Shown: piece by piece, positions 1 to 64,000 of the stretch | Position numbering within the stretch: the stretch's first letter is position 1 | Layout of the letters: the number at the start of each line of letters is the position of its first letter | DNA from: a virus | Direction: 5' to 3' (one strand) | UHGV virus genome: UHGV-1373625 | Length of the DNA: 64,000 bases | The notes under the pieces: generated by a model | The model's input: only the letters and a program-made list of their open reading frames with translations | The model's database searches: none | What the model was told of the DNA's origin: nothing | Translations under genes and position numbers: made by a program

Positions 1-27
1 CATGAAGTGTCCTTTGTTTTTAGAGCA

Positions 28-390
28 TTAATCGTAACTTCTATGTGGCCCTAAAAATTCAAAATCAGTAAGGTCGCTCAAATCGATTTTAGCGTTTCCG
101 TTTACAAAAAAATTCCCCAGTGACGAAAAATATAAAATGCAATTATTACATGAGCCTTTTTCTCTTATAGAATAATATCCACTTACTTTTGGAATTTCAG
201 AAAACCATTGCAGTCTTCTAGGCAAATTATTCCAATAAAGAGTCGCTTTTTCTTCTGTTAAAGCGACTGGCCCTTGACAACCGCAGGGTATACATACAAC
301 AGCGTATTTACCGAACTTGTCTTTGATTATTGTAATGTCGTTGCCGTTTTTTCCGCAGAAAGGACATTGTAAAGTAGGTAGTGAACTCAT
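28..390 (-). CDS. Lar-family restriction alleviation-like Zn-ribbon protein
   Basis: The N-terminus CPFCG...VVCIPCGC...A..LWN matches the Lar family Zn-ribbon pattern. A second copy lies at 6523-6711. Confidence 0.45.
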   Translation of the reverse strand: MSSLPTLQCPFCGKNGNDITIIKDKFGKYAVVCIPCGCQGPVALTEEKATLYWNNLPRRLQWFSEIPKVSGYYSIREKGSCNNCILYFSSLGNFFVNGNAKIDLSDLTDFEFLGPHRSYD

Positions 391-408
391 TTGTTTCTCG
401 ATATCCTA

Positions 409-726
409 TTAAAGTGTTTCAAATTCAATTTCGGAATCATCGGTATTTTCAGTATCCTCAACGAAAGGCTCATATTCCCTACAAACAGAGCACACCTCGC
501 CAGAAGTGATAGGCGCGATTACTTCATCTTCATTTTCAGGATTTTTGTAAACAAATCTTACGCATCGTACAACAAGCCTATTTTCATTTTCAGGGATATC
601 CACATAGGCGCACTTACACGTTCCAATTTTTGAATCCATTTTTAAGAGCCTCCTCTTCCCATTCTTTTTCGAGTTTTTCTTTATTAGGTACAGGGATGAT
701 AAAAACACAAATGATGACCGTAGCAA
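409..726 (-). CDS. hypothetical Cys-containing small protein
   Basis: ORF of 105 aa carrying CKC...RCVRF...CSVC motifs. No recognisable family. Confidence 0.3.
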   Translation of the reverse strand: MLRSSFVFLSSLYLIKKNSKKNGKRRLLKMDSKIGTCKCAYVDIPENENRLVVRCVRFVYKNPENEDEVIAPITSGEVCSVCREYEPFVEDTENTDDSEIEFETL

Positions 727-780
727 AAGAAATCAGGCCACCATACAAAAGTGTCATAATAGTTTCCATCTATAGTCTCC

Positions 781-1107
781 TTACATTTTTTTGAACATGG
801 CTTTCAGTTTTTCTACAGTAGAAAGGTACGGATTTTCTTCATTATCAACCTGAATGCTTTCTTCTTCCGGGGTAAGCTCCTCAAGAAGAGATCTTAACTC
901 CGAGCGAATAAGCTTTTCGCAATTTCGCATTGCGGTCCCTTTAGTTGCGAGCCCTGAGATTGAATAAAACGTTCTACCAAATGCGGTAAACCCCCAACCA
1001 CCCGTACTGACCTTAAAAACCATTGCGTCGATTTTTATACTACTTTTCGTGTAAAGATAATATTTTTCCTGCTCACACGTAGATACGTCAATCCAACGAT
1101 AATCCAT
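781..1107 (-). CDS. hypothetical protein
   Basis: ORF of 108 aa. A GAGGAGG RBS lies upstream on the minus strand. Confidence 0.35.
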   Translation of the reverse strand: MDYRWIDVSTCEQEKYYLYTKSSIKIDAMVFKVSTGGWGFTAFGRTFYSISGLATKGTAMRNCEKLIRSELRSLLEELTPEEESIQVDNEENPYLSTVEKLKAMFKKM

Positions 1108-1132
1108 AATTCATCCTCCTCAATTTTTTCCC

Positions 1133-1161
1133 ATACTATTTCACGAAGAAGTTTTTGTCAA
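1133..1161 (-). promoter_or_regulatory. sigma70-like promoter for the leftward early genes (TTGACA-N17-TAGTAT on the minus strand)
   Basis: The reverse complement of 1133-1161 reads TTGACA, then a 17-nt spacer, then TAGTAT. It sits in the divergent intergenic region. The same hexamers recur at 57543-57571. Confidence 0.45.
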
Positions 1162-1227
1162 GGGAAAAGTCTTGAATTTTTTGATTGGATAGGTTACTTT
1201 AAAAAAATCACAGATTTGGAGGGAATT

Positions 1228-2829
1228 ATGAGGTTGAGATATAACGGAAAACTTTTTCAAATACGGGCACATACACAGGAAGAACGAAGCGCATTTAGCA
1301 AAATGAAACACGTAACATATAATAAGGAAGAAGACTGGTTCGAGACAAAGCTATTCAGGGTTGCGAAGGAATTTATAGAAGTTTCACATGATTACAGAAC
1401 CAGAAGCATCCTTGAGAGCTTTTCAGAAAAATGGAATCTCTCTTGGGCAACGGCTCCGACGAAAGGATTTTCCGTGCCAGCTAATGAAGGTTTGCACTAT
1501 TTAGAGTATCAATTGGCTGGCATAGAGTACATGATGAGGAACCCCAGAGTCTTACTTGCTGACGAACCGGGAACTGGTAAAACCATTCAGATTGCTGGAT
1601 ACTTGAATTGTCTCCCTGAAATTAGGAAGGTCCTGATCATATGTCCATCATCCCTCCGGTTGAATTGGAAACGGGAATTGGATAAGTGGCTTGTCGATAA
1701 GTCCCGGAAAGTAACCTTGGACCCTAAAGATGATGAAGCTTTTGCGCATATCGTAAGCTTTTCGAGTGTATGGAGGCCGAACGTATTTCCTTTTCTCGAC
1801 AAGAGAAAATATGATGTTGTGGCTATTGACGAAGCCCATAACTGCAAGAATGACGAAGCGAAAAGGACTATTCAGTCGCTTCATCTTGCAAAAAAAGCAT
1901 TTCGGAAAGTCTTGATGACTGGAACTCCTTTGGTGAATAGGCCCATAGAATTATTCCCGCTTCTGAACTGTCTTGACGAAAAAAGATGGCCTAATAAATT
2001 CGCGTTTGCATTCGAGTATTGTTCCGCACATTATGAAGATATATACATATATGATAAGCAAAAAGGACGTGCGGTAAAAAAATCCGTACTCAATATGAGT
2101 GGAGCTAGCAATCTTCCATCCTTATCTGAGAAGCTCCGTGGGTCAATGATGATCCGAAGGTTGAAATCAGATGTACTTCCGCAGCTCCCCAAGAAAAGAA
2201 GACAGCTTATTGAAATACCTTTGGAAACAAAAGATTGTAAGGCCGCTATCAAGGAAGAAGCCAAACGGTGGGCCGAATTATGTGATCTTTATGGATACGA
2301 AGAATGCGTGCGTCAGATGGAATTTGGCGACGGAGTTGCGTTTACCGAGATGGCTGCGAAGCGTAAAGAAGTCGCGTTGAGTAAAATCCCATTTTGTGTA
2401 GAATATTTAAAAGATTTGCTTGAGGGGGTTGACAAAGTCGTCGTTTTCGCGCATCATAGGGCCGTTGTTGATTTACTAACCGACGAGCTTAAAGAGTACA
2501 ATCCCGTAAAAGTTGTAGGAGGAATGTCGGACAAACAAAAGCAGGAAAGTGTTGATTCATTTCAAGAAAATGAAAATGTGCATCTTTTTATCGGAAATAT
2601 CCAAGCTGCTGGTGTCGGATACACCTTGACAAAAAGTTCAATAGTGGTATTTGTAGAATTGGCATTTGTGCCCGGACTTATGAGTCAAGCTGAGGATCGT
2701 TGTGTACGAATCGGGGCTACAGCGGATTATGTGCTTGTTCAGCATTTGGTCCTAGAAAAATCCCTTGACAAAGACCTTTGTTCCATGCTTATTTATAAAC
2801 AGGAAATTGCAGATAAAATTTTAAATTAA
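1228..2829 (+). CDS. SNF2/RAD54-family helicase
   Basis: Motifs LADEPGTGKT (Walker A), DEAHNCKN (DExH) and LMTGTPLVNRP are present, with a C-terminal helicase domain. The ORF opens at 1216. ATG 1228 follows a GGAGGG RBS. Confidence 0.85.
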   Translation: MRLRYNGKLFQIRAHTQEERSAFSKMKHVTYNKEEDWFETKLFRVAKEFIEVSHDYRTRSILESFSEKWNLSWATAPTKGFSVPANEGLHYLEYQLAGIEYMMRNPRVLLADEPGTGKTIQIAGYLNCLPEIRKVLIICPSSLRLNWKRELDKWLVDKSRKVTLDPKDDEAFAHIVSFSSVWRPNVFPFLDKRKYDVVAIDEAHNCKNDEAKRTIQSLHLAKKAFRKVLMTGTPLVNRPIELFPLLNCLDEKRWPNKFAFAFEYCSAHYEDIYIYDKQKGRAVKKSVLNMSGASNLPSLSEKLRGSMMIRRLKSDVLPQLPKKRRQLIEIPLETKDCKAAIKEEAKRWAELCDLYGYEECVRQMEFGDGVAFTEMAAKRKEVALSKIPFCVEYLKDLLEGVDKVVVFAHHRAVVDLLTDELKEYNPVKVVGGMSDKQKQESVDSFQENENVHLFIGNIQAAGVGYTLTKSSIVVFVELAFVPGLMSQAEDRCVRIGATADYVLVQHLVLEKSLDKDLCSMLIYKQEIADKILN

Positions 2830-2839
2830 ATCAGGAGTT

Positions 2840-3340
2840 ATGATTATGAATTTTAGTAATATTCAGAGTATGGTGGAAATGAGTAATCTCCGGAAAGTAT
2901 TGATTGCTTTTCTTGAGAAAGACCCCGATTTTCTCGAATATGTTCCAGTTAAGGTTCGTAGGGATGGAAGCAAGGACTTTCTTGATGGTAAGAATCCTAA
3001 TGAAAGTCATCGACTTCCGGCTTTGAAAGAACTGGTTGAACTTCTCAGAGAAAACAAAAAGACCGAGTATAATCGATTGATTGAAGTCGGAGCGAAATAC
3101 GTTGGTATTTCTTATAAAAACGGAGGAATCACTTTTAAGAATGAGGAAGAACTTTCCTTTGCCGATTTCGATAAATTGGCTATCATCGGGGCTCAGATTG
3201 AAAAGTTTTTTATTCCGGAAATGAATAGCTTTTTTACAAAAATAAGCGAAGACGAAAAACAGCTTTTGATTTTTACACTCAAGAGCATGGATGGCGAAGA
3301 GTTTAATAGCCTTGTTTTTGACGCTATTAATCATAAGTAA
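2840..3340 (+). CDS. hypothetical protein
   Basis: ORF of 166 aa, preceded by AGGAG. Confidence 0.4.
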   Translation: MIMNFSNIQSMVEMSNLRKVLIAFLEKDPDFLEYVPVKVRRDGSKDFLDGKNPNESHRLPALKELVELLRENKKTEYNRLIEVGAKYVGISYKNGGITFKNEEELSFADFDKLAIIGAQIEKFFIPEMNSFFTKISEDEKQLLIFTLKSMDGEEFNSLVFDAINHK

Positions 3341-3368
3341 ATAAAAGACATAAAGGAGAGAGAACTTA

Positions 3369-4172
3369 ATGTGGGCATCTGATAATATCCGAGTAAATGT
3401 GGAAGGTTCCCCCGAAGCGGTTGCCGAGTTTTTCTTGCGTCTTGGAGGAATGAAGTCCGGATTTAATGGAGCAGTAGAATCGCCTAATCCTGTCGAGCCA
3501 CACAAATCCGAACCAAAGGTAGAAGAGATTGATGCGAAAGATGAAAAGCACACGTCTCCCATCGAAGATAAGCCCGTTGAAAATGAAGAAGAGGCATCTG
3601 ACGTAGAAAACAAGCCTACGAATAGTGATGAAGAACGTGAGCATTTGAAGTCTATTCTTACCGAACGCGGCATCGAGTTCTCTCCTCGTGCACGTCTTGC
3701 CACATTGAAGAAGCTCGTAGAAGACTCTGATAATACCGCCGAGGAATCCACAGAAGAGCCTGAACCCGAGATTCTCGAAAATGATGAGGTCCCTCCAGTC
3801 ATGGAAGACCCTGCGGCGACTATTTTGCAGAAGACCGGACAGGAGGAGTATAATGGCGGTGAAGGTGTGTCGCCTGAGGAAGAGGGTTATGGAGATATGC
3901 CTTCCGAACCGCTCAAGTTTGAGGAAGAACCTGAAAGAACTTATACTCCGGCAGAATTTCTGGATGAGTGCAAGCGGTATTGCAGTCGGGTAATGCGGAC
4001 TGGCAGAGATCTTGATACGTCTCATAGAATGCTTGCCGATATTCTTCAAAATGTGACGGGTGTAACTCGCAAAGTCATTGAAGTGGATGAGAAATATTAC
4101 AATACGATTGTGACGAAACTTCATAATCATATAGACCTTTTGCGAGAAGATCACAATTCAACCAATGAATAA
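3369..4172 (+). CDS. highly acidic protein with a Rho_N/SAP-like helix motif (possible DNA mimic)
   Basis: Long D/E-rich stretches are present. The segment LKSILTERGIEFSPRARLATLKKLVE resembles the Rho N-terminal/SAP motif. A strong AAAGGAGAG RBS precedes the start. Confidence 0.45.
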   Translation: MWASDNIRVNVEGSPEAVAEFFLRLGGMKSGFNGAVESPNPVEPHKSEPKVEEIDAKDEKHTSPIEDKPVENEEEASDVENKPTNSDEEREHLKSILTERGIEFSPRARLATLKKLVEDSDNTAEESTEEPEPEILENDEVPPVMEDPAATILQKTGQEEYNGGEGVSPEEEGYGDMPSEPLKFEEEPERTYTPAEFLDECKRYCSRVMRTGRDLDTSHRMLADILQNVTGVTRKVIEVDEKYYNTIVTKLHNHIDLLREDHNSTNE

Positions 4173-4193
4173 AAAAAATGAAAGGTAAGTGTA

Positions 4194-5456
4194 TTGGGAA
4201 AACATAGCAGGATAGGAGCTTCTTCCTCAGAAAGATGGATGGCGTGCCCCGCTTCCGTCAGGATGAGCGTAGGGCTCAAAAACGAAGGCAGCCCCGCAGC
4301 AAAAGAGGGCACGGCGGCCCATGCTCTCGCAGAGTTCTGCCTTAAAAATGAGATGTATCCCGCATGTAAGAAAGGAAAAAAGATCTACGTAAAGGGAGAT
4401 TCTTTTGAGATAGAAGAAGAGATGATAAAAAGCGTCTCTCTTTACGTAGGTCACATTCTTCACGTAGTTCATAATCAAAAATTGTGGATGGACGAGAATG
4501 GCGACCTTGTTCAAATCGACACCGAAAACGTCCATTTTGAAAAGTTTGAGAAAGGGGACAGCAAGAAGCTGTCTGTCGAGGAAAAATTCGCTCTTACTTG
4601 GATAAAGGAAGGGATGTTCGGTACATGCGACTGTAATTACAAAGATTATAAGAATAGGAGACTCTATGTATTCGACCTAAAATATGGAAAGAGCACGCCA
4701 GTAACCGCCATCGATAATTCCCAAATGAAATATTATGCTTTGGGTATTGTAGGAGAGCCGTTATCGAATGACGACTTTGACGAAGTAGTAATGGTTATTG
4801 TCCAGCCGAGAAACGATTGTTTTGGAGTAAGTTCGTATAGTTTAAAGATCGATGACCTCTATCTCTGGGCTGAAACGGAATTACGTCCTGCGGCGGAAAA
4901 GACAGAAGACCCTGATGCCGAATTTTCATCAGGAGATCACTGTAAATGGTGCCCGGCTTTTGGAGTTTGTCCTCAGATCGAAAAAGACCTTGGATATTTA
5001 GTAAATTATAACAATTATATAGAAGAAAAGAAAAAAAATATTGAACTTCCAGACCCAAGACACTTGACAAGTGAAGAAAAGTCTCGTATATTGCATCTAT
5101 CGATTGTGTACGCCCCTTGGATCGAAGCGGTAGCAAAATCCGCTTATGAAGACGCTGTCGCTGGAAGATTAGTTCCGGGGTTTAAGCTAGTTAAAAAAAG
5201 AAAATCGAGACGAGTTTGGAGGGACAATGCGCTCACCGCCCAAGAGCTAAGTTTGAAATATGGAGATGAAATTTTTGAGGAGAGAAAGTTAAAATCGCCA
5301 TCTAAATTAGAAGGTATTTTGACAGGAGAGGAAATTGATCTCTACTCATTTAGACCGGAATCCGGTACGGAATTAAAACCAGAAAACGATAAACGTAAAT
5401 CCGTAAATCCATTAACATCTATCGACGAATTTTATTCGCAACAAGAGGAAAACTAA
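4194..5456 (+). CDS. DUF2800-type PD-(D/E)XK nuclease (phage recombination exonuclease, Cas4/RecB-like)
   Basis: The N-terminus reads HSRIGASSSERWMACPAS. A C-terminal Cys cluster CKWCPAFGVCPQ is present. The start at 4194 is TTG; the alternative ATG is at 4239. Confidence 0.6.
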   Translation: MGKHSRIGASSSERWMACPASVRMSVGLKNEGSPAAKEGTAAHALAEFCLKNEMYPACKKGKKIYVKGDSFEIEEEMIKSVSLYVGHILHVVHNQKLWMDENGDLVQIDTENVHFEKFEKGDSKKLSVEEKFALTWIKEGMFGTCDCNYKDYKNRRLYVFDLKYGKSTPVTAIDNSQMKYYALGIVGEPLSNDDFDEVVMVIVQPRNDCFGVSSYSLKIDDLYLWAETELRPAAEKTEDPDAEFSSGDHCKWCPAFGVCPQIEKDLGYLVNYNNYIEEKKKNIELPDPRHLTSEEKSRILHLSIVYAPWIEAVAKSAYEDAVAGRLVPGFKLVKKRKSRRVWRDNALTAQELSLKYGDEIFEERKLKSPSKLEGILTGEEIDLYSFRPESGTELKPENDKRKSVNPLTSIDEFYSQQEEN

Positions 5457-5457
5457 A

Positions 5458-6117
5458 ATGGCAAGAGTTACTAAGCGCGTTATTTTCAAGGCTTCTATTT
5501 CTTATCCTCATCTTTCCGAGCCTGTAGTCAATCCTAATGATAAGAACAAAGACCCTCAGTACAGCATTGAAGCGCGCATTCCCAAGAGTGACGTAGACAC
5601 GATTAAGAAAGTGCGCTCCGTGCTTGAGGAAGTTTATACCGAGGGCGCTGGCCCGGATAAGAAGAAGTGGAAAGTTGATTTCCGTGAGCCCGGCTTTTTT
5701 GATACGTATCTGTCGAAGCAAGGTAAGGATGGTTTCCCTCTTCGAGACGGCAAGTACAAGCCGAGCGGCGATTGCGACGATATTGTTTTCATGAGCGTCA
5801 AAAATAAGTATCCTATCGCTCTTGGTGTCAAGACTGGCCCTACGACTTATCGGAAGCTCGAATCGAAAGAAGAAATCGAAAAGGAACTTTATGCGGGCTG
5901 TATCGCTGATGTCATCATGGATGTTTATTACAATGACAAGCCGGGAACCGAATCCGGGTGCTTCCTTTCCCTCAAGGGTGTCGTAAAGACTGGTGAAGGG
6001 CAGCGTCTTGCCGGAAGCTCTCCCGTCGACCTTGGCGAACTCTATGGCACCGAAGAAAATAACGATGTAACCTACGGTGGCTCGGAAGATTCTTCCTCCG
6101 ATGATGTGCCGTTCTAA
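5458..6117 (+). CDS. DUF2815-type single-stranded DNA-binding protein
   Basis: The N-terminus reads MARVTKRVIFKASISYPHLSEP (the RxSYxHxxEP pattern). An acidic C-terminal tip SSSDDVPF matches the SSB DDDIPF tail. Confidence 0.55.
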   Translation: MARVTKRVIFKASISYPHLSEPVVNPNDKNKDPQYSIEARIPKSDVDTIKKVRSVLEEVYTEGAGPDKKKWKVDFREPGFFDTYLSKQGKDGFPLRDGKYKPSGDCDDIVFMSVKNKYPIALGVKTGPTTYRKLESKEEIEKELYAGCIADVIMDVYYNDKPGTESGCFLSLKGVVKTGEGQRLAGSSPVDLGELYGTEENNDVTYGGSEDSSSDDVPF

Positions 6118-6140
6118 TAAAAAAATAAGGAAATAAAATA

Positions 6141-6443
6141 ATGTCAGAGAATGAAAAGACCAACAATGTTTGCCGCCGCGATTTGACGAATGCCGTCATG
6201 CGTATTACCGGATTCCGCCGAGCCGATATCGAAAAGGTTATCAACGCGTATACCGAGGTGATTTATGCCAATCTTAAAGCAGGGCGTAGCGTGAAGCTGC
6301 ACCGACTGTGTACTTTCAAGGTCGTAGACTTGGCCCCTCGTGAGTTCCGTTCAAACCTTACCGGAGAAATTGTCCGTAAGCCCGCACGAAAACGTGTTCG
6401 TGTGAAGCTTTCCTCCCGACTCCAGATTAATGAGAAGAACTAA
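6141..6443 (+). CDS. HU/IHF-family DNA-binding protein
   Basis: 100 aa. The GFRRADIEKV...F...AR.FRSNLTGE.V.KPARKRVRVK arm pattern is present. Confidence 0.7.
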   Translation: MSENEKTNNVCRRDLTNAVMRITGFRRADIEKVINAYTEVIYANLKAGRSVKLHRLCTFKVVDLAPREFRSNLTGEIVRKPARKRVRVKLSSRLQINEKN

Positions 6444-6458
6444 AACCCTATAACAAAA

Positions 6459-6496
6459 GTCCCCGCATCCGAGCTAAAAAAGCAAAGAGCGGGGAC
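6459..6496 (+). terminator. hairpin downstream of the HU gene
   Basis: GTCCCCGC pairs with GCGGGGAC. The loop is long (22 nt) and the T-tract is weak. Confidence 0.3.
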
Positions 6497-6522
6497 TCTA
6501 CGTTTATACTGAGAGATACGCT

Positions 6523-6711
6523 ATGACCATATCAAACTGTCTATACTGCGGGGGAAAGGGGAAGCTCGTAATTCGATCCGGATTAAAGAATTATCGTAAA
6601 GTCAATATTTATCAGGTGCAATGCAATAAATGTCGTGCTAGAGGTCCTATATCCGATAATGAAATCAATGCTATACGTTATTGGAATGGAAAAGGGTATC
6701 CTTCTGCATAA
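6523..6711 (+). CDS. Lar-family restriction alleviation-like Zn-ribbon protein
   Basis: The pattern CLYCGGKG...VQCNKCRARGP...AIRYWN matches the Lar family. Confidence 0.5.
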   Translation: MTISNCLYCGGKGKLVIRSGLKNYRKVNIYQVQCNKCRARGPISDNEINAIRYWNGKGYPSA

Positions 6712-6718
6712 AAAGTTC

Positions 6719-6747
6719 TTGACACGGAAAGCGTAATTTAATAGGTT
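6719..6747 (+). promoter_or_regulatory. candidate promoter TTGACA-N17-TAGGTT
   Basis: TTGACA lies at 6719-6724, followed by a 17-nt spacer and TAGGTT. It sits upstream of the 6776 gene. Confidence 0.3.
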
Positions 6748-6775
6748 GTAAAAAACATCAACAAGGAGAGAAAAT

Positions 6776-7825
6776 ATGTCTATTCTCAAGTCCAAGGTTT
6801 CCGTTATCCGTTTTATCACCGAAGTTGAAGATAATCTTGAAACTATCATCAATGGGCTTAACGCCGCACGTTTTCAGGAAAAGTGGGAAGCGGGAATGGA
6901 TTCCATGCAAGGCTTCTGCCCCCTTAATGACCGTTGGGGCTCCTCTGATTTCCACGAAGGTAACATCAAGGCGAATGGGTTTATTGCATTCTTTTTCCGT
7001 ACTGACACTAAGCGGGTAGATCCCAATCTTCTCAAGCGTGAAATTTCTGACCGGATTGAGCGTTTCTCCGAAACTTATGGAAAGAAACCCAATCGTGAAG
7101 AACGTAAGGACATTCAGGTCATTGTGAAGAACAAACTGCTCAATGAAGAAAAAGCCAAGCCCTCTTTCTATCCGGTCATGTTTAATCCCGAAACAGGGGA
7201 AGGGTATCTTTTCGCTACTTCCAATAGTGTCTTTGAGAAGTTCCGGGCGTCGTTCAAGTTGGTCGCCGGGATTCCAAATGTTAAGAATCTCGAAGAAATT
7301 GTGGAATCTCGAAACCTTGATTTCACAGTCGATAGCCAGACGTTCCTGACGTGGTTCTGGTGGCGCATGGAGAATGATCCCACCAAACCTGTCACCACCG
7401 AGAATACTTCCTACGAATGCTCCATGAGCGGCACTGTAACGGTAAGTTCGGCGGAAACCGGGGAGAAGGTCACGGAGAAGTCGGACCAGCTTCACGAGGC
7501 TCGTATGGCCCTTCTGCGTGGTCTTCGTGCGGAAAAGGCAGCGGTTACTTGCTGCGCTGGCTCCGGCATCAATATTGAGTTTACTTTGAATAATGAAAGC
7601 CTCAATATTTCCGGGCTCCCCATTCCTAAGTCCGAGGAAAAGCCGAGCGACGTGTTTGAAGAATTTGAACATGCGAAGATTCATATTGATGAAGCTTTTG
7701 CTCTTATTGATTCTTTGATGGAGGAATATATTGAGCTTAATGCGGTAGGCGACCCGCTGCCTCCTACTCCGCTTATTCATTGGGGTCGTGGGGATTTTTG
7801 TTCCGGAAGCATTGAAATTCTGTAA
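6776..7825 (+). CDS. RdgC-like recombination-associated protein (putative)
   Basis: 349 aa. The layout resembles E. coli RdgC from memory: an N-terminal v.RF motif, F.P...GW, and a K/E-rich helix followed by LLP-AF-like LFATSNSVFEKF. An AAGGAGAG RBS precedes the start. The antisense ORF 6758-7846 is judged spurious. Confidence 0.35.
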   Translation: MSILKSKVSVIRFITEVEDNLETIINGLNAARFQEKWEAGMDSMQGFCPLNDRWGSSDFHEGNIKANGFIAFFFRTDTKRVDPNLLKREISDRIERFSETYGKKPNREERKDIQVIVKNKLLNEEKAKPSFYPVMFNPETGEGYLFATSNSVFEKFRASFKLVAGIPNVKNLEEIVESRNLDFTVDSQTFLTWFWWRMENDPTKPVTTENTSYECSMSGTVTVSSAETGEKVTEKSDQLHEARMALLRGLRAEKAAVTCCAGSGINIEFTLNNESLNISGLPIPKSEEKPSDVFEEFEHAKIHIDEAFALIDSLMEEYIELNAVGDPLPPTPLIHWGRGDFCSGSIEIL

Positions 7826-7827
7826 GC

Positions 7828-8031
7828 ATGGAGGATATAATGGCAAAAGGAACTTTCAGGGTAGTAGAAAAAATTTGTCCTTTCTTGAATGCGCCTTGTA
7901 AAGAAAAGAGGTGTATGATGTGGGATGAAAAATATTTAGTCTGCCAATTGGCTTATCCAGCGAAACGTAGGGTGAAAGGCGAAAGTATACAGCCGCTTTA
8001 TCTAAATCACATAAACATGGAAACGAAATAA
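7828..8031 (+). CDS. hypothetical Cys-containing small protein
   Basis: 67 aa, containing CPF..APC...C...C. Confidence 0.3.
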   Translation: MEDIMAKGTFRVVEKICPFLNAPCKEKRCMMWDEKYLVCQLAYPAKRRVKGESIQPLYLNHINMETK

Positions 8032-8041
8032 ATAAAAAAAA

Positions 8042-8078
8042 GATACCAGCGTTTGTTAAAAATTCTGGTATCTTTTTT
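8042..8078 (+). terminator. rho-independent terminator
   Basis: GATACCAG...CTGGTATC forms the stem, followed by TTTTTT. Confidence 0.6.
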
Positions 8079-8090
8079 AATAAAGGAGGC

Positions 8091-9452
8091 ATGATGAAAT
8101 CCGTAATTGACTTTGAAACAAGATCCCCTGTAGATATTAAAACTTGCGGAGCTTACGCATATGCTGCGCACCCTGATACTGAGGTGATGATGCTTGCCGT
8201 CCGTATATGTGGACAGGAGGCTCGCGTATGGGTAGCTCCGGCATATAGGCATTTTCTTGATACTGAATTGAGTGACGATGAATTGCAGGATATTATTAAT
8301 AATTGTGAAGAGATTGCAGCACATAACGCCCCTTTCGAAAGAGCCATTTGGAAATTCAAGATGGAGCCTCTCTGGTTTAAGCCATTGCCATTAGAGAAAA
8401 TTCGATGCACGATGTCTCAGGCCCTTATGTGCAACCTCCCCCGTAAACTGGAACAAGCGGTAAAGGTTTGGCGAAAAGACGCCCCTCAGAAGGATAATGA
8501 AGGGCATAAGCTGATGATGAAAATGTCAAAGCCTAGGAAGTTCCGTAAAGCCGAGCTTTCCGCGTTTCCTGATCCCGAAAAGGCTAAGGCTACTCAAGAA
8601 TACGTCTATGCTGTACTTTCAAAAGGTGGCATTCCTACCATTAAAAACTACCATCAATATATTGTCTATCCTTGCGACGAGCCAATGTTTAAACGATATG
8701 TTGAATATTGTCGACAGGACGTGGTTGCGGAAGAAGTTCTTTTTACGGAGCTTCCTCCTATCCCTGAGCGGGAGCTTAAAGTGTGGCGGCTTGACCAGAC
8801 AATCAATGACCGTGGAGTAGGAATTGACAGGTTTCATGCGGTCAAAATTATGGATATGGTTAATAAAGTAGAAGATATTTTGACGGAGGAAGCTTCTGAG
8901 ATTACGTATGGGGCGGTATCGACTATGAAGTCTTCTAAGGCTATTATTGAATGGCTACAATCTCGTGGGGTTGATACTGATTCGGCAAGCAAGCAAGCTA
9001 TCTCCGACCTTCTTGAACGGACTGATCTCCCCTCTGATGTTCGTAGATTCCTTGAGATTCGCCAGACTATTGCCATGTCTTCTACGGCAAAATATCAGAC
9101 CATGCTCTGTACTTCATGCTATGATGGCAGGGCGCATGGAACGATGATTTATCATGGCGCTTCAACTGGAAGGTTTTGTCTTTCGGAAGGGTCTATGGTC
9201 AAAGTTTGTGATGATGCAGGTTGTGTTTATGAAAAGCCTATCGAAAATGTTGACAGATCAGAAAAAGTATGGGATGGTTCGGATTGGGTCTATCACGATG
9301 GTGTAGTTTTTTCAGGAGATAAACCCGTTATTGAATGGGATGGGATTGTTGCTACAGAAGAACATAAAGTTTTTATTTCAGATACAGAAAAAATGTCTCT
9401 TTTAGAAGCCAAGGAAAGAGAACTTAAACTCTGGCAAGGAGAGAAACCCTAA
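8091..9452 (+). CDS. DNA polymerase I (family A), N-terminal fragment: 3'-5' exo domain plus start of the pol domain, ending in an intein N-part
   Basis: IDFETRS is the Exo I motif. The extein ends ...GASTGRF at 9176. CLSEGSMVKV... begins intein block A, and DGIVATEEHKVF is block B. The stop is at 9450-9452. Confidence 0.75.
   Translation: MMKSVIDFETRSPVDIKTCGAYAYAAHPDTEVMMLAVRICGQEARVWVAPAYRHFLDTELSDDELQDIINNCEEIAAHNAPFERAIWKFKMEPLWFKPLPLEKIRCTMSQALMCNLPRKLEQAVKVWRKDAPQKDNEGHKLMMKMSKPRKFRKAELSAFPDPEKAKATQEYVYAVLSKGGIPTIKNYHQYIVYPCDEPMFKRYVEYCRQDVVAEEVLFTELPPIPERELKVWRLDQTINDRGVGIDRFHAVKIMDMVNKVEDILTEEASEITYGAVSTMKSSKAIIEWLQSRGVDTDSASKQAISDLLERTDLPSDVRRFLEIRQTIAMSSTAKYQTMLCTSCYDGRAHGTMIYHGASTGRFCLSEGSMVKVCDDAGCVYEKPIENVDRSEKVWDGSDWVYHDGVVFSGDKPVIEWDGIVATEEHKVFISDTEKMSLLEAKERELKLWQGEKP
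9177..9449 (+). mobile_element. intein N-terminal part (IntN, 91 aa) of an apparently split intein in PolA
   Basis: The Cys1 block A is CLSEGSMVKVCDD. The TxxH block B is VATEEHKVF. The part ends at the ORF stop. Confidence 0.6.
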
Positions 9453-9523
9453 TGCGTACTTATGACATACTTAATGCTGGCCCTAAAAATAGATTTATGG
9501 CGAATGGTAAAATCGTAAGTAAT
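9452..9523 (+). mobile_element. intein C-terminal part (IntC, 24 aa) opening the PolA C-fragment
   Basis: MRTYDILNAGPKNRFMANGKIVSN followed by S resembles the DnaE IntC ...VYDIGVERDHNFALKNGFIASN followed by C. It has its own AAGGAGAG RBS at 9435-9442. Confidence 0.55.
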
Positions 9524-11368
9524 TCAGGTGCTCTTATTCAACCGCAAAATTTGACTAGACCTTCAACAAATAATATGAATATCCCCGAAGGTTCCAAGCC
9601 TTTGGATAATTATGATATCAGTGAAATGGATATCGAACTTGCAGCTAGCGGGAATTTAGATCTTATCCAGCAGTATTGGAAAGACCCTAAAGTCCTTGCC
9701 TCCGATTGCCTTCGCGCAATGATTCACGCTAGAAAAGGATACGATTTTATCTGTGCCGACTATAGTGGGATTGAAGCCCGAGCATTGGCATGTCTCGCTG
9801 GCGAAGAGTATGTTCTTCAAGGTTTTAGGGACGGCCTTGACCCATATAAAGTTGCAGCTACGACTATCTATGGGGTGAAATATGAAGATGTGGATAAGAA
9901 GCAGCGTCAAGTAGGTAAGACGGCTACGTTGGCTTGCTTCTCTGCGGATACAATGGTTTATACGAGCTATGGAATAAAAAAAATCGTCGACATAACTAAA
10001 GATGATTATGTATGGGATGGAGAAAACTGGTGTTTGACAGATGGAGCATATTGCCAAGGTATTAAAGAAATCGTTAATTTTTTGGGAGTAGAATCTACAC
10101 CTGATCAAAAATGGTTGATGGATGAAAATATTTGGATAGACTCCGATGCAGCTATTGAATTGTGTAAATGGCTAGGAGATGGGAAAGTTTATTCTAGCGA
10201 GCAATATCAAATATTCTCTAGTTGGGTTAGTTATCAAATCTCAAAAGTTCAAGATAAAATTATTTATAGTTTGAAGAAATACCCAGTAAAAGTAACTATA
10301 GCTGAAATGGGAATTGAAGTAATTCTTTCCGATTTTGACGAAGATGACTTTAATGTATCCTTTGTTGATTCTAAAAGTAGAAAAGGTGTTTATGTATACT
10401 TGGGTGAAAGCTTAAGGAACACGAGTCTTGAAGATAAAGTTAAATATGTATGCTCCATTATCGTCTTTTTAGCTACGATTTTTTCTAAGTATTCAACAGC
10501 TCAAAATTATCTGAATATTAAAGTGAGTGAAGCCGTTATTAAGGACTATAATAAAATAAATATGGCGATTTTAAAGTTTATCAAAAAAGATGATAGCGAT
10601 GAAATTATTCTTACTGGGAGCATTTTATCTAATAGAGATGGTTATACTAAAATAGAAAAAGTTTATGATCTTTTGAATTGTGGAGATAAAAGCAGGTTTA
10701 TGATACATACATCCTGCGGTCCACGCATTGTGCATAACTGTGGATATGGAGGTGGTTATGGCGCGTTCCTTCGCTTTGGGGCTGATAGAATGGGCATTGA
10801 TGAAGAGGAAGGAAAGAAGATTATTGCTGCATGGAGAGACGGGCACCCAATGACGGTTAAGCTTTGGCACAAACTCGTTGAAGCTGCTGTCATGGCTATG
10901 ACGAATAAGGGCGGAATTTATTCTTATCGTGGAGTATCATTCCAATACTATAAGAGATTCCTCCTTATGAAGCTCCCTAGTGGCAGGTTCCTCTTCTACT
11001 TCGAGCCTAAACTTGAAGACGTGGAGATGGCATGGTCTACGCCAGAAAAGCCAGCGTTCAAGAAGCTTGTTACGGCGATGACCTTGACGCCAGAAAAACA
11101 ATTTGTGAGAAGGCCGCTTAACCATCTCATACTTTCAGAAAATGTTACACAAGCTTTCTGTAGAGATCTGATGGTGAATGCGATGTTCAATCTCGAAGAA
11201 GCCAATTATCCGGTAGTGTTTCATGTTCATGATGAAATCATTGCGGAAGTTCCTAAAGGGTTTGGGTCTGTCGAGGAATTTGAAAATATCATGTGCAAGC
11301 TTCCTCAATGGGCAGAAGGTCTGCCAGTAAAGGCCGAAGGATGGAGGGGAGAATTTTATAGGAAATAA
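9452..11368 (+). CDS. DNA polymerase I (family A), C-terminal fragment: IntC, pol domain, and a second embedded intein
   Basis: Motif A is DFICADYSGIEARALA. Motif B, KQRQVGKTATLA...GYGGGYGAF, is interrupted by an intein. Motif C is VFHVHDEIIAEV. Confidence 0.75.
   Translation: MRTYDILNAGPKNRFMANGKIVSNSGALIQPQNLTRPSTNNMNIPEGSKPLDNYDISEMDIELAASGNLDLIQQYWKDPKVLASDCLRAMIHARKGYDFICADYSGIEARALACLAGEEYVLQGFRDGLDPYKVAATTIYGVKYEDVDKKQRQVGKTATLACFSADTMVYTSYGIKKIVDITKDDYVWDGENWCLTDGAYCQGIKEIVNFLGVESTPDQKWLMDENIWIDSDAAIELCKWLGDGKVYSSEQYQIFSSWVSYQISKVQDKIIYSLKKYPVKVTIAEMGIEVILSDFDEDDFNVSFVDSKSRKGVYVYLGESLRNTSLEDKVKYVCSIIVFLATIFSKYSTAQNYLNIKVSEAVIKDYNKINMAILKFIKKDDSDEIILTGSILSNRDGYTKIEKVYDLLNCGDKSRFMIHTSCGPRIVHNCGYGGGYGAFLRFGADRMGIDEEEGKKIIAAWRDGHPMTVKLWHKLVEAAVMAMTNKGGIYSYRGVSFQYYKRFLLMKLPSGRFLFYFEPKLEDVEMAWSTPEKPAFKKLVTAMTLTPEKQFVRRPLNHLILSENVTQAFCRDLMVNAMFNLEEANYPVVFHVHDEIIAEVPKGFGSVEEFENIMCKLPQWAEGLPVKAEGWRGEFYRK
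9935..10738 (+). mobile_element. contiguous intein (268 aa) inserted in PolA motif B, with a central putative endonuclease or linker domain
   Basis: It starts CFSADTMVYT (block A) and ends ...RIVHN followed by C. The flanking extein LA + CGYGGGYGAF restores motif B. A degenerate LGDG motif lies in the middle. Confidence 0.6.
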
Positions 11369-11388
11369 TTTTAAAAAATCTGTTGACA

Positions 11389-11438
11389 TTTGCTTCCGGT
11401 TAATGAATACTCCATTCATCGGAAGCAAACATTTTTAG
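11389..11438 (+). terminator. imperfect hairpin plus T-run between PolA and rtcB, with TTGACA immediately upstream
   Basis: TTTGCTTCCG...CGGAAGCAAA flanks an inner AATGAAT/ATTCAT pair, followed by CATTTTT. TTGACA lies at 11383-11388. Confidence 0.4.
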
Positions 11439-11457
11439 AAAGAAGGAGTGTAAGAGA

Positions 11458-12579
11458 ATGTTTGAAGTAAAAGGATCAGTAAGTACAGCTAAGGTTTTCA
11501 CAGATTATGTGGAGCCGACCGCGTTATCTCAGATTATTGAATTATGTAATCAGGAGTTCACCGAAGGAAGTAAAATCCGTATTATGCCTGATGTACATGC
11601 TGGTGCTGGATGCGTTATTGGAACGACGATGACCATTGAAAATAAGAAAATCGTTCCTAATCTTGTCGGTGTTGATATCGGTTGTGGGCTACTGTCCTGT
11701 GAATTTACTTTGGGGGATAAGCTCAACAATAGCTTTTTTGAAGAAGTTGATCGAATTATTCGAAAGTATATTCCCGCAGGATTTAATATTCGTAACGACA
11801 AGCATGAATTGGTTAGCGCCATCAATTTGAATACGCTTGCATGTTGTAATGAAGTTAATATCGCTCGTGCGGAGCACAGTATTGGGACTTTGGGGGGAGG
11901 GAATCATTTTATTGAAATAGGGGAATCCGATAATTTCGATGGTACTTTTTCTTATTTCCTTACCGTACATTCTGGTTCTAGAAATATTGGAAAAGAAGTA
12001 GCTACTTATTATCAAAATGTCGCTATTAAGGAATGTCCGGGCACCCCCAAACATCTAGCGTATCTTTCAGGGGAGATGTTCGATGAATATATGTATGATA
12101 TGGAAATCATGAAATATTATGCCTCTTTGAATCGTGAGGCGATCATTAACGATATCACGCTACACATTGGGATTAAGAAAGACGATGTCTATGAAACCGT
12201 TCATAACTATATAGAACGTATTGACAATGATGTGTTCATGCTGCGCAAGGGAGCCGTTTCCGCTAAAAAAGAACAGGCTCTTATGATCCCTTTGAATATG
12301 AGAGACGGTATTATTTTTGGTTTTGGTAAAGGACTTGAAGACTGGAACTATTCCGCACCTCATGGAGCTGGACGTAGACTAAGCAGAGGTGAAGCCAAGC
12401 GCAGCCTTGATATGAATGATTTTAAAAATGAAATGGAAGGTATTTATTCTTCTTGCGTAAATATTTCTACTCTTGATGAAAGTCCTATGGCATACAAGGA
12501 TGGCTCAGAGATTCGTAATAATCTTCAATCGGTGGAAACCTTGTTTACTATTAAGCCAGTATATAACTTTAAAGCATAA
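11458..12579 (+). CDS. rtcB: RtcB-family RNA ligase
   Basis: Motifs MPDVHAGAG, GGGNHFIE, HSGSRNIG and APHGAGRR are present. This is a short, 373-aa RtcB form. Confidence 0.8.
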   Translation: MFEVKGSVSTAKVFTDYVEPTALSQIIELCNQEFTEGSKIRIMPDVHAGAGCVIGTTMTIENKKIVPNLVGVDIGCGLLSCEFTLGDKLNNSFFEEVDRIIRKYIPAGFNIRNDKHELVSAINLNTLACCNEVNIARAEHSIGTLGGGNHFIEIGESDNFDGTFSYFLTVHSGSRNIGKEVATYYQNVAIKECPGTPKHLAYLSGEMFDEYMYDMEIMKYYASLNREAIINDITLHIGIKKDDVYETVHNYIERIDNDVFMLRKGAVSAKKEQALMIPLNMRDGIIFGFGKGLEDWNYSAPHGAGRRLSRGEAKRSLDMNDFKNEMEGIYSSCVNISTLDESPMAYKDGSEIRNNLQSVETLFTIKPVYNFKA

Positions 12580-12592
12580 GAAGGAAAAACAA

Positions 12593-13225
12593 ATGACTAA
12601 TTTTCGTTCTATAGTTTTGGAAGAATCCGGTTTAGCTAGCGCTATTCTTGGAACAGGGCTTTCTTTTGGTGTTACGTCTGATTACGAGCTAAATGAAAAT
12701 GGAAGTCTAGTTTTGACTTATGGCAAAGACCTATCTAAGAAAACTCCTGATGAAATAGCGAATAGAATGAAAATCGTTATGGAAAAATTGGCTCCTCTTG
12801 AAAAAGGGAATAATAAATTTCTAGAATTTTTAGTTGTGCATATGGATATTAACGCCCCCCGTTATTGGTGGAGCCAATTTGACACATACAGAATTGGGGT
12901 GACGAGATTGTCCGAATCTACTATGCACACTCTCATGAAAGGCGAGCTGACTAGAGCTAACTTTTCTGAGGACACGCCTCAAAGAGCCATTGATACCGTA
13001 AATTCCTGTATTCGAGAAGGAGCTTTTGAAGCTGCTAAAGCATCTTTGCCAGAAGGTTTCATGCAAAGAAGAATAGTGTGCACGAATGCAAAAGCTATCA
13101 GGAATATGTACTCCCAAAGAAGAAATCATCGTTTGAAAGAGTGGAAGATTTTTTGGGAGAATGTGGAATGTGACGCGGAAAAATATTATACATTTTCCTA
13201 TGCGCTTAAAGGGCTATTTTATTAG
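12593..13225 (+). CDS. ThyX-family (flavin-dependent thymidylate synthase-like) protein with a divergent active-site motif
   Basis: INAPRYWWSQFDTYRIG aligns with the ThyX segment VKAPIFVARQWFRHRIA. CTNAKAIRNMYSQRRNHRLKEWKI aligns with [23 protein letters not shown]. The canonical RHR motif reads TYR. The ORF was listed from 12473, but the RBS and ATG are at 12593. Confidence 0.5.
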   Translation: MTNFRSIVLEESGLASAILGTGLSFGVTSDYELNENGSLVLTYGKDLSKKTPDEIANRMKIVMEKLAPLEKGNNKFLEFLVVHMDINAPRYWWSQFDTYRIGVTRLSESTMHTLMKGELTRANFSEDTPQRAIDTVNSCIREGAFEAAKASLPEGFMQRRIVCTNAKAIRNMYSQRRNHRLKEWKIFWENVECDAEKYYTFSYALKGLFY

Positions 13226-13244
13226 AAAATTTTAGGTAAAATAT

Positions 13245-14000
13245 ATGTATGGATATGTTTATTGTACAACAAATTTAATAACGGGTTGTATGTATATAGG
13301 TAGACACGCATCTAGTGTATTCGATGAAAAGTATTTTGGCTCGGGAAAGATACTAAAACGAGCTATAAAAAAATATGGAGAGAATAATTTTTCTATAGAG
13401 ATACTTTGCGAAGCGGAGTCTTATGAAGATTTAGCTGAGAAAGAACGATATTATATAGCATTATCAGATGCGGTAAACCGTAAAGATTTTTATAATATAG
13501 GCAGGGGAGGAGAGGGGTTCCCTTCTGGAGAAAATCACCCAAATTATGGTAAAAAAGGCAAGGACGCTTTTGGGTGGGGGAAAGTGCATACTGATAAATT
13601 TAAAGAATATATGTCGAGAATACGAAAAGGTATGAAGTTTTCTTTTGACCATAAGCAAAAATTATCTCAAAAGAAATTAGGGGATGCTACATTAAATAAA
13701 GGAAGGCGTGTATCAGAAGATACAAAGGCCAAATTATCTCAAATAAACAAAGATGCTCAATTAAATAGGAAAATGGGTATTAAGCAAAATGGTAGAATAA
13801 GGACTTTTCATGAGTTCTTACACGGCTTTAAAGTTGCTATTTATTTTACAGATGGGTCGATTAAGACTTTTGATAGCATGAAAGCCTGTACGAGATACAC
13901 TTCATTGAAACATAGGGTGCGCCACATAAATACTATAAAAAGGATTATTAATGGAGAGACATTACCTCCAGAAGGGGTGAGAAAAATATGCTATATTTAA
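13245..14000 (+). CDS. GIY-YIG homing endonuclease with C-terminal NUMOD3-like repeats (free-standing HEG)
   Basis: The core is YGYVYCTTNLITGCMYIGRH (GIY-YIG). Repeated HP.YGKKGKD / KQKLSQKKLG / SEDTKAKLSQ motifs follow. Confidence 0.8.
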   Translation: MYGYVYCTTNLITGCMYIGRHASSVFDEKYFGSGKILKRAIKKYGENNFSIEILCEAESYEDLAEKERYYIALSDAVNRKDFYNIGRGGEGFPSGENHPNYGKKGKDAFGWGKVHTDKFKEYMSRIRKGMKFSFDHKQKLSQKKLGDATLNKGRRVSEDTKAKLSQINKDAQLNRKMGIKQNGRIRTFHEFLHGFKVAIYFTDGSIKTFDSMKACTRYTSLKHRVRHINTIKRIINGETLPPEGVRKICYI

Positions 14001-14010
14001 AAAATATTAA

Positions 14011-14676
14011 ATGGAGGGGTGGATGTTTAAATTCAATTATTTGGATAGGATTCTTATAGCTCTTTTAATTAGTGTATTTATTGCTAATTCAGTACATAAT
14101 TATGTAACACTTACAAATTTTAGAAAAAGTAAGAATATTCAGATAGAGGAACTTCATCATAAGATAGAATTTTTAAGTACAGCGTTAGGAAGTATGGCCT
14201 CTGAAAATGCTATTATGAAGCAGAAGTTGGAAGCCCCTTATCAAAAAAAGGAAAATACGTCTCAAGATAAAAAAGAAATATACGGAGATACAAGGGGGTT
14301 GCGAAATAACAATCCCTGTAATCTTAAAAGCTCGAAGAATACGAAATGGGATGGTCAAGTTGGAAGTGATGGCAAGTTCATCATTTTTGAATCCCCTGAG
14401 TATGGTATCCGGGCTTGTGCAAAAAATCTAAAGAATTATCAACACAAGAACGGCCTTGACACATTGCGGAGCATGGTGTATAGAATGGGACCTCCTCACG
14501 AAAACGATACAAAAAAATATGTTCGTAATTTATCTAATATCGTAGGGGTATCCCCGGATGAAAAAATTAATGTTCTTAAACATCTCCCCGAGATTATAAA
14601 GGGAATCATTTTTCTTGAGAACGGGAAGATGCCTTACCCCGAGAAGATGTTTATCGGATATACAATCTTTAACTAA
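14011..14676 (+). CDS. membrane-anchored protein with a conserved GLRNNNPxNLK motif
   Basis: An N-terminal TM helix ILIALLISVFIANSV is present. The RNNNPCNLK motif recurs in phage virion/lysis-associated proteins, but the family could not be named. Confidence 0.4.
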   Translation: MEGWMFKFNYLDRILIALLISVFIANSVHNYVTLTNFRKSKNIQIEELHHKIEFLSTALGSMASENAIMKQKLEAPYQKKENTSQDKKEIYGDTRGLRNNNPCNLKSSKNTKWDGQVGSDGKFIIFESPEYGIRACAKNLKNYQHKNGLDTLRSMVYRMGPPHENDTKKYVRNLSNIVGVSPDEKINVLKHLPEIIKGIIFLENGKMPYPEKMFIGYTIFN

Positions 14677-14690
14677 TAAGGAGAATTTAC

Positions 14691-15146
14691 ATGAGCAATC
14701 ACGTTATCAACTTCAAGCGTTTTCATGAAAATGCCAGTATGCCCCTCCGTGGAACCGATTGGTCTGCTGGATATGACCTTCATGCGGTCACCTGCGATAT
14801 TGATTGGGATAAAGGGCTTGTTACCTATGGAACCGGAATCGGTATGGAAATCCCTGCGGGGTACGTGGGCCTCGTGTTTCCTCGTTCTTCTGTATTCAAG
14901 AAGGAAATGACGCTCTCTAATTGCGTAGGCGTCATTGACTCCGATTATCGCGGAGAGATCAAGGCTGTCTTCCGTATTCCCAAGAATTACTTCCAAGATC
15001 CTAGCCTTGCGAATAAAATTTATGTAACGGGCGACCGGATTTGCCAGATTGTCATCGTTCCGTATCTTCCTGTCGATTGGGTGGAGACTGAGGAGCTTTC
15101 CACAACCGTTCGAGGTACTGGCGGGTTTGGCAGCACTGGTGTGTAA
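14691..15146 (+). CDS. dut: dUTP diphosphatase (dUTPase)
   Basis: The five dUTPase motifs are AGYDL, PRSS, GVIDSDYRGEI, GDRICQ and RGTGGFGSTG. Confidence 0.85.
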   Translation: MSNHVINFKRFHENASMPLRGTDWSAGYDLHAVTCDIDWDKGLVTYGTGIGMEIPAGYVGLVFPRSSVFKKEMTLSNCVGVIDSDYRGEIKAVFRIPKNYFQDPSLANKIYVTGDRICQIVIVPYLPVDWVETEELSTTVRGTGGFGSTGV

Positions 15147-15161
15147 ATAGAAAATTGGGAA

Positions 15162-15180
15162 GGGGGCTTTAAGCCCCCTT
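15162..15180 (+). terminator. GC hairpin after dut
   Basis: GGGGGC TTTAA GCCCCC, followed by a short TT. Confidence 0.4.
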
Positions 15181-15205
15181 AAACTAAAGTTATATGGAGA
15201 TAAAT

Positions 15206-17389
15206 ATGGGAAAGAAGCCTAACATGATTATTAAGCGTGATGGTTCTAAAGTCCTTTTTGACCCCAAAAAGATTGAACTTGCTATTACTAAAGCTCTTAT
15301 TTCGGAAGGGGTAGCTTCTATTTTTACTGGAACTGCTCACGCTATTGCTGAATCTTTTGAAAGTGAAAATGAAACTCCAACGATTAAAGAAATTGAAGAA
15401 TATGTTTTTAAGAGCCTTTGCGAGGCCGGGCTTCCTCTTGTAGCAAAAGCCTACGAAGGTTACAGGAGTATTCGAGAATTTCAACGCTCTGATCAATTTA
15501 CCGATGAATCCATCCTTTCTATTGTAGCCGGAGGAACGGATGAGGACCTTCGAGATGAGAATAGTAATAAGAATGTCGCTACAGCGTCTACGCAACGAGA
15601 CATGATCGCTGGTGAGGCTTCAAAAGATATTGCGATGCGGCACATGCTCCCCCCTCATGTTGTACAGGCCCATAAAGACGGGCTTATTCACTTCCATGAT
15701 TTGGATTATGCTGTGCAGCGAATTTTTAACTGTTGTCTTGTTGATTTGCGTGGTCCATTTAAGGACGGAACCGTTATTAATAAGAAGATGATTGAGACTC
15801 CTAAGTCGTTCAGGACAGCCTGTACAGTCGCTACGCAGATCGTCCAACAGGTAGCGTGTGGACAATACGGTGGTCAGACTATTTCCCTCGCGCATCTCGC
15901 TCCGTATGTTAGGGTAAGCTACGAAAAGATTAAAAACCAAGTTAGAGAAGAACTTTTTGGGGATGATGTCCCTCTTGCGTCTCCCACTAAGCTTTGCGGG
16001 AATCGAGAAGTTGAGCATATTGCCAAGAAGCGGCTTCGTAAAGAAATTGAGGATGGTTTACAAACCATTCAGTATCAGGTAAACACTTTTTCGACAAGTA
16101 ATGGGCAAGCTCCGTTCCTTAGTATTTTCATGTATCTGAATGAAGATCCTGAATATATTGAAGAGACGGCAATGCTTATTGAAGAGATGATTAAGCAACG
16201 ATACATCGGGATGAAGAATGAAGCCGGAGTGTATGTTACCCCCGCGTTTCCTAAACTCCTGTATGTGCTTGATGAAAATAATGTTCCTAAAGATAGTAAG
16301 TATCGGTATCTGACAGATCTGGCGGTGAAATGTGTAGCTAGGCGTATGATGCCGGACTTCATTTCCGCAAAAAAGATGAAAGAAAATTATGAAGATGTTT
16401 TCCCCTGCATGGGATGCCGTTCTTTTCTTTCTCAATATAGAGATAAAGATGGCAAGCTGAAATGGTATAATAGATTCAATCAGGGTGTGGTAACTTTGAA
16501 CCTTGCGGATGCAGGACTTTCCGCAGACGGTAATATTGACGCTTTCTGGAAAATCCTTGACGAGCGCCTTGAATTGGTTCATGATGGCCTCATGTGCAAA
16601 CATAAGAGCCTTCTTGGTACGAAGGCCGAAAAGTCTCCTATCCATTGGCAGCATGGAGTTATCGCTCGCCTTAAAAAAGATGATGTAATTGACCCATATT
16701 TGAAAGATGGGTATTCAACTTTGTCTCTCGGATACATTGGGCTCCATGAATGCGTTCTTGCTCTTATCGGAGAATCACATACTACGGAACGTGGAGAAGA
16801 ACTTGCTGTACGTATTATGCGTAGATTGAGAAAAGCTTGCGACGATTGGCGTGCAGAATCTGGTCTTGGATTCAGCTTGTACGGGTCGCCTTCCGAATCT
16901 ACAACTTATCGTCTTGCACAGACAACTCAGAAGCGATTTGGAGTGGTTAAGGGAATTACTGACCGAGATTATTTGACAAATTCATACCATGTTGATGTAA
17001 CCGAAAAGATTAGTGCATTTGATAAACTTCGTTTTGAATCTCAATTTCAGAAAATTTCTTCCGGTGGCTGCATCAGCTATGTGGAAGTTCCGAATTTGGA
17101 GCAGAACCTCGAAGTGATTGATCAATTGGTTTCTTATATGTATGAAACTATTCAGTACGCTGAGATCAATACCAAATCGGACTATTGCGCTAAATGTGGA
17201 TTTCGAGGAGAAATCAAACTGAATAATAATCTTGATTGGGAATGTCCTCAGTGCCATACGGTAAATCGAGATGATCTTACTGTTTGCCGTAGAACTTGTG
17301 GCTACTTGGGCGATAATTTTTGGAACAAGGGACGAACCGAGGAAATCGGTGCCCGAGTATTGCATGTTGACAATGAAGACTTGAGCTGA
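15206..17389 (+). CDS. nrdD: anaerobic ribonucleoside-triphosphate reductase NrdD
   Basis: An N-terminal ATP-cone (MIIKRDGSKVLFDPKKI) is present. The C-terminal Zn ribbon is CAKCGF...CPQCH, and the glycyl-radical motif is RTCGYLG. The ORF opens at 15194; ATG 15206 follows GGAGA. Confidence 0.9.
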   Translation: MGKKPNMIIKRDGSKVLFDPKKIELAITKALISEGVASIFTGTAHAIAESFESENETPTIKEIEEYVFKSLCEAGLPLVAKAYEGYRSIREFQRSDQFTDESILSIVAGGTDEDLRDENSNKNVATASTQRDMIAGEASKDIAMRHMLPPHVVQAHKDGLIHFHDLDYAVQRIFNCCLVDLRGPFKDGTVINKKMIETPKSFRTACTVATQIVQQVACGQYGGQTISLAHLAPYVRVSYEKIKNQVREELFGDDVPLASPTKLCGNREVEHIAKKRLRKEIEDGLQTIQYQVNTFSTSNGQAPFLSIFMYLNEDPEYIEETAMLIEEMIKQRYIGMKNEAGVYVTPAFPKLLYVLDENNVPKDSKYRYLTDLAVKCVARRMMPDFISAKKMKENYEDVFPCMGCRSFLSQYRDKDGKLKWYNRFNQGVVTLNLADAGLSADGNIDAFWKILDERLELVHDGLMCKHKSLLGTKAEKSPIHWQHGVIARLKKDDVIDPYLKDGYSTLSLGYIGLHECVLALIGESHTTERGEELAVRIMRRLRKACDDWRAESGLGFSLYGSPSESTTYRLAQTTQKRFGVVKGITDRDYLTNSYHVDVTEKISAFDKLRFESQFQKISSGGCISYVEVPNLEQNLEVIDQLVSYMYETIQYAEINTKSDYCAKCGFRGEIKLNNNLDWECPQCHTVNRDDLTVCRRTCGYLGDNFWNKGRTEEIGARVLHVDNEDLS

Positions 17390-17397
17390 TAGACATA

Positions 17398-17430
17398 GGG
17401 CCTGTAAGTAAAATATATTTACAGGCCCTT
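17398..17430 (+). terminator. hairpin after nrdD
   Basis: GGGCCTGTAA pairs with TTACAGGCCC across an 11-nt loop. The T-tract is weak. Confidence 0.45.
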
Positions 17431-17449
17431 ACTAAATAAAGGAGGATCT

Positions 17450-17734
17450 ATGGAGTTTACGAATCGAGAAGGTGCGGTAGTTTCCGCATTTACTGGATTT
17501 CTGATGGGTGCATGGAGTGAATACCATTCTTATGTTGAGGAACTTTTTGGGCGGCCCGTAACCCCCGCAGAAATGTGTGACCCTGATTTTAGAAAGGAGC
17601 TTAGAGAAAAAGCCCGTCCAGATTATACTGCTATTTGTGATACGCTCTATGGAGAATGGCTTAATAGCGAAAAATGTAAGAAGGAAATAGAGGCGTGTTT
17701 AAAGAAAGTAGATGATATTTTTAAGGAGGTGTAA
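17450..17734 (+). CDS. hypothetical protein
   Basis: 94 aa, preceded by AAGGAGGA. Confidence 0.4.
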   Translation: MEFTNREGAVVSAFTGFLMGAWSEYHSYVEELFGRPVTPAEMCDPDFRKELREKARPDYTAICDTLYGEWLNSEKCKKEIEACLKKVDDIFKEV

Positions 17735-17736
17735 TA

Positions 17737-18216
17737 ATGAGCGAGCTATATCAAACTATTATAGAAATACCTAAATTCACACTGTTCATCCCTACCGAAG
17801 AACGCCCCATCCATAGAATTGTTCTTGGAACTCATAGATGCAGAATTGTGGATATTGGGGATGACGCCTTTCCTATCGAGAATGGAACTCTTTCTTTTGC
17901 AAATGGTCTTAACCTTTTTCGGGTTAAGGGACGCTATTCTCAATATGATCTTCTTTTTAAGGAGCAAATACCAGAAGAAGAAATTGATAAATACGATAAG
18001 GATGATTCTGAAATCTATTATGCTCGTAAGCATTGGTTTTCAAATAAGAAAGTGGCGTATGGGGATGGATGGTGCAAGTTAAAAGAAAAAAGGGAAATTG
18101 ATATAATTTTCAAAGCTCCTTTGCATCTTAGTATAGCCCTCATCCCTTTGGAGCAGCGAGAAGAGCTTTGGGAAGATTTGATTAAGAAAGGATCCGTAGT
18201 ATATGAAGGATACTAA
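17737..18216 (+). CDS. hypothetical protein
   Basis: 159 aa, preceded by AAGGAGG. Confidence 0.4.
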   Translation: MSELYQTIIEIPKFTLFIPTEERPIHRIVLGTHRCRIVDIGDDAFPIENGTLSFANGLNLFRVKGRYSQYDLLFKEQIPEEEIDKYDKDDSEIYYARKHWFSNKKVAYGDGWCKLKEKREIDIIFKAPLHLSIALIPLEQREELWEDLIKKGSVVYEGY

Positions 18217-18757
18217 AGTTATCAATCTTTATGGAGGCCCCGGATGCGGGAAAAGTACCGGAGCCGCCCATATATTCTCGGAGCTAAAGCTGTGTGGGAT
18301 TTCTTGCGAGCTTGTAACTGAGTTTGCTAAAGATTGTGTATGGGACAATAGCGTCGACCTACTGAATGATCAATTGCTCGTTACTGCGCAGCAATGGCAT
18401 CGAGTAGATAGGCTTCTTGGAAAAGTTGATTATGTTATTACGGACTCGCCTATCCTGATTGGACTGGCATATATCGCTCCTAGGTCTTATTACTCCGCGC
18501 CTTTGACAAATCTAATTTTAAACCTTCATCAGTCTGCAAAAACAATAGATGTTCTTGTAAAAAGGGTTAAAAAATATTCCTCGACAGGTAGAATTCAAAC
18601 GGAAACGGAAGCAAAAGAGAAAGACTCTATCATCAAAGAGATTTTTGATAAGTATACTAACTTGTCTTCTCAATTCTATATTGTTGGAGATGAGGATGGT
18701 TATAATGCTGTAATCGACCTAATTCTTTTTAACCATAAAGGAAAGAGAAATAATTAA
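18203..18757 (+). CDS. P-loop NTPase (putative nucleotide/nucleoside kinase)
   Basis: The Walker A is LYGGPGCGKST. Size and context suit a dNMP-kinase-like role. Confidence 0.55.
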   Translation: MKDTKVINLYGGPGCGKSTGAAHIFSELKLCGISCELVTEFAKDCVWDNSVDLLNDQLLVTAQQWHRVDRLLGKVDYVITDSPILIGLAYIAPRSYYSAPLTNLILNLHQSAKTIDVLVKRVKKYSSTGRIQTETEAKEKDSIIKEIFDKYTNLSSQFYIVGDEDGYNAVIDLILFNHKGKRNN

Positions 18758-19260
18758 TGAGATATGCAAAAATTCGTCTTATGGACATAGCGAACGGCCC
18801 CGGCATTAGAGTAAGTATTTATTTTCAAGGTTGCAGTCATCATTGTAAAAATTGTTTTAATCCAGAAACGTGGCCTTTTGACGAAGGCTCCGAACTTAGC
18901 GAACCTGAAATTAAAGCTATTATTGATGCCGCAAAAGAGCCATTTATTAAAGGTCTTTCAATACTCGGAGGAGAACCTTTCCAACAAAACCACGAAGACC
19001 TTGCGGAATTTATTCAAAGATTTAAATGGGAAGTTAATAAGCCCATTTGGATCTGGACCGGATATAAGTTTGAGGATTTGGTTAAACATTCATTTTTGCG
19101 CGATAAAGTGCTTTCTGAGGTCATAACCGTTGTCGACGGAACATTTATTGATTCCCTAAAAGACCCAAATCTTAAATTCAGGGGGAGCAGCAATCAGCGT
19201 ATCATTGATGTTCAAAAATCGTTGAAAGAAAATAAAGTAATCACCTATTCCGAATATTGA
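18757..19260 (+). CDS. nrdG: anaerobic RNR activating protein NrdG (radical SAM)
   Basis: MRYAKIRLMDIANGPGIRVSIYFQGCSHHCKNC is the NrdG N-terminus, carrying the CxxxCxxC cluster. Confidence 0.85.
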   Translation: MRYAKIRLMDIANGPGIRVSIYFQGCSHHCKNCFNPETWPFDEGSELSEPEIKAIIDAAKEPFIKGLSILGGEPFQQNHEDLAEFIQRFKWEVNKPIWIWTGYKFEDLVKHSFLRDKVLSEVITVVDGTFIDSLKDPNLKFRGSSNQRIIDVQKSLKENKVITYSEY

Positions 19261-19280
19261 TATAAATAAAAATTAATAAT

Positions 19281-19310
19281 GGGGCGTATTTACGCCCCTT
19301 AATTTTTATA
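19281..19310 (+). terminator. rho-independent terminator
   Basis: GGGGCGTA tt TACGCCCC, then TTAATTTTTATATTTT. Confidence 0.6.
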
Positions 19311-19320
19311 TTTTACAATT

Positions 19321-19364
19321 TTGTCAATTTTTTACTTGACAAAGGAAAATATATGTCGTATAGG
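19321..19364 (+). promoter_or_regulatory. late-operon promoter TTGACA-N17-TATAGG, with an inverted repeat TTGTCAA/TTGACAA overlapping the -35
   Basis: TTGACA is at 19336-19341, followed by a 17-nt spacer and TATAGG. TTGTCAA at 19321-19327 is the exact inverse of TTGACAA at 19335-19341. Confidence 0.45.
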
Positions 19365-19399
19365 ACGTAGTAGTAAATTTTTACCGCAGGGCGGGTATT

Positions 19400-20728
19400 A
19401 TGGGTTTTTTAAATATTTTCAATAACTTCCGAAAAAAGGATTCAGAGTCTAAATCGAATATGGACGATTCGTTCTTAAATTCGATCTCTGTTTCCGATTC
19501 CGGTACTCCAGTAACTACGCGGACAGCGCTTGATTGCTCTGTCGTCTTGGCTTGTGTTTCCGTTATTTCCAATGGTATCGCTCAGGTTCCTTTTCGTTTG
19601 TATCAAAAAAAGGGAAATACTAGAAAGCCAGCGGAAAATCATCCATTGTATTGGCTTTTTGAGGAAGGCCCAAATCCATATCAAAGCCAATTTGAATTTC
19701 GGGAGACTCTCGGCTTGCATCTTGCGCTGACTGGAGAGGCTTTCGTTTGGCTTGTAAGAGTACGTGGAGAGATTAAGGAGATGTATCCTTTCCCTCCCGG
19801 CATGGTTAATGTTCAGATGGATGAATCTGATTCTCTTGGGCTTCGGTCAAAATATTTTGTAACGACCGAAAACGGGCGATATATTGAAATTCCTGAAAAG
19901 GATATGTGGCATTTGAAGTGGAGAGGGTACGATGTTATTCGTGGACTGTCCCCCGTCAAATTGGCAAAAAATGCTATTGGTCTTTCTTTGTCTTCGGATA
20001 AATATCTTGGAACGTCTTTAAAGAATGGAGTTAAACCTTCCGGCATTCTTACCGCAGTAAATGACTTGACAGAGGAACAGAGAAAGCGTATTCGTGAGAC
20101 GTGGGAGAGAGAATATAGCGGTTCAAGAAATGCCAATAAGACAATTATCTTGAGCAACGATTTTCGATATCAGCAGATGTCCATGACTAATCAGGACGCT
20201 CAGTTTGTTGAGAATCGTCAATTCCAAGTTGCGGATCTTTGTCGAAATTGGGGAGTGATGCCAATCATGGTCTTTGATTATATGAAGACCACAACGTACG
20301 CATCTTCCGAACAGCTTTTCTTGCAGCATAAAATTCATACGCTTGATCCGTGGTATCGGCGTATTGAAACAAGTGCCAATAAATTCTTGCTCACAGAAGA
20401 ACAGCGTAGAAAGGAAGGTCTGTATTTCAAGTTCATGGATGATGGATTGCTTCGTGGCGACGCGAAAAGCCGTGCCGAAGTTTATCGTACTGCCATCAAT
20501 TCCGGGTATATGACTCCTAACGAAGTTCGAGCCCTGTCTGAAATGAATCCCGTCAAGGGCGGTGATGAGCTATTTATGCAGGGAGCTATGAGGACTGTAG
20601 AATCCATTGTTAAGGAAGCGGACGTAATGGACGCACAGATTCCTCAATCAGGTAGTACAATTCCGAAAAAACTTAAAAACGGAGAGACGAACAATGGCGA
20701 TCAACGGAATGACGAAGACAATGAGTAA
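19400..20728 (+). CDS. portal protein (HK97 family)
   Basis: 442 aa. It is the first gene of the head module. The size and LSSDKYLG...NGVKPSGILT motifs fit HK97-like portals. Confidence 0.7.
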   Translation: MGFLNIFNNFRKKDSESKSNMDDSFLNSISVSDSGTPVTTRTALDCSVVLACVSVISNGIAQVPFRLYQKKGNTRKPAENHPLYWLFEEGPNPYQSQFEFRETLGLHLALTGEAFVWLVRVRGEIKEMYPFPPGMVNVQMDESDSLGLRSKYFVTTENGRYIEIPEKDMWHLKWRGYDVIRGLSPVKLAKNAIGLSLSSDKYLGTSLKNGVKPSGILTAVNDLTEEQRKRIRETWEREYSGSRNANKTIILSNDFRYQQMSMTNQDAQFVENRQFQVADLCRNWGVMPIMVFDYMKTTTYASSEQLFLQHKIHTLDPWYRRIETSANKFLLTEEQRRKEGLYFKFMDDGLLRGDAKSRAEVYRTAINSGYMTPNEVRALSEMNPVKGGDELFMQGAMRTVESIVKEADVMDAQIPQSGSTIPKKLKNGETNNGDQRNDEDNE

Positions 20729-20897
20729 AGATAAAGCCACCCTTTCTAAGCTTATTTATTTCAAGAAACGTGATTTGGATTGGGTAGAGGAGCTTTTGCG
20801 GCAAGGCGTCGACCCAACCTGTACTGAATATGAACTCATTAAAAAAGAGTTGGCGGAACTGGAGAGCGAATTTAAAGGAAATTCGGAGAAAAAATAA
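20694..20897 (+). CDS. small hypothetical protein overlapping the portal 3' end
   Basis: 67-aa ORF. No RBS was verified. Confidence 0.2.
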   Translation: MAINGMTKTMSKDKATLSKLIYFKKRDLDWVEELLRQGVDPTCTEYELIKKELAELESEFKGNSEKK

Positions 20898-21835
20898 TGA
20901 CAGTTGAAACGAAACATTTTTGCCCTTTTAGTGATCTTGAATGTAAAAGTGATGACGGAGATCAATATACATTTTCCGGATATCTCGCCGTTTGCAATAA
21001 TGTCGACCAAGGTATGGACGTTATCATGCCCGGCGCATTTAAAGACACTCTCCGAGAATGGAAAAATAAGGGGCATTATCCTCCAATGCTAAAGCAGCAT
21101 GGCGGCCTGAAACTTACCGCTGATGATCTTGAGCCTATTGGAAAATGGACGCTTATGCGTGAGGATGAAAAGGGCCTTTATGTAGAAGGGAAACTTTTCA
21201 GTACCACGTCTGGCAAAGATATGTGGACAGTCTTGAAAGAATCAGACCCCGGTTCTATGGGCATGAGCATTGGCTATCAAGCCAGAGATTATAAATATGT
21301 GGAAGGAAAGAAATACGGTCGGAAATTTTCCGCATATACTGTCCGAGAATTAAATAAAGTACATCTTATTGAAGGGTCTGTGGTGACGTTTCCCATGAAT
21401 ACGGAAGCTACTATTGACGCGGTGAAAAATATCGGCACTCTGCGAGATGCCGAACAATTCCTCCGTGAAAAAGGTTTTTCTAATAAGGAAGCCAAAGATA
21501 TCGTTGTCCAGCTTAAATCCATTATCTCCGCTGATATTGATGCGGAAATCAAAGGAATTAAACAGCCGGAAGAATCTAAGGAGACTCATGAAGAACCCAA
21601 GGGCATCCAAGAGGAATCCGTAAATATTTCCGAAGAGTCGAATGAGCCCGAAAACAATACTCCCGAAAATAACGCCGAAGATAAAACGAAAGGCGAAACT
21701 GTTTCTGAAAATACAGAAGAAGCTAAAATGGACGAAGAACTTTCTGCATGGCTTGATGAGGTTATTGCTGCCAAACGTAAAGAAAATGCAGAAAGGGAAG
21801 CTCTGGAAGCCTTGGAAGCGTTGTTTCGAAAATAA
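20897..21835 (+). CDS. prohead protease (HK97 family) with an acidic scaffold-like C-terminal extension
   Basis: GYLAVCNNVDQGMDVIMPGAFKDTL matches the HK97 protease GYAS.F...D..GD.I..GAF signature. The C-terminal E/K-rich tail is coiled-coil-like. Confidence 0.7.
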   Translation: MTVETKHFCPFSDLECKSDDGDQYTFSGYLAVCNNVDQGMDVIMPGAFKDTLREWKNKGHYPPMLKQHGGLKLTADDLEPIGKWTLMREDEKGLYVEGKLFSTTSGKDMWTVLKESDPGSMGMSIGYQARDYKYVEGKKYGRKFSAYTVRELNKVHLIEGSVVTFPMNTEATIDAVKNIGTLRDAEQFLREKGFSNKEAKDIVVQLKSIISADIDAEIKGIKQPEESKETHEEPKGIQEESVNISEESNEPENNTPENNAEDKTKGETVSENTEEAKMDEELSAWLDEVIAAKRKENAEREALEALEALFRK

Positions 21836-21861
21836 TTTTTAATAAAAAATATGACTGATTA

Positions 21862-21899
21862 TTACGCCGTTTTCTTAATTGAGACGGCGTAATTTTTTT
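21862..21899 (+). terminator. rho-independent terminator
   Basis: TTACGCCGT...ACGGCGTAA, then TTTTTTT. Confidence 0.6.
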
Positions 21900-21918
21900 G
21901 TTCTTTTTAAAAAAGGGG

Positions 21919-21949
21919 TTGACAAAAATGTAAAAATATGATTTACACT
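21919..21949 (+). promoter_or_regulatory. promoter TTGACA-N17-TTTACA/TACACT upstream of the capsid gene
   Basis: TTGACA at 21919-21924. A -10-like hexamer lies 17-19 nt downstream. Confidence 0.4.
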
Positions 21950-22045
21950 ATCAAAGTCAATATTGGCAATGCCTCAGTTCGGGATGAATGGGAGGTACTT
22001 TTTACTTTATCTATTTTAAAAATCTCGAAAAGAGGAAGTGTTTTT

Positions 22046-23347
22046 ATGGCTGAAAATACTATTATCGACAAGATCAATGCACTTTGGGAGGAGCAGAAGG
22101 CTGCTCTCGACAAGCGTGATGAACTCCTGAAAAAGGATAGCTCTGCCGCTATTTCCGATCTCAAGGAAATGCTTGCTAAACAGGACGAAGACTTTAAGAA
22201 GTATAAGGCTGAGGCGGACGAAGAGATTAAACGTCTCAAGATTTCAAGCGCCCCCTCCGGTGATCCGAAGACTCGTGAAGATATGGTTAAGTCCGCTTTC
22301 TTCCGTACCGTCCACAAGACCAACTATCAGGATCTTCCCGAGGAATCAAAATCAGCTCTTATTGAAGCTGAAATGCTCGCCGCGAAAGCTTATGGCCTTC
22401 CCAAGTCAGAAACGGAAATGAAGACCCTCCTGTCTGGTATTGATACCTATGGTGGCATTTTCGTCCCTGTGGAAGTCGAACGTGATATCCTGAAACTCGC
22501 TCGTGATGACTCTGCGATTTATAGACTTGCTGAAAAGAAGACCACGGGTACGTCAAGCTATGAACGTCCTGTCCGTCTTTCCGAATCATCTGCTGTGTGG
22601 ACTGGTGAAGTCGAAACGCGCCGCGAAACCAAGACTCCGGATTACGGTCAGCTCAAGTGGGATGTCCATACGCTCATGGCGAAGCCTACTTTGTCTTCCG
22701 AACTCATCGAAGACTCTTATGTTGATATTGAAGCCGAACTCATGGACAGTACTCGTATCGCCTTCGGTGAAACGATTGCTCATGCCCATGTGTGGGGCAA
22801 TGGCGTGAAGAAGCCTTTCGGCATTCTTGCCTATCCCGTTGCCGAACAGACTGGCAAGGCTGGTGTTGATTGGGGCAAGCTCGGTTTTGCTAAGACTGGC
22901 AAGTCTGGTGCGTTCCTTCCTTACGATTCTGCCTCTAAGGATAAAGGCCCCGCCGATTGCCTTATCGATATGACCACCTTCCTGAAACGTGGTTATCGTC
23001 AGGGCGCTAACTGGTTGATGAACTCCTTTACCGAGTCCTCCGTGCGTAAGCTCAAGGATAACGATGGTAACTATCTGTGGCAGCCGTCCTTGCAGATGGG
23101 CAAGCCGAACACCCTGCTCGGCTACAACATCGAAATTGACGAAAATATGCCCGACATTGAAGCCAATGCTTTCTCTATAGCCTTCGGCAACTTCCGTAAG
23201 GGATATCTTGTTGTCGAACGTCGCGGTATGCGTATCCAGCGAGACACCGTGACCAAGGCCCCTCTCGTTATCTTCAACATTGACCTGCGTACTGGCGGCG
23301 GCGTTCAGAACTTTGAAGCGATTAAGCTGCTCAAGTTCGCGGCCTAA
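22046..23347 (+). CDS. major capsid protein (HK97 fold) with an N-terminal coiled-coil delta domain
   Basis: 433 aa from ATG 22046 after AGAGGAAG. The N-terminus is about 100 aa of coiled coil. It follows the protease gene. The ORF opens at 21938. Confidence 0.65.
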   Translation: MAENTIIDKINALWEEQKAALDKRDELLKKDSSAAISDLKEMLAKQDEDFKKYKAEADEEIKRLKISSAPSGDPKTREDMVKSAFFRTVHKTNYQDLPEESKSALIEAEMLAAKAYGLPKSETEMKTLLSGIDTYGGIFVPVEVERDILKLARDDSAIYRLAEKKTTGTSSYERPVRLSESSAVWTGEVETRRETKTPDYGQLKWDVHTLMAKPTLSSELIEDSYVDIEAELMDSTRIAFGETIAHAHVWGNGVKKPFGILAYPVAEQTGKAGVDWGKLGFAKTGKSGAFLPYDSASKDKGPADCLIDMTTFLKRGYRQGANWLMNSFTESSVRKLKDNDGNYLWQPSLQMGKPNTLLGYNIEIDENMPDIEANAFSIAFGNFRKGYLVVERRGMRIQRDTVTKAPLVIFNIDLRTGGGVQNFEAIKLLKFAA

Positions 23348-23367
23348 GCAAAAAAGGAGAAATCATT

Positions 23368-23718
23368 ATGGCTATGAAAGATCTTGCATCTCATATGAAG
23401 GTGGTCCCGGTTACTTCGGGAACTCCCATTGACATTCAGGGGTTCAATTCCGTTACTTTCGTGCTCGAAGGTGACGGCACCAATGAAGCTTCGCTTGCTA
23501 TTACGCATGGCGACACGGATTCTACCGCTACTGAGGAACTTGAACCTCTGGACCTCACTAAACCCATTGCGGAAGTGAAAGTCACTGCGTCCGCCAAGAG
23601 TGCTAAAGTCGGTTACATCGGTAGCCGCCAGTTCGTGAAGGTTGAAGTTACTAAGTCCGCTGGCACCCCGACCGTTCATGCGGTCCTGATGCGTGCCGAC
23701 CTCGTTCCGGTGGAGTAA
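23368..23718 (+). CDS. hypothetical head protein (possible decoration protein)
   Basis: 116 aa, immediately after the capsid gene. AAAGGAGA RBS. Confidence 0.35.
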   Translation: MAMKDLASHMKVVPVTSGTPIDIQGFNSVTFVLEGDGTNEASLAITHGDTDSTATEELEPLDLTKPIAEVKVTASAKSAKVGYIGSRQFVKVEVTKSAGTPTVHAVLMRADLVPVE

Positions 23719-23724
23719 TCCCCT

Positions 23725-24036
23725 ATGGCTATCAACGAAGCGATTACCAGCGTAGCATCTCCTGTAGAAGTCTCCGCTGATGAAACTCCTAAGTCTTCCG
23801 CGAAGCCTAAATCATCAAAAGAAATTGTGAGTGGGGCGGTTCTCGCCCCCTCCGTTTCAGAAGATGTTATGGGTATCGTAGAAGACCTGAAAAAGGCCGG
23901 GCTTGATGAACGCCTTAAAAGGGAAAATCTTACTATCGTTGCTTTTGTCGGTGGTCGTTCCGGTTTCGGTTCCGCCGAGATTGTTCTTACCGAACTTGCC
24001 GATAAAGTAAAGCATAAAATTAACGAAGGGAAATAG
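23725..24036 (+). CDS. hypothetical protein
   Basis: 103 aa. Confidence 0.35.
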   Translation: MAINEAITSVASPVEVSADETPKSSAKPKSSKEIVSGAVLAPSVSEDVMGIVEDLKKAGLDERLKRENLTIVAFVGGRSGFGSAEIVLTELADKVKHKINEGK

Positions 24037-24041
24037 ACGAT

Positions 24042-25004
24042 ATGAGTCTTGACATGACCATTGCCCCTAAATGCTACCCTGTTTCTGTAGAAGAGGTCAA
24101 GCAGCATTTGAGGCTGAATACCACAACTGCGGAAGAAGATTTTTATATTGAAAATCTTATAGCTTCCGCTACAACTCACGCGGAACAGAAGACCGGGCGA
24201 GTTTTTGTAGATTCAGAATGGTCGTGGACTCCCTCCGAAAAAGAGATGAATGGGTCTGCGGTTCCTCTCCCTGTGGTTCCCGTTACATCCGTAGAAGTGT
24301 TTGACTCTTCGGGCCAGCCTGTCTCTCCTGACCTGTATACTGTTGAATACCCTGCGTTGTCGCCGCAAGGAAATCCGCTTATTGGATCTCTCTCCCCTTT
24401 GAGCGGATTTCCCCTTAATCCAAAGATTGTTCTTCGCGCTGGATATACGGTAGAAGAAAAATTGGAAAAAATTGTAACTAACGAATCTCCTTTCATTGAA
24501 CCAGCTAAAACCGGATTCACTGAATCTAGTGTTACTCTCGTATTCAATCGACCCATTATGGGCGATGCAAAACCAGAAAATTTTCAAATCTATGATTCCG
24601 TTGGAAACAACGTACCCGTGCTTGCCATTTTTGTCAAGGATGATGTTGTAGAAATTCAGACTACGGAAGCATCAATTGTAAAAGGTGCATCCCTCATCAT
24701 AAATTATGCTGGTGGTTTCATTCACGATGAATTTCATAATTATGTAGATGCCCAATCTGTAAAGCTTCCTCCTATCACGGAAATTCCGAAATTACATATT
24801 GCGCCTGATGCAATCCCAACTCAAAAAGTTTTTGTAAGCAATTGTCCTCATCCTTTGAAACAATGGATTATGGTTCGTACAGGAACGCTCTTTCAGCAAA
24901 GATCCGAGATAGCTTTGAGAGCAGGAAAATCTAACGATGCATTATTTCCAAGCAATTTTATAGATAATATATTGGACACATTTAAAATTATAGGATTTGT
25001 TTGA
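24042..25004 (+). CDS. head-tail connector (gp6-like) protein with a C-terminal extension
   Basis: The N-terminus VEEVKQHLRLNTTTAEEDFYIENLIASATTHAEQKTGR matches the Phage_connect_1 pattern. Confidence 0.5.
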   Translation: MSLDMTIAPKCYPVSVEEVKQHLRLNTTTAEEDFYIENLIASATTHAEQKTGRVFVDSEWSWTPSEKEMNGSAVPLPVVPVTSVEVFDSSGQPVSPDLYTVEYPALSPQGNPLIGSLSPLSGFPLNPKIVLRAGYTVEEKLEKIVTNESPFIEPAKTGFTESSVTLVFNRPIMGDAKPENFQIYDSVGNNVPVLAIFVKDDVVEIQTTEASIVKGASLIINYAGGFIHDEFHNYVDAQSVKLPPITEIPKLHIAPDAIPTQKVFVSNCPHPLKQWIMVRTGTLFQQRSEIALRAGKSNDALFPSNFIDNILDTFKIIGFV

Positions 25005-25356
25005 TATGCTTGATTATACTTCAAATCCTGCCGTATTAAATAAAAGAGCGACATTGCTTAAAGAAGTTCGATCAAGAGACGTTACTGGTTCACCGACAAG
25101 TTTATATCATCCTGTAGCTGACATCTATGTTGGCATTGAATATATGTCTGGGAGAGAATATTGGATTGCTTCTCAGTCTCAAGGAGAAGGGACGATACGA
25201 CTTTCCATGAGATTTCGTTCGGACGTTTCAGATAGAAGTAGATTCATATTACATTCGGATCATGAAGGCGATATTGTTTTGGAAGTAAAGTCACCTCCTA
25301 TAAATAAAGAGAATACTTATCTTGAAGTTATGTGTAGGAGACTTTCCGATGCTTAA
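24997..25356 (+). CDS. head closure / head-tail joining protein
   Basis: 119 aa. The pattern R..VTGSPT...IYVGIEYMSGREYW...G..RLSMRFR....R..F..H.GDIVLEV fits the head-tail joining family. Confidence 0.45.
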   Translation: MFDMLDYTSNPAVLNKRATLLKEVRSRDVTGSPTSLYHPVADIYVGIEYMSGREYWIASQSQGEGTIRLSMRFRSDVSDRSRFILHSDHEGDIVLEVKSPPINKENTYLEVMCRRLSDA

Positions 25357-25759
25357 TACGCCATTAAAGCTTGTCCAAAGAGCGGAAACAAAACTTTTTC
25401 AACTTTTCATAAAGTCTCAAGAAGTAAAAAAATTTTTTGGTGAAAATATTTTCCAAGGAATCGTCGAAGCGAACACTGTAGCTAATACTAAACGCTTCGT
25501 TCTAATTCATCGAATTTCCGGAGATCCCTTGGACAAAACACTTTCTGATAGGGGAGACTTATTGCGGTCAGTCCGTGTACAAGTTGATGTAATGAGCACC
25601 AACTATGCAGACGCCACAGAAGGTTCCGAAATTATCAGAAGTTTATCGGAAACGGAGTTTCCATCTTGCGTAGATGGAGATCATTATGGAACAACGCAGA
25701 TTGGGCAAAATATTTGGCATATCCAATCTGTAGATTTTATCCTTGAAGAAGGAGCTTAA
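25349..25759 (+). CDS. tail completion/neck protein (hypothetical)
   Basis: ATG 25349 follows AGGAGA. The ORF opens at 25322. Confidence 0.35.
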   Translation: MLNTPLKLVQRAETKLFQLFIKSQEVKKFFGENIFQGIVEANTVANTKRFVLIHRISGDPLDKTLSDRGDLLRSVRVQVDVMSTNYADATEGSEIIRSLSETEFPSCVDGDHYGTTQIGQNIWHIQSVDFILEEGA

Positions 25760-25761
25760 CA

Positions 25762-26565
25762 ATGGCTGTATCTTATCAAGCCAGAACGAGTAAAGGACTG
25801 AAATTCTTCCGTGGTACGGGGTCTTCTTTCGCTACGGCAGTATGGGAACACGTTCCGGGAATTTCGGCTTGGAATGGACCTAACATTTCCAAACCTACAA
25901 TTACCGTTACGACTACTCAATCGGAAGCCGTAGAAAAAATCTCGGATATTCCTGATAACGGCACTATTACTTTTAACGGTTATGTTGATGACCTTTGTGA
26001 AACGCATCAGAATTTGCTGACGCAAGATTTGTACTCTCGTGATTACCGTCCGTGTAAGGTAGAATTCCCCACGGGTACGGTTATGTACTTCATGGGCCAG
26101 CTTACCGGGATGCCGCTTTCTGGTGGTGTCGGTGCTGCGAATACGACTACGTACACTTTCGATGTTTCCGGCAAGATTGAATGGGTTTTTGGTGGTAAAC
26201 GCGCAACCTTGAGTTGGGATAGCACACTCGCTGGCACTGAATCGTCTGGCGCTGTGACTGGCAAAGTTACTGTAACGCTTATTCCGGGTAAGGAATCTAC
26301 TGCTAAATTTACTACGAGCGTTGAAAACGCCGCAAACTTTACCGCAAATACGCATTATAAATTGGCTAATGCCCCGGCGGGACTTGTTGGTGCTCTTAAG
26401 AAAGTTAGTGATACGGTTGCTGAATTGTCTTTCACTGGAGCCGCTACTAATAAGGCAGATGTTTCTAATATCGCCTTGACTTTTATGGATAGCGCTTTTG
26501 CTAATGCTGATGCGAATCTCATTTCCGGCAGTACGAAGACCGATATTGCTATCACTTTCGTTTAA
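25762..26565 (+). CDS. major tail protein
   Basis: 267 aa. It lies just upstream of the chaperone and tape-measure genes. A paralogous N-domain occurs at 45081. Confidence 0.55.
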   Translation: MAVSYQARTSKGLKFFRGTGSSFATAVWEHVPGISAWNGPNISKPTITVTTTQSEAVEKISDIPDNGTITFNGYVDDLCETHQNLLTQDLYSRDYRPCKVEFPTGTVMYFMGQLTGMPLSGGVGAANTTTYTFDVSGKIEWVFGGKRATLSWDSTLAGTESSGAVTGKVTVTLIPGKESTAKFTTSVENAANFTANTHYKLANAPAGLVGALKKVSDTVAELSFTGAATNKADVSNIALTFMDSAFANADANLISGSTKTDIAITFV

Positions 26566-26636
26566 TCTATAACAACCAAATAGAAAGAGAGGGAGAATCG
26601 TCTCCCTCTCGAAAAAAAATTCAGGAGAGGAATCAT

Positions 26637-27008
26637 ATGGCTATTCTTACTATTGAAAAATTTGCGGAGCTGCGTAATAGTCTTACTGTTGTGAAAGACA
26701 AGTTTTATATCCCCGTATGGGACGCGGAAGTTTACATGCGTAGACTGAGCGCCGGGGAAGCAATGAAAATTTATAGCCGCGCCGAGAAAGTTCAAGACGA
26801 GGATAAAAAGGTCGAAGAGTATAACTTTGCGATGTACCGCATGGTTATTGCTTGCCTTGTCGATGAGAACGGCAACCAGATGCTTACTGAAAATGACATC
26901 AATTGGCTTTTGAGTCAGGATGTTCAGGTTGTTACTGCCTTGGTTGAAGCCGCATCAAAGATGAATACTATCAATGAAAAGGCTCAGGAAGAGGCAGAAA
27001 AAAACTAA
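26637..27008 (+). CDS. tail assembly chaperone (gpG-like)
   Basis: 123 aa. It ends at the slippery site immediately before its stop. Confidence 0.6.
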   Translation: MAILTIEKFAELRNSLTVVKDKFYIPVWDAEVYMRRLSAGEAMKIYSRAEKVQDEDKKVEEYNFAMYRMVIACLVDENGNQMLTENDINWLLSQDVQVVTALVEAASKMNTINEKAQEEAEKN

Positions 27009-27247
27009 CTACTGGCTGGCTTTGGATGTTTGCGTATTCTCTTGCGCGTGATCTTCATATGACGGTAAACCAGCTTTTAGAAAACATGGACGTAGAAGAA
27101 TTCATGGGATGGGTTGCCTACCATAAGATTAAAAACGAAGAACAAGAGAATGAAGAAGGGGGCCAATCTCCTAGAAAAAGAGAGATGGCCCCCGAAGAAC
27201 AAGAAAAGGCGATGTTCGCTCTTTATGGCGGAAAAGTTATTGAATAA
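26637..27247 (+). CDS. tail assembly chaperone GT fusion produced by a -1 programmed frameshift
   Basis: The A_AAA_AAC heptamer at 26999-27005 lies just before stop 27006-27008. ORF 27026-27247 is in the -1 frame. The T part is acidic. Confidence 0.5.
26999..27005 (+). promoter_or_regulatory. -1 ribosomal frameshift slippery heptamer A_AAA_AAC
   Basis: The zero frame reads gaa aaa aac taa. The -1 frame is open through 27247. Confidence 0.5.
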
Positions 27248-27256
27248 AAAAGTCGC

Positions 27257-27523
27257 CTACTTCTTCGCAGCGTTTTCTTTATCCAGCCGTTTGCGCGTTT
27301 CCCATTCTTTACGCATCGAAACAATCTGATTGATGCCCGGAATAATTGCACTCTTGAGTAGCACATGGCAACTCAATGCCATATACAAACCGATTATGCC
27401 CAACTTTGTACCATAAGGTTTTCCATTCACGTCCGCAAGAATACCAAAGGCAAAAATCAAGGCACCGATGATTTCAACAGAAACAAAGACTCTAAGCAAA
27501 ACGTAAAATTTTTTCATTTTCAA
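27257..27523 (-). CDS. small two-TM membrane protein encoded antisense within the tail module (moron)
   Basis: 88 aa with two hydrophobic helices. A strong AAGGGAG RBS lies on the minus strand 7 nt before the ATG. Confidence 0.45.
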   Translation of the reverse strand: MKMKKFYVLLRVFVSVEIIGALIFAFGILADVNGKPYGTKLGIIGLYMALSCHVLLKSAIIPGINQIVSMRKEWETRKRLDKENAAKK

Positions 27524-27560
27524 TCTCCCTTAAAAAGCCCGTAATGGATTGGAGGTGTAC

Positions 27561-28136
27561 ATGGCTTTTAATGTACAACAACTCCCGCTCAAACTTCTCT
27601 CTGAAATTTCATTTCAAATAGAGACGGAGGGTGCGAAAGTCCTTACGGGCTTTTCTAATGCGCTCCGTCTTGAGATGATAAAAAATGCTAAAAGTATCCC
27701 CCTTTCCAAGAACCCTTGGTACGTAACGCCCAATGAAAATTTTAGAGAAACGCCATTTGTCCGTCCATCAAAAAGAATACCTAAAAAAGCTAAACTTGTT
27801 GACGCTGGAGCTTGGTATGCACATTTTCTTGAATACGGTACGGAGCCCCATGTTGTCAAGGGAAAAAGAAGTCCTAAAAAATGGATGCGATATGAAGACA
27901 AACTTGGCGTACCTCCCGGTATAGTATTCAGAGATCCAGCTACGAAAGAAATTATCAGATTTACGGAAAGAAGTAAAGTAGACGGAAAAGTCTACGTTTT
28001 TTCAAAAAAAGAAGAGCATGGCATTCCCGGTAAATCCACGCCAAACCCTTTTCAACCTGCGGGATATGTGCGTAAAACTGCGGACTCAGCCGAAAAAGTG
28101 CTTGAAAAATATTTGTCCACGGAAGAGGGATCTTAA
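27561..28136 (+). CDS. HK97 gp10-family tail component protein
   Basis: AGAWYAHFLEYGTEPH matches the gp10-family a.yA..vEfGT motif. ATG 27561 follows GGAGGTG. The ORF opens at 27549. Confidence 0.5.
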   Translation: MAFNVQQLPLKLLSEISFQIETEGAKVLTGFSNALRLEMIKNAKSIPLSKNPWYVTPNENFRETPFVRPSKRIPKKAKLVDAGAWYAHFLEYGTEPHVVKGKRSPKKWMRYEDKLGVPPGIVFRDPATKEIIRFTERSKVDGKVYVFSKKEEHGIPGKSTPNPFQPAGYVRKTADSAEKVLEKYLSTEEGS

Positions 28137-31100
28137 TGGCGACTAAAAGACTCACACGGCTAGTTATTCCGGTGGAGCTTGACGATAGTAAAACAGCAAG
28201 CACTCTCACCAATCTTAAAGAAGTAATCACTCAAACAAGCCAGCAAATTTCTCGGAGCATGGAGAAAGCCCTGCCCGTTGCTGATATTACTAATGCTTCT
28301 ATAAATATTATCAGGTCAATCGGAAGTATTCAAGCGTCCGCCAAAACCGCCGCCGCAGGAATTAAAAGTGAGACTGATAAAATTGGGAACGCTCTGCAAG
28401 GTGCTTTCGGCGTAGATGCGACGAAAGCGTCTTCTATGATGCAAAAATTCCTTGAGATGCGCGGTGTTGAAAGGGCGGTAACTCAGTTAAAACGGATGCA
28501 GCGTGAGTATGGGCTTACATCCGCCGAAGCTATTGAGTTTGCGAAAAGCATCAATGCGTCTGACGAGGTTCTTCGTCGATTTGCTGACACTCAGGAACGC
28601 ACAAAACAGGGTGGTAGAGGCGTTTCCGGGCTTCTTACGCCGTATTCCCTTACTTCTGGTGTTCAAGCCGCAGCGGGCGCTGTAGGTGTTTCTTTCGGTA
28701 TGTACGGAATGGTCGAGCTTACCAAGTCCGTATTTAACGCTACCACCGCTCTTGATAGCTTACAGCTTTCTTTCAAGTCGATTTACGGAGAATCCGCAGT
28801 AGCCGAGCAATCCCTCGGATTTGTACGTAAAGTAAGTGATGAACTTGGATTGTCTTTTATCGACACTGCGCAAGCTGCAAAAGCTCTGTTCGCTTCCGCG
28901 AAAGGCACTGTCTTAGAAAACGACGCTCAGATGATTTTTAAAAGCTTCTCCCAGATGGGCGTTGCGCTTAAACTCACTGGCGAACAGATGGATTCCGTGT
29001 TCCTCGCTATCTCTCAGATGATTTCTAAGGGTAAGGTCAGCACGGAAGAACTTAGATTACAGCTTTCTGAAAGAATGCCCGGTGCAGTGAATCTTTTTGC
29101 GAAAGCTATTGGAGTGACCACAAAACAACTTGACGATATGCTCCAAAAAGGCGAAGTTGGACTTGAACATCTTCGTACCTTTGCGGAAGAAGTCGGAAAG
29201 ACGTATGCTAAGGGAGCGGAAGAAGCTTCTCACGGTTTACAAGCCGAGCTTAACAGGTTGGCTACTGCATGGTTTGACCTCAAATCCGCAATGATGGATT
29301 CCGAGGGCGCGGCAGCTTTTATTCGTGTACTTACGGAAATTACGAAATTCATTGGGCAGAACATTGATTCAATAATGAATTTCGTAAAGTGGCTTGGAAT
29401 CGTATATGCGACGCTTAAAGTCACTACGGCTTTCGGTGTTGCGGTAGATGCGCTCAAGAATCTCAGAACTGCTTTCACGCTGACAGGAGTAGCCGCAGCA
29501 GAAGCGTCCGGCATAATGAAAGCCGCGCAAGCCGTAATCGCTAAATTCGCACTTGCTTTTAACGCCAATCCTATCGCACTTACTGTCACCGCGCTAGTCG
29601 CTGTAGGTACTGCGGCATACGCTCTTAGCAACCAGATGTCTGACTCCGAAAAGTTTATTTCCGGATATGCCAAGAGCTTCGACGAGATTGCCAGTAAGTC
29701 TGAAAAGGCTGCGGCAAGCCAGAACAATCTTTCAAATTCCAATAAACGACTCCAAGAACAATATCTTAGCGGTGAATACGTAAAGCGCCAGATGGACTTT
29801 ATCCAAGCCCTTCAAGAGCTTCCTAACGTATTCTCTTCTACTAAGGTGATTAGTTTTTTTGATTCCATACTCGGGCCTCTTTCCGATACTGATTCAGAAG
29901 CTCTCTTTACATTAAGAAGTCAAGCCGTTAAGCTTGCTAAAGAGACTCGTGATGCTATTGATAAAGCATTAAACGAAGAAACCGACCCGAAAGCCAGAGA
30001 TGAAATGATTAAGAACACTCTTGATCGTTTCAAGATCATGTTCCGTACTATCAAAGATGGCATGAAAGAAGCTGGTGCATCTGACGAAGTTATTAAGCAA
30101 TGGGACAATTTCGGTGGGGCCATTCTCAATGCGAAAGATACCGCAGATGCAGCTAAAGCGGCGTTGGAAGCGCTCACCGGAGAAGCGAACAAAAGCGGAA
30201 ACAGCATAGCTAAATTCGCGGAAGCCTATGAAGCTATTCGTAAAGGAACAAAGACCACAGAATTTGGCAAGCAGCTTGCCGGGCAGGAAGACTTCGAGGC
30301 TCAAATTCGCGGACTTCTCCAGATGTCCGAAGCTCAAGAGCAACTAGAGAGCAAGACTCGGAATCTCCTCGCAGCATATACCGAACAGCAGAACGCCAAT
30401 ACTTTGACCGAAGAAAAGATGAGAGAGCTTGAATCAGCTTTTGATTCTATGTCTAGTCAGTCCGGTCAACTTGACAATGCTTTCCGGCTTGTAGCTGAGG
30501 CGGCAGTATCCTCTGGAGCGGATGCTTCTACTCTCGATTCAATTATCGAAAAGCTTGGAGAAACTTTCCATCTTTCCGCTCAAGATATTGATGAGTTTAA
30601 AGCAAAATTAAATTCCGCGTTATCTATTTCGGCTATTGAATCCGTAAATAGAGAAATATCGAAAATTGAGGGAAAGCTCGAATTAGTTGGTAAAAAAGGA
30701 GCTTCTTCTGCTCTTGAAAAATTGATGTCTTTTAAAGAGATTGGGAAAAATCAAGGTAAAGAGCTGGCAAAAGCTATTGAATCCGGAGATTTTTCTAATA
30801 TCGTAGACCTTTATGGGAATAAGATAGCAAAAGAAACAGCAGATAAGTATAAACTCCTTGTTGAAAAGCAAGAAGCCCTTATCGCTGCGGAAGATGCTAA
30901 TCGAGAAGCAAAACGAGCTGCAAAGAAAAAGCCTAAGAAAATCCCTGAATTTGATATTGAGGGGTTTGATGTTCGCGTACAGAAGTTGTTTGGAACTGAA
31001 ACGAACTTCGCAAAAATTGTTGAAGCCGAAATTGAAAAACTAAACGCTTCACTGGCTACGCATCAGCTTGATATTAAAAAAGTCGCAGAAATCTATAAAG

Positions 31101-32239
31101 ATGAGCTTCCTAATGGACTGCATTCCGTTGCCGAAGCGCAAGAATTCCTGAGCAACAAGCTCAAAGAAGGATTGTTCGCCAAGCAAGCGGAAAAAGAAAA
31201 GAAAGCCGTCGATGATCTTCGTGAAAAATTGATGGACTTTGAAAGGGCTTATTCTGAAATCGTTTCGGGCGATAAGGGTGAAGCCGCACTTAAATCCTAT
31301 GAAAAGCAATCTAAGCAATGGAAAGACACTGCTGAGAAGCTCTATAGGTCTATATCTAATTCCGCATTTTCTTCCGCAGAAGAAAGAATTGCTGCTGAAC
31401 AAGAATATGCTGATACGGTTGCTCGTATTGATGAATGGATGGCGGAACAAAGAATCCGTACGTCTGGTGGTGTTTTAGATAATCTGAAACTCGGTATCAA
31501 AGATTATTATGACCAGCATAAGAACTATGCTCTTGGATTGGGTGAAGTAGTAACCTCTACCACAGATAGCATGGCAGCCGCCTTATCTGATTTTGTGGTA
31601 GGAGGTATGCGAGACTTTAAGTCCTTCGGAGAGGCATTTGACAGCTTGGTTAATGACATGATCAGAAGCCTGTCAAAATTGCTTGCGCAACAGCTTATGT
31701 CTGGCATCCTCCAATCCGCGCTTGGCCTCTTCACCGGAGGTATTGGCGGTGGTGGAGGTGGTGCTGATAATGCGGTTTCATTCTCATCTTGGTTCGGCGG
31801 TATTAATAGAAAAGCCAATGGTGGCGTGATGACTGGAATTTCTGGTCATAGCAATTCGATAGTAACTTCACCGACTCTTTTCTCTTACGGAAAAGAAATC
31901 AGCCAGTATGCCAATGGTGCTGGATTGATGGGAGAAGCTGGACCCGAAGCTATTATGCCTTTGACGAGAACAAGCTCAGGTAAACTCGGCGTCATTTCCA
32001 AACGAGAAAATGAGTCGAGCCGACCCACATCTTCTTCATCTTCCGAGGTGTTTGTAAATGTTTATAACTCTACTGGTCAAAAGGCGCAAACCAAACAAAC
32101 TCAGAATGCAAATGGGTCAAAAAGCATAGATGTTATAATTGGTGATGTCGCTGCACAGCAGATGCTTACTCCCGGCACCAAAGCCAATTACGCCATTAGA
32201 ACACAAACCGGGGCTACTCCCCCGACGATTAAGCGGTGA
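28136..32239 (+). CDS. tail tape measure protein
   Basis: 1367 aa. It is alpha-helical and A/K/E-rich, and has a C-terminal Gly-rich GGIGGGGGGA segment. It follows the G/GT genes. Confidence 0.85.
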   Translation: MATKRLTRLVIPVELDDSKTASTLTNLKEVITQTSQQISRSMEKALPVADITNASINIIRSIGSIQASAKTAAAGIKSETDKIGNALQGAFGVDATKASSMMQKFLEMRGVERAVTQLKRMQREYGLTSAEAIEFAKSINASDEVLRRFADTQERTKQGGRGVSGLLTPYSLTSGVQAAAGAVGVSFGMYGMVELTKSVFNATTALDSLQLSFKSIYGESAVAEQSLGFVRKVSDELGLSFIDTAQAAKALFASAKGTVLENDAQMIFKSFSQMGVALKLTGEQMDSVFLAISQMISKGKVSTEELRLQLSERMPGAVNLFAKAIGVTTKQLDDMLQKGEVGLEHLRTFAEEVGKTYAKGAEEASHGLQAELNRLATAWFDLKSAMMDSEGAAAFIRVLTEITKFIGQNIDSIMNFVKWLGIVYATLKVTTAFGVAVDALKNLRTAFTLTGVAAAEASGIMKAAQAVIAKFALAFNANPIALTVTALVAVGTAAYALSNQMSDSEKFISGYAKSFDEIASKSEKAAASQNNLSNSNKRLQEQYLSGEYVKRQMDFIQALQELPNVFSSTKVISFFDSILGPLSDTDSEALFTLRSQAVKLAKETRDAIDKALNEETDPKARDEMIKNTLDRFKIMFRTIKDGMKEAGASDEVIKQWDNFGGAILNAKDTADAAKAALEALTGEANKSGNSIAKFAEAYEAIRKGTKTTEFGKQLAGQEDFEAQIRGLLQMSEAQEQLESKTRNLLAAYTEQQNANTLTEEKMRELESAFDSMSSQSGQLDNAFRLVAEAAVSSGADASTLDSIIEKLGETFHLSAQDIDEFKAKLNSALSISAIESVNREISKIEGKLELVGKKGASSALEKLMSFKEIGKNQGKELAKAIESGDFSNIVDLYGNKIAKETADKYKLLVEKQEALIAAEDANREAKRAAKKKPKKIPEFDIEGFDVRVQKLFGTETNFAKIVEAEIEKLNASLATHQLDIKKVAEIYKDELPNGLHSVAEAQEFLSNKLKEGLFAKQAEKEKKAVDDLREKLMDFERAYSEIVSGDKGEAALKSYEKQSKQWKDTAEKLYRSISNSAFSSAEERIAAEQEYADTVARIDEWMAEQRIRTSGGVLDNLKLGIKDYYDQHKNYALGLGEVVTSTTDSMAAALSDFVVGGMRDFKSFGEAFDSLVNDMIRSLSKLLAQQLMSGILQSALGLFTGGIGGGGGGADNAVSFSSWFGGINRKANGGVMTGISGHSNSIVTSPTLFSYGKEISQYANGAGLMGEAGPEAIMPLTRTSSGKLGVISKRENESSRPTSSSSSEVFVNVYNSTGQKAQTKQTQNANGSKSIDVIIGDVAAQQMLTPGTKANYAIRTQTGATPPTIKR

Positions 32240-32243
32240 TTAT

Positions 32244-32630
32244 ATGAGCATTATTTGGCCCGCAGATCTTCCTCAAGTACCCTTCGCAGACGGAGGGTAC
32301 TCCGAATCAATGCCGTCCAACCTTCTTGTGTCTACTATGGATACAGGTCCGAGTAAAGTTAGACGGAGGGGAAGCGCGACTCCCGGAAAAATGAATGTAT
32401 CTTTTAAAATGACTACGGCAGCTACTAAAAAATTAGAAACCTTTATCCGAACAATTCTTGGCGGTGGGGCAAAAGCCTTTGAATTTCCTCATCCTAGACT
32501 TGACAAAAACGTAAAAGTACGTATAATGCCGAAGTCGGACACGGAATTGTATGAAATAAATTTCATCGCTCCCGGCCTATGGAAAGTAGATTTTACCTTT
32601 GAGGTTTTTTACGATGCCCCTCTCGCCTAG
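32244..32630 (+). CDS. tail protein (hypothetical, distal tail component)
   Basis: ATG 32244 lies just after the TMP stop. The ORF opens at 32139. Confidence 0.4.
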   Translation: MSIIWPADLPQVPFADGGYSESMPSNLLVSTMDTGPSKVRRRGSATPGKMNVSFKMTTAATKKLETFIRTILGGGAKAFEFPHPRLDKNVKVRIMPKSDTELYEINFIAPGLWKVDFTFEVFYDAPLA

Positions 32631-33135
32631 TACGGTGGCGTCGATGATGGCGCAGGAAACGGATAACGCCGACATAGTTCTTTTGACAATTACGCATCCA
32701 AGCTGGACGGAACCTATTTATCTATCGTCCGACCCTACGGTTTTTCTCAGGAATGATACGGAAACTAATCTTCCTATCTACGGAACGATATCCCGTGGCA
32801 AAGAATTTCTTTATATTCCCATGAGAGCTATTGCCCCGGACTCTAGGCAAGAGACGCCTCCTGAATGCAAAATTTCAATCGACAATGTTTCGCGGTATAT
32901 AGCACCGTATCTTGTTAAAACAGATCGACGCACTCCTAAAGTAACTTTTGAAATAGTTACCACCGCTTTTCCGGATATTGTTGATACTGTGTATCCGGAA
33001 TTTGATTTATCTTCCGTAACAATCAACGCCCAAACTGTAGATGCCAGCATTTCCTTGAATACGGCTTCTCAAGAACCCGTGCCGTGGCTTAGATTTGTTC
33101 AAGCATATTTTTACAGTCTTTTTTATAACGGATAA
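32599..33135 (+). CDS. tail protein (hypothetical)
   Basis: 178-aa ORF. The start codon is uncertain (32599-32650). Confidence 0.4.
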   Translation: MRFFTMPLSPSTVASMMAQETDNADIVLLTITHPSWTEPIYLSSDPTVFLRNDTETNLPIYGTISRGKEFLYIPMRAIAPDSRQETPPECKISIDNVSRYIAPYLVKTDRRTPKVTFEIVTTAFPDIVDTVYPEFDLSSVTINAQTVDASISLNTASQEPVPWLRFVQAYFYSLFYNG

Positions 33136-33138
33136 AAC

Positions 33139-33558
33139 ATGAAAATGAGAGACAAGTTTTCAAAATACATAGGAATCCCTTTTGTGGATCACGGAATAAC
33201 TTCCGAAGGCTGTGATTGCTACGGCCTTGTGCTTCTCGTGTATAAAGAGGAGCTTGGCATTGATCTTCCGTGGCTCGGGGATTCCTATTCTCATGCGTAT
33301 CGTAGAAAAGACGTAAACTCCACGGTAAAAAAGAACATTGATCTTGGTTGCTATATAGACGTTACGAATGATCCTCGCAAACCTCTTGATATTATTATTT
33401 TTAGGACTGGAGGTCTTGAAACACATATCGGACTTTGGGTTGAGGATGGATGGCTTTTGGACATACTTGAAGGGGCGCATAGTACGATTCGTAGGTACGA
33501 TACGTCTGAATGGAAAAACAGAATTACGAGAATTTTGAGGCACGTAGATGCGCGGTAA
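33139..33558 (+). CDS. NlpC/P60-family tail-associated peptidase (gpK-like)
   Basis: The catalytic Cys sits in GCDCYGLV and the His in ETHIGLWVEDG. Confidence 0.65.
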   Translation: MKMRDKFSKYIGIPFVDHGITSEGCDCYGLVLLVYKEELGIDLPWLGDSYSHAYRRKDVNSTVKKNIDLGCYIDVTNDPRKPLDIIIFRTGGLETHIGLWVEDGWLLDILEGAHSTIRRYDTSEWKNRITRILRHVDAR

Positions 33559-36500
33559 AGCAATGAAAAAGCGAGCCTCTCGTAAAAGAGGGGAAATCAC
33601 AGTTCTTGGTCGGCATTGGGCAAGTTCGTCTCGTGTCTCGCTCACAGTCCAAGAAGGACAATCCCTTGAAAACATCATCACAGACTCCGTAAAAATTCTT
33701 CGGGCTAACCAAGCTATTACTCCCGCATATGCCGAATATCTAAAGAAGCATTGTGTTTGCCGTGTGGATTTTATCAATATCCCTAAAGAAAAATGGGCCG
33801 TCACCTATCCTGTGGATGGTCAGCGTGTCGAATTTTTCATTAAGCCCGGTAAAGGTGGCGGTAAAAATCCTTTTGCTACAATCCTTAACATTGTTGTAGC
33901 TGTCGCTGCTATCGCAGTGCCTGTACTTGCTCCGGCTTCATGGGGGTTGATGACAGCGGCGGGAGCCTTGACTTGGACTGGTGCCGCAGTAAGTTTTGGT
34001 ATCTTAACGGTTGGCTCACTCGCTGTCAATATGCTTTGCCCTCCTGCAACGCCTAAACTTAGCGGACCTAAATCTTCCGAAAAAGAATCTCCTACATATT
34101 CTATTTCCGGGGCAAGAAACGGAGCGAACCCATATGGTTTTGTTCCTCTTATCTTCGGAAGGAATAAGGTCACTCCTCCTTTGGCAGCGAAATCTTGGAC
34201 AAATATTGAATCGGATAAAACCTATTTCAATATGTGCGTTATCTGGGGGCACCCAGATATGTCCGTAAGAGATTTTAAAATTGGGGATACGCCTTTAGAA
34301 AACTTTAAAAATATTGACCACAGATTCCATCCTTCTACCACTGGTGAAGGGCTTGTCTATTTTGGCAAATCCTTTAATGAAGAAACCGTGGGGACTTTAA
34401 TCTCGAAAGAAGCTGGATATATTACTCGGACAATGGGAGAATGCGATACAATCAGCTTAGACATCACATTCTCCAAAGGGCTGACTTCCATCAATGAAAA
34501 AAATGGAGATAACTATGATCGTACCGTTGAGTTTGAAGCTGAATATAAATTAAAGAATGATACGGTATGGAAAGGACTTGTCGGGGGGTCATTCCCTATT
34601 CGTGGGACATCTATCGAGCTTAAAAGAAAAACTGGCTTTTATTTAAACGTCGGAAGAAACTCTATTGTCTATAGTGATTTTTCTGGTAATATCAATATGG
34701 CTGATGGAGAAACAGCTCCAGTTAATACCGTTCCATTAGCAAAAGTTATTCTTGTATCAACTCCTCATTATGAAGAGGATGACGATGGGAGAATGCACAC
34801 ATCATATACATATTCATATACTTGCGAAGACTTGCGGGTAAGTTCTGTATCCGGTGCCGCTCCATATATTAATGAAGTAAAACATTATACGAAAAAATGC
34901 GGATATGGACTTGGAAGCAGATGGGGATATACTTGCGTCGAAGTTTATGATTATTCGACTTATGAAATTGTCATTCCTGACCAATATGTGAATGGCATTA
35001 ACAAATTTGCCATCTCTGGACAGCAATTAAAGCCCTTGACCCGTACTTATACTGTGAATGTTCCTCACGGAGATTACGATGTTCGTATTCGAAGACTTAC
35101 TGATGATAATTCAAATAAGTATATCTATGATGAAGCTACGTGGGCGACGAAAAGGTCTATTGTAAATCGTCAATCTTTTTCAACTCCTGTTCCCGTATGT
35201 GTTTCGGAATTGCGTATTCAGGCATCGGAACAGCTCTCCGGATATGTCGATAACTTTAATGCTATTTGCACGGCATTGATTCCAGACTTTAACACTAGCA
35301 ATAATACGTGGGAATGGAGGGAAACGAGAAATCCTGCATCTGCTTATAGGTATGTATTGACATCCCGTCATGCTTTAAATTCTCCTTATACGGAAGACAA
35401 GCTTGACGAACCAACGCTACGTGAGTTTCATAAGTATTGTACCCGAATGGGGTGGACTTTCGATTTTGTTTGTGATACAGAAGAGAATCTGTGGTCACGT
35501 CTTACTCAGATCGCTGCGGCAGCGCGTGCTTCCGTAACCACAGAAATAGATGGAAAATATGGTGTGGTGATTGACGATAAGAATAAAACTCCTGTGCAGC
35601 AATTCAATCAGCGTAATAGTTGGGGATTCAGCATGGAGAAACTTTTTCCTAACGTCCCTCATGCTCTTAGAATCAAATTTGTTAATAGTGAAAATAATTT
35701 CCTGCAATCGGAAGATTTCTGCTATGCGGACGGATTTGATAAAAACAATGCTACGGATATTCAAGAAATCGATTTTCCCGGCATTACTACGTGGACAAAT
35801 AACTGGAAGCAAGGAAGATATCATTTAGCATCACAACTTCTTCGTCCTTTAAGCGTTACAATTAATGCTGACTGGGAACACAGGATGTGTCATCGTGGAG
35901 ACGTTATTGAAATTTTCCATGACGTTCTCATGAACACTTTCGGAGCGGCACGTGTTGTAGGATTGATTTATCGGGATACAGGTGGTACGGAATATATTAT
36001 TTACGAAAATTCCGAAAGGCCCATTGATACTCCCGCCGTAGGTGTCGTTCTTGATGATTCCATTGTCTTTAGCGAACGTGATGTTATTTACGGTATTGCA
36101 ATTAGAAATCCATATGGAAAAACTGTTACTTATCAAATTCAACCACAATTTGGAGAGGAACATTCCCATATTTATTTTACTTTTGCAATAACATATGCTA
36201 CTACTCCCTATATTGGAGATTTAGCTAGCGTATCATTAATGGGTGAAGCGAATGATAAATACCTTGTAACTCAGATTGCGCCCGCCGAAAATTCCTCGGC
36301 TGAAATTAAGGCGATTCCGTATTCTCCCGAAGTCCTCGACGCGGATAAAGGAGAAATTCCTCCTTGGAATCCTCCTATTATTATTGACAAGCTACCTACT
36401 TATACTATTCCCAATCCTACCATTACACAGATAATTTCCGATGAGTCCATGCTCGTTAAGATTGGGCAGAATATCATTCCTCAGGTTGGTATCTGGTTTA

Positions 36501-38788
36501 AGGTTGGAGATGGAACCTCGTTAGATTGTGTGGTTTACGCCCGTGCAAAGAAAACGCAAGAAGCAGCTTGGGGCAATACCGTTCGAACTTCCGTATCCGA
36601 AGGATATGTCGTCATCTCGAATATGGAGTCTGGCGAGCTATATGACTTGTCTATCCAAGTTACCGATCCTGTACGGGGAATTAGCAGTGATTGGATAACT
36701 CAAACCGGATATTTCGTTATTGGAAAAACCGCGCCACCTCCTGATGTGGACGGCGTTACCGCTGAGCTTCTTCCTCCGTCCGGGGTAAAAATCAGTTGGA
36801 ATCCTGTAGCTACTCTTGATATAGATTACTATGCTGTGCAAGGGGACATTACAGGGAAAACGATTGACACGAGTATCATACTTCCCGTCCCAAATAAATT
36901 CGGCACATTGAATATGACAGTTAGCGCAGTAGATACGCTTGGAAATTTTTCCTTGAATCCTGCCCCCGTTTCTGTTACTATTCAAAAACCTAAAAACCCT
37001 GTCATTAAAACGGAAGTCACTATTGATGGCCTTAAATTGAGTTGGACAGATTGTACAACTTCTTGGCCTATCAAGAATTATGAAGTTCATGATGAATATA
37101 TGTCAAGAACGGAATTTTCTAATGTGACTTCAATATATGTGTCGCCAAGACCTGTAGGTAGGTATAAATTTACAGTGAAAGCGATAGATATTTTTGGAAA
37201 TGAATCTAATGCTGTTCCTACATTTATTGAAGTGGATCTTCTCGGGAGGGTCCAGCCGACAGCAAGAATTGATGGCGCTGATATTCTGTTAGAATGGCCT
37301 ATTACTCCGTCCGCATTCCCCATAGATGAATTCGAAATCGTTGAAGGGGATTTCACTCCGGTAGGTAGAGCGAAAGTCAACTATTTCCGAGTTCCTGCGG
37401 GAGCTGTCGGGTTTCATGAATGGAAAATCCGAGCACGAGATATCGTCGGTAACTATGGAGATTGGGGTGAAGTTTCTATCGAGATTAAAGCCGCCGCAGC
37501 ACCAACTGTAAAAGCGACAATTCAAGAAGATAAAATCCTTATTTCTTGGGTAGCGCCTTCAACAATCAATTTACCAATAACTGAATACGAGATAGAAAAT
37601 AGTACAACAGGAGAATCTTTCGGAAGGATTAATGCGACACAGATAGTCGTACCTCCTGAAAAAACCGGAAACCACATTTTCAGGGTTCGTAGTTGGGATA
37701 CTGGAGGAAATGCTGGAGCATGGGGTCAAACGAGTTTCCGAGTCGAAGCTCCCGGCAGAGTTTATATAACTCCTACCGTCATCGACAATAACGCGCTTCT
37801 TGTTTGGACTGAACCTTCCACGGTATTCTTCCCAATTCATCATTATGAAGTACTTCGTGGAGACGAATTGGAATACGCGGAACTTATTTTCAATGTCAAC
37901 GCTTTAATCGTCAATATCTTTGAAGCTGTATCCGGGAATTATACATATTGGGTTGTTCCGGTAGACGTAGCCGGAAATAAAGGCGCAGCATCACCTATCA
38001 CCTGTGTTATTTCTCAACCTCCTGATTATGTTCTTTTCTACGATTGGGATTCTGTTTTCTCTGGAACACGTCATAATTTTATTCTTGACGGCGTTGGTGG
38101 GATGATTGGCCCTATCGTAAACGAGAATGAAACGTGGGCACAAAATATCGCACGATTTGGTGGAACTACTGCGGCATCCACATGGAAAAACAAGGTGGAC
38201 ATTGCCGGACCCACTTGGATGGAACCAGCAGGTTCAGAGGGATGGTATCAAGAAGAATTTGATTATGGACAAATCATGCAGTCCATCAGGCTTGCTGTTA
38301 CCCCCACTATTCAAGTTCTTTCCGGAACACCCTTATATTCGATAAAGATTGAATATAAAATAGATAAGAGTGATCCGTGGGAATTGGCTACCGAAAATGC
38401 TACGCAGGCCTTTTTGCAAAGATTCCGGTATATCCGATTTACGCTTAGTATGCTTCCGGGTTCCAAAGGACTTATCCGAGTATCCGAATTAAACCTTAAA
38501 TTCGATGTTAGGATTCGAAATGACTCTGGCGTCGCACTAGCTGAGGCAAATACGAACGGCCCCGAATGGCCCGAAAATAAAGATGATACTGGAAACTTGG
38601 TGAATTTCTCAATGCCATTCCTTGACATATGGGAAGTTACGGCTGCACCTGAAAGTGAAGACGCGGGATTGGTCGCCTTGGTTTCTTTCCAAGACATTCC
38701 TTCTCCCAAGTTTTTCAGAGTGTCTCTTTTCAATAATAAAGGTGTCCGTACTACCGGAAACGTAGTATGGAAAGCAGTAGGAATATAA
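33548..38788 (+). CDS. large tail tip / host specificity protein (gpJ-like) with fibronectin-III-like repeats
   Basis: 1746 aa. An N-terminal hydrophobic segment is present. The C-terminal half carries multiple roughly 90-aa W.P..........Y.V repeats. Confidence 0.6.
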   Translation: MRGKAMKKRASRKRGEITVLGRHWASSSRVSLTVQEGQSLENIITDSVKILRANQAITPAYAEYLKKHCVCRVDFINIPKEKWAVTYPVDGQRVEFFIKPGKGGGKNPFATILNIVVAVAAIAVPVLAPASWGLMTAAGALTWTGAAVSFGILTVGSLAVNMLCPPATPKLSGPKSSEKESPTYSISGARNGANPYGFVPLIFGRNKVTPPLAAKSWTNIESDKTYFNMCVIWGHPDMSVRDFKIGDTPLENFKNIDHRFHPSTTGEGLVYFGKSFNEETVGTLISKEAGYITRTMGECDTISLDITFSKGLTSINEKNGDNYDRTVEFEAEYKLKNDTVWKGLVGGSFPIRGTSIELKRKTGFYLNVGRNSIVYSDFSGNINMADGETAPVNTVPLAKVILVSTPHYEEDDDGRMHTSYTYSYTCEDLRVSSVSGAAPYINEVKHYTKKCGYGLGSRWGYTCVEVYDYSTYEIVIPDQYVNGINKFAISGQQLKPLTRTYTVNVPHGDYDVRIRRLTDDNSNKYIYDEATWATKRSIVNRQSFSTPVPVCVSELRIQASEQLSGYVDNFNAICTALIPDFNTSNNTWEWRETRNPASAYRYVLTSRHALNSPYTEDKLDEPTLREFHKYCTRMGWTFDFVCDTEENLWSRLTQIAAAARASVTTEIDGKYGVVIDDKNKTPVQQFNQRNSWGFSMEKLFPNVPHALRIKFVNSENNFLQSEDFCYADGFDKNNATDIQEIDFPGITTWTNNWKQGRYHLASQLLRPLSVTINADWEHRMCHRGDVIEIFHDVLMNTFGAARVVGLIYRDTGGTEYIIYENSERPIDTPAVGVVLDDSIVFSERDVIYGIAIRNPYGKTVTYQIQPQFGEEHSHIYFTFAITYATTPYIGDLASVSLMGEANDKYLVTQIAPAENSSAEIKAIPYSPEVLDADKGEIPPWNPPIIIDKLPTYTIPNPTITQIISDESMLVKIGQNIIPQVGIWFKVGDGTSLDCVVYARAKKTQEAAWGNTVRTSVSEGYVVISNMESGELYDLSIQVTDPVRGISSDWITQTGYFVIGKTAPPPDVDGVTAELLPPSGVKISWNPVATLDIDYYAVQGDITGKTIDTSIILPVPNKFGTLNMTVSAVDTLGNFSLNPAPVSVTIQKPKNPVIKTEVTIDGLKLSWTDCTTSWPIKNYEVHDEYMSRTEFSNVTSIYVSPRPVGRYKFTVKAIDIFGNESNAVPTFIEVDLLGRVQPTARIDGADILLEWPITPSAFPIDEFEIVEGDFTPVGRAKVNYFRVPAGAVGFHEWKIRARDIVGNYGDWGEVSIEIKAAAAPTVKATIQEDKILISWVAPSTINLPITEYEIENSTTGESFGRINATQIVVPPEKTGNHIFRVRSWDTGGNAGAWGQTSFRVEAPGRVYITPTVIDNNALLVWTEPSTVFFPIHHYEVLRGDELEYAELIFNVNALIVNIFEAVSGNYTYWVVPVDVAGNKGAASPITCVISQPPDYVLFYDWDSVFSGTRHNFILDGVGGMIGPIVNENETWAQNIARFGGTTAASTWKNKVDIAGPTWMEPAGSEGWYQEEFDYGQIMQSIRLAVTPTIQVLSGTPLYSIKIEYKIDKSDPWELATENATQAFLQRFRYIRFTLSMLPGSKGLIRVSELNLKFDVRIRNDSGVALAEANTNGPEWPENKDDTGNLVNFSMPFLDIWEVTAAPESEDAGLVALVSFQDIPSPKFFRVSLFNNKGVRTTGNVVWKAVGI

Positions 38789-38807
38789 AAAATGGAGATC
38801 TCCCGAA

Positions 38808-40790
38808 ATGGCAGAAGTACCTTCTAAAGTTGACGTTATCGTCGGCATGAAATCAGCATTCAGATCAAATCTGAGTACGGATTGCGTAAGATGGAATTAC
38901 TCAAAACGCAATTTTGAATATTGGAATGGTACTGAATGGGTGCTTATCGGGAGTTCGTCAACCGGGGAAGGGCGATCAATTCAAGACAGCCTGTCTTTAT
39001 TTAACGTCCTTCCCCGGAATCCTTCCCTCAATCTTTTCGCTGATGAATATGAATATTCTTGGGGAAAGATTCCTCCGCAAATCACGTTTACTCGTAATTC
39101 ATCAGCTACGTGTTGGGGACCTGACGGAGTTCTACGGACGCATGAAGCAAACGTTCCTCGCATTGAGCATAATCCCATTACGGGTGAATGCCTTGGGTGG
39201 CTTCGTGAGCCACAGCGGACGAACCTCATTTCCCAAATTAGTGTCTCGGGTATGGATTCAAATGTCATTCATGCTCCGGAAACAAGTGCGTCATATAAGT
39301 TTAAAGTCGAATCAGGTGTAACTAAATTTCGATGTGGTTCCGTTCAAAATAGTGTCCAAGGAATATTTGCTCTTGGTGAAATTCCTAGCGATGATAAGAA
39401 TTATTTTGTTTCTATTTTATTTAGACCCGATCCAAATAGCCCTTTTCCGTACATTAGCATTGATACACCTAACTATATTGCAATTGAGGGTAGTGGTCGC
39501 AGGGTTGTTGTGAACGCAAAAACTGGTATGATAGAACTAAAATCAGCTAATGCGACCGATGATAATTTTAGATTAGAAAATCTGGGGGATAAATGGTATC
39601 GAATCTGGTTTAAGATCAAAGGTGTTACTGGAGCTACGGCGAGAACAGGTATTAAATTATCCTTTGCGGAAAAAACAGTGAATGGAACTTTTAATGTTAC
39701 ATTAGATGGAGATAAAACATCCGCTTTCTGGTACGCTTGTCCCCAAATGGAAGAAGCCGAAGATTTTGATACTAAACCAACATCCCCGATTCCTACGGAA
39801 GGAACCGCCCAAGTTACAAGAGCCGAAGACAAGTTTTCTATAAATAACGGGATTACGTTTATTAGAGCATCACAAGCTACGTATTTTGATGCGAAAGGAT
39901 ATATGAGAACTGTCGGAAATGACGTTGAACGGCCTTTATATGATAATAAAACAGGTAAATTCATTTCTACGCTCACTGAAAAACAAAGAACGAATTATGC
40001 GAAAACACTCACCGCCGTTAAAATAACAAAAGAAGAAACTCAAGATAAATTTATAGGTCCAGCATACATCTTAAAACTTGATGCAAGTTTGAATTCGTAC
40101 CATTATCTGATGCACAGATTGTATGCCGCTTCCGATATCCCAAACCATCTAAACGAGGATATAACATTTTCGTTAGTAGTAAAGCCCATAAATCATAATT
40201 ATATTCAAATAAAAATGGGCTCCGACATTACGGGAACGACAGGGTATCACGCCGCTTCATATAATCTAGAAACAAGTTCCCTCATAGAAGTTATTAAACC
40301 AGCATCCTCAAATGTAAGATGGAGGACTACTATAGAAAAAATGCGGAATGGATGGACACAAATTTCTATTGGAGCAAGAATATTAGAAGAATACTCTGTG
40401 GTAGAATCATCGTATGGTTTTTATTCCGCTATATATTTTGCGGATTCAACTGGAAATACTCGAATAGATGGAGACTCTTTTTCCTCCATTTTAGTTGGGA
40501 ATATTCAGCATGAAATAGGGGCTGGATATTCATCCTATATCCCACTCATTAACAATAGCGCAACTACTCGTGCTACTGATATCTATACTAACGTATATCC
40601 GACAAAGGACTCTCCATTTTTATTTAATCCTGTACGTCAAGCGTTCTTCTTTAATGAGGGTGATGGAAAACGGGCATATAACTCCGTAAAAAATACTAGA
40701 ACAATCGAATTTTCTATGGGTACCACGAAACAGTGCGTCGTTTTCCCTGCGCATTTAACTGATAGCCAACTTTCAGATTTAATTAGATAA
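38808..40790 (+). CDS. tail fiber / receptor-binding protein (putative)
   Basis: 660 aa, downstream of the J-like gene. No enzymatic motif was seen. Confidence 0.4.
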   Translation: MAEVPSKVDVIVGMKSAFRSNLSTDCVRWNYSKRNFEYWNGTEWVLIGSSSTGEGRSIQDSLSLFNVLPRNPSLNLFADEYEYSWGKIPPQITFTRNSSATCWGPDGVLRTHEANVPRIEHNPITGECLGWLREPQRTNLISQISVSGMDSNVIHAPETSASYKFKVESGVTKFRCGSVQNSVQGIFALGEIPSDDKNYFVSILFRPDPNSPFPYISIDTPNYIAIEGSGRRVVVNAKTGMIELKSANATDDNFRLENLGDKWYRIWFKIKGVTGATARTGIKLSFAEKTVNGTFNVTLDGDKTSAFWYACPQMEEAEDFDTKPTSPIPTEGTAQVTRAEDKFSINNGITFIRASQATYFDAKGYMRTVGNDVERPLYDNKTGKFISTLTEKQRTNYAKTLTAVKITKEETQDKFIGPAYILKLDASLNSYHYLMHRLYAASDIPNHLNEDITFSLVVKPINHNYIQIKMGSDITGTTGYHAASYNLETSSLIEVIKPASSNVRWRTTIEKMRNGWTQISIGARILEEYSVVESSYGFYSAIYFADSTGNTRIDGDSFSSILVGNIQHEIGAGYSSYIPLINNSATTRATDIYTNVYPTKDSPFLFNPVRQAFFFNEGDGKRAYNSVKNTRTIEFSMGTTKQCVVFPAHLTDSQLSDLIR

Positions 40791-40805
40791 AGGAAAAATC
40801 TCATT

Positions 40806-41144
40806 ATGAATACTGCTATAGCACCAATGCCTTCGGAGCTTATCAATGCGTATACAGATTTCTATTTCGCCGCTCCTAATGTAGCCGCCCTTGAAGAATC
40901 ATTGGGAATCTCCCTTAATGATCCTCCGGAAGGTGTTTATGTTGATTATATTGGAAAAGCTGAAAAAACTCCTCCAGTATATTCAAACGATGACCCAGAA
41001 AACGCTACTATCGTTACTCCGGCTACTTATTATGATTTTGAATTGGTCAATATCCGAATTTCGAGTTTCGTAATTCCAGACAAATTCGTTAACTCGAAAT
41101 TCCTTATTCCTGAGCCTAAGACTCCAGTTAGAGTGTGGTTTTAA
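40806..41144 (+). CDS. hypothetical protein
   Basis: 112 aa. Confidence 0.35.
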   Translation: MNTAIAPMPSELINAYTDFYFAAPNVAALEESLGISLNDPPEGVYVDYIGKAEKTPPVYSNDDPENATIVTPATYYDFELVNIRISSFVIPDKFVNSKFLIPEPKTPVRVWF

Positions 41145-41207
41145 AATGAATAATACTCAAATTTGGGCGGAACTTAACGCTGCACATGAAACAAAAACTT
41201 CTGAGAA

Positions 41208-41474
41208 TTGAAATTAATAACTTCAATCCCTGCAACTGGTGGCATCATTACCATAAATTATACTGGTATTTTACTGGGATACGGAACGTCAACAGACGTT
41301 GTTGGCTCGATGTGGCTAATTAATAGAAGAACTGGAGAAGGTTCAAGCGGATATTCTGGAGGAGGCTTAGGAAACGGCGTATATGCAAATATCCATGTTA
41401 CCGCTGGAGATCAAGTTATAATTTACTATAGTAACATAAGAATAGAAAGATTGGCTATTGCTTTGTTTGCATGA
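41208..41474 (+). CDS. hypothetical Gly-rich small protein
   Basis: 88 aa with a TTG start. Weak support. Confidence 0.2.
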   Translation: MKLITSIPATGGIITINYTGILLGYGTSTDVVGSMWLINRRTGEGSSGYSGGGLGNGVYANIHVTAGDQVIIYYSNIRIERLAIALFA

Positions 41475-41533
41475 TGGAAAAATACTATTGACATTTTTTT
41501 CGATATCTGATAGACGAATAAAATAAAATCTTA

Positions 41534-41800
41534 ATGGAGAGAAATATGAATCTCGAAAAAATTAATGAAATTGTTAAATTTATTGATGAGAATCAGCATA
41601 AGGTAAATGACGATTATGCTATGCTTACGCAGCTTAGAAGCACGCTGTATTTTGTAGACAAGTCTCTTGAAAAGAAGCAAAAAGACCTTGAGGAAGCTTC
41701 CGAAAAATTGAAAAGCCTTTTTTCCGTGATTATTGCCCCGGATAAAGAAGAAGACGATAAAATCGCAGAAGTAGTTTCATCGGACAAACCCTCGGCCTAA
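41534..41800 (+). CDS. hypothetical coiled-coil protein
   Basis: 88 aa. Confidence 0.4.
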   Translation: MERNMNLEKINEIVKFIDENQHKVNDDYAMLTQLRSTLYFVDKSLEKKQKDLEEASEKLKSLFSVIIAPDKEEDDKIAEVVSSDKPSA

Positions 41801-41848
41801 ATAAAAATTGAATCTATAGAAGTCTAATCTTTAGAAGGTAATCCTTAC

Positions 41849-43447
41849 ATGGCAAATCCTAATTTTTCAGCACCAGCAATATCCAATAAAATAGCATCGG
41901 ATATTGATTCCATTCGAGAACTTGCAAAACTTATTGCGAGGATGCGAGGGGATCTTGCTGACAATGCTCCGGAAGGTACTATCATCTTCAATCAATCTGC
42001 AATGAATTTCCAAATGAAAAGCGGAACGGTTTGGAATGCTCTGGATAACGGTACTGGCAAGTACGCTTTCAATGTTGATAGGCTCGACGGGTTTCATGCT
42101 AATGCAGGGATTATTGCCAATTCCATAGTAGTCCGTGATTCTAAGGGTGTCATTCCCGGAAATATTTCCGGACGGGCTCCCAATGCTACACAGGCTGACG
42201 AACTTACTACGGTCAATCCTATTGCGAAAGGGGGGACAGGAGCTTCTACCGCTGCACAGGCTCGCGCCAATCTCGGTACGAATGACGTAGGTAATCTTAC
42301 GGCTGGAGTTCTTCCTTTTGCACGGGGCGGTACAGGTCGTACAGATGGTAGCGCGAATGATGTTCAAACTCCGAGTGTAGTAGTAGACGCTAATGTCACT
42401 ACCGCAAAAGGGAGGGGTCAAATAGGTGGACTTGCAATGGGCCGAGGTATCGGTACAGATGCGAATTTATTTACGGAAAATGGTAGATATTGGTTTAATA
42501 ATGACAATGCATTAGTAAATTTCCCAAAGAATAAAGTAGGCGGGTCATTGGATGTCCGTGCTTATGCCACGTATTCTCATCAAGACTATATTAATTACAA
42601 TAATACAGGTCGATTTTGGAGAATAACTCAAAATACCGGAAGTACGTGGTCCCCGTGGTATCGTGTCCCCGAAGGTTTAACAGATAATTACACCACAAAC
42701 TCGTCTGTTGTTGCCGCATCCGCTAAAGCCCTGATGAATCTCAAAGCTTACGTAGATACGAAATTGCCTTTGGCTGGCGGGAATATGTCAGGAAAGATTA
42801 ACGAGCTTCGGGGTACGTATGTTGCTTCATGGGAACCGAGGTGTCTAACTTCAGGGATCAATATTCGTGAAAATGATTTAGTTGGAAATACTCAATCTGA
42901 CATAGGATATGCGCCTTCGATTGGTTTTCTTTGGAATGATAAAGCTGCTGGAACTCTTCACTTACGAAGTGATGGTGTTTTTTCATTTAAGAAACAATAT
43001 GGAGAAAGAGCTACCGTTGATTGTTACGCTGTATCCGCCGATGTTGCTAGAACTTCACAGTATCTACGTAATACTGGTGGCGCGGATATGAATTTTGCTT
43101 GGGATGGTCAGGGTGGTCAGCCACAATGGTTGTGGGGAAGTAATGACGGTGTAAATATTAAAGTTTGGAATCCTTCAAACTTCTCTGTAAATTATGCTAA
43201 TTCTTGTAATTGGGCAAATAATGCTGGACAGGCCACTCCAACTATTTATGCAGCTTGGCAATCGCATGGTCAAGCAAATCTACCTGCGGGAGGGACTTGG
43301 TTGTGGTTAAAGTACGCAAATTATCCGGATCGAAATAATCTCTGCTATTGTGGTGTCGCCGCTGGCGGATCATGGATTGGAGACGCATCCGGTATCGGAG
43401 GCAAAACCTCGGGTGTATCTATTTGTGCTTTTAAAATTAGTCAGTAA
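41849..43447 (+). CDS. tail fiber protein
   Basis: IAKGGTGASTAAQARANLG and FARGGTGRTDG are the tail-fiber repeat motif seen in lambda Stf and T4 gp37-like fibers. Confidence 0.6.
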   Translation: MANPNFSAPAISNKIASDIDSIRELAKLIARMRGDLADNAPEGTIIFNQSAMNFQMKSGTVWNALDNGTGKYAFNVDRLDGFHANAGIIANSIVVRDSKGVIPGNISGRAPNATQADELTTVNPIAKGGTGASTAAQARANLGTNDVGNLTAGVLPFARGGTGRTDGSANDVQTPSVVVDANVTTAKGRGQIGGLAMGRGIGTDANLFTENGRYWFNNDNALVNFPKNKVGGSLDVRAYATYSHQDYINYNNTGRFWRITQNTGSTWSPWYRVPEGLTDNYTTNSSVVAASAKALMNLKAYVDTKLPLAGGNMSGKINELRGTYVASWEPRCLTSGINIRENDLVGNTQSDIGYAPSIGFLWNDKAAGTLHLRSDGVFSFKKQYGERATVDCYAVSADVARTSQYLRNTGGADMNFAWDGQGGQPQWLWGSNDGVNIKVWNPSNFSVNYANSCNWANNAGQATPTIYAAWQSHGQANLPAGGTWLWLKYANYPDRNNLCYCGVAAGGSWIGDASGIGGKTSGVSICAFKISQ

Positions 43448-43456
43448 GGTAAAAAA

Positions 43457-43993
43457 ATGAAAGTTATCCTGCGTACCTCAGATGATTCGTTTGTTATCCA
43501 AAAATATGGGATGCCTTATCAAGTTCATCCATATATTAAAGAACACGCTAAATTGTGGGATGAAATTAATACTTATATTACGAATCATCCCGAATGTGTA
43601 ACAGAAGAGTATCCTCATATTCCCCCAGAACCAACTTTTGAAGATGTAAAAGCATTAAAACTTGAAGAAATTAATACGGCTGCGGATTCAGCTATTTCAA
43701 AAATTGTATCTACGTACCCTGAAAAAGAGATCGATTCTTTTGGAAAACAAGAACTAGAGGCACGCGCATATCTTAAAAACCCAGAATCTCCTACGCCTTT
43801 TCTTTCTATTCTTGCTAAAACACGAGGAATCGCATTGCCGGATCTTGTAAATAAGGTTATTCTTAAAGCAGATAAGTTTTCGATTTTATCGGCACGTATT
43901 ATTGGGCAACGACAAGCTCTAGAAGACAAACTTAAAATTTGTACTACTATTGACGAAGTAAAGGCGATAACCGTAGATATTATTACTGCTTAA
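43457..43993 (+). CDS. tail fiber assembly/chaperone-like protein (DUF4376-like)
   Basis: The KALKLEEINTAAD...YPEKEIDSFGKQELEARAYL...LSILAKTRGIALPDLVNKVILKADKFS pattern is present. The gene lies directly after the fiber gene. Confidence 0.4.
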   Translation: MKVILRTSDDSFVIQKYGMPYQVHPYIKEHAKLWDEINTYITNHPECVTEEYPHIPPEPTFEDVKALKLEEINTAADSAISKIVSTYPEKEIDSFGKQELEARAYLKNPESPTPFLSILAKTRGIALPDLVNKVILKADKFSILSARIIGQRQALEDKLKICTTIDEVKAITVDIITA

Positions 43994-44005
43994 AAGGATT
44001 TTAAC

Positions 44006-44242
44006 GTGCAGTATTTAAGAAAAGTTCTTATTTCTATAGATCAATTAATCAATACGCTCCTCGGCGGCTGGCCCGACGAAACATTATCATCTAGGTGTTA
44101 TAGATGGGCAAAAGATGGTGTCTATATATGGCCTCAAAGGACAGTAAACTCTTTATTCTTCTGGCAAAAAGACCATTGTAAAAGTAGCTATGAAAATGAA
44201 AGGAAAGGAAGACAGCTTCCTCCCGAATTGCGTAAAAATTAA
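44006..44242 (+). CDS. hypothetical protein
   Basis: 78 aa. Confidence 0.3.
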   Translation: MQYLRKVLISIDQLINTLLGGWPDETLSSRCYRWAKDGVYIWPQRTVNSLFFWQKDHCKSSYENERKGRQLPPELRKN

Positions 44243-44262
44243 ATATATAAGGTAAAGTTTTA

Positions 44263-44442
44263 ATGGAAGACCTCTCTTTTCAAAATAATATTTTTTCTAT
44301 CCGTGGAATTAAGAAGAACGAAGACCAATCTTTTACCATAACTCTTGGTATCGGAGATCAGACTGCGGAATTTATTATCCCGGATACCGATGAATATGAA
44401 CTTATTTATAACGGAATCAAAGAATTTCTTGATAACAATTAA
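44263..44442 (+). CDS. small hypothetical protein (59 aa)
   Basis: MEDLSFQNNIFSIRGIKKNEDQSFTITLGIGDQTAEFIIPDTDEYELIYNGIKEFLDNN. It lies on the plus strand and is preferred over the low-complexity antisense ORF 44260-44478. Confidence 0.25.
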   Translation: MEDLSFQNNIFSIRGIKKNEDQSFTITLGIGDQTAEFIIPDTDEYELIYNGIKEFLDNN

Positions 44443-44460
44443 AAAGGACAATATACGAAT

Positions 44461-44820
44461 ATGAGCGACACGCATCAAACAGTTACGGTAGGCGGTGGGG
44501 AGAAAACGGACGGAATTTCTAGTGCTATTCTTGCATTCGCTAAAGATATTCCGAGGGAAGTTTCAGATCATGTATCTACGCTCTTTTGGAGGATGCTGAC
44601 GTTGCTTCTTATCGTCATGTTCCTTCTTACCGGGGGAGCTTCCTATTATTTTTCATCAAGAATCAATGATATGGAAGCTCAAATCTCTGAGAAAAACAGA
44701 GCTATCGAATCAATTAATCGTAGACATAGAGATCTGGTTAGGGCTATCGGCAAGGGAGATATTCAGTCTCTTTCTAAAGCGAATATTAAATCAGATTCAA
44801 ATCATGAAATTTCAGAATAA
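44461..44820 (+). CDS. single-TM membrane protein (holin-like?)
   Basis: The TM helix MLTLLLIVMFLLTGGASYYF is followed by a charged coiled-coil tail. Confidence 0.35.
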   Translation: MSDTHQTVTVGGGEKTDGISSAILAFAKDIPREVSDHVSTLFWRMLTLLLIVMFLLTGGASYYFSSRINDMEAQISEKNRAIESINRRHRDLVRAIGKGDIQSLSKANIKSDSNHEISE

Positions 44821-44838
44821 AAGTGGCAATGGTAAACA

Positions 44839-45081
44839 ATGGCTACATCCGACGCTAATATTTGTCCCGTTTGCAAAGAAAGGGCTTTTTATCAAACAAC
44901 CGTAGTAGCTTTTGAAGATACTCATTTACATCGATTAGGAATGGAAGAGAGACCGACCTATACTTGTGCCGTATGCGGAGCGACTTTTCTGAGAAAGGTA
45001 AAACCTGAGTTTTATCAAGTCAAAACTCAAACGCCTCCAGCTTGGCTAGTAAGGAAATTAAGCAAGAAGGAGGCTAAATAA
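44839..45081 (+). CDS. Zn-ribbon protein
   Basis: CPVCK...CAVCG. Confidence 0.35.
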   Translation: MATSDANICPVCKERAFYQTTVVAFEDTHLHRLGMEERPTYTCAVCGATFLRKVKPEFYQVKTQTPPAWLVRKLSKKEAK

Positions 45082-46361
45082 TGGCATATGAACCTCGCAC
45101 AAGCAAAGGTCTTCGTTTTTTCCGGGGAACAGGAGTAGACCTTGCAACGACATCATGGCAGATAATTAATGGCATTTCGGATTGGGCGGCCCCAACACCC
45201 ACCATCCAATCGATTGATATGACGACGATTAAAGATGAAGCCACTGTATACGCTCCCGGAATCCGAGAGAGCGGAAGCTCATCCATAACCCTGTATTTTG
45301 ATGATTTAAACACGATTCACCAGAATCTTTTGATTGCTGATAGCAAGTCTGCGGTCAACATTCCTTATCGCATCGATTTTACTGAGACAGGGACTAGCGT
45401 AGCCTTCATGGGGCACCCAACCTCTGTACCTGTTTCCGGTTCCGTAGGCTCTGCAAATAGCGCTACGATTACATTCTATGTTTCCGGCGACCCTGAATGG
45501 TCTTTCGGTTCTGGAAGTAGCCCTGAGCTTGATCCTTCTCAAATTCCGGAATCGGTCAAAGAAAGATTCACCATAGTTACCAATGAAGCCGCAATGCTTT
45601 CCTTGACAATCAAAGATGTACAAAATGGTGACTCTGTAATTGTCAAAGAGCCGAAGCCTCTTATGTACGCTGTGGTCGATGACGGCGCACTTGGTACAAT
45701 GGCGGCTTTTTATGCTTATCGGGCTAAATCTGATTGGAGTCTTCTTTCCAGCATCCCCACCACATTTAAGCCTTCTGCACATGCGGATAAAAGTGCGGCG
45801 TATGGATTAGCAACAACAACTCTGTATGGTCATGCAAAAATCACGACAACTACTCCAAAAGCCCTTGGCGTAGCCAATATAGGCTCGGAGGATGCGTTTG
45901 CTAGAGGTGACCATGTTCATCCAGCTCAAACAGAAGTGTCCGGCAATGCTGCAACGGCTACACAATGGAAAACTCCGAGAACATTCTATATCTCTGGGGT
46001 ATATAAAGCGGAAGCTATTGTTAATGGGACGAAAAATATAGATTTCGCTCTGGAAAAGAATATCCAAAGTTTGGCTTCCGGTACGGGTACTGTTTCAGTT
46101 GAGTTAGTCCCTTCCGTAACTCACATCGTTACAGTAGACCGCGCCTTTACTGTAACGATCCCCGCAGGGTTACAATCCGATAAATTTTATGAGTTTCATG
46201 CCATCCTTAAAGCCGCGAACGCTTCCGCTGCATTGACGATTTCAGAACCTATTCAATGGGAAAACAATACGCCTCCTTCTTTGATCGAAAATAAAGTTAC
46301 TGAAATTCAAATACAAATCTATGGCAATATAAAAATTGGAACATACCGCATATTCGGATAA
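45081..46361 (+). CDS. chimeric protein: major-tail-protein-like N-domain fused to a fiber-like C-terminal region
   Basis: The N-terminal roughly 150 aa is clearly paralogous to the 25762 major tail protein: MAYEPRTSKGLRFFRGTG... versus MAVSYQARTSKGLKFFRGTG..., and ...HQNLL... in both. The C-terminus has HAKITTTTPKALGVANIGSEDAFARGDHVHP. Confidence 0.5.
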   Translation: MAYEPRTSKGLRFFRGTGVDLATTSWQIINGISDWAAPTPTIQSIDMTTIKDEATVYAPGIRESGSSSITLYFDDLNTIHQNLLIADSKSAVNIPYRIDFTETGTSVAFMGHPTSVPVSGSVGSANSATITFYVSGDPEWSFGSGSSPELDPSQIPESVKERFTIVTNEAAMLSLTIKDVQNGDSVIVKEPKPLMYAVVDDGALGTMAAFYAYRAKSDWSLLSSIPTTFKPSAHADKSAAYGLATTTLYGHAKITTTTPKALGVANIGSEDAFARGDHVHPAQTEVSGNAATATQWKTPRTFYISGVYKAEAIVNGTKNIDFALEKNIQSLASGTGTVSVELVPSVTHIVTVDRAFTVTIPAGLQSDKFYEFHAILKAANASAALTISEPIQWENNTPPSLIENKVTEIQIQIYGNIKIGTYRIFG

Positions 46362-46441
46362 TAGGAAACTCGTATAAAAATTAAAATAACTCCGTCGACG
46401 GTCGTGGACGCATTTCAATATTTAAAACTTCGCGCTATATT

Positions 46442-46479
46442 GCCCCCATGATGTTAATCATCACTTTGGGGGCTTTATT
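46442..46479 (+). terminator. hairpin plus TTTATT
   Basis: GCCCCCA...TGGGGGC forms the stem, with an inner TGATG/CATCA pair. Confidence 0.45.
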
Positions 46480-46995
46480 ATGTCTAACGCAACTACAGGA
46501 TTTAATCAATCCGCATATTCTTCTCCTACGCAACGCTCTTCTATGCCTATGAACACATACAGCTACGCGATGGTAAGTTCTGATGGCGTTATTTACACAT
46601 GGGATGTCAATGCCGGAAACCAACCTATCGGGGTAGCCACGGAGATTCACGAGAAGCTTAAAGCGCAGCTTATACAAGCGATTGATAAGGCAGAGTCTTA
46701 TTATAAGATGCTCGTAGAAAACGGGATTATAAAGCCTGAACCTACGCAAGAAGAAGTTCTTAACAACGCTTTGAAGGAATTGCAGGAATCCCGTGCGCAG
46801 AATGCTAAACTGGCTGAGATGATTGCTGGTCTTACCGATAAGATTCAAGTCATTTCATCGAATATCGCTTCAACTAAGTCCGTCAATGAGGAAACTCAGG
46901 ACACTCCGAAATTCGTAGATGACGTGATTAAGGAAGATGCAAAGAATCCTCCAGTTAAAATGGAACAAGGCAACAATAGAGGTAATAAACGATGA
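46480..46995 (+). CDS. hypothetical protein
   Basis: 171 aa, helical. Confidence 0.4.
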   Translation: MSNATTGFNQSAYSSPTQRSSMPMNTYSYAMVSSDGVIYTWDVNAGNQPIGVATEIHEKLKAQLIQAIDKAESYYKMLVENGIIKPEPTQEEVLNNALKELQESRAQNAKLAEMIAGLTDKIQVISSNIASTKSVNEETQDTPKFVDDVIKEDAKNPPVKMEQGNNRGNKR

Positions 46996-47360
46996 ACGTA
47001 CAAAAGATCATGAGCATTGTAAATACCTTGTCCGGAGGAAACTCAAAGGTAATTGACGCCGCGCAAAAGGCTATCTCCGAATCTCGTAATTACCAACCAA
47101 CTCTTGAGGGCGCGCTTCAAGTTGCCCAGAAGTTTGGTATTGATGCTCAAATTCTTGCGGGGATGAAGAAACATTTGGACAATCCCGCCATTAAGATGGG
47201 ACTGAATTCCATAGCTCCCGGAAGCATCGACAAAATTACCGAGATGGGGAATCAGCTTGAGGCCGCGCTTCGTCAACGAGGTTCAGCTCCTGCCTCAAAT
47301 GCTCCTAATCCCGGAAATGACGAATTGGCTAAACGCCTTCAAAAACTTGGAATAAAATAA
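46992..47360 (+). CDS. hypothetical protein
   Basis: 122 aa. Confidence 0.4.
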   Translation: MNVQKIMSIVNTLSGGNSKVIDAAQKAISESRNYQPTLEGALQVAQKFGIDAQILAGMKKHLDNPAIKMGLNSIAPGSIDKITEMGNQLEAALRQRGSAPASNAPNPGNDELAKRLQKLGIK

Positions 47361-47439
47361 TACCTTCGGTGATTCGAGAAGAAATTCGCAGTTTCTTCTC
47401 TTCACATATACCCAAAAACTTTTTTATGGAGAATGACTT

Positions 47440-48009
47440 ATGGAATCTGAACGCGAATCTTCCATGAACTTCGGCTGGATCTTTATCGTGCTGCTCCTGT
47501 TCTTCGGGATCTTCGGCGGTGGCTTCGGCTGCGGTGGTAACGGCCTGTTCGGTCGTGGTAATTGCGGTGGTGCCGCTGCTGTTGCTGGTACTGAGCTTGC
47601 TGATCTGGTTGCGCTGCGCTCCGTGCTTGGTCACAAGACCATGACGGACAACTGCCAGACCGACCGCGATGTTCTGGAACTCAAGTGCAACATGACCGCG
47701 CAGAACGCTGTGCTGACGCAGCAGCTTGAAACTGCCTTCCGCACGATTATCTCTAATCAGGACGCTGGTTTCTCGGCTCTGCGTACTCAGATGCTCGAAG
47801 ACCAGATTCGTACCCGCGACATGACCCTGATGGCTCAGAACAACGAAATTCAGGGGCTCAAGGCGCAGATGTACAATGACGGTCGTTTCAACGCTCTGGA
47901 ACGCTCCATTGAAGCTGGTTTCTGCCAGACTGTCAAGCGTCCGCCCTTCTTCCCCGTGGGTTGCTCCCCGTGCGTGAATCCTTGTGGTTGCGGTGGCGTC
48001 ACCGCCTAA
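47440..48009 (+). CDS. Gly-rich membrane protein with coiled coil and C-terminal Cys cluster (GC-rich island)
   Basis: GGAGAA RBS. The N-terminus FGWIFIVLLLFFGIFGGGFGCGGNG is followed by a coiled coil. The C-terminus is CSPCVNPCGCGG. The local GC content is far above the window average. Confidence 0.4.
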   Translation: MESERESSMNFGWIFIVLLLFFGIFGGGFGCGGNGLFGRGNCGGAAAVAGTELADLVALRSVLGHKTMTDNCQTDRDVLELKCNMTAQNAVLTQQLETAFRTIISNQDAGFSALRTQMLEDQIRTRDMTLMAQNNEIQGLKAQMYNDGRFNALERSIEAGFCQTVKRPPFFPVGCSPCVNPCGCGGVTA

Positions 48010-48086
48010 CACGGGCTGATTTCACCTTGATATGAGAGGGGCGCAATTAAACCCCTCTCATTAACCACAATGTACGGAGAATTACT

Positions 48087-48524
48087 ATGTGCAATCGCTG
48101 CTGCATTCCGTGCATCCGTGTAGCAAGTATCACTACAACCGCCACGACTGCGACTCTTACTCTGGCTACCAGTATCCCGGTAGGAAGATTTGATATCGTA
48201 GTTGGAAGGAACTTGTGCATCAGTCCTTGTGCTGATGAAGAAGTTCAGATTGTTGCTGGAGGCGTTACGTTTACGAACGTACTCAACACCTCTGGGAACT
48301 ATCTTACCCTTGGACAACTTTCTCGTTTCGTTCGATGCGGCTGCCGCATTCGTATGATTCAGACAAGCAATCCTGCGGGTAACATCATGGCTATTGATGT
48401 GTCTTGCCCCGGCCCGAACGGAGTACCCATCGTAAACTGCGGGACATCCTTGCTTCCCGCAACCGCCTCTGCTTCCCTCGCTTCCCCGGAACTTGACAAG
48501 TCGGAAGCCCCCGCTAAGAAATAA
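48087..48524 (+). CDS. Cys-rich hypothetical protein (GC-rich island)
   Basis: The N-terminus is MCNRCCIPCIRV, followed by a T/A-rich low-complexity stretch. Confidence 0.35.
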   Translation: MCNRCCIPCIRVASITTTATTATLTLATSIPVGRFDIVVGRNLCISPCADEEVQIVAGGVTFTNVLNTSGNYLTLGQLSRFVRCGCRIRMIQTSNPAGNIMAIDVSCPGPNGVPIVNCGTSLLPATASASLASPELDKSEAPAKK

Positions 48525-48576
48525 AGTATCCGGGATTTGGGAGCATACGTAGCCTATGACTACGTAACCCCTACCG

Positions 48577-48618
48577 CGCAGCGTGGGATGATTCTTATCT
48601 TCTCGCGCTGCGTTTTTT
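48577..48618 (+). terminator. hairpin plus T6
   Basis: CGCAGCG pairs with CGCTGCG across a long loop, followed by TTTTTTATT. The ACGTAG/CTACGT hairpin at 48547-48565 lies just upstream. Confidence 0.45.
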
Positions 48619-48632
48619 ATTAAGGAAATACC

Positions 48633-49022
48633 ATGTTTAGATTAGGACTCGGTATCCTGTTAGGATGGCTTATCTTTGATGAAGAAGGGAAAAAGGCTTC
48701 GAATAAGGCTGGTAAATTTATCAAAGATAAATCCGGTGAAGCCATAGACTATGCGTCTAAGCATATTGATACGGATAAAGTCGCTGATTTCGTTAAAAAG
48801 CAAATTTCCCCGAAAGGCATTGCTGAAAATATCGCCCAAGACGTAGCTGAGGATGCCATCATAGATACGGTTGCAGAGAAAGCTGTGCTTGGTAATACCG
48901 CCGGAGGTATTCTAGCCGGAGAAACTTTGGCTACTGAACGAAATAACGAAAATTTGAATCAGATTGACCTTCTTCAACAGCGTGTAGATGCTTTGGCAAC
49001 AGGAAACGCGCCCATTATATAA
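48633..49022 (+). CDS. hypothetical protein with an N-terminal hydrophobic segment
   Basis: 129 aa. Confidence 0.35.
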   Translation: MFRLGLGILLGWLIFDEEGKKASNKAGKFIKDKSGEAIDYASKHIDTDKVADFVKKQISPKGIAENIAQDVAEDAIIDTVAEKAVLGNTAGGILAGETLATERNNENLNQIDLLQQRVDALATGNAPII

Positions 49023-49042
49023 CCACCACAAGGAAATGAATC

Positions 49043-49567
49043 ATGCACGATAGCAAATCCGCTGAAAAGATTGCAAAAGAAGAATACAAAGAAGAACTTG
49101 CATTCTTGGAAGAACTTGAACATGAAATTGGCGAGCATTGCGAGGCCGGAGTTCGGTCAATGCCTCATGTCGAAAACACTCGTGAGCTGCTTAAAGCTCA
49201 TAAAGAATTGTGCCATTATCTCATGTATAAGTGCGCCATTCATGAAATGTCGGAATATTCCGAAGTGTATCATGAGATTGAAGACATTATTGAAAATCCT
49301 CCCCACACTTGGTATCCCTATATGGATAAACCGGGCGGACACATGAATATCATTGAGATGGAAGTCGGAGAGATGATGCACGCCTATGAAGGAATGCGCG
49401 CCACGCCTCCCACGATGACCCATGCTCAGTTCGTACATGAGCTTAAACACGCCGCCGCCGCAATTTGCTACGCTCTGGAAGAAATGACCTGCTCTGACAA
49501 GGAATACCATAAAAAGCACCATTTCCATAAGCCGTATCCCGAAGAATACGGTTCTAAGGCGAAATAA
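49043..49567 (+). CDS. His/Glu/Met-rich hypothetical protein
   Basis: 174 aa with many H, E and M residues, including HEM-type clusters, and a C-terminal HHFHKPYPEEYG. Confidence 0.4.
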   Translation: MHDSKSAEKIAKEEYKEELAFLEELEHEIGEHCEAGVRSMPHVENTRELLKAHKELCHYLMYKCAIHEMSEYSEVYHEIEDIIENPPHTWYPYMDKPGGHMNIIEMEVGEMMHAYEGMRATPPTMTHAQFVHELKHAAAAICYALEEMTCSDKEYHKKHHFHKPYPEEYGSKAK

Positions 49568-49569
49568 TC

Positions 49570-49779
49570 ATGAACATCGAATCTGATCGCAGGGTAGATA
49601 CAGGACAATCGGAATCGAAGACTTTCGGATGGATACCTTGTGCATTATGCAAGGCGTGGATTCCGATTGTCAAAGACGGAGTACACGAACCTCCGAAACA
49701 CGGTATTTGCCCGTATCGGAAGCCCTCTAAATGCAAAACGGAACCTAGTTTTGGTTGTCGTTGGGGCTTTACTGCTTAA
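49570..49779 (+). CDS. small Cys-rich hypothetical protein
   Basis: 69 aa. Confidence 0.3.
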   Translation: MNIESDRRVDTGQSESKTFGWIPCALCKAWIPIVKDGVHEPPKHGICPYRKPSKCKTEPSFGCRWGFTA

Positions 49780-49816
49780 TCAGAAATTCTCCCTACCTCC
49801 TTCCCATCCCTCCCTT

Positions 49817-49848
49817 AAAGGCGTCTATCCGGACGCCTTTTTCTTTTC
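49817..49848 (+). terminator. rho-independent terminator
   Basis: AAAGGCGTC tatccg GACGCCTTT, then TTTTCTTTTCTT. Confidence 0.6.
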
Positions 49849-49877
49849 TTGACAAAAATATAGAATGAAGATATACT
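49849..49877 (+). promoter_or_regulatory. promoter TTGACA-N17-TATACT upstream of the terminase gene
   Basis: The -35 TTGACA is at 49849-49854. The spacer is 17 nt. The -10 TATACT is at 49872-49877. Confidence 0.55.
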
Positions 49878-49927
49878 TCAAAGATATATTAAAAATATCA
49901 TTTTATCAGATAAGGAGAGGAGTTTCA

Positions 49928-52063
49928 ATGGCTAATGTAAAACCCATAACGACTAAACAATTCAATCAAAACAAAAAGCATATCACCGACATCCATTGGT
50001 ACGCCGACAATGTTCTTAACGGAAATATTCAGGTCTGTAAATACATTAGAGCATTGTGCAAAAACTTTAAAGATGATCTTGCTAATAAAGACCTTGATTT
50101 TTATTTCTCGGAAGAATCGGCTATTCGCGTAATTTGTTTTATCGAAAATATGGTGCATGTCAAGGGCGTTCTTACTGGAAAAAGATTAAAGCTTGAGCCT
50201 TGGCAGAAATTCTTCGTTGGAAACATCTTTGGGTGGCTGGATAAGAAAAACAATCTCCGCAGGTACAGGGAGGCCGCCCTTATCGTCCCCCGAAAAGCTG
50301 GCAAGGCTTTAGCTGTAAGCACTCCAATCCCTACTCCCGAGGGTTGGGTCACGATGAATGATTTAAAGCCCGGAGATGCCGTTTATGGGCCAAATTCGGA
50401 TATACGAAGAGTAGTAGCCGCAACGGAAGTGATGTACGGAAGGCCGTGCTATGAAATTTCTTTCAGTGATGGTTCCGCTATTACTGCCGACGCGGAGCAT
50501 CTTTGGAAAATCGACGGTAAGAATATCGTAACCTCCGAAAGTCTGCATCAAATCTTGTCTCATAATGGCAGAAAGCCCAAAGTGTGGGTAGCTCCGAATA
50601 TAAAAAGGCATGATGGCGAGACGGTGCCTGTGGTAAGATTTATTACGGATTGTAAACCTGTGGAAAGCGTTCCGGTGAAGTGTATACAGGTTGACAATGA
50701 AGATGGAATGTATCTTTGCGGGAAAACGTATATTCCGACTCACAATAGCAGCCTTGCAGCGGCTATTGGTCACTATATGCTTGTTGGTGAAAAAGAAAAA
50801 GGTTCGGAAGTATATTGTGGTGCGACCACAGAAGTTCAAGCTTTTGTCCTGTTCAACATCGCTCGGGATATGATTGTTGCCAATAAAGCATTTGAAGAAG
50901 CATTCGGACTGACTTATACTAAAGAATCGATTCATGCACAATCAACGCTTTCTACGTTCAAACCTATTATCGGAAGCCCGAAGGATGGTAGTAACCCTCA
51001 GTGCGCTATTGTTGACGAGTATCACGAGCATCCTTCCGACGCGCTATATGACTCGTTGAAGCTCGGTATGGGCGCAAGACAGCATCCTCTCTTGCTTGTT
51101 ACTACCACCGCAGGGACGAATATTAAAGGCCCGTGCTATCGTTATGTGGAACAAGGCAGGAAGGTTGTGTTGGGGAAAGCAAAGAACGACAGATTATTTT
51201 ACATGGAGTTTACCATCGACGATACGGATAAATGGGAAGATTTTTCATGTTGGATTAAGGCCAGCCCGAACTTTGGAGTTTCCGTATCCGAAGAGTTCCT
51301 GCGCGAGCAATACGAAATAGCCAAATCATCACAGTACAAGCGTTCATCCATTCTTACCAAAATGCTGAATGTTTGGAACAATGAATCCGTGGGATGGATT
51401 GACTTTCCTAAATGGCTTAATTGTACTGACAGAAATCTAAAGATGGAAGACTTTGAAGGCGAGAAATGCTGGATTGGCATTGACCTAGCCTCTAAGGTCG
51501 ACTTAACAGCAATGGTCGCCGTCTTTAAGCGCGATGGTAAGTTCTATGTTTTCGGAAAATACTATCTTCCTTCCGATACTGTAGATAGACCGGAGAACGA
51601 CCATTATCGGGGCTGGCGAGATGAAGGCTGGCTGACCGTAACGCAAGGGGCTCGAACAGACTATCATGCGCTGGAGGAGGATCTGCAAAATTGGGCTGAT
51701 AAATATGCGATTCAGGAAGTAGCATATGACCCTAGAGAAGCCGAATATCTTATGCAGAATATCCGGGAATGGGCGGCATTTGAATGTATTGAATTCACAC
51801 AGTCGTCCGCTACTTTCTCCGAGCCGATGAAAGAGTTTGAAGCTGCGTATCTTAATGGGGAGCTTTTCCACCAGAATGACCCTATCCTCAACTTCGCTGC
51901 TGGTAATGTAGTCCTGAAATCCACAACGAACAAACTTGTTTACATGACCAAAACGGCGAATGAAAATAAAATCGACCCGATGGTCGCTATGATTATGGCA
52001 ATCGCTAGAGCAATGGAAGATAAAGAAGAAGAGGCGTCAGATCCGTTTATTATGTTCCTTTAG
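49928..52063 (+). CDS. terminase large subunit with a mini-intein inserted in the Walker A P-loop
   Basis: The extein PRKAGK + SSLAAAIGHYML reconstitutes the TerL Walker A (PRxxGKS). The ATPase and nuclease domains lie downstream. ATG 49928 follows GGAGAGGAG. The ORF opens at 49865. Confidence 0.8.
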   Translation: MANVKPITTKQFNQNKKHITDIHWYADNVLNGNIQVCKYIRALCKNFKDDLANKDLDFYFSEESAIRVICFIENMVHVKGVLTGKRLKLEPWQKFFVGNIFGWLDKKNNLRRYREAALIVPRKAGKALAVSTPIPTPEGWVTMNDLKPGDAVYGPNSDIRRVVAATEVMYGRPCYEISFSDGSAITADAEHLWKIDGKNIVTSESLHQILSHNGRKPKVWVAPNIKRHDGETVPVVRFITDCKPVESVPVKCIQVDNEDGMYLCGKTYIPTHNSSLAAAIGHYMLVGEKEKGSEVYCGATTEVQAFVLFNIARDMIVANKAFEEAFGLTYTKESIHAQSTLSTFKPIIGSPKDGSNPQCAIVDEYHEHPSDALYDSLKLGMGARQHPLLLVTTTAGTNIKGPCYRYVEQGRKVVLGKAKNDRLFYMEFTIDDTDKWEDFSCWIKASPNFGVSVSEEFLREQYEIAKSSQYKRSSILTKMLNVWNNESVGWIDFPKWLNCTDRNLKMEDFEGEKCWIGIDLASKVDLTAMVAVFKRDGKFYVFGKYYLPSDTVDRPENDHYRGWRDEGWLTVTQGARTDYHALEEDLQNWADKYAIQEVAYDPREAEYLMQNIREWAAFECIEFTQSSATFSEPMKEFEAAYLNGELFHQNDPILNFAAGNVVLKSTTNKLVYMTKTANENKIDPMVAMIMAIARAMEDKEEEASDPFIMFL
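50306..50746 (+). mobile_element. mini-intein (147 aa, Ala1 variant) in TerL
   Basis: ALAVSTPIPTPEGWVTMNDLKPGD is block A with Ala at position 1. SAITADAEHLWKI is block B (TxxH). It ends YIPTHN followed by S. Confidence 0.6.
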
Positions 52064-52078
52064 CGTGCGTTAACACAT

Positions 52079-52154
52079 ACAATAATACCCAATTAATCTA
52101 CGAATCTCTTTCCATTGATTCCGCGATTAATTGGGTATTATTGTATTCTAGGGA
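52079..52154. terminator. perfect 20-bp inverted repeat acting as a convergent (bidirectional) terminator
   Basis: ACAATAATACCCAATTAATC (52079-52098) pairs with GATTAATTGGGTATTATTGT (52135-52154) across a 36-nt loop. It lies between the plus-strand TerL gene and the minus-strand block. Confidence 0.6.
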
Positions 52155-52157
52155 ACC

Positions 52158-52523
52158 CTAAAAAAGAAATCCTTTTCCCCCGAAATTAAACTCCGGCCTA
52201 ACATATCTTTCAATGACAAGCTCCGGAGGGGAAACCTTTTTAATTAAATACATAATCATGTCTATATATTCGTTTCGAGTAACCCAACAAATATCGAACT
52301 CACCGAATATAGGATTTTCATATTGATCAAGAAATCCAGAAGTTTTCAGAAGAGACATAAGCTTAGGTTTATCTTCTTCCCTATTGAGAATCCCTCTTTC
52401 AAAATTAAATTGTTCAAGAACTTTTTCGTATCCTTCTTTGAATTGTTCTACATCGGAAACTCTATAAAAGAATGCCCTAGGCTTCCCTTCCGAGTCTTCG
52501 ATTCTGATTTTGATAATTTCCAT
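52158..52523 (-). CDS. hypothetical protein
   Basis: 121 aa. Confidence 0.35.
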   Translation of the reverse strand: MEIIKIRIEDSEGKPRAFFYRVSDVEQFKEGYEKVLEQFNFERGILNREEDKPKLMSLLKTSGFLDQYENPIFGEFDICWVTRNEYIDMIMYLIKKVSPPELVIERYVRPEFNFGGKGFLF

Positions 52524-52527
52524 ATGT

Positions 52528-52755
52528 TCACTCCTTATTAATCGACTTTAGAAATAATGTATGGATGCACCTATCAATTATAAAACAAACGCTAATGATA
52601 GGCAGTAAAAAGAAGAAAAAGGTTGTACTAAAATCTTTTGATCTTAGTACATCTGAAAATAGAAATAATCCAATCGCAAAGATTATGGAACTTATTGTCA
52701 GGTCATAGTATTTAAGAACCTGTAACCCCTTTAAGAAGATTTCTGAATACTTCAT
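52528..52755 (-). CDS. small membrane protein
   Basis: 75 aa with two hydrophobic helices. Confidence 0.3.
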   Translation of the reverse strand: MKYSEIFLKGLQVLKYYDLTISSIIFAIGLFLFSDVLRSKDFSTTFFFFLLPIISVCFIIDRCIHTLFLKSINKE

Positions 52756-53011
52756 CTATACCATTTTCTCCTTTGGAGACATCGAAAATAATATCATGGG
52801 TTTCACCACCTTTTAAAAAGAGAGTTATAGTATTACCTCTCTTTTTAGCCCCGATAATACTTTCGATTTCAAAAAATTCAGTAGCGGGTGATGTTAAGGT
52901 ATCTTTAAAAACGAAATAATTCTTTTTTGATGATGGAACGGGAGGAGGCGGAGGCGCACAGCGTTTTGGCACATCCCACCATATTTGTCTATCAGGTTTA
53001 CATTCATCCAT
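52712..53011 (-). CDS. hypothetical protein
   Basis: 99 aa. Confidence 0.3.
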   Translation of the reverse strand: MDECKPDRQIWWDVPKRCAPPPPPVPSSKKNYFVFKDTLTSPATEFFEIESIIGAKKRGNTITLFLKGGETHDIIFDVSKGENGIDEVFRNLLKGVTGS

Positions 53012-53142
53012 ATTATAATACCTTCTTAATTTCCTTTTTTTATTTATGGTATAAGGTACGCTGACCTTTTGGTGGATCTGGCCTTTCAGGGCAAACCCAC
53101 CCTTTTGGATGCGAGACTATGCGGGCTCCAGTTTTTCGGTTT

Positions 53143-53385
53143 TCACTTGCTAGGAGTTTCAATAACAGAAGTATGAGAAGCGCGGAGAATATTAAAATGG
53201 ACACCATCACGATACTCCTTCGATGGAAATACAAAGCGTTCTGTTAGATTCCTCACTTTTGTTTCTACTGATATATCCAATACACAATCGTCGTCAAGGG
53301 CATCACTTATAAGAATGATACGATCCAAATCAATAGATATGGTTCTTTCAAGCTCTGGTCCATATTTAAAATTAAAAAGCTTCAT
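53143..53385 (-). CDS. hypothetical protein
   Basis: 80 aa. The overlapping ORF 53040-53234 is an alternative. Confidence 0.25.
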   Translation of the reverse strand: MKLFNFKYGPELERTISIDLDRIILISDALDDDCVLDISVETKVRNLTERFVFPSKEYRDGVHFNILRASHTSVIETPSK

Positions 53386-53753
53386 GCTGATCCCTTCCCT
53401 TTCCGATAGTCGGAGGTTATTTTTGAGTGGCAGGATTTACATAACGCCATAAGGTTATTTTCGTCAAGTATTTTTCCGCCCTCGTTAATAGGAACGATAT
53501 GGTGGACTTCATTAGCTGCGTTAGGAAACGGAGTGGTTTTCTCGCATTCCTCGCAGAAAGGGTGCTTTCGCAGATAACGCTCACGAACTTTCTTCCACCT
53601 TGAATCGTACCCTCTTTCCGCCGGAGTTCCACGCTTCATGTCATATCGTTTGTCTGACGATATTCTGTGCTTGGCGCAATCTTCGCAGTACCCCGAAGGG
53701 TGATCCGTTGGCTTTTTACAATGTTTGCATGGTTTTTTTGGTCTAGGGGGCAT
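53382..53753 (-). CDS. HNH endonuclease
   Basis: CKHCKK...CEDC, then VHHIVPINEGG...NLMALCKSCH (the HNH motif). Confidence 0.75.
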   Translation of the reverse strand: MPPRPKKPCKHCKKPTDHPSGYCEDCAKHRISSDKRYDMKRGTPAERGYDSRWKKVRERYLRKHPFCEECEKTTPFPNAANEVHHIVPINEGGKILDENNLMALCKSCHSKITSDYRKGKGSA

Positions 53754-53769
53754 ATTGTGACCTCCGCAA

Positions 53770-53967
53770 TTAATCGTATTTTATCGTTAAGGCTCCAGCA
53801 GAAAGAAACCACGCTAGCCTATAGACAGCTCCACTAAGTTGGTCTTTGCTTATATAATCCGCGAACGGGTTAATCCATTCCATACAGATAAAACAAGAAA
53901 GAAGATAAAGACCTAACAACGATAATAAAAAGCATATAATATGGCTTACGAAATTATTATTATTCAT
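53770..53967 (-). CDS. small membrane protein
   Basis: 65 aa, hydrophobic. Confidence 0.3.
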   Translation of the reverse strand: MNNNNFVSHIICFLLSLLGLYLLSCFICMEWINPFADYISKDQLSGAVYRLAWFLSAGALTIKYD

Positions 53968-53972
53968 GGATT

Positions 53973-54356
53973 TTACTTTTCCTCCGACATAAAAATATCA
54001 AAATGCTTTTTTGCAGGTTCGCAGTATCGCCATTGAATTATATGAACTTTATCGGTCGCTCTATATCCTGCATAGTTCATCTCACCTCCTTGTATCTTCT
54101 TATTAAAAAAGCCTATATACCACATTTTTTTATCGTTGCTAAAAGCAACAAGTTCTCCCTCCTGAAATTCCGTATGAGGGTCATTGTACGTCCCCGCAAG
54201 ATGTTCGTTACCTTCGTAAGGAATGCAATACCTATATACACTCAAGCTGGTATCTTTAAAAGCGTCCCCTACCTTTCCCGAAAAAAGCGCGGGCTCCCAA
54301 ATTTCATGTTCAGAATCTCGCATCAAGACTTTATCAAAAGGCTTAAACTCGTACAT
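53973..54356 (-). CDS. hypothetical protein, paralog of 54683-55072
   Basis: Shared motifs are F.PFDKVLMRDSE.EIW, EYCIP.-GNEHL.GT, and W.YCEPAKKHFD. Confidence 0.4.
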   Translation of the reverse strand: MYEFKPFDKVLMRDSEHEIWEPALFSGKVGDAFKDTSLSVYRYCIPYEGNEHLAGTYNDPHTEFQEGELVAFSNDKKMWYIGFFNKKIQGGEMNYAGYRATDKVHIIQWRYCEPAKKHFDIFMSEEK

Positions 54357-54383
54357 TATGTAATCTCCTTTTTTTTTAAATGA

Positions 54384-54671
54384 TTAAAGCCCCAGTTCGT
54401 TCATTTTACGATTAAACCTTTCTTCAAGAAAATTAATCTCTTCGTAAGAAAGATTGAAATTACATCCCCCCATAAGATGATCGCGTGCATAAGGGTCAAG
54501 TTTCCAGTCTACAAACTTTTCTCCTTTTTGATTGTCTCCCTTCCATTCAATTCTATTCTCCTTATAAAAACCTCCTGATAAAGTCTTCGCTTCTCCATTT
54601 ACCGTGAAAGTGAGATATCCATCGGCAATATCAGAACACCATTCGTAGCTTTCAAGCTTAATCTCACGCAT
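54384..54671 (-). CDS. hypothetical protein
   Basis: 95 aa. Confidence 0.35.
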   Translation of the reverse strand: MREIKLESYEWCSDIADGYLTFTVNGEAKTLSGGFYKENRIEWKGDNQKGEKFVDWKLDPYARDHLMGGCNFNLSYEEINFLEERFNRKMNELGL

Positions 54672-54682
54672 TATCTATTCTC

Positions 54683-55072
54683 CTAAGAATTAAATTCAAA
54701 ATGCTTTTTTGCTGGCTCGCAATATTCCCATTCTCCTTGATTATGGTCAAATGTGTCCATACCTCCTGCAATATAAACCTTATTGCCGTTACGAGTATTC
54801 GTTCCATAAAAAATACGAAGGAACCACCCACTATGAATACTATTTCTGACTGCAACAAGGTCGCCTTTTTTAGGAACCCATTCACTATTCTTCGTCCCCA
54901 CAAGATGCTCATTGCCGAGGGCAGGGATGCAATATTCCCAAAGAGCTTCATTAATAGCTATAACCTTCCCATCTCTTCTATAGTGAGAGAAAAAAGTTGC
55001 GGTCCAAATATCATCTTCGGAATCCCTAACCAAAACCTTATCAAACATTTTAAACTCGGGCATTTTATTCAT
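54683..55072 (-). CDS. hypothetical protein, paralog of 53973-54356
   Basis: See the paralog entry. MFDKVLVRDSEDDIW...WEYCEPAKKHFEF. Confidence 0.4.
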   Translation of the reverse strand: MNKMPEFKMFDKVLVRDSEDDIWTATFFSHYRRDGKVIAINEALWEYCIPALGNEHLVGTKNSEWVPKKGDLVAVRNSIHSGWFLRIFYGTNTRNGNKVYIAGGMDTFDHNQGEWEYCEPAKKHFEFNS

Positions 55073-55448
55073 TCTCCTTTATTATATTTTGTTCCGCCAT
55101 AATAAATGCCGCATCGATTTCCTTAGCTATTTGGTCGGCAATATAATCCTCATCTTTAACACCATCTTTCTCTACAGATATGGACGCTAGGCATATAAGT
55201 GCTTCGGAAAGAAGTTTGACCGACAAACACGCCGCAACGATATACTTAGCGTTGGCAAGCTGTTGCTCTCTAAGAACATTTTGCGTAGGATAATCATTGC
55301 AAACATACATATTTACCATTGCGATATGTTTGTCCCCACAGTTAATGGCTCCATGACAATGAGACTCGTCAAGATGCCAATCGCCTCCATTCGTGGCGGC
55401 TTTCCTTAGCTTTTCCAATTCTGTAAGGAATCTAAGACTTTCGTTCAT
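55065..55448 (-). CDS. hypothetical protein
   Basis: 127 aa. Confidence 0.35.
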   Translation of the reverse strand: MNESLRFLTELEKLRKAATNGGDWHLDESHCHGAINCGDKHIAMVNMYVCNDYPTQNVLREQQLANAKYIVAACLSVKLLSEALICLASISVEKDGVKDEDYIADQIAKEIDAAFIMAEQNIIKENE

Positions 55449-55833
55449 TTCTTACCATCCTTTTTTCACGTTCCATTTCCGCTTCGACCATAAGTTCAGC
55501 TTCACGCAAAAGGCACCAATTGCCGCAACCGGGGAAGCTTCCACCTTTGCGCGGGCACAATGCCTTCATGCTGTGAGCGCAAGGAACATCGTTGTAATCC
55601 ATGCTAATTAGTTTAATCTTTACGCGAGACTCGAACATAAGAGCATCTATATAATCTGGGGTGAGCTTTTTATCGTAATATTCTAATGCGTAACAAGAGT
55701 ATCGGCAATCTGATCTATTTATGCTTAAGCAATCTACACACGGATTTTCATGACATGGGCGTCTTTTTTTAAGCCACTCTTTTTCCTTGTTTGTAAGACC
55801 GTACCTTCTTTTTCTCATGATGTCAATCCTCAT
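55432..55833 (-). CDS. Cys-rich hypothetical protein
   Basis: 133 aa with about 14 Cys. Confidence 0.35.
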   Translation of the reverse strand: MRIDIMRKRRYGLTNKEKEWLKKRRPCHENPCVDCLSINRSDCRYSCYALEYYDKKLTPDYIDALMFESRVKIKLISMDYNDVPCAHSMKALCPRKGGSFPGCGNWCLLREAELMVEAEMEREKRMVRNERKS

Positions 55834-55835
55834 TT

Positions 55836-56273
55836 TTACTTATTTTTATAGAAAACCGCGTCGTTTTTATCCCCGCTAGGCTCATGATACGTAGCGAATG
55901 CAATACCATCCTTTCTTCCGAATCTCTGGAACATCTCTTTCGCGGTAGTAACCATTCTGAGCTTGGCTACAGAATTAGCCGAGTGCACCCTAACGATTTG
56001 AAGATTGAGGAGCTTACCCTCAGAAATCAATTTTTCGATTTCATTCAGGACTTGATAACCTTCACTAAGATACCCCGAGCCTCCAAGGTCATTATCAAGA
56101 CTAATGCCGTGGGGATTCACTTCTTCAATAATCCTCATAAACTGCTTTCCGCTACGAACAGTGTAGACTTCAAAATCTTCATCGTCACCTTCATCCACAT
56201 CTTGGAAGAAATTATATGAAGGCGTTCTTTCGTCATCCAGATAAATCCATGTTTTCATTATTCTAATCCTCAC
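55836..56273 (-). CDS. receiver-like alpha/beta domain protein (possible cyclic-phosphate-processing CPR-like domain)
   Basis: MKTWIYLDDER, then ISLDNDLG, then IVRVHSANSVAK. The pattern resembles a small receiver-like family seen in phages and RNA-repair contexts. The assignment is tentative. Confidence 0.3.
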   Translation of the reverse strand: MRIRIMKTWIYLDDERTPSYNFFQDVDEGDDEDFEVYTVRSGKQFMRIIEEVNPHGISLDNDLGGSGYLSEGYQVLNEIEKLISEGKLLNLQIVRVHSANSVAKLRMVTTAKEMFQRFGRKDGIAFATYHEPSGDKNDAVFYKNK

Positions 56274-56757
56274 CTCTATAGAAGATATACTTTTCCGGAA
56301 TATCTACACACTTGTTTACGGCATACTCGGTTTCTTCATTACATATGGCGGCAATTTTCCAATAGTCCATTGTTGTTTTTATTGGAAAAACATTATTAGT
56401 TGAAATTCCCCTAAAAAATGTTTTTATCCATTTCTCCTTATCATTATCTCTGACTAAAATAGGAGCAAGGTGTTGGGGGATAGGCCCTCTTTGCAAAAAA
56501 ATTTCAGAGTGATTGGAGAGTGCCTTTTTGATAAGATCCGTGGTAAGCTCTTTTTTGAGAAATATAGAAGGATATGAATGATCACTGTGCCATTTTATAC
56601 CCTTAGTATCGAACCATTGAGTATGATCATATCTCTCATCATCTTTAAAATTTACGCTAATTTTGTGCCCTTCTTCTCCTTCATGGGTAATTTCTTCGAC
56701 AACACCCCAACCATAACCAAAATGATATACCTCATCCAAAACATTAAACTTCATCAT
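56263..56757 (-). CDS. hypothetical protein
   Basis: 164 aa. Confidence 0.35.
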   Translation of the reverse strand: MMKFNVLDEVYHFGYGWGVVEEITHEGEEGHKISVNFKDDERYDHTQWFDTKGIKWHSDHSYPSIFLKKELTTDLIKKALSNHSEIFLQRGPIPQHLAPILVRDNDKEKWIKTFFRGISTNNVFPIKTTMDYWKIAAICNEETEYAVNKCVDIPEKYIFYRGED

Positions 56758-56760
56758 AAT

Positions 56761-57030
56761 CTATATCCTTTTTGAATCTTCAATTAAAGATGGAAGCATA
56801 AGCGATAAGAAAAAAGATAGTACAAGCACTATGACTCTAATTACTTTAGCAATATCTACGCCATCTGGGTTTGGTATAGACATGAAAGGATTGAAAAAAT
56901 CTCCGTTTACAAAAGCCACCCCTGCATACAAAATCACTAAAATGACCAGCATCCTTAAAAATATGGCGGAAAAATCCATTGACAAGGCTATATAATTTCT
57001 TATGTTTATAATCATTTCCACAGATGACAT
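56761..57030 (-). CDS. small membrane protein, paralog of 57040-57291
   Basis: Shared GDxxNPF and LPxLIE motifs. Two TM helices. Confidence 0.4.
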   Translation of the reverse strand: MSSVEMIINIRNYIALSMDFSAIFLRMLVILVILYAGVAFVNGDFFNPFMSIPNPDGVDIAKVIRVIVLVLSFFLSLMLPSLIEDSKRI

Positions 57031-57039
57031 CCCTTTGTG

Positions 57040-57291
57040 TTATTTTTCTATCAAAGGAAGTATCACAGCAAACGCTATCCCTGAAAGATAAGCAAACATT
57101 CGTGTTATAACCCCAAAATCATCGCCATAGCGAGAAATGTATTCTCCAAAAGGATTTAGAATATCCCCTGCCATAAAACAAATTGAAATATAAAAAAAGA
57201 TTAAAGCTACTATGAATCGCAGGACATATGCTAGCGCGGATTTTTGCGTAGAAAAGTACCACCACAATACATTTCTTTCCTCTCTTGTCAT
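57040..57291 (-). CDS. small membrane protein, paralog of 56761-57030
   Basis: See the paralog entry. Confidence 0.4.
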   Translation of the reverse strand: MTREERNVLWWYFSTQKSALAYVLRFIVALIFFYISICFMAGDILNPFGEYISRYGDDFGVITRMFAYLSGIAFAVILPLIEK

Positions 57292-57311
57292 TTTCGAGCC
57301 TCCTTTAATTT

Positions 57312-57524
57312 TTATCGGTTATCTGGCAATCCCAAAGTTATAAGCCTCGTAAGAACATGAGGTTTCGGAACTCCGAAAAGCATTGAGAGCCTAGTAATAC
57401 TATAATTATGTTCCTCTGCTTTCTCTCTAAACAATTCCTCCGGCATCAAAAGCTCGTATGCGAATAGGTTAGCTTCAATCTCTTCTTCTCTCGTAAATTG
57501 CTTTGATTCGTTTTTCATCTTCAT
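57312..57524 (-). CDS. ImmA/IrrE-family C-terminal-domain-like small protein lacking HEXXH
   Basis: EEIEANLFAYELLMPEELF...LSMLFGVPKPHVLTRL matches the ImmA/IrrE post-HEXXH region. No zinc motif is present in the ORF. Confidence 0.35.
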   Translation of the reverse strand: MKMKNESKQFTREEEIEANLFAYELLMPEELFREKAEEHNYSITRLSMLFGVPKPHVLTRLITLGLPDNR

Positions 57525-57542
57525 CCACCTCCCTTGAAATAG

Positions 57543-57571
57543 ATACTATGAAATTATCTGAGAGGTGTCAA
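57543..57571 (-). promoter_or_regulatory. sigma70-like promoter TTGACA-N17-TAGTAT on the minus strand
   Basis: The reverse complement of 57543-57571 reads TTGACA cctctcagataatttca TAGTAT. It lies upstream of the 57524 gene start. The hexamers match those at 1133-1161. Confidence 0.5.
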
Positions 57572-57602
57572 TACTTTTTTGTTTAAACTACAGGATAAAA
57601 AT

Positions 57603-57638
57603 AAAGACTTGTGACAACCTGAATCGTCACAAGTCTTT
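57603..57638. terminator. 13-bp-stem hairpin (bidirectional terminator-like)
   Basis: AAAGACTTGTGAC aacctgaatc GTCACAAGTCTTT, flanked by A/T runs. Confidence 0.5.
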
Positions 57639-57646
57639 ATTTGCAT

Positions 57647-57943
57647 TTATTCGAGGGGGATATTCAGCATTGGGATATTCTCGCCAGTAACCTTGGGCAA
57701 TACTCCATTCCATCCTGTAGCCATGATGTATCGGATAAGCTCAGGGGTAAGGGACTCAGCGAGCTTCTTATTCGCTGTATATTGAGCTTCCACTTTCTTC
57801 GTAATGGAATATGCCTCGGCGTCCGCAATCTTTCGCATAGATTCCGCACGGCCTTCCGCCTCGGCTTTCTCAATACAAGTAAGAGCGTAAATGCCGAAAG
57901 CAAGGACAAAAACAAGAGTAACACACGCGATAATCTTTTTCAT
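57647..57943 (-). CDS. membrane-anchored coiled-coil protein (i-spanin-like?)
   Basis: An N-terminal TM helix (IIACVTLVFVLAFGIYAL) is followed by a helical periplasmic-type region. It is adjacent to the holin-like gene. Confidence 0.35.
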   Translation of the reverse strand: MKKIIACVTLVFVLAFGIYALTCIEKAEAEGRAESMRKIADAEAYSITKKVEAQYTANKKLAESLTPELIRYIMATGWNGVLPKVTGENIPMLNIPLE

Positions 57944-58125
57944 TATACATCTTCCTTAGAAATAATTTTAAAAATTTTATAACTCAAAAATACAGTTACG
58001 GGGAAACTAATAATCAATGCCACTCCGATCAGAACCAAAGCCGTAGATTCGGAACTAATCAAAAACGGCAGAAGAAATCCAAACAGCCCAATCACATAAA
58101 CCAGATTGATCAAGACGTAAACCAA
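57943..58125 (-). CDS. holin-like two-TM small protein
   Basis: 60 aa with two TM helices and a charged C-terminus KIISKEDV. Confidence 0.35.
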   Translation of the reverse strand: MVYVLINLVYVIGLFGFLLPFLISSESTALVLIGVALIISFPVTVFLSYKIFKIISKEDV

Positions 58126-58194
58126 AAATAGGAGAATATCATCTTCCGTCTTTTGTAGAATTGAAGCAACATTATCACGCTTTTTGTTTCTTCG

Positions 58195-58467
58195 CTATTC
58201 ATCGGAATCACCTTTATGATCTAGTTTTTCCCGGAGCTTCCATTCTTGGATAGAACGCTGGAGATATCCTTTTTCCCATTCTTCCACTCCTACCTCCTTT
58301 TTTACGGCTACCATAGCGTTTCTTACTTCCGCGCAAGACCGTTTCAATGCTGCGGTATACGTTACTCCAGCATACTCGTAGCCAAGAGCGGCTACGAGCC
58401 TTGCCCGTTCGAGAAATCTTTCGCACTCAAAGATTGCGGTGTCTACGGTTTTCTTATTGATGCTCAT
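58195..58467 (-). CDS. hypothetical protein
   Basis: 90 aa. Confidence 0.35.
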   Translation of the reverse strand: MSINKKTVDTAIFECERFLERARLVAALGYEYAGVTYTAALKRSCAEVRNAMVAVKKEVGVEEWEKGYLQRSIQEWKLREKLDHKGDSDE

Positions 58468-58563
58468 TTTACAAGCTCCTCCTTTTTTTATATGGGTTAT
58501 CAGTACAAATCTGTTTATCTATATTAGGGGGGCATTAAGCCCCCACCACTTTACAAAATCCAA

Positions 58564-58734
58564 TTATTCGGGCTTCGCATAATTCGGGGCCTTTACGGGC
58601 TTACGAAATTCCGCTTTGCACTTGTCGCAAAGCTGAGTCCCTCTTACGCGGGGCTTTCCACATTCTGCACAACGCAACGCCTTTTCGGGATTCTTCTTGC
58701 CATAGAAAAAGCTGGTAGGAATCATAATAGCCAT
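58564..58734 (-). CDS. small Zn-ribbon protein (56 aa, below the ORF-track cutoff)
   Basis: MAIMIPTSFFYGKKNPEKALRCAECGKPRVRGTQLCDKCKAEFRKPVKAPNYAKPE. An AAGGAGAG RBS lies on the minus strand. Confidence 0.4.
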   Translation of the reverse strand: MAIMIPTSFFYGKKNPEKALRCAECGKPRVRGTQLCDKCKAEFRKPVKAPNYAKPE

Positions 58735-58841
58735 GTTGATCTCTCCTTGTTGATTAAAATGTTTAGATTAAAATGGTTTGATAGAATATTTCCGTGTTCC
58801 CTTTCTCTTGAAACGCATACTATGAAATTTTCGTTACCTTG

Positions 58842-59354
58842 TCAACATTTTTTTTTAAAATTATTTTCAATGCTCCATTCAATCCAATTCATCCTATCTT
58901 TATGCGCGGTTCCATTGGGCTTCGCTACAGGCCAGTAGTAACCCTTTGGATAGCAATCCAACGAGTCCTTGCTAATGCCGCCAAAAAACTTTTTCGTGTG
59001 ATAGTAGTCAAAGTCCTTACGCAAGAGATTAACCCTTTGCGACAGGTGGAAAAGATTATCCCCGAGCCAGAAAGGTTTTTTGGTTGACTCAAAACTGTAT
59101 AATCTGACACCATTCAACCATTCACGAGTCGCATGTAACTTTCCGAACCGCATATAGTATTCGGAGCACAAAGTCGCAATATATTTTCTTAAATCGTATT
59201 CATACCCCTCCCACATAAGACAAGCTGGATGGTTCTTTGTGGGCACACGACCAGAAAAAATCTGATAGGCTTCCACGATTTGCTTATTCAGCCTCTTGTT
59301 GTCGAGAATCTTAGCCGTTTCAAGAAAGTCAGGAGTGGGAAGAAACGTCTGCAT
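58842..59354 (-). CDS. pyrimidine-dimer DNA glycosylase (DenV/Pyr_excise)-like protein (putative)
   Basis: The N-terminus MQTFLPTPDFLETAKILDNKRLNKQIVEAYQI resembles the bacterial DenV-family M.LWSLHP.YLD.KGL...WRE pattern. The call is tentative. Confidence 0.3.
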   Translation of the reverse strand: MQTFLPTPDFLETAKILDNKRLNKQIVEAYQIFSGRVPTKNHPACLMWEGYEYDLRKYIATLCSEYYMRFGKLHATREWLNGVRLYSFESTKKPFWLGDNLFHLSQRVNLLRKDFDYYHTKKFFGGISKDSLDCYPKGYYWPVAKPNGTAHKDRMNWIEWSIENNFKKKC

Positions 59355-59372
59355 GACAATTAACCTCTTTCT

Positions 59373-59729
59373 TTAAGAATTAAAAACTGTGCGCCTACGA
59401 AGACTAGAGCATCCTTTGACACGATGATTTTCGTCCCGTACAAGCTCGTCGGGGCAAAGCAAATCAATCCTATCCGACGAATCAAAAACCATGTTCGTTA
59501 CGATGTACATAACACCCGATTCCGGAGCGGGCAAGCCTTTAATCTCTCTTTCCACAATTTCACTTACAGGTACGTAAAGTGAGGGTCCATGATCAGGACA
59601 GAATACTCCATCATATTCTCGGATATAGTTAACCCGAGCCATACCTTCGGATTGAAAACGAAGCAGCTCAACAGTTCCAGAAGGATTGTAAATATTAATA
59701 TCGTGTCCGGTGAAATTACGAATCTTCAT
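59373..59729 (-). CDS. hypothetical protein
   Basis: 118 aa. Confidence 0.35.
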   Translation of the reverse strand: MKIRNFTGHDINIYNPSGTVELLRFQSEGMARVNYIREYDGVFCPDHGPSLYVPVSEIVEREIKGLPAPESGVMYIVTNMVFDSSDRIDLLCPDELVRDENHRVKGCSSLRRRTVFNS

Positions 59730-59765
59730 TTTTATCCTCTTTTAGTTTATTTATTGCTTGTAGAA

Positions 59766-60071
59766 TTATCGCTCACAGATTCTTAACTGTGCGTCTAACC
59801 CACACCAACTAAAGTCTTTATAGACAGTGTAGCATTTAGGGGCTTCGTCTGATGGTCTTTCCGTGGTTATGATTATGTCACTGAGGAAAAAGGCTTGGCT
59901 CATCCCTACAAACTTTTCTCCTTTTCGTAAATTTACTTTCCGTATGTCTTCATCATTTGCATTCTCAACATGACTACATGCTGGAAGGATGGAAAACACA
60001 AAGACCACTATGGCGGCGACAATCATCCTTTCAACAAAACTGAATGTATCGAAATTTTTCATAGGAGTCAA
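59766..60071 (-). CDS. putative lipoprotein
   Basis: A signal peptide is followed by the lipobox ILPAC. Confidence 0.4.
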   Translation of the reverse strand: MTPMKNFDTFSFVERMIVAAIVVFVFSILPACSHVENANDEDIRKVNLRKGEKFVGMSQAFFLSDIIITTERPSDEAPKCYTVYKDFSWCGLDAQLRICER

Positions 60072-60081
60072 CCATTTTTTC

Positions 60082-60546
60082 CTATTCTTTAAAGTTTACG
60101 TAAAAATTTTCGAGGCACAAAGTAAGTTCCGTTTTACAGGTGCAGCATCTATATGATACTTGCGTTTCTCCTCCACATCCAGAAGCTCTTGTATATTCCA
60201 TGCGTTCGCCACAGGAAGGGCATGTCGCATTGATGAATTCATAAACTAGCGGCGTACTGTTGCATGTAGAAGTAAAGCTCATCTTATCTTTAATCATCCT
60301 CTCCAATGCTTCTTTGCGATAATCATATGGTACGCCTCTGCGTCTACGTGCAGATCCTTCCCGAAACGTAATTTGTTCCATGAACTCCATAGGATTGATT
60401 TCCACCTCATCCAAGTATCTATCGGTTGGAATGAATTTCTTAAAATCGGACAATTTCATAATTACCTCTCTATTATTTAAATTTCCTTCAATGTGCATTT
60501 CGTCTTTCCGTAAATGCACATTGAAGGAAATTTTAGATGATGTCAA
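60082..60546 (-). CDS. Zn-ribbon / Cys-rich hypothetical protein
   Basis: The C-terminus has CPSCG...CGG...CCTCK...C. Confidence 0.35.
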   Translation of the reverse strand: MTSSKISFNVHLRKDEMHIEGNLNNREVIMKLSDFKKFIPTDRYLDEVEINPMEFMEQITFREGSARRRRGVPYDYRKEALERMIKDKMSFTSTCNSTPLVYEFINATCPSCGERMEYTRASGCGGETQVSYRCCTCKTELTLCLENFYVNFKE

Positions 60547-60560
60547 GCATTTTTTTTAAC

Positions 60561-61466
60561 TTAGCAATCAAAAACAATTTCCGCCATATCGAAGTAAAGA
60601 TAGTCACTGTAAGTAATGGCTCCGTTACTATTCTCTGTCGCGGAGATTGCGCGTCTCCGAATTTCCGAGATTACCCTAGACAGTTCTGTAATGCTCCTAT
60701 CCTGATAAGCGTCAGCAAGTTCGTGCAAAAGCTGCCTACGGCTCACTGCGTAGGAGCATTCCGTGCTTCTAACAAAAAGATCTCGCTGACTTTCAGAGGT
60801 AAACGCCACAGGTACAATCTTGCGTCGCGTAAAAACGCCTTTGTAAAAAACAATCTTTTCTTCTTTCATCATGTAAGCATAGTAGCATCGAACGGTAGGT
60901 TCTTTGTTTTCCTGCGCACTACCCTCCTGAGTATTAACTTCCTGTGTATTAGCTTTTCTTTGCATATTAGCTTCCTCCTTTTCCTCTACATACAGTATGA
61001 GTTTACTCCAATCATCGGCGGTAATTTTTGAACAAGGCTTGTTACTTCCGAAAGGACATGCTACGTCCTTATATGCAAGGGGACAAGTTTCATATTCCTT
61101 GAGGGAACCACACTGTCCAGCAAGAGATGTAGCTCCATGTTTTTCAAGAATATCTTTATATATGCCTATTCCCCTATCAAGAACGGAAGAGTCAATTAGA
61201 GGAAAATGCGCCTCGATTTCCATTTTATTGTCCTCTTTTTTTTCTACCATAGTTCTCACTTCGCTCCAATGGCTTTCATCTACGTCACCACACATAGCCT
61301 TTAACGGGCATGGGCCTTCTTCTGCATCTGGGCAGACCACATGTATCGTGCAAAGCCCGGGTGATCTTCTACAAAGATGAGCTAGCTCTTTATCCGTCTT
61401 TCTACTTAAAATGAGAGTAAAAAGTTCTTTCCTTCGCTCTACGTTCTTCTGAGAAATATTTGACAT
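60561..61466 (-). CDS. Cys-rich hypothetical protein (301 aa)
   Basis: The N-terminal half has C..SPGLC..H..CPD....CP...C clusters. The C-terminal half is basic. Confidence 0.4.
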   Translation of the reverse strand: MSNISQKNVERRKELFTLILSRKTDKELAHLCRRSPGLCTIHVVCPDAEEGPCPLKAMCGDVDESHWSEVRTMVEKKEDNKMEIEAHFPLIDSSVLDRGIGIYKDILEKHGATSLAGQCGSLKEYETCPLAYKDVACPFGSNKPCSKITADDWSKLILYVEEKEEANMQRKANTQEVNTQEGSAQENKEPTVRCYYAYMMKEEKIVFYKGVFTRRKIVPVAFTSESQRDLFVRSTECSYAVSRRQLLHELADAYQDRSITELSRVISEIRRRAISATENSNGAITYSDYLYFDMAEIVFDC

Positions 61467-61551
61467 TTCATCCTCCTTGATAAATTCTTCGTAGATAAAC
61501 TCTTCGTGAACACACTATGCCGAATTTTCGCTAGCATGTCAACAATTATGT

Positions 61552-61881
61552 TTATTTAAAAATATACACGATAAAGATTGTAAACAAGCTTACCGCACCA
61601 AACCCGGCTAGAGAAGCAACTACTCCATATGCAAATGATTTGGGAAACTTTTCAACAAAACGCTTTTTCATGACATACATTCTTTGGGAAATCTCTTTTG
61701 AGGGAACTTCATATTCACGCCCGCACATTGTGCATTTCCAAATAAAAACAATAAAAACCGTCTCCCCATCTCCTCTTAGTTCGTTCCCATCCTTTTGGAA
61801 AACCGTATGTGAACCACCACAAACAGGGCAGTCCCTTCCAAAATCATATGCTGGCACTGAGATACGAATATCGTTTTTCAT
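61552..61881 (-). CDS. Zn-ribbon protein with a C-terminal TM helix, paralog of 61906-62238
   Basis: Shared layout: PAY...D.CP.CG...DGETVF...C..C...Y.VP.K..SQ, then a TM helix. Confidence 0.4.
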   Translation of the reverse strand: MKNDIRISVPAYDFGRDCPVCGGSHTVFQKDGNELRGDGETVFIVFIWKCTMCGREYEVPSKEISQRMYVMKKRFVEKFPKSFAYGVVASLAGFGAVSLFTIFIVYIFK

Positions 61882-61905
61882 TTAATTATCTCCATATTTT
61901 TTAAA

Positions 61906-62238
61906 TTACTTAAAGAGTGATTTGAAAAGCAGGAGTCCCAAACAACCTGACCCAAATACACCTATAAAGACCAATGCGGAGCATATCAAAGTTTTGGCTA
62001 AATCCTCCCAAAAAATTTTAATAAAAATATATTTTAGATGTTCGGTCTTTTGGGAAACCTTTTTCCCCGGAACTACGTAATTATAAGAGCATCTCCGGCA
62101 TCTCCAAACAAACACTGTTTCTCCATCTTCCGTTGTTTTTATATCTGGTGTATAACCATTAAAAGGCCAGTCCCCACAGATAGGGCATTTATCGGGAGCC
62201 TTATATGCTGGCCTATCCACAATATCGCTGTATTTCAT
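61906..62238 (-). CDS. Zn-ribbon protein with a C-terminal TM helix, paralog of 61552-61881
   Basis: See the paralog entry. Confidence 0.4.
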   Translation of the reverse strand: MKYSDIVDRPAYKAPDKCPICGDWPFNGYTPDIKTTEDGETVFVWRCRRCSYNYVVPGKKVSQKTEHLKYIFIKIFWEDLAKTLICSALVFIGVFGSGCLGLLLFKSLFK

Positions 62239-62361
62239 TTTAAGATACCTCCTCTTTTTTATCGTTTCGTCCCAATAATCGTAAAGAAGAAAATCACGCT
62301 AAGAATTGCTATAACGTAAATAAAATTATCTGGAATTATGTACAGGTGCTCCTTAGCTTTT

Positions 62362-62556
62362 TTAGTAAAAAACAAATAGTATCGTACTTACTATGTTAAT
62401 CACCGTGACCGCGATTGCCAATATACAAAAGTCTTCTTTGTCTCCATAAAACATTAAATCATTATCAGATGGTGGGGGGATTATTTCCATCTTTAAAAGT
62501 TTCTTTTTCCTCGTGAATTTATGAAAAGGTGTTTTATGTTTCACGCCAGTCTCCAC
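62362..62556 (-). CDS. small membrane protein
   Basis: 64 aa. Confidence 0.25.
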   Translation of the reverse strand: METGVKHKTPFHKFTRKKKLLKMEIIPPPSDNDLMFYGDKEDFCILAIAVTVINIVSTILFVFY

Positions 62557-63020
62557 TTTTCCCGTTCATCTTTCCATATCTTTCCACCAAGAATGCCCGG
62601 AGGGACAATCCATGTCTTCGCCTTCTCGGGATCATAGGCTTTACGGTAATCCCTAATGTGAATCTGCATTTGATCTTCGCTCAAAGCGCCAGCTTCCTTT
62701 ACAAAATACTGATTCCTCCGATATGGCATCTGGTATCTGTATATGAAAACGTCTCTTCCGCCATTCGTCCAATACTTTTTCATATTTTCAAAATTGTATG
62801 AAAACTTGACTTTTTCTTCAAGCAGGACAGCAGGTTCGAATTCGCCTTTCTTGATATCGAATATTTCTATCCTTCCCGCCTTAGCTCTGATCCTGCGGTT
62901 AGTTACAAGCGCCCTTACGAAACCAAGAATTTTGTTGGAATCGACACCAATGATAACACCTGTAATGTTATGCTTGTGAAGATATCCTATGAAATGACGA
63001 GTTTCCAAGTTATCTTTCAT
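62541..63020 (-). CDS. hypothetical protein
   Basis: 159 aa. No family was recognised. Confidence 0.35.
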   Translation of the reverse strand: MKDNLETRHFIGYLHKHNITGVIIGVDSNKILGFVRALVTNRRIRAKAGRIEIFDIKKGEFEPAVLLEEKVKFSYNFENMKKYWTNGGRDVFIYRYQMPYRRNQYFVKEAGALSEDQMQIHIRDYRKAYDPEKAKTWIVPPGILGGKIWKDEREKWRLA

Positions 63021-63036
63021 ATCGATATACCCTCCC

Positions 63037-63324
63037 TTATTTAGAATATTTCCATGTATCGTCCAACTTTACAGAGAAAGCTACCGCGCCATTAAAACTT
63101 GAAAGTTTAACAAAACCCACATTTTCCCCAAATTCATTACGATTAAATTTACCATTAATGAATATTATTCTTCCGTCTATATGAATGCTCGCTGTTATTT
63201 CACTTTCATTAGCCGGGAGTACATCCCTGAATCTCGTTTCATCATGTAGGGGCTTATCTTTGGGTTTCGTTTTAACTGGGCTCATATATTCGCAATAAGT
63301 ATGAGTATAAGTAGTCCGTACCAT
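63037..63324 (-). CDS. hypothetical protein (first gene of the leftward block)
   Basis: 95 aa. An AAGGAGA RBS lies on the minus strand. Confidence 0.35.
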   Translation of the reverse strand: MVRTTYTHTYCEYMSPVKTKPKDKPLHDETRFRDVLPANESEITASIHIDGRIIFINGKFNRNEFGENVGFVKLSSFNGAVAFSVKLDDTWKYSK

Positions 63325-63348
63325 TTAATTTCTCCTTGCATTAAAAAG

Positions 63349-63377
63349 ATGCTACCCTATTTCGAATTTTTATGCAA
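63349..63377 (-). promoter_or_regulatory. candidate leftward promoter TTGCAT-N17-TAGCAT
   Basis: The reverse complement of 63349-63377. It lies immediately downstream of the iteron array relative to minus-strand transcription. Confidence 0.3.
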
Positions 63378-63412
63378 CAAAATTTTTTTCTATTTTATTA
63401 AAATTCTTTAGC

Positions 63413-63597
63413 TTGAAAATGTTAGCTCTGAAAGTATTCCCCACCTGTCTCGAAAATGTTAGCTCAAAAGTCAGTCCCCACCTCGCTCAAAAACTTTAGC
63501 TCGGCTTGACCTCCCCACCTCGTTTGAAAATGTTAGCTCGGCTTGCACTCCCCACCTGTCCTGAAAATGTTAGCTTGGATCGAATCCCCCACCTTTT
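63413..63597. repeat. five tandem 37-bp iteron-like direct repeats
   Basis: The units start at 63413, 63450, 63487, 63524 and 63561. The consensus is tYGAAAATGTTAGCTC - N10 - TCCCCACCT - N3. Conserved flanks surround a variable 10-bp core. Confidence 0.7.
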
Positions 63598-63621
63598 CCT
63601 AGAGCGCACGCGACCCGGATT

Positions 63622-63690
63622 GATTGATTGTGCAATCAATGTATGCTGATTGACCGAACAATCAAGACTGGTTGATTGTACGCGCAACCA
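63622..63690. repeat. cluster of inverted repeats built on TGATTG/CAATCA half-sites in a locally GC-rich patch
   Basis: ATTGATTG tg CAATCAAT at 63623-63640. TGATTG...CAATCA at 63647-63664. GGTTG...CAACC at 63670-63690. Confidence 0.45.
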
Positions 63691-63823
63691 ATGCCGCCCT
63701 ATGGGTACAGAGCAAGAGAGCGTCAAGACTTGCAAGAGCATGACGCCGCAAGGCGAGGCGTGACCATGTAAAGACGCGAGCTTATACACTAGACGCCGCC
63801 CATGCTTTTCTTTTCGTGATAGT

Positions 63824-63975
63824 GTTATGTTTCATTGCCTATCCCTTTGTTCCTTCATAAATCGATTATGCGGCCTTTTTGTTTCTTTCATGGGTTATCC
63901 TTTACGTTTCAATAAATCGCTTCTTAAATCGGCATTTGTGAGCGTCTTTTTTCTTTCTCATGGATACGGGCAAGC
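63824..63975. repeat. two to three imperfect direct repeats of about 55 bp
   Basis: The units begin near 63824, 63877 and 63947. They share tgtttc-ttcatgg / tatcc(t)tt / ttcaataaatcg...cggc. Confidence 0.35.
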
Positions 63976-64000
63976 TGTACCGTGCTCAAGCTGTACCGTG
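63971..64000. repeat. 14-bp direct repeat CAAGCTGTACCGTG x2 at the window edge
   Basis: 63971-63984 and 63987-64000 are identical. The window truncates any continuation. Confidence 0.35.

Follow-up and report, generated by a model that had tools for sequence, protein, structure and literature searches.

A phage family-A DNA polymerase encoded in two overlapping genes and probably joined by a split intein with a 24-residue C-terminal fragment

Introduction

In the window analysed here (the whole 64,000-nucleotide stretch of UHGV virus genome UHGV-1373625), a family-A DNA polymerase is encoded by two ORFs that meet inside an intein-like sequence, which raises the question of how one polymerase is obtained from the two genes. 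Most probably, the two genes are translationally coupled and their products are joined by class-1 protein trans-splicing. The initial annotation had taken a naturally trans-splicing polymerase as the simplest reading, and this is now supported, at the level of sequence, by intein-free alleles, a conserved split and invariant catalytic residues.

Results

The N-extein encoded by ORF1 matches PHROG phrog_17 'DNA polymerase' over residues 5-362 (E 1.5e-34), has tblastn matches to phage DNA polymerase I genes, and aligns collinearly with residues 1-362 of two intein-free polymerases (708-709 aa, in relatives L005 and L008). As first described, it ends at ...HGASTGRF and is followed by 91 intein residues up to the stop codon (Table 1). 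The intein N-fragment (IntN) begins at C363 of ORF1 (tgt, 9177-9179) and reads CLSEGSMVKVCDD...DGIVATEEHKVF...LKLWQGEKP. ORF2 carries its own ribosome-binding site, AAGGAGAG, and opens with the 24 residues of the C-fragment (IntC), MRTYDILNAGPKNRFMANGKIVSN, then S and GALIQPQNL, both as originally proposed. The TAATG overlap noted at the outset is also present, although ORF2 does not start 1 nt after ORF1: the two ORFs share one base, the A of TAA. This junction is identical in five relatives (L001-L004 and L010), and an SD-like purine-rich stretch precedes the IntC start in most other loci, albeit not in all.

Table 1. Coordinates of the features of the divided polymerase locus in the window
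Feature	Position	Strand	Description
ORF1	8091..9452	+	453 aa
N-extein, family-A DNA polymerase: 3'-5' exonuclease domain and N-terminal part	8091..9176	+	ORF1 residues 1-362, ending GASTGRF
IntN, 91 residues	9177..9449	+	C1 LSEGSMV, block A; ATEEH, block B TxxH; helix SLLEAKERE; LKLWQG; tail EKP
Shine-Dalgarno-like AAGGAGAG for ORF2	9436..9443	+	Within the final IntN codons, ATG 8 nt downstream
ORF1 TAA stop	9450..9452	+	Last A shared with the ORF2 ATG (TAATG); from the sequence
ORF2	9452..11368	+	638 aa
IntC, 24 residues, MRTYDILNAGPKNRFMANGKIVSN	9452..9523	+	Block F YDI..; block G ..IVSN
+1 Ser (tca), predicted transesterification nucleophile	9524..9526	+	Ser at +1 in all intein-bearing loci
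C-extein part 1, SGALIQPQNL... via motif A to ...QVGKTATLA	9524..9934	+	Pfam DNA_pol_A, E 4.2e-16; collinear with L005
Second, contiguous intein (268 residues, CFSADTMV...RIVHN), followed by +1 Cys	9935..10738	+	ORF2 residues 162-429, in motif B (KTATLA, intein C...IVHN, CGYGGGYG)
C-extein part 2, CGYGGGYGAF..., motif B/C to stop codon	10739..11368	+	PHROG phrog_10285 and phrog_17 'DNA polymerase', E 8e-56 and 2e-54

The insertion point is defined by intein-free alleles. Specifically, three relatives (L005, L006 and L008) encode single polymerases of 708-709 aa in which GRF-AGALIQPQNL is uninterrupted, and comparison with the window delimits an insertion of 347 nt that places 91 and 24 residues between F362 and S, exactly at TGR(F/L)-S, a conserved polymerase motif. 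The intein-free site reads ...ACTGGAAGGTTT, then the insertion point, then GCAGGTGCT...; the +1 residue of intein-free alleles is Ala (gca) in four of them (L005, L006, L008 and L009) and Ser in one (L007). The first three also read KTATLA-CGYGGGYG without interruption at the motif B site, and chance resemblance to inteins is not an issue, because these alleles of close relatives read through both sites.

The block A and block B assignments made initially (C1 LSEGSMV and ATEEH) stand, and Cys1 and A-T-E-E-H show no or almost no variation across three alignments (A1, A2 and A3). In the family alignment, C1, T60/H63, D96, S114-N115 and S+1 are invariant. One relative (P0101) has Gly in place of Cys1. 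Within IntC, the invariant positions are T94-Y-D-I, N99-A-G-P, N-R-F, V-S-N and S+1, and IVSN followed by S is found in all split loci; the penultimate residue is Ser in place of His, a trait shared with DnaE inteins. Judged by these motifs, the element has the features of a class 1 intein: Cys1, block B Thr-x-x-His, a C-terminal Asn and Ser+1. The split lies after block B, the usual position of endonuclease insertion. Moreover, the two fragments are oppositely charged (IntN -10 and IntC +3 in the window; -5 to -12 and +2 to +3 in the family), in a complementarity that resembles that of Npu DnaE (-11 and +3).

When ORF1, ORF2 and the fused intein were scanned with Pfam and NCBIfam, no intein family matched the split intein at E <= 1-10, so that the curated profiles, which the initial annotation had looked to for a match to either part, do not cover this clade. 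Comparison with the Npu DnaE intein gives 91.9% in hhalign and E 0.38-0.65 in HMMER. The initial annotation aligned IntC with the C-part of cyanobacterial DnaE split inteins; the sequence similarity to Npu DnaE is remote. An AF2 model built from an alignment of recorded proteins (single-sequence AlphaFold gave a pLDDT of 40) supports the fold of the intein N-lobe; only about 86 residues of the model superpose on known inteins (Foldseek TM-score 0.40), residues 81-104 have no assigned strands, and the docking of IntC is predicted only. The family has no counterpart of the beta-strand that precedes block F in the Npu DnaE IntC.

Trans-splicing in the window may proceed as follows. ORF1 would yield the exonuclease and the N-terminal polymerase part fused to the acidic 91-residue IntN, and ORF2, reinitiated at TAATG behind its own SD, would yield the basic 24-residue IntC and the remaining polymerase, and the two intein fragments would associate electrostatically into a minimal HINT domain of 115 residues. 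Cys1 would then make the N-S acyl shift, aided by block B Thr-x-x-His, Ser+1 would attack the thioester, and cyclisation of the terminal Asn would release the intein. The predicted junction peptide is ...HGASTGRF-SGALIQPQNLTR, and the spliced junction ...TGRF-SGALIQPQNL... would restore the conserved TGR(L/F)SS...QN motif. The intein in motif B would have to cis-splice as well.

It is unlikely that the intein halves only hold the polymerase fragments together non-covalently, in a two-subunit enzyme with no peptide bond between them. There is precedent in Aeh1 NrdA, an endonuclease-fractured phage enzyme described as functional without inteins (as summarised in PMC2677866; PMC3045599 also bears on phage enzymes divided in this way), and splicing in the window is a prediction, as is the docking of IntC. 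However, the residues that serve only the chemistry (Cys1, block B Thr/His, the terminal Asn and Ser+1) are invariant in about 20 diverged split members, Ser occupies +1 in every intein-bearing allele whereas intein-free alleles tolerate Ala, and without splicing the conserved TGR(F/L)-S motif would remain disrupted by 115 extra residues.

The split itself is maintained among relatives. The five with the identical junction differ from the window by 49-81 nucleotides over 1.5 kb, yet positions 9404-9465 are invariant. Substitutions in IntN are mostly synonymous in its own frame (23 synonymous to 9 non-synonymous in L004, 12 to 2 in L002), those in IntC are synonymous only in the ORF2 frame (4 to 0 in L002). 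Purifying selection acts on both intein pieces, each in the frame in which it is read. Proteins identical to those of ORF1 and ORF2 recur in many independent assemblies (JGI, ENA and Logan), and an ORF1-like NCBI entry, DAY49014.1, falls into the 90% cluster of ORF1. Beyond these, the same IntN forms the end of dozens of ORF1-like proteins (408-476 aa) that are only 33-53% identical, and a phmmer search with IntN against 1.84 billion representatives gave 1361 matches, many of them C-terminal in proteins of 400-480 aa; the first 161 residues of ORF2 as a homologue query gave only 5 proteins, with four more IntC-initiated fragments as almost the whole gain. The 41 distinct loci comprise 32 split, 2 contiguous and 7 truncated ones. 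IntC has 24 aa in 25 of the 32 split loci, with the same start codon position, and 25-36 aa in the remainder; the start codons are ATG, GTG or TTG. The split-intein family is widespread. Among 50,697 phage records, Megablast of the region found no match and the only tblastn matches to IntN were distant contiguous inteins, aligned over its first 67-72 residues; therefore, no cultured phage in those records carries the split intein.

This distribution makes it very improbable that a contiguous mini-intein was recently disrupted at this locus by a frameshift mutation, which would leave the polymerase a pseudogene, or that it only seems disrupted through a sequencing or assembly error. The insertion of 347 nt has a length of 3n+2, which is not divisible by 3, and upstream of its ATG the frame of ORF2 stays open for 15 codons, back to 9407 only, so one indel could join the frames, and contiguous relatives do exist (L026, P0087, P0121 and P0122). 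The latter, however, have a linker of 13-30 residues that is absent in the window, ORF2 has its own SD and both pieces are under selection in their own frames, and a split with the same IntC start is kept in about 30 diverged loci, most with halves 700-1000 nt apart; a sequencing error at the junction is rejected on population evidence, since the identical junction recurs in many independent assemblies. Least credible is that ribosomes are programmed to slip by -1 close to the stop and so make a contiguous precursor for cis-splicing: the frames overlap and ORF2 lies in the -1 frame relative to ORF1, but no X XXY YYZ slippery heptamer is seen by eye in the ORF1 frame from 9407 to 9452, a +1 shift meets a stop after a few codons, and the halves are mostly 700-1000 nt apart with a gene between them, so that frameshifting cannot be the family's mechanism.

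The gap between the halves is 700-1000 nt in 22 of the 32 split loci. A sister phage whose ORF1 is 98% identical (L122) carries a 282-aa PF01541 GIY-YIG gene between the intein halves, with the stop of the endonuclease gene overlapping the IntC start in a TAATG, and a relative from Alicyclobacillus (L011) is arranged likewise and has matches to PHROG homing endonucleases. No free-standing endonuclease gene lies between the halves in the window, where the gap is -1 nt. In one phage population (one metagenome and an ENA assembly), empty, endonuclease-bearing and endonuclease-less split-intein alleles occur together, and two further intein sites are found in the same polymerase, in several combinations. 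We infer that the window element is an endonuclease-less derivative of a 'fractured gene', a reading that includes the direction of endonuclease gain or loss. The GIY-YIG endonuclease presumably drives homing into intein-free polymerase alleles.

The second intein, in motif B of ORF2, was left out of the initial annotation. It is absent in five relatives (L003, L004, L005, L006 and L008, which read KTATLA-CGYGGGYG), and at its ends it is related both to the split intein and to the same-site mini-inteins in P0121 and P0122. It has a weak match to NCBIfam intein_Nterm (E 0.084). Gln replaces its block B His, so a complete polymerase also requires the removal of an atypical element.

Discussion

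Few naturally split inteins are known, and every addition to them (DnaE, gp41-1, NrdJ-1, AceL-TerL, VidaL) has become a protein-engineering tool. The field wants shorter C-fragments, accessible by peptide synthesis (PMC2664965), and a conserved natural IntC of 24 residues, in an intein of 115 residues in total (10 below gp41-1) and with Ser+1, is of interest to protein engineers. NpuDnaE C15, an engineered short-IntC split intein (Aranko et al. 2009; PMC2664965), likewise has a C-fragment within reach of peptide synthesis, whereas the 24-residue IntC is natural and conserved. Possibly, no natural protein-splicing domain is smaller than that of this family (112-116 residues) and no natural C-fragment at the canonical split is shorter than its 24 residues; the domain would work without the strand before block F of all characterised split inteins. 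If so, the HINT fold would be reducible further than thought, and, if splicing with Ser+1 proves efficient, the family would offer a ready-made tool for semisynthetic C-terminal protein labelling.

The cyanobacterial DnaE split inteins (Npu, Ssp; PDB 4kl5, 2keq, 4lx3) have Pol III alpha as host, another insertion site and +1 Cys, in contrast to the family-A polymerase and Ser found here. Moreover, the Npu IntC has 36 residues, including an IKIATRKYL strand with no counterpart in the split-polymerase family, and the two parts of dnaE are encoded at distant genomic positions, unlike the overlapping halves in the window. Atypically split inteins (AceL-TerL, VidaL, PolB16 type) are divided close to the N-terminus, which combines a very short IntN with a long IntC, as against 91 and 24 residues. 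Contiguous inteins of phage family-A polymerases (for example APSE-1 P45, which we take to carry an intein (InBase), Streptococcus Javan phages and Gardnerella phage vB_Gva_AB1) belong to the same clade with 39-47% identity over the first 67-72 residues; unlike the split intein, they occupy one reading frame, with an internal domain following block B.

Dassa et al. 2009 (PMC2677866) described 'fractured genes', in which split inteins (gp41-1, NrdJ-1, IMPDH-1 and others) have a free-standing homing endonuclease gene between their halves, in the hosts gp41 helicase, IMPDH, DnaE, NrdA, NrdJ, ligase and terminase. The present family shares with them a host split at a conserved motif, an IntN that ends gene 1 and an IntC that opens gene 2, a GIY-YIG ORF between the halves (in most relatives and in L122), a phage or metagenomic source, Ser+1 and oppositely charged fragments. 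It differs in its host, a family-A DNA polymerase, which is missing from that list, and the window differs further in having no endonuclease gene and a one-base gene overlap. Compared with gp41-1, IntC has 24 rather than 37 residues and the whole intein 115 rather than 125. Because an essential replication gene is found at the empty, endonuclease-bearing and endonuclease-less stages within one population, the origin of split inteins by the 'fractured gene' route becomes directly testable.

In the literature, no report was found of a family-A polymerase split intein or of its motif strings; the Mic1 cyanophage paper concerns terminase inteins and a polymerase gamma intron. Public records name these genes 'DNA polymerase' or 'hypothetical protein', which amounts to an annotation gap. 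Lastly, the NCBI gene model WP_304458984.1 (308 aa against a 356-aa call) appears to begin downstream of IntC.

Gene pair and intein family

The family-A DNA polymerase of the window is encoded by two overlapping genes, ORF1 and ORF2, whose junction falls within an intein. In agreement with the initial annotation, the N-extein of ORF1 ends in GASTGRF and is followed by 91 intein residues (IntN) with blocks A and B, whereas ORF2 opens with MRTYDILNAGPKNRFMANGKIVSN, the 24-residue IntC, and the extein resumes as S-GALIQPQNL. The RBS-like stretch proposed for ORF2 is also present (AAGGAGAG, 8 nt 5' of the ATG), as is the TAATG overlap, although ORF2 does not start 1 nt later as had been stated, the ATG and the TAA sharing one base. 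The first insert spans 347 nt, not a multiple of 3, and the open stretch of the ORF2 frame extends back only 15 codons from the ATG.

Coordinates of the polymerase genes, inteins and neighbouring features in the window and in related loci
Feature	Locus	Position	Details
ORF1	window	8091..9452	453 aa; polymerase N-terminal part, ...HGASTGRF finishing at 9176, then IntN
IntN	window	from Cys363 of ORF1	91 residues; block A CLSEGSMV, block B ATEEH; terminus LKLWQGEKP-TAA
ORF2	window	9452..11368	638 aa; ATG has one base in common with the ORF1 TAA
Intein 2	window	9935-10738	ORF2 residues 162-429; contiguous, 268 residues; KTATLA/CFSADTMV...RIVHN/CGYGGGYG
Cluster of synonymous differences	window	9155-9176	GASTGRF codons; same positions in L001-L009
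Unchanged stretch	window	9404-9465	compared with L001-L004 and L010
RtcB-like gene	window	11458-12579	single ORF
Polymerase locus	L007	5001-8249	374-residue intein at site b
Polymerase locus	L009	5001-8903	inteins at site b and at a third site
HNH-like ORF	L008	7206-7946	246 aa
RtcB-like gene	L008	7993-9217	two overlapping ORFs
IntC-initiated gene	L011 (GCA_030555535.1)	6099-7169	356-aa call

Searches with ORF1 retrieve dozens of proteins, 408-476 aa in length, which are only 33-53% identical to it and all terminate in the same, far better conserved IntN, with the consensus CLAEG..VLVK..G...EKPIE.V...D.VWDG..WV.HEGVVFSGDK.VIE.DGV.AT.EH.VY.S..ES..L.EAK..GL.LW.G, then 1-21 variable residues. Moreover, phmmer with IntN alone against 1.84 billion representatives gives 1361 matches, many of them C-terminal in proteins of 400-480 aa. 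When the DNA of the relatives was taken from IMG/VR and GTDB genomes and both intein halves were located, 41 distinct loci were obtained (32 split, 2 contiguous and 7 cut by contig ends). In all split loci IntC starts at a homologous position, (M/V/L)(R/K)TYDI.NAGP.NRFMANG.IVSN/S; it measures 24 residues in 25 of the 32, 25-27 in the remainder and 36 in a single one, and in most a purine-rich SD-like stretch lies ahead of its start. One member, L020, combines halves of 88 and 24 residues. The bacterial MAG hosts are chiefly Bacillota (Ruminococcus, Oscillospiraceae, Lawsonibacter, Clostridia), together with Alicyclobacillus sendaiensis. The first intein residue is Gly rather than Cys in one ORF1-like protein, P0101 (...RTQRW-GLAEGT...), and Cys in its close relative P0112; the intein of P0101 may be inactivated, or the Gly may stem from a sequencing error.

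Intein identity and fold

Intein profile searches had been suggested as a check, and here the curated Pfam and NCBIfam profiles detect neither half, finding no intein family in ORF1, ORF2 or the fused intein. In the family alignment, Cys1, Thr60/His63 (block B), Asp96 (block F), Ser114-Asn115 and Ser+1, the first residue after the intein, are invariant. The family profile aligns with the cyanobacterial Npu DnaE split intein at 91.9% probability in hhalign; the Npu sequence used agrees with the PDB matches. Npu DnaE inteins also rank first, weakly (E about 0.4), in a PDB sequence profile search. Both alignments place a gap of 9-14 residues in the family at Npu ...DNLPN/MIKIATRKYLGKQN, so that the first strand of Npu IntC has no counterpart in the family, and this absence accounts for the short IntC of the family. 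The AlphaFold model from a 45-row alignment reaches pLDDT 92 and pTM 0.67, and only ~86 residues superpose on known inteins (Foldseek TM-score 0.40), so that the N-lobe fold is regarded as confirmed and the docking of IntC as a tentative prediction. The net charges of IntN (-10; family -5 to -12) and IntC (+3; family +2 to +3) follow a pattern like that of Npu DnaE.

Splicing and alternative explanations

Scanning IMG/VR with ORF1 yields ten loci, all from one metagenome. Three of them (L005, L006 and L008) encode a single unbroken polymerase of 708-709 aa reading GASTGRF-AGALIQPQNL and KTATLA-CGYGGGYG; relative to this conserved polymerase, both window inserts have thus been added exactly and in frame. 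The +1 residue is Ser in all insert-carrying alleles, and in the intein-free alleles it is Ala in four (L005, L006, L008, L009) and Ser in L007, the pattern expected if Ser were required as the splicing nucleophile.

Following class 1 intein chemistry, translation of ORF1 and ORF2 would be coupled by the TAATG overlap and the internal SD, and the acidic IntN and basic IntC would come together and fold. Cys1 would then form a thioester, Ser+1 would attack it, and cyclisation of Asn would leave the polymerase ligated as ...TGRF-SGALIQPQNL; intein 2 would have to cis-splice too. A split intein without an endonuclease gene would be unable to home on its own and, since the polymerase is presumably essential, would be lost only by precise deletion. 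Two observations make non-covalent assembly of the polymerase fragments, without splicing, the less probable reading: residues relevant to the chemistry alone are invariant, and the +1 residue, Ala in most empty alleles, is Ser in those with the insert.

The initial annotation had also considered a contiguous mini-intein broken by a frameshift or a sequencing error. The stop/start junction of the window is identical in L001-L004 and L010 despite 49-81 differing positions over 1.5 kb, with an unchanged stretch around it. IntN differences are mainly synonymous in the ORF1 frame (23 synonymous to 9 non-synonymous in L004, 12 to 2 in L002) and none of the IntC differences changes an amino acid in the ORF2 frame (4 to 0 in L002). 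Proteins identical to ORF1 and ORF2 are recorded in numerous independent assemblies (JGI, ENA and Logan), and NCBI lists an ORF1-like protein belonging to the same 90% cluster as DAY49014.1 ("MAG TPA: DNA polymerase I [Caudoviricetes sp.]"). These data exclude a sequencing or assembly artefact, and a recent inactivating frameshift is at odds with purifying selection in both frames. The readings as frameshift error, as pseudogene and as programmed frameshifting all conflict with what the population and the family show.

Relation to fractured genes

In 22 of the 32 split loci, 700-1000 nt separate IntN and IntC. In the Alicyclobacillus prophage (L011), the intervening ORF has a GIY-...-YIG motif and matches PHROG homing-endonuclease families, including "homing endonuclease with GIY-YIG motif", and the downstream gene opens MRTYDIINAGPKNRFMANGRIVSN/SGRIIQPQNLP. 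More tellingly, the sister phage L122, with an ORF1 98% identical to that of the window, carries a 282-aa PF01541 GIY-YIG gene between the halves, and its endonuclease stop and IntC start overlap in TAATG, the pentanucleotide of the window's IntN/IntC join; by comparison, ~827 nt of L122 are missing from the window, and the last 12 IntN codons differ. The layout corresponds to the "fractured genes" of Dassa et al. (PMC2677866), whose listed hosts are gp41 helicase, IMPDH, DnaE, NrdA, NrdJ, ligase and terminase, with no family-A polymerase among them, and the window represents its endonuclease-less state. Neither a family-A polymerase with a split intein nor any of the family motif strings turned up in the literature searched, whose coverage is incomplete, and an earlier description elsewhere is possible. 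Split inteins and fractured genes are known already as a kind of system; as far as can be told, novelty lies in the host protein, in the reduction of the C-lobe and in a gene pair that overlaps and lacks the endonuclease.

IntN is in frame with a GIY-YIG endonuclease in L027, P0130, P0144, P0156, P0170 and P0180; in such fusions one ORF comprises the N-extein, IntN and ~290 endonuclease residues, and IntC initiates a separate ORF with its 24 residues. Contiguous relatives with a linker of 13-30 residues also occur (L026, P0087, P0121, P0122, P0138, P0172, P0243). Many contiguous inteins of the clade (P0127, P0137, P0153, P0155, P0162, P0183 and others) bear inserts of 150-400 residues at the endonuclease-domain position, rich in R, G, A, S and P and apparently unstructured, which recall inteins with an endonuclease in another frame or on the opposite strand (bioRxiv 10.1101/2025.01.02.630785). 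For L011, public records overlook the element: the gene that carries IntN appears as "hypothetical protein", and WP_304458984.1 has 308 aa against the 356-aa call beginning with IntC, and therefore presumably starts 3' of IntC. In the intein-free relative L008, the polymerase and an RtcB-like gene, there read as two overlapping ORFs, are separated by an ORF whose C-terminus is HNH-like (...NVRLVTRKENINNR...). The window and L005 each encode the RtcB-like gene as a single ORF, with a different middle section.

Intein 2 and polymorphic sites

The contiguous intein in motif B of ORF2 (intein 2) had escaped the initial annotation. In its block B, STPDQ, Gln takes the place of the expected His, and no Pfam family matches its central ~150 residues; the substitutions relative to L001 and L002, ~7 synonymous to 5-6 non-synonymous, indicate weaker constraint. 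The polymerase of this single phage population has three polymorphic intein sites, a (GRF/S), b (motif B) and c (SENV/...TQAF), observed as none, a, a+b, b and b+c. L007 is occupied at site b alone, its empty site a having Ser, and L009 joins a 268-residue site-b intein to one of ~317 residues at HLILSENV/...IVHNC/TQAFCRDL. Synonymous differences are bunched in the ~20 nt directly 5' of the first insertion site, in intein-bearing and empty alleles with almost identical flanks, and could reflect variation of the endonuclease target site or co-conversion tracts.

What the first reader, a model, noticed from the sequence alone, without database searches (positions are those of the whole stretch)
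50306..50746. Ala1 mini-intein in the terminase large-subunit P-loop
The Walker A PRKAGK-S is split between GK and S by 147 aa. The insert begins ALAVSTPIPTPEGWV...DLKPGD, which is block A with Ala instead of Cys. It has a TxxH block B and ends THN followed by S. Ala1 inteins splice by a non-canonical route: the +1 nucleophile attacks directly. Finding one in TerL of this phage is notable. Packaging would depend on splicing efficiency.
Basis: partly seen in the sequence, partly recalled or inferred. Interest (0 to 1): 0.6.

Follow-up and report, generated by a model that had tools for sequence, protein, structure and literature searches.

The report
Class 3 mini-intein in phage terminase
A 147-residue self-splicing protein element (a class 3 mini-intein) interrupts the ATP-binding loop of this uncultivated phage's DNA-packaging motor; it is real and very probably active, but it is a new member of a well-described kind.

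Summary
Bases 50306-50746 encode 147 residues (ALAVST...PTHN) inserted exactly between PRKAGK and S of the Walker A motif of the only terminase large subunit (TerL) in the window. Intein-free TerL homologues read PRKxGK[S/T] straight through.

The insert matches solved class 3 DnaB mini-inteins over its full length (E=3.5e-33). Its model is a HINT fold (TM 0.90-0.94 to 6RIY and 6BS8).

It carries the whole class 3 signature: Ala1, DxxH (not TxxH), Trp B:12, Cys F:4, Thr G:5, His-Asn, Ser+1, plus the essential Cys48. The block F Cys126 should start splicing.

Eleven population alleles all keep the intein intact under purifying selection (dN/dS 0.058).

The kind is known. HEN-bearing class 3 inteins occupy the same TerL site in cultured phages (E. 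coli ELT3, Klebsiella RaK2, Synechococcus B23, Stenotrophomonas SOVA965), and the same family sits in the actinobacterial DnaB P-loop.

Verdict: new member of a known kind, moderate-low interest.

In passing, the phage's DNA polymerase A carries two more inteins, one of them a 115-residue naturally split intein.

The parts
49928..52063 (+). TerL precursor gene: 711 aa, 80.9 kDa. The longer ORF from 49865 is probably not used.
   Evidence: Pfam TerL_ATPase + TerL_nuclease. PHROG phrog_9 terminase large subunit, E=5e-155. RBS and promoter. It is the only TerL in the window.
49928..50305 (+). N-extein, ending in the first part of Walker A (...IVPRKAGK).
   Evidence: Aligns with the N-terminal 123 positions of the intein-free TerL HMM. 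Alignment to homologues.
50306..50746 (+). Class 3 mini-intein, 147 aa, 16.2 kDa (ALAVSTPIPTPEGW...GKTYIPTHN).
   Evidence: PDB phmmer E=3.5e-33 to 6RIX/6RIY/6BS8. AF2 pLDDT 89.4. Foldseek TM 0.90-0.94 to class 3 DnaB inteins. No endonuclease domain in Pfam.
50306..50308 (+). Ala1 (GCT): non-nucleophilic first residue. The scissile bond is Lys(-1)-Ala1.
   Evidence: Position 1 is Ala, Gly or Pro in all 23 family members compared.
50447..50449 (+). Cys48: non-catalytic but essential Cys, and the disulfide partner of the catalytic Cys in Msm DnaBi1.
   Evidence: Invariant column in alignment A2. Role taken from PMC6195587.
50489..50506 (+). Block B core D62-A-E-H65-L-W67: DxxH, His B:10, Trp B:12.
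   Evidence: H65 and W67 invariant. Same residue numbers as Msm DnaBi1.
50507..50641 (+). Linker (about residues 68-112): a short conserved helix (SESLHQILSH), then a low-confidence loop. This is where relatives carry a LAGLIDADG endonuclease.
   Evidence: Pairwise alignments to HEN-bearing P0074/P0047/P0045 place a 165-200 residue gap here. pLDDT is 64-71 for residues 91-110.
50681..50683 (+). Cys126 (TGT), block F position 4: the predicted initiating nucleophile.
   Evidence: Aligned with Cys118 of Msm DnaBi1 (svpvkCiqvd / svpvrCvevd). Invariant in all 23 family members.
50738..50746 (+). Thr145 (G:5), His146 (G:6), Asn147 (G:7): the end of the intein.
   Evidence: THN is invariant in the family.
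50747..50749 (+). Ser+1 (AGC): second nucleophile, and after splicing the Walker A Ser (GKS).
   Evidence: Intein-free homologues have S/T here.
50747..52060 (+). C-extein: the rest of the ATPase domain plus the nuclease domain. The spliced product is 564 aa, 64.7 kDa, with junction ...PRKAGKSSLAAAIGHY...
   Evidence: Pfam. HMM positions 120-550. Masses.
49817..49877 (+). Upstream terminator (49817-49840) and sigma-70-like promoter (49849-49877) that make terL its own transcription unit.
   Evidence: (consensus scan only) and sequence.

Best explanation
The insert is a class 3 mini-intein. It is a HINT-fold self-splicing domain that has lost its homing endonuclease. It lies at the 'classic' P-loop site (GK|S) of the phage's single terminase large subunit.

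Inferred mechanism, by homology with Msm DnaBi1, Mle DnaB and MP-Be DnaB:
1. The 80.9-kDa precursor is made with a broken Walker A loop and cannot bind ATP or assemble the motor.
2. The thiol of Cys126 (block F:4) attacks the Lys(-1)-Ala1 peptide bond. His65, Asp62 and the Trp67 core position it. This gives a block-F branched thioester.
3. The N-extein is passed to the hydroxyl of Ser+1, giving the block-G branched ester.
4. Asn147 cyclises, helped by His146, and releases the 16.2-kDa intein.
5. An O-to-N shift makes the native Lys-Ser bond and restores PRKAGKS in a 64.7-kDa TerL.

Shown here: the position, the homology, the fold, the full catalytic residue set, fixation in the population and purifying selection. 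Inferred: the chemistry and the need for splicing.

The element cannot home because it has no endonuclease, so it persists by vertical descent. Only precise deletion would remove it without killing TerL.
For: Position:
- Exact in-frame insertion in Walker A, against many intein-free homologues.

Homology and fold:
- Full-length homology to solved class 3 inteins, E=3.5e-33.
- Confident HINT model whose best structural matches are the three class 3 DnaB intein entries, TMt 0.90-0.94.

Catalytic residues:
- A1, C48, D62, H65, W67, C126, T145, H146, N147 and S+1 are all present and conserved across 23 family members.
- Mutagenesis in homologues: Cys F:4 to Ala, His B:10 to Ala, Trp B:12 to Ala and Ser+1 to Ala each block splicing. 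Any change of Cys48 also blocks it (PMC5222942; PMC6195587).

Relatives at the same TerL site:
- 16 other TerL homologues carry related inteins at the same site. Twelve have LAGLIDADG endonucleases.
- The window's copy is closest (59.6% over the splicing blocks) to HEN-bearing ones.
- The gap falls where they hold the endonuclease.

Population evidence:
- All 11 alleles (window, L001, L006-L014; up to 7.4% nucleotide divergence) keep an intact intein.
- The intein holds 50 polymorphic nucleotides, with no change at a catalytic residue.
- Window versus L001: intein dN/dS = 0.058, binomial p = 3e-7 against neutrality.
- This is the only TerL in the window.
Against: - No experiment: splicing and the order of intermediates are inferred from homologues that share only 45-55% identity.
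- Curated intein profiles do not reach threshold. Pfam Hint_2 scores 14 bits against a 28.4 cut-off, and no NCBIfam intein-splicing model matched; the only hit, NF038136 (an intein-containing radical SAM family), scored 16.8 bits against a 700-bit cut-off. Recognition therefore rests on PDB homologues and the fold.
- Position 5 is Ser where most relatives have Asp (ALALDT), although Mch DnaB-1 has Tyr there.
- Intein dN/dS (0.058) is about seven times that of the extein (0.008), so constraint is weaker. This is expected for the linker.
- The AF2 model had no exteins, so active-site geometry at the junctions was not examined.
Confidence: 0.85

Rival explanations
1. Class 2 (KlbA-type) intein. 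[quoted passage not shown]
For: Ala1 and the canonical C-terminal His-Asn are shared with class 2 inteins.
Against: - +1 is Ser, not Cys. In class 3 homologues Ser+1 could not initiate splicing (PMC5222942).
- Block F:4 is Cys, not the Asp of classes 1 and 2. That Cys occupies the position of the conserved F-block Asp (PMC6195587).
- The full WCT triplet is present.
- The nearest solved relatives are all class 3.
Confidence: 0.03
2. Decayed, non-splicing intein relic. TerL would be a pseudogene, or packaging would be done by another terminase.
For: It has lost its endonuclease. Curated intein HMMs barely see it. Inactive class 3 intein relics exist (Arthrobacter Arth_1007, PMC3196547, listed).
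Against: - Every catalytic residue is intact.
- Eleven diverged alleles have no frameshift or stop, and dN/dS is 0.058.
- The extein is under very strong constraint (0.008).
- No second TerL is in the window.
- terL has its own promoter and a strong RBS.
Confidence: 0.03
3. A normal structural subdomain of this TerL lineage, not an intein.
For: The insert alone hits PHROG 'terminase large subunit' profiles.
Against: - Those PHROG profiles are 702-1330 positions long, so they are built from intein-containing TerLs.
- TerLs at 54-56% identity lack the insert (P0044, P0046).
- The same domain sits in DnaB and other P-loop proteins.
- The fold is HINT.
Confidence: 0.005
4. Same class 3 chemistry, but the intein is kept because it acts as a conditional switch. 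A reversible Cys48-Cys126 disulfide or zinc binding would gate splicing, and so gate DNA packaging, according to the redox or metal state of the host.
For: - Cys48 and Cys126 are both conserved.
- In Msm DnaBi1 these two form a splicing-blocking disulfide under H2O2 (PMC6195587).
- Zinc reversibly inhibits that intein (PMC7360933, title and abstract listing).
- The phage encodes an anaerobic ribonucleotide reductase (NrdD), so its host is probably an anaerobe in which oxidation would be a meaningful signal.
Against: - Cys48 is needed for splicing itself in Msm DnaBi1, so its conservation needs no regulatory explanation.
- A selfish element trapped in an essential site explains retention without any benefit.
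- There are no data on this protein.
Confidence: 0.12

Closest known systems
Mycobacterial DnaB P-loop class 3 mini-inteins (Msm DnaBi1, PDB 6BS8; Mch DnaB-1, PDB 6RIX/6RIY; Mle DnaB)
   Same: - Same size class (139-145 aa against 147 aa) and no endonuclease.
- Same relative site in a Walker A loop (GK|S).
- Ala1, Cys48, Asp62, His65 and Trp67 at identical residue numbers; Cys F:4, THN end and Ser+1.
- 45-55% identity and TM 0.90-0.94.
   Different: - The host protein is a phage TerL, not a bacterial replicative helicase.
- The genome is low in GC (intein 46%, window 41%, against 64-72% in actinobacterial loci).
- Ser5 replaces the usual Asp, and the linker is unrelated in sequence.
HEN-bearing class 3 inteins at the TerL Walker A GK|S/T site. 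Cultured phages: E. coli ELT3, ECD7 and Makalu (Krischvirus), Klebsiella RaK2 and K64-1, Synechococcus B3 and B23, Stenotrophomonas SOVA965. Metagenomic TerLs: P0041, P0045, P0047-49, P0054, P0056, P0068, P0074, P0078, P0113, P0122.
   Same: - Same host protein and same insertion point.
- Same WCT signature and +1 Ser/Thr.
- 44-60% identity over the splicing blocks.
- RaK2 and K64-1 terminase Hint plus LAGLIDADG domains were already noted in PMC5259590.
   Different: They are 330-429 aa with a LAGLIDADG endonuclease and so can home. The window's copy has a gap of about 165-200 residues there.
Other TerL mini-inteins at this site (P0040, P0042, P0043; 140-145 aa)
   Same: Same site, same class 3 residues, no endonuclease.
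   Different: They start with Gly1, are only 46-48% identical, and group with the HEN-bearing Gly1 intein P0041. Endonuclease loss was therefore independent.
Mycobacteriophage TerL inteins (Kelley et al. 2016, PMC5050341): site TerL1-a/b in the P-loop; class 3 TerL1-c, -d and -e
   Same: [quoted passage not shown]
- Class 3 TerL1-c/e inteins are 41-55% identical to DnaB-b inteins.
- TerL inteins were shown to splice.
   Different: - The class 3 ones described there sit at other TerL sites: a helix and Walker B.
- I could not establish the class of TerL1-a from the text.
- Those are actinophages. In the 2025 actinophage survey, class 3 inteins measured 225-359 aa, so none was a mini-intein of this size.
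Class 2 inteins (Mja KlbA type)
   Same: Ala at position 1; C-terminal His-Asn.
   Different: Class 2 uses Cys+1 to attack the N-terminal junction directly and lacks the block F Cys (mechanism description in PMC5222942). Here +1 is Ser and F:4 is Cys.

Membership tests
Class 3 intein | No Cys/Ser/Thr nucleophile at intein position 1 | tested here: met
   Ala1, GCT at 50306-50308.
Class 3 intein | Trp at block B position 12, two residues after His B:10 | tested here: met
   H65-L-W67. Both invariant in A3 and aligned to His65/Trp67 of Msm DnaBi1.
Class 3 intein | Cys at block F position 4 (initiating nucleophile) | tested here: met
   C126 in SVPVKCIQVD, aligned to Cys118 of 6BS8 and the equivalent of 6RIX. 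Invariant in 23 relatives.
Class 3 intein | Thr at block G position 5, then His G:6 and Asn G:7 | tested here: met
   T145-H146-N147. Invariant.
Class 3 intein | Ser or Thr (rarely Cys) at +1 | tested here: met
   Ser, AGC at 50747-50749. S/T in all 16 TerL relatives.
Class 3 intein | HINT fold | tested here: met
   AF2 pLDDT 89.4, pTM 0.84. Foldseek hits are inteins only; the top seven rows are chains of the three class 3 DnaB intein entries.
Class 3 intein | Splicing through a block-F branched thioester intermediate; blocked by Cys F:4 to Ala | not testable with these tools
   Needs expression and mutagenesis. Shown only for homologues (PMC2807308, PMC5222942, PMC6195587).
Class 2 intein | Cys+1 that attacks the N-terminal junction directly; no block F Cys nucleophile | tested here: not met
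   +1 is Ser and F:4 is Cys.
Class 1 intein | Cys/Ser/Thr at position 1 and TxxH in block B | tested here: not met
   Ala1. Block B is DAEH, and there is no TxxH anywhere in the 147 residues.
Mini-intein (no homing endonuclease) | Splicing blocks only; no LAGLIDADG, HNH or GIY-YIG domain between blocks B and F | tested here: met
   147 aa. Pfam finds no endonuclease domain. The gap against HEN-bearing relatives falls in the linker. The antisense ORF 50363-50941 has no Pfam hit.
Terminase large subunit (Pfam TerL_ATPase PF03354 + TerL_nuclease PF20441) | Both domains present above curated cut-offs; Walker A restored after in-silico splicing | tested here: met
   68.4 and 157.7 bits. The spliced junction PRKAGKSS aligns with PRKxGKS/T of intein-free TerLs.

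The most novel reading that the evidence does not exclude
The mini-intein is more than a trapped parasite. It would be a redox- or zinc-gated post-translational switch on DNA packaging. A reversible Cys48-Cys126 disulfide, as in Msm DnaBi1, would hold TerL inactive when the (probably anaerobic) host is oxidatively stressed, delaying packaging until conditions recover.
Probability: 0.1. Interest if true: 0.6.

Novelty: new member of a known kind. Interest (0 to 1): 0.3.

Why it matters
For annotation: gene callers and curated intein profiles miss this element. Pfam and NCBIfam are below threshold, and PHROGs have absorbed it into 'terminase' profiles. TerL lengths, alignments and TerL-based phage phylogenies are distorted unless it is removed.

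For biology: it adds a low-GC, uncultivated, probably anaerobe-infecting siphophage to the hosts of one class 3 intein family. That family sits at the same Walker A position in actinobacterial DnaB, in T4-like, jumbo and cyanophage TerLs, and in other P-loop proteins. This supports the idea that nucleotide-binding loops are the route by which these inteins switch host proteins, and that phages carry them.

For tools: it is a compact class 3 intein with a native Ser+1 junction, from a phage whose genome carries three inteins (class 3, class 1-like and naturally split). That could be useful raw material for orthogonal protein ligation.

None of this changes current understanding of inteins.

Tried and rejected
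- Curated intein profiles: Pfam Hint_2 only at E=0.067 and 14 bits (cut-off 28.4). NCBIfam gave no intein splicing model, only a 16.8-bit hit to an intein-containing radical SAM family.
- TerL against one genome per species (genome contigs): no relative, so no host clue.
- Megablast of 49000-53000 against cultured phages: no match. The capsid is only 31-35% identical to any cultured phage in the rows listed. The host remains unknown.
- GC content as a sign of recent transfer: intein 45.8%, extein 43.6%, no signal.
- Tori & Perler 2011 (PMC3133030) is not held.
- For the polymerase inteins: PDB phmmer and Pfam gave nothing. hhalign against the class 3 profile was insignificant, though colinear. 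Single-sequence AF2 of the fused split intein was too poor to use (pLDDT 54.5). Their status rests on exact presence/absence polymorphism instead.
- Considered and rejected: the antisense ORF 50363-50941 as a hidden endonuclease. It has no family hit and junk-like composition.
Full report
**1. What is in the sequence.**
The region lies in ORF 49865..52063 on the + strand. Pfam finds TerL_nuclease (residues 441-718, 157.7 bits) and an interrupted TerL_ATPase (68.4 bits, two stretches). PHROGs give 'terminase large subunit' at E=5e-155.

The likely true start is ATG 49928:
- AAGGAGAGGAG lies 6-7 nt upstream.
- A TTGACA-17-TATACT promoter lies at 49849-49877, and a hairpin terminator at 49817-49840.
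- Gene calls in relatives also start there.

That gives a 711-aa precursor.

The finding's coordinates are exact. GCT (Ala) at 50306 follows ...CCC CGA AAA GCT GGC AAG (PRKAGK). AAT (Asn) ends at 50746, and AGC (Ser) follows. The insert is 147 residues.

**2. It is an insertion, not a lineage-specific subdomain.**
Among 914 TerL homologues, dozens of 540-570-aa proteins read PRKxGK|S/T without interruption. These include the nearest ones (P0044 at 56% identity, P0046 at 54%). An HMM built from them matches the window's TerL on both sides and skips exactly the insert. No second TerL exists in the window.

**3. It is an intein of the class 3 kind.**

Homology and fold:
- phmmer against all PDB chains matches the insert end to end to three 'replicative DNA helicase' entries, 6RIX, 6RIY and 6BS8, at E=3.5e-33 to 2.1e-32.
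- These are the Mycobacterium chimaera DnaB-1 and M. smegmatis DnaBi1 class 3 mini-inteins (descriptions).
- An AlphaFold2 model built on a 45-sequence alignment is confident (pLDDT 89.4, pTM 0.84). It is almost all beta with one helix.
- Foldseek against the PDB returns HINT-fold proteins only: almost all inteins, plus a few bacterial intein-like and hedgehog autoprocessing domains. The three class 3 entries come first (TM normalised to target 0.90-0.94).

Residues:
- Ala1
- Cys48
- Asp62-x-x-His65-x-Trp67
- Cys126 in SVPVKCIQVD
- Thr145-His146-Asn147
- Ser+1

The Trp(B:12)-Cys(F:4)-Thr(G:5) triplet, the missing position-1 nucleophile and Ser/Thr+1 are the published definition of class 3 (PMC2807308; PMC5222942; PMC5050341). 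Up to Trp67 the residue numbers are identical to Msm DnaBi1. In that intein:
- Cys118 (F:4) is the initiating nucleophile.
- Asp62 replaces the class 1 Thr of TxxH.
- Trp67 packs the hydrophobic core.
- Thr137 contacts His65.
- Cys48 cannot be changed without losing splicing (PMC6195587).

No TxxH exists in the insert.

**4. Mechanism.**
By homology, the chain of events is:
1. Cys126 attacks the Lys(-1)-Ala1 bond, giving the block F branched thioester.
2. Ser+1 takes over the N-extein, giving the block G branched ester.
3. Asn147 cyclises, aided by His146.
4. An O-to-N shift completes the ligation.

This restores PRKAGKSS in a 64.7-kDa TerL and releases a 16.2-kDa intein (masses).

It needs Cys+1 and no block F Cys. 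In class 3 homologues Ser+1 could not initiate (PMC5222942).

As in DnaBi1, the +1 Ser is also the Walker A Ser that will coordinate Mg2+ in the mature enzyme (PMC6195587). Because the P-loop is cut in two, the precursor should be unable to bind ATP or join the pentameric motor. This was argued for mycobacteriophage TerL inteins (PMC5050341). It is an inference here.

**5. Evidence that it is functional.**
IMG/VR holds nine contigs, and Logan one, with a TerL at least 99% identical in protein but up to 7.4% different in DNA.
- All 11 alleles carry the intein with no stop or frameshift.
- The intein has 50 polymorphic nucleotide positions, only a handful of conservative amino-acid changes, and none at a catalytic residue.
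- Window against L001: dS=0.176 and dN=0.010, so dN/dS=0.058 in the intein, against 0.008 in the extein. The excess of synonymous change has binomial p=3e-7.

The element is fixed and under purifying selection at the protein level. That is what is expected if packaging depends on splicing.

**6. Origin.**
Sixteen other TerL homologues have inteins at the same site.
- Twelve are 334-429 aa; most carry Pfam LAGLIDADG_3 and/or Hom_end domains.
- Three are minis of 140-145 aa that begin with Gly.

The window's intein is closest, over the splicing blocks, to HEN-bearing ones (59.6% to P0074, P0047 and P0045). It is only 46-48% identical to the Gly1 minis, which group with the HEN-bearing Gly1 intein P0041. 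Endonuclease loss therefore happened more than once in TerL.

Pairwise alignment puts a 165-200-residue gap in the linker, after a short helix (TSESLHQIL against TTREIxxTL) that all relatives share.

Outside TerL, the best database hits of the intein alone are fragments of DnaB (PF03796) and FtsK-like (PF01580) proteins. In one genome per species, all 25 relatives found are Actinomycetota. Twenty-three of them sit visibly in the DnaB Walker A (AARPxxGK|A...THN|STLxLDF), as minis and HEN-bearing forms of 142-512 aa, in DNA of 64-72% GC. L038's junction was not resolved, and L018 lies in a different P-loop protein. That scan seeds on exact peptides and so is biased.

The window's copy has the GC content of its host gene (45.8% against 43.6%). 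It is therefore old in this lineage.

**7. Comparison with what is known.**
- Inteins at the TerL P-loop were described for mycobacteriophages. [quoted passage not shown]
- Class 3 TerL inteins at other sites were shown to be 41-55% identical to DnaB-b inteins (PMC5050341).
- A tblastn of the intein against 50,697 phage records finds 468 records.
- I read four of them. E. coli phage ELT3, Klebsiella RaK2, Synechococcus B23 and Stenotrophomonas SOVA965 each have a 330-353-aa class 3 intein (Ala1 or Pro1, HxW, C at F:4, THN) precisely at GK|T/S of TerL.
- The Hint plus LAGLIDADG domains of the RaK2 and K64-1 terminases were already noticed (PMC5259590).
- Class 3 mini-inteins of 139-145 aa are known and have been shown to splice (PMC5222942).

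What is particular here is the combination: a class 3 mini-intein, at the TerL Walker A site, in a low-GC uncultivated siphophage. The 2025 actinophage survey found class 3 inteins only between 225 and 359 aa. This is a new member of a known kind, not a new variant of the mechanism.

**8. Context.**
The window is a siphovirus-like phage genome:
- SNF2 helicase
- DUF2800 nuclease
- SSB
- family A polymerase
- RtcB
- ThyX-like protein
- a SegE-like GIY-YIG endonuclease
- NrdD
- portal
- prohead protease
- HK97-type capsid
- tape measure
- GpJ-like tip

It has no tRNA and no near relative among cultured phages. The anaerobic reductase suggests an anaerobic host.

**9. Seen in passing: two more inteins in the DNA polymerase.**

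The split site:
- ORF 8091-9452 ends ...YHGASTGRF|CLSEGSMV...LKLWQGEKP*.
- The next ORF starts at 9452 (TAATG overlap, with AAGGAGAG upstream) with MRTYDILNAGPKNRFMANGKIVSN|SGALIQPQNL.

The internal site:
- Inside the second ORF, ...GKTATLA|CFSADTMV...(268 aa)...PRIVHN|CGYGGGYGA interrupts motif B.

Evidence that both are inteins:
- Removing the 91 + 24 residues and the 268 residues gives a 708-aa protein. It aligns end to end at 99.0% with the contiguous, uninterrupted P0172 (708 aa).
- Relatives show every combination of filled and empty sites.
- The stop/start overlap is kept in five other contigs with up to 33 nucleotide differences across the intein. The split is therefore real, not an assembly error.

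At 115 residues, with a 24-residue C-part, this split intein is shorter than the 33-54-residue C-parts listed by Dassa et al. (PMC2677866). No profile or PDB sequence match supports it, and the single-sequence model failed. Its activity is untested.

**10. Verdict.**
It is wrong about the splicing class and about TxxH.
- Confidence that this is a class 3 intein by sequence and fold is about 0.95. Confidence that it splices by the class 3 route in vivo is about 0.85.
- Interest for the finding itself is modest (0.3).
- The split polymerase intein is the more unusual object in this window.

Noticed in passing
window 9177-9449 (Int-N, end of ORF 8091-9452) and 9452-9523 (Int-C, start of ORF 9452-11368), + strand: A naturally split intein divides the family A DNA polymerase at ...STGRF | SGALIQPQNL. 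Int-N is 91 aa (CLSEGSMV...), followed by a TAATG stop/start overlap with an RBS. Int-C is only 24 aa (MRTYDILNAGPKNRFMANGKIVSN), with Ser+1. Intein-free contiguous alleles exist at 99% identity (P0172, P0173). The split is conserved in five other IMG/VR contigs. At 115 aa in total it would be unusually small. There is no profile or PDB match, and activity is untested.
   Followed up: partly
window 9935-10738, + strand (inside ORF 9452-11368): A third intein, class 1-like: 268 aa, Cys1 (CFSADTMV...), ending ...PRIVHN|C. It interrupts polymerase motif B (GKTATLA|CGYGGG). Close relatives show the site filled or empty, or filled with inserts of other sizes (P0159-P0173, L040-L044). Its middle part has no recognisable endonuclease family.
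   Followed up: partly
window 13245-14000, + strand: A free-standing SegE-like GIY-YIG/NUMOD3 homing endonuclease gene lies just downstream of a ThyX-like gene (12473-13225). It is another selfish element in the replication module.
   Followed up: no
window 19400-20728 (portal) versus 49928-52063 (terL): terL lies about 30 kb downstream of the portal/capsid module, after the tail genes, as its own promoter-terminator unit. No recognisable small terminase sits next to it. The upstream ORF 49043-49567 only hits an unknown-function PHROG.
   Followed up: no
window 53382-53753 (- strand); L001 14012-15187: An HNH endonuclease gene lies 1.3 kb downstream of terL on the opposite strand. The related Logan contig L001 carries a TnpB/IS605 OrfB gene beside it that the window lacks, so this is an insertion polymorphism between close phages.
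   Followed up: no
window 50129-50553: Between the window and L001, this stretch (end of the N-extein plus the first 83 intein codons) has 2 differences in 425 nt, against about 5% elsewhere in terL. Other alleles (L011, L013) differ at 32-34 intein positions. This may be a recombination patch or mosaicism within terL.
   Followed up: no
window 11458-12579 and 15194-17389, + strand: The phage encodes an RtcB RNA ligase, whose first 130 residues have no Pfam match, and a full anaerobic ribonucleotide reductase NrdD with an ATP-cone. The latter hints at an anaerobic host.
   Followed up: no

Follow-up and report, generated by a model that had tools for sequence, protein, structure and literature searches.

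Five head-to-tail 37-bp units in the genome of a human-gut siphophage form a tandem array of bipartite sites, which we tentatively interpret as an upstream multi-site protein-binding array that would act on an early promoter. The array occupies positions 63410-63594, in minus-strand reading, of the window, by which we mean the whole stretch of 64,000 nucleotides of viral DNA (UHGV virus genome UHGV-1373625) that was analysed. Tandem protein-site arrays beside promoters or origins are a known kind of element. New here are the 37-bp bipartite unit, its sequence, the duplicated composite cassette to which it belongs, and the phage lineage, which is without a cultured member or relative.

The neighbouring genes run on the minus strand, and in this direction each unit consists of (A)GGTGGGG, 11 nt, AGCTAA-NN-T, an A/T-rich tail and a purine-rich linker. 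The units start at 63594, 63557, 63520, 63483 and 63446 and span 63558-63594, 63521-63557, 63484-63520, 63447-63483 and 63410-63446, respectively. The sequence-only reading of this DNA had placed five tandem 37-bp repeats at 63413-63597; these repeats are real and correspond to the array at 63410-63594, the register being off by 3 nt. Its exact 37-bp spacing is likewise confirmed, as a repeat search finds 5 copies with start-to-start distances of exactly 37, 37, 37 and 37, and 37 bp corresponds to 3.5 helical turns. It had further described conserved flanks around a variable 10-bp core, of which the flanks hold up and the core has to be revised: the stretch between the boxes is 9-11 nt long and semi-conserved rather than free, with RAYKCRAKCC in many units. 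Pairwise identity between the units of one array is only 57-89%. After the fifth unit, a half unit, AAGCTAAAGAATTTT, at 63400-63414 on the minus strand contains the second box only, and alignments show it to be a 13+3 nt insertion specific to the window and to the relative L012.

Several searches of the window agree on how distinct the array is. Tandem Repeats Finder reports 63415-63579 with a period of 37, 4.5 copies and a score of 144, and no other array in the window comes near it in strength. With as many as 3 mismatches allowed, the bipartite motif AGGTGGGG-N11-AGCTAAC has 6 sites in the window, 5 of which are the array, and shuffled sequence gives a mean of 0.73 sites, with 0 of 100 shuffles attaining 6. 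The motif is absent from the remaining 63.8 kb, which excludes a dispersed promoter or operator motif; since it is confined to the array within the window, it does not represent a general promoter class.

The window covers most of a tailed-phage genome with a gene content that looks lytic. The rightward arm (1.2-52 kb) encodes an SNF2 helicase, a DUF2800 nuclease, an Enc34-type SSB, a split PolA, RtcB, dUTPase and NrdD, together with portal, major capsid, tape-measure, J-like tail and large terminase proteins, and the leftward arm (52.1-63.3 kb) carries small genes, mostly of unknown function. A blastn search of GenBank phages and PLSDB plasmids gave no nucleotide match, and the closest GenBank phages share less than 40% identity in TerL and MCP. 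Relatives were found in IMG/VR and in human-gut metagenome assemblies in ENA and Logan as contigs of 52-90 kb. One contig of 85,873 bp ends in a minisatellite of the intergenic region that holds the array (IGR-1) and begins about 350 bp further on; a contig that ends and starts in the same intergenic region indicates a circular genome map of about 86 kb. In relatives whose contigs contain this region internally, the genes on its upstream side are co-directional, and the nearest of them encodes a 240-aa Pfam GP88 protein. The array had been described as lying upstream of the leftward gene block, a placement that does not survive this comparison: with co-directional genes on its upstream side in the relatives, the array has an internal position in a long co-directional leftward arm rather than a place at its head, with one transcription unit on either side.

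The array is present in every relative found, amounting to about 17 contigs of one lineage of ~86-kb human-gut siphophages, and that of L012 (OLFZ01000128.1) is identical to the window's. A relaxed two-unit pattern searched in IMG/VR had no matches beyond this lineage, and a search of the literature on similar phage arrays found nothing relevant. Eight orthologous arrays from IGR-1 were compared column by column. The two boxes, (A)GGTGGGG and AGCTAA..T, are separated by 11 bp and account for 70 columns, all of them invariant, against 52 variable columns among the 115 elsewhere (Fisher p=6e-14). The pattern GGGG-N11-RGCTAA is kept in all 32 distinct units of both cassettes, and the distance from GGGG to AGCTAA within a unit (N11) is constant, whereas the distance from unit to unit is 37, 43/44 or 47 bp. 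Purifying selection acts on the two boxes alone, a signature of sequence-specific recognition and what one would expect of a site read by a protein. The units are position-specific orthologues between relatives, unit 2 for example having the core GTGCAAGCC almost everywhere, and there is no homogenisation. Orthology by position combined with divergence between the units implies that the array is old and has been maintained site by site.

The array is one part of a composite non-coding cassette of about 0.9 kb, IGR-1, which coincides in the window with the largest non-coding stretch (63325-64000) and whose order of parts was established by aligning nine distinct relatives. From upstream to downstream, a terminator hairpin after the GP88 gene is followed by a CTATAAAGG block, a minisatellite, two mini-ORFs, a GC-rich hairpin segment, a palindrome region, the 17-mer GGGTCGCGTGCGCTCTA and the five units, and these in turn by a 79% A+T spacer, a TTGCAT-N17-TAGNNT promoter, a Shine-Dalgarno sequence and the first gene. 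The terminator hairpin covaries among relatives. The CTATAAAGG block is conserved; as an upstream promoter, 'P-up', it is uncertain, because its '-10' TATAAA has no T in the sixth position and the promoter scan does not recover it. The 16-bp minisatellite (CGGTACAGCTTGAGCA)n starts within 63971-64000 on the minus strand and is cut by the window end. In contrast to the neighbouring array, it is perfectly homogeneous and its copy number is variable, from 1 to at least 8 in relatives; at its site a different 17-bp unit is found in L019/L025/L027 and none in L023.

The two mini-ORFs overlap by ATGA at 63782-63891 on the minus strand. The first, of 19 aa (MKETKRPHNRFMKEQRDRQ, with an SD), is also found in a paralogous cassette described below, and the second, of 17 aa, shows an in-frame 15-nt indel in L013. 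The GC-rich segment (63685-63781, minus strand) contains conserved hairpins such as GCGTCA..TGACGC at 63720-63746; its RNAalifold covariation term is -2.51, and double changes and G.U variants preserve pairs 49-65 and 42-96. Because these hairpins are conserved with G.U variants, the region is probably transcribed from upstream. The CAATCAA/TTGATTG palindrome region (63617-63684, minus strand) is very plastic in length between relatives, being deleted in L003 and carrying 48-bp tandem duplications in the L006/L008/L022 clade. Directly upstream of unit 1, the 17-nt block GGGTCGCGTGCGCTCTA at 63600-63616 on the minus strand is kept in all relatives and, as GGTTGCGTGCGCTCTAA, in the paralogous cassette.

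On the other side of the units, an A/T-rich spacer of 73 bp (63340-63412, minus strand, 79% A+T) extends from the array to the first gene and is kept in relatives. It holds the candidate early promoter 'P-down', a sigma-A-like TTGCAT-N17-TAGCAT at 63349-63377 on the minus strand. The candidate leftward promoter that had been noticed beside the array is thereby substantiated, as a TTGCAT-N17-TAGNNT element directly downstream of the units that keeps its position in every relative and in the paralogous cassette. P-down belongs to the class TTGACA-N17-TAGNNT, of which the window has 5 sites against 1.67 expected. The Shine-Dalgarno sequence AAGGAGA of the first leftward gene lies at 63331-63337, the gene itself (95 aa) at 63037-63324, and a conserved 159-aa ORFan gene follows at 62541-63020, all on the minus strand. 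In most relatives, the array is followed first by a gene of the 159-aa family.

To judge from the relatives' contigs, the array is not a unique site in the genome, since the same type of unit occurs there in two cassettes. The second, IGR-2, is a shorter paralogous cassette with 2.5-3.5 units, about 5.5 kb upstream of IGR-1; the window stops short of its expected position. In L004 and L005 the order of parts is that of IGR-1, with 2.5 units and segments 75-80% identical to IGR-1. In L007 little of the cassette survives beyond 3.5 units, which adjoin the stop codon of the gene upstream and lead into an A tract and the strong promoter TTGACA-17-TAGATT. Three of these units are nearly identical and so indicate recent amplification. 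In L013 the mini-ORF segment of IGR-1 is of the IGR-2 type, a sign of exchange between the copies. The succession of units, A/T tract, TTGxxx-N17-TAGNNT promoter, SD and gene is shared by IGR-1, by IGR-2 of L004/L005 and by the truncated IGR-2 of L007, and the orientation relative to the promoter is identical for all units of both cassettes.

The invariant boxes, their fixed distance, the tolerant spacer, the single orientation and the constant linkage to an A/T tract and a promoter in three versions of the cassette together point to an array of protein sites at the level of DNA. We infer that the ligand is a protein that binds double-stranded DNA and that the array serves to control the promoter and not to start replication. 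In the mechanism that we propose, each unit would be a recognition site for one sequence-specific DNA-binding protein, probably phage-encoded, with GGTGGGG and AGCTAA..T as two fixed contact boxes exactly 11 bp apart around a spacer that tolerates change. A cooperative multi-protein complex would assemble on the five units, which recur every 37 bp and together cover about 185 bp immediately upstream of the A/T tract and the sigma-A-type early promoter. In the role of an upstream multi-site operator or UAS, this complex would turn the downstream transcription unit on or off and would also insulate it from the transcription unit upstream.

This interpretation is favoured without great confidence, and several observations are awkward for it. 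The linkage within reach of a promoter is conserved in IGR-1, IGR-2 and the truncated IGR-2 of L007, but the geometry relative to the -35 and -10 elements is not fixed: between the last AGCTAA and the -35 (TTGCAT) there are 27, 44 or 21 nt depending on the clade, which is awkward for a phased activator, and the array does not overlap the -35 or -10 as expected of a simple repressor site. Four further promoters of the P-down class in the window are without an array, and P-down itself is weak, matching the consensus at only 7 of 12 positions compared with 10 of 12 for the L007 paralogue. An RNA-level role is also possible, given that the region is probably transcribed. As for comparable systems, the direct-repeat operators of the phi105 repressor, P2 C and the mycobacteriophage L5 stoperators resemble the array in being asymmetric direct repeats of fixed orientation near early promoters. 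Those sites are of 13-17 bp and overlap or flank a promoter or are dispersed, whereas here five long bipartite units lie at -45 to -230 and at two loci. The PeSL-type repeated regulatory cassettes of T4-like phages share with the present ones the combination of stem-loops and promoter, more than one copy in the early region and signs of exchange, but they are about 100 bp long and have no bipartite repeat array; two copies of the cassette are known here.

A cognate regulator was sought among the gene products. About 37 leftward and neighbouring ORFs were scanned for DNA-binding domains, and no HTH, sigma or Rep domain and no regulator candidate was found among them. The 95-aa and 159-aa proteins gave no Rep, winged-helix or HTH match. 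The 159-aa protein had no family match in Pfam, PADLOC, NCBIfam and PDB searches and represents an ORFan family, and its AlphaFold (AF2) model, with a pLDDT of 38, was unusable. It was therefore rejected as a toxin, initiator or regulator, a decision to which a distant homologue without an array upstream also contributed.

The sequence-only reading had left the choice between an origin of replication and a multi-site operator; we lean towards the operator-type reading, with the reserve just expressed, and the origin gains no specific support from GC skew, DnaA boxes or an initiator. An iteron-type origin is nevertheless a possible, if doubtful, alternative. An initiator would bind the five units and melt the adjacent A/T-rich stretch, with transcriptional activation from the nearby promoter, and the second array would be a second origin or control locus, as with oriL/oriR of SPP1 or ori/crr of P4. 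The array is indeed made of iteron-like tandem repeats with invariant boxes that adjoin the 73-bp, 79% A+T stretch, which doubles as promoter/UP region, and it is accommodated in the largest non-coding region of the window together with palindromes, hairpins and a minisatellite. The succession of iterons, promoter and conserved small gene mirrors the P1, F and pSC101 replicons, and an array whose distance to the promoter can change would suit a function that does not depend on promoter geometry.

These points are countered by others. No initiator or Rep homologue adjoins the array, no such array precedes the distant homologue of the adjacent 159-aa ORFan, and there is no DnaA box in 63.3-64.0 kb; a wider search of 62222-64000 for a TTATCCACA-like DnaA site with at most 1 mismatch found none. 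GC skew had been suggested as a check of the origin; its cumulative extremes lie near 1-2 kb and 52 kb, and the curve falls monotonically through 63.5 kb with no turning point, which is weak evidence because skew in the window follows the direction of transcription. The replication genes are at 1.2-15 kb, away from the array. The 37-bp period (3.5 turns) is unlike the roughly two-turn spacing of classical iterons, and there are two arrays per genome, although in SPP1 and P4 two clusters can serve one replication system.

Comparison with known replicons leads to a similar balance. The iteron clusters of lambda ori, P1 oriR incC (five 19-bp iterons upstream of repA), F ori2 and pSC101 have in common with the array about five direct repeats of a single orientation, an A/T-rich stretch, the promoter of the next gene and selection on the recognition bases. 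However, iterons are 17-22 bp long and spaced at about two turns, and here there are 37-bp two-box units in two cassettes, with no Rep gene or DnaA box found. SPP1 oriL/oriR and P4 ori/crr are alike in that one type of repeat occurs at two distant places of the genome. Their binders are known, G38P binding the AB boxes of SPP1 and alpha the ori/crr sites of P4, and one cluster is in or beside the gene of the binder, whereas both clusters here precede promoters.

A function at the level of RNA is a further alternative and an unlikely one. Transcribed leftward, the array might yield a repetitive non-coding RNA that serves as a type III antitoxin-like decoy ('pseudo-ToxI') for a host RNase of the ToxN/AbiQ/CptN type. 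Such an early decoy RNA, a ToxI/CptI-like mimic cut into units of about 37 nt, would neutralise an abortive-infection endoribonuclease of a gut Firmicute, a proposal in which we place little credence. Its heterogeneous cores could allow one decoy array to cover several toxin variants, and the RtcB and cyclic-phosphate genes of the phage would share a counter-defence theme with it. A variant of this reading is a repeated protein-binding leader element of the nut/put or SD-like stabiliser type. A structured RNA as such can be rejected: an Rfam search of the array found no match at the gathering threshold and none at E<=1, the array folds with an MFE worse than shuffles on both strands (z +1.65 and +2.65), and the units show no covariation (RNAalifold term +1.52).

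Several observations speak for the decoy. In the toxIN family, repeats of 31-62 nt occur in 1.9-5.6 copies, and type III loci are common in gut Clostridia (PMC3401426); the intergenic pseudo-ToxI locus of phage PhiTE, when expanded from 1.5 to 4.5-5.5 repeats, allows escape from ToxIN (PMC3475682). Five units of 37 nt, and the 2.5-3.5 units of IGR-2, are within the toxIN range of size and number, and the array shares with ToxI (5.5 x 36 nt, the unit having been verified on pECA1039) and with PhiTE pseudo-ToxI about five co-oriented, non-coding repeats of ~36-37 nt that fold poorly by MFE, as well as, with the latter, an intergenic position in a phage. For the genuine ToxI array, too, shuffled sequences fold better (z +3.08 compared with +1.65 here), so poor folding is compatible with the decoy. 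Every unit is co-oriented with transcription, the leader upstream has covariation of the RNA type, the near-identical three units of L007 IGR-2 suggest recent amplification, and RtcB and a cyclic-phosphate domain protein bring a theme of RNA repair into the phage.

Other observations speak against the decoy. The units of the array are 57-89% identical, whereas antitoxin repeats are normally near-identical. A genuine ToxIN locus shows a terminator hairpin, but after the array no terminator was found and an A/T-rich promoter region stands there instead. The 159-aa protein is no homologue of ToxN, AbiQ, CptN or TenpN (hhalign against ToxN gave a probability of 0.15%), although such a gene would not be needed for a pure decoy. 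AGGTG and AGCTA are common to the unit and to ToxI, yet the alignment score does not exceed that of shuffles, so that similarity is at chance level and homology of the unit to ToxI was rejected. The units show no covariation for a common hairpin or pseudoknot, the tools used being ones that predict no pseudoknots. Among 185,579 bacterial species representatives, a set from which the host may be absent, no tandem array with the same boxes was found; the scan gave 22 matches, none in Firmicutes, against about 20 expected by chance, a rough figure from database size. Compared with ToxI, then, the repeats are heterogeneous, and no terminator, ToxN-family gene, significant similarity or host locus was found. 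If the decoy reading were true, phages would have a second natural case of antitoxin mimicry, and the gut microbiome its first.

It is improbable that the units are five tandem promoters of a special class, with GGTGGGG as the -35/-30 element and TAAnnT (unit positions 23-28) as the -10, read by host RNA polymerase together with a phage sigma factor or appropriator. The bipartite design with its strict spacer would suit promoters, the invariant pattern T, A, (A), n, n, T is what the conservation of a -10 hexamer looks like, and purines follow 6-8 nt downstream; a purine-rich -35 is also a feature of SPO1 gp28 promoters (AGGAGA). Against this, the motif is found nowhere else in the 64 kb, so that it would serve no regulon, no sigma-like protein was found in the ORFs scanned, promoters 37 bp apart would exclude one another, and a normal sigma-A promoter is already present downstream of the array.

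A partition centromere or a terminase recognition (pac/cos) site is more improbable still. Tandem repeats of 11-43 bp do serve as centromeres, F sopC consisting of 12 x 43 bp and R1 parC of 10 x 11 bp that flank the par promoter, and like the array these combine long-period units and a short protein site in DNA that doubles as a promoter-proximal control region. In the present case, no gene for a partition ATPase/GTPase or adaptor (ParA, ParM, TubZ or ParB-like) was found among the leftward ORFs tested or at the upstream loci, and the gene content of the phage looks lytic. For pac/cos it could be argued that several relatives' contigs end within this intergenic region, but the breaks fall in perfect minisatellites (16/17-bp and 48-bp repeats) and spare the 37-bp array, and 11 kb separate it from the terminase genes. 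The position of the breaks in minisatellites and its variation from contig to contig are typical of assembly artefacts and led us to reject a physical genome end in this region.

Two further explanations were rejected. A CRISPR array, which the sequence-only reading had already discounted, is excluded, as there are no unique spacers of ~25-40 nt between identical repeats, the period being 37 bp with 9-11 semi-conserved nt between the boxes. A coding repeat is excluded as well, since the 37-nt period shifts the frame with each unit and every unit contains a TAA; ORF 63496-63789, suspected from the outset to be spurious, is indeed so, its frames and C-termini differing in the relatives.

Hardly any of the cis-acting control DNA in uncultivated gut phages has been annotated. 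The array supplies for one such lineage a 14-base recognition code, GGTGGGG-N11-AGCTAA..T, which is under measurable purifying selection and can be used as bait for the protein that binds it, and it shows where an early transcription unit of these ~86-kb phages begins. If the array is an operator, as we tentatively prefer, it would identify the early switch of the lineage; if it is an origin, it would be the core of its replicon.

Upstream of the array, the composite non-coding cassette (IGR-1) carries two mini-ORFs that are conserved in the relatives: a 19-aa mini-ORF, MKETKRPHNRFMKEQRDRQ, with an SD sequence (63832-63891, minus strand) and a 17-aa mini-ORF (63782-63835, minus strand), which overlap through ATGA and may be leader peptides. 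The 19-aa mini-ORF is also found in the paralogous cassette, and in one relative (contig L013) the 17-aa mini-ORF contains an in-frame indel of 15 nt. A third mini-ORF (63902-63961) is frameshifted among the relatives and is probably non-coding.

The adjoining GC-rich segment (63685-63781, minus strand) forms hairpins whose pairing is preserved by compensatory changes (GCGTCA/TGACGC versus GCGTCCA/TGGACGC) and likewise by G.U variants. The bases GGCGTC are common to two of these hairpins, which could therefore be alternative structures. CAATCAA/TTGATTG palindromes and an adjoining 17-mer, GGGTCGCGTGCGCTCTA, occupy 63600-63684 (minus strand); the palindromes are absent by deletion in L003, whereas in the L006/L022 clade tandem duplications of 48 bp enlarge their region, and the 17-mer is kept in both cassettes. 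The stretch CGCTCTAA inside the 17-mer is similar to boxA of the lambda nut sites, which reads CGCTCTTA.

The shorter paralogous cassette (IGR-2) lies outside the window in an intergenic region ~5.5 kb upstream (L005 2200-2735, plus strand; L004 9878-10346, minus strand; L007 ~790-1025, plus strand) and holds 2.5-3.5 units of the same type as those of the array. Its promoter, TTGACA-17-TAGATT, is stronger than the IGR-1 counterpart and sits within an 11-bp inverted repeat, GTGTGAGCCCG..CGGGCTCACAC. The mini-ORF segment of IGR-1 in L013 belongs to the IGR-2 type, a sign of probable exchange between the two copies. The promoter class TTG(A/C)(A/C)(A/T)-N17-TAGNNT has five sites in the window against 1.67 expected (1133-1161, 57543-57571, 58817-58845 and 63349-63377 on the minus strand; 6719-6747 on the plus strand), all of them inside an intergenic gap or at its edge and pointing toward the next gene.

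At 63971-64000, where the window end cuts it off, lies a 16-bp minisatellite, (CGGTACAGCTTGAGCA)n, with perfectly homogeneous repeats. The position was compared in the window, L012, L001-L007, L019, L025 and L027. Among relatives the minisatellite ranges from 1 to at least 8 copies; in some of them (L019, L025 and L027) a 17-bp unit, GCATGAGCATAGATGCA, occupies this position instead, L023 has neither, and many contigs break here. The sole distant relative of the conserved 159-aa ORFan, L055, has a 19-bp tandem repeat of 3.2 copies (2003-2062) 3' of the homologous gene, at the contig end, and no array was found upstream of that gene in L055. GATC occurs at 0.51 times its Markov expectation in the whole window, ranking lowest among the 16 four-base palindromes, and array units 1 and 4 retain one or two GATC in most relatives.

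Elsewhere in the window, PolA is divided between two neighbouring ORFs that carry endonuclease-like inserts, the family match of the large terminase falls in two stretches, so that this protein may contain an insertion, and GIY-YIG and HNH endonuclease genes are free-standing; jointly, these genes lie at 8091-11368, 13245-14000 and 49865-52063 (plus strand) and 53382-53753 (minus strand). Two neighbouring, paralogous early proteins of ~110 aa (61906-62238 and 61552-61881, minus strand) both combine a zinc ribbon with a hydrophobic C-terminal helix. An RtcB RNA ligase (11458-12579, plus strand) and a protein whose receiver domain is of the cyclic-phosphate-processing type, cREC_REC (55836-56273, minus strand), constitute an RNA-repair theme, and this set could counter RNA-cutting host defences.
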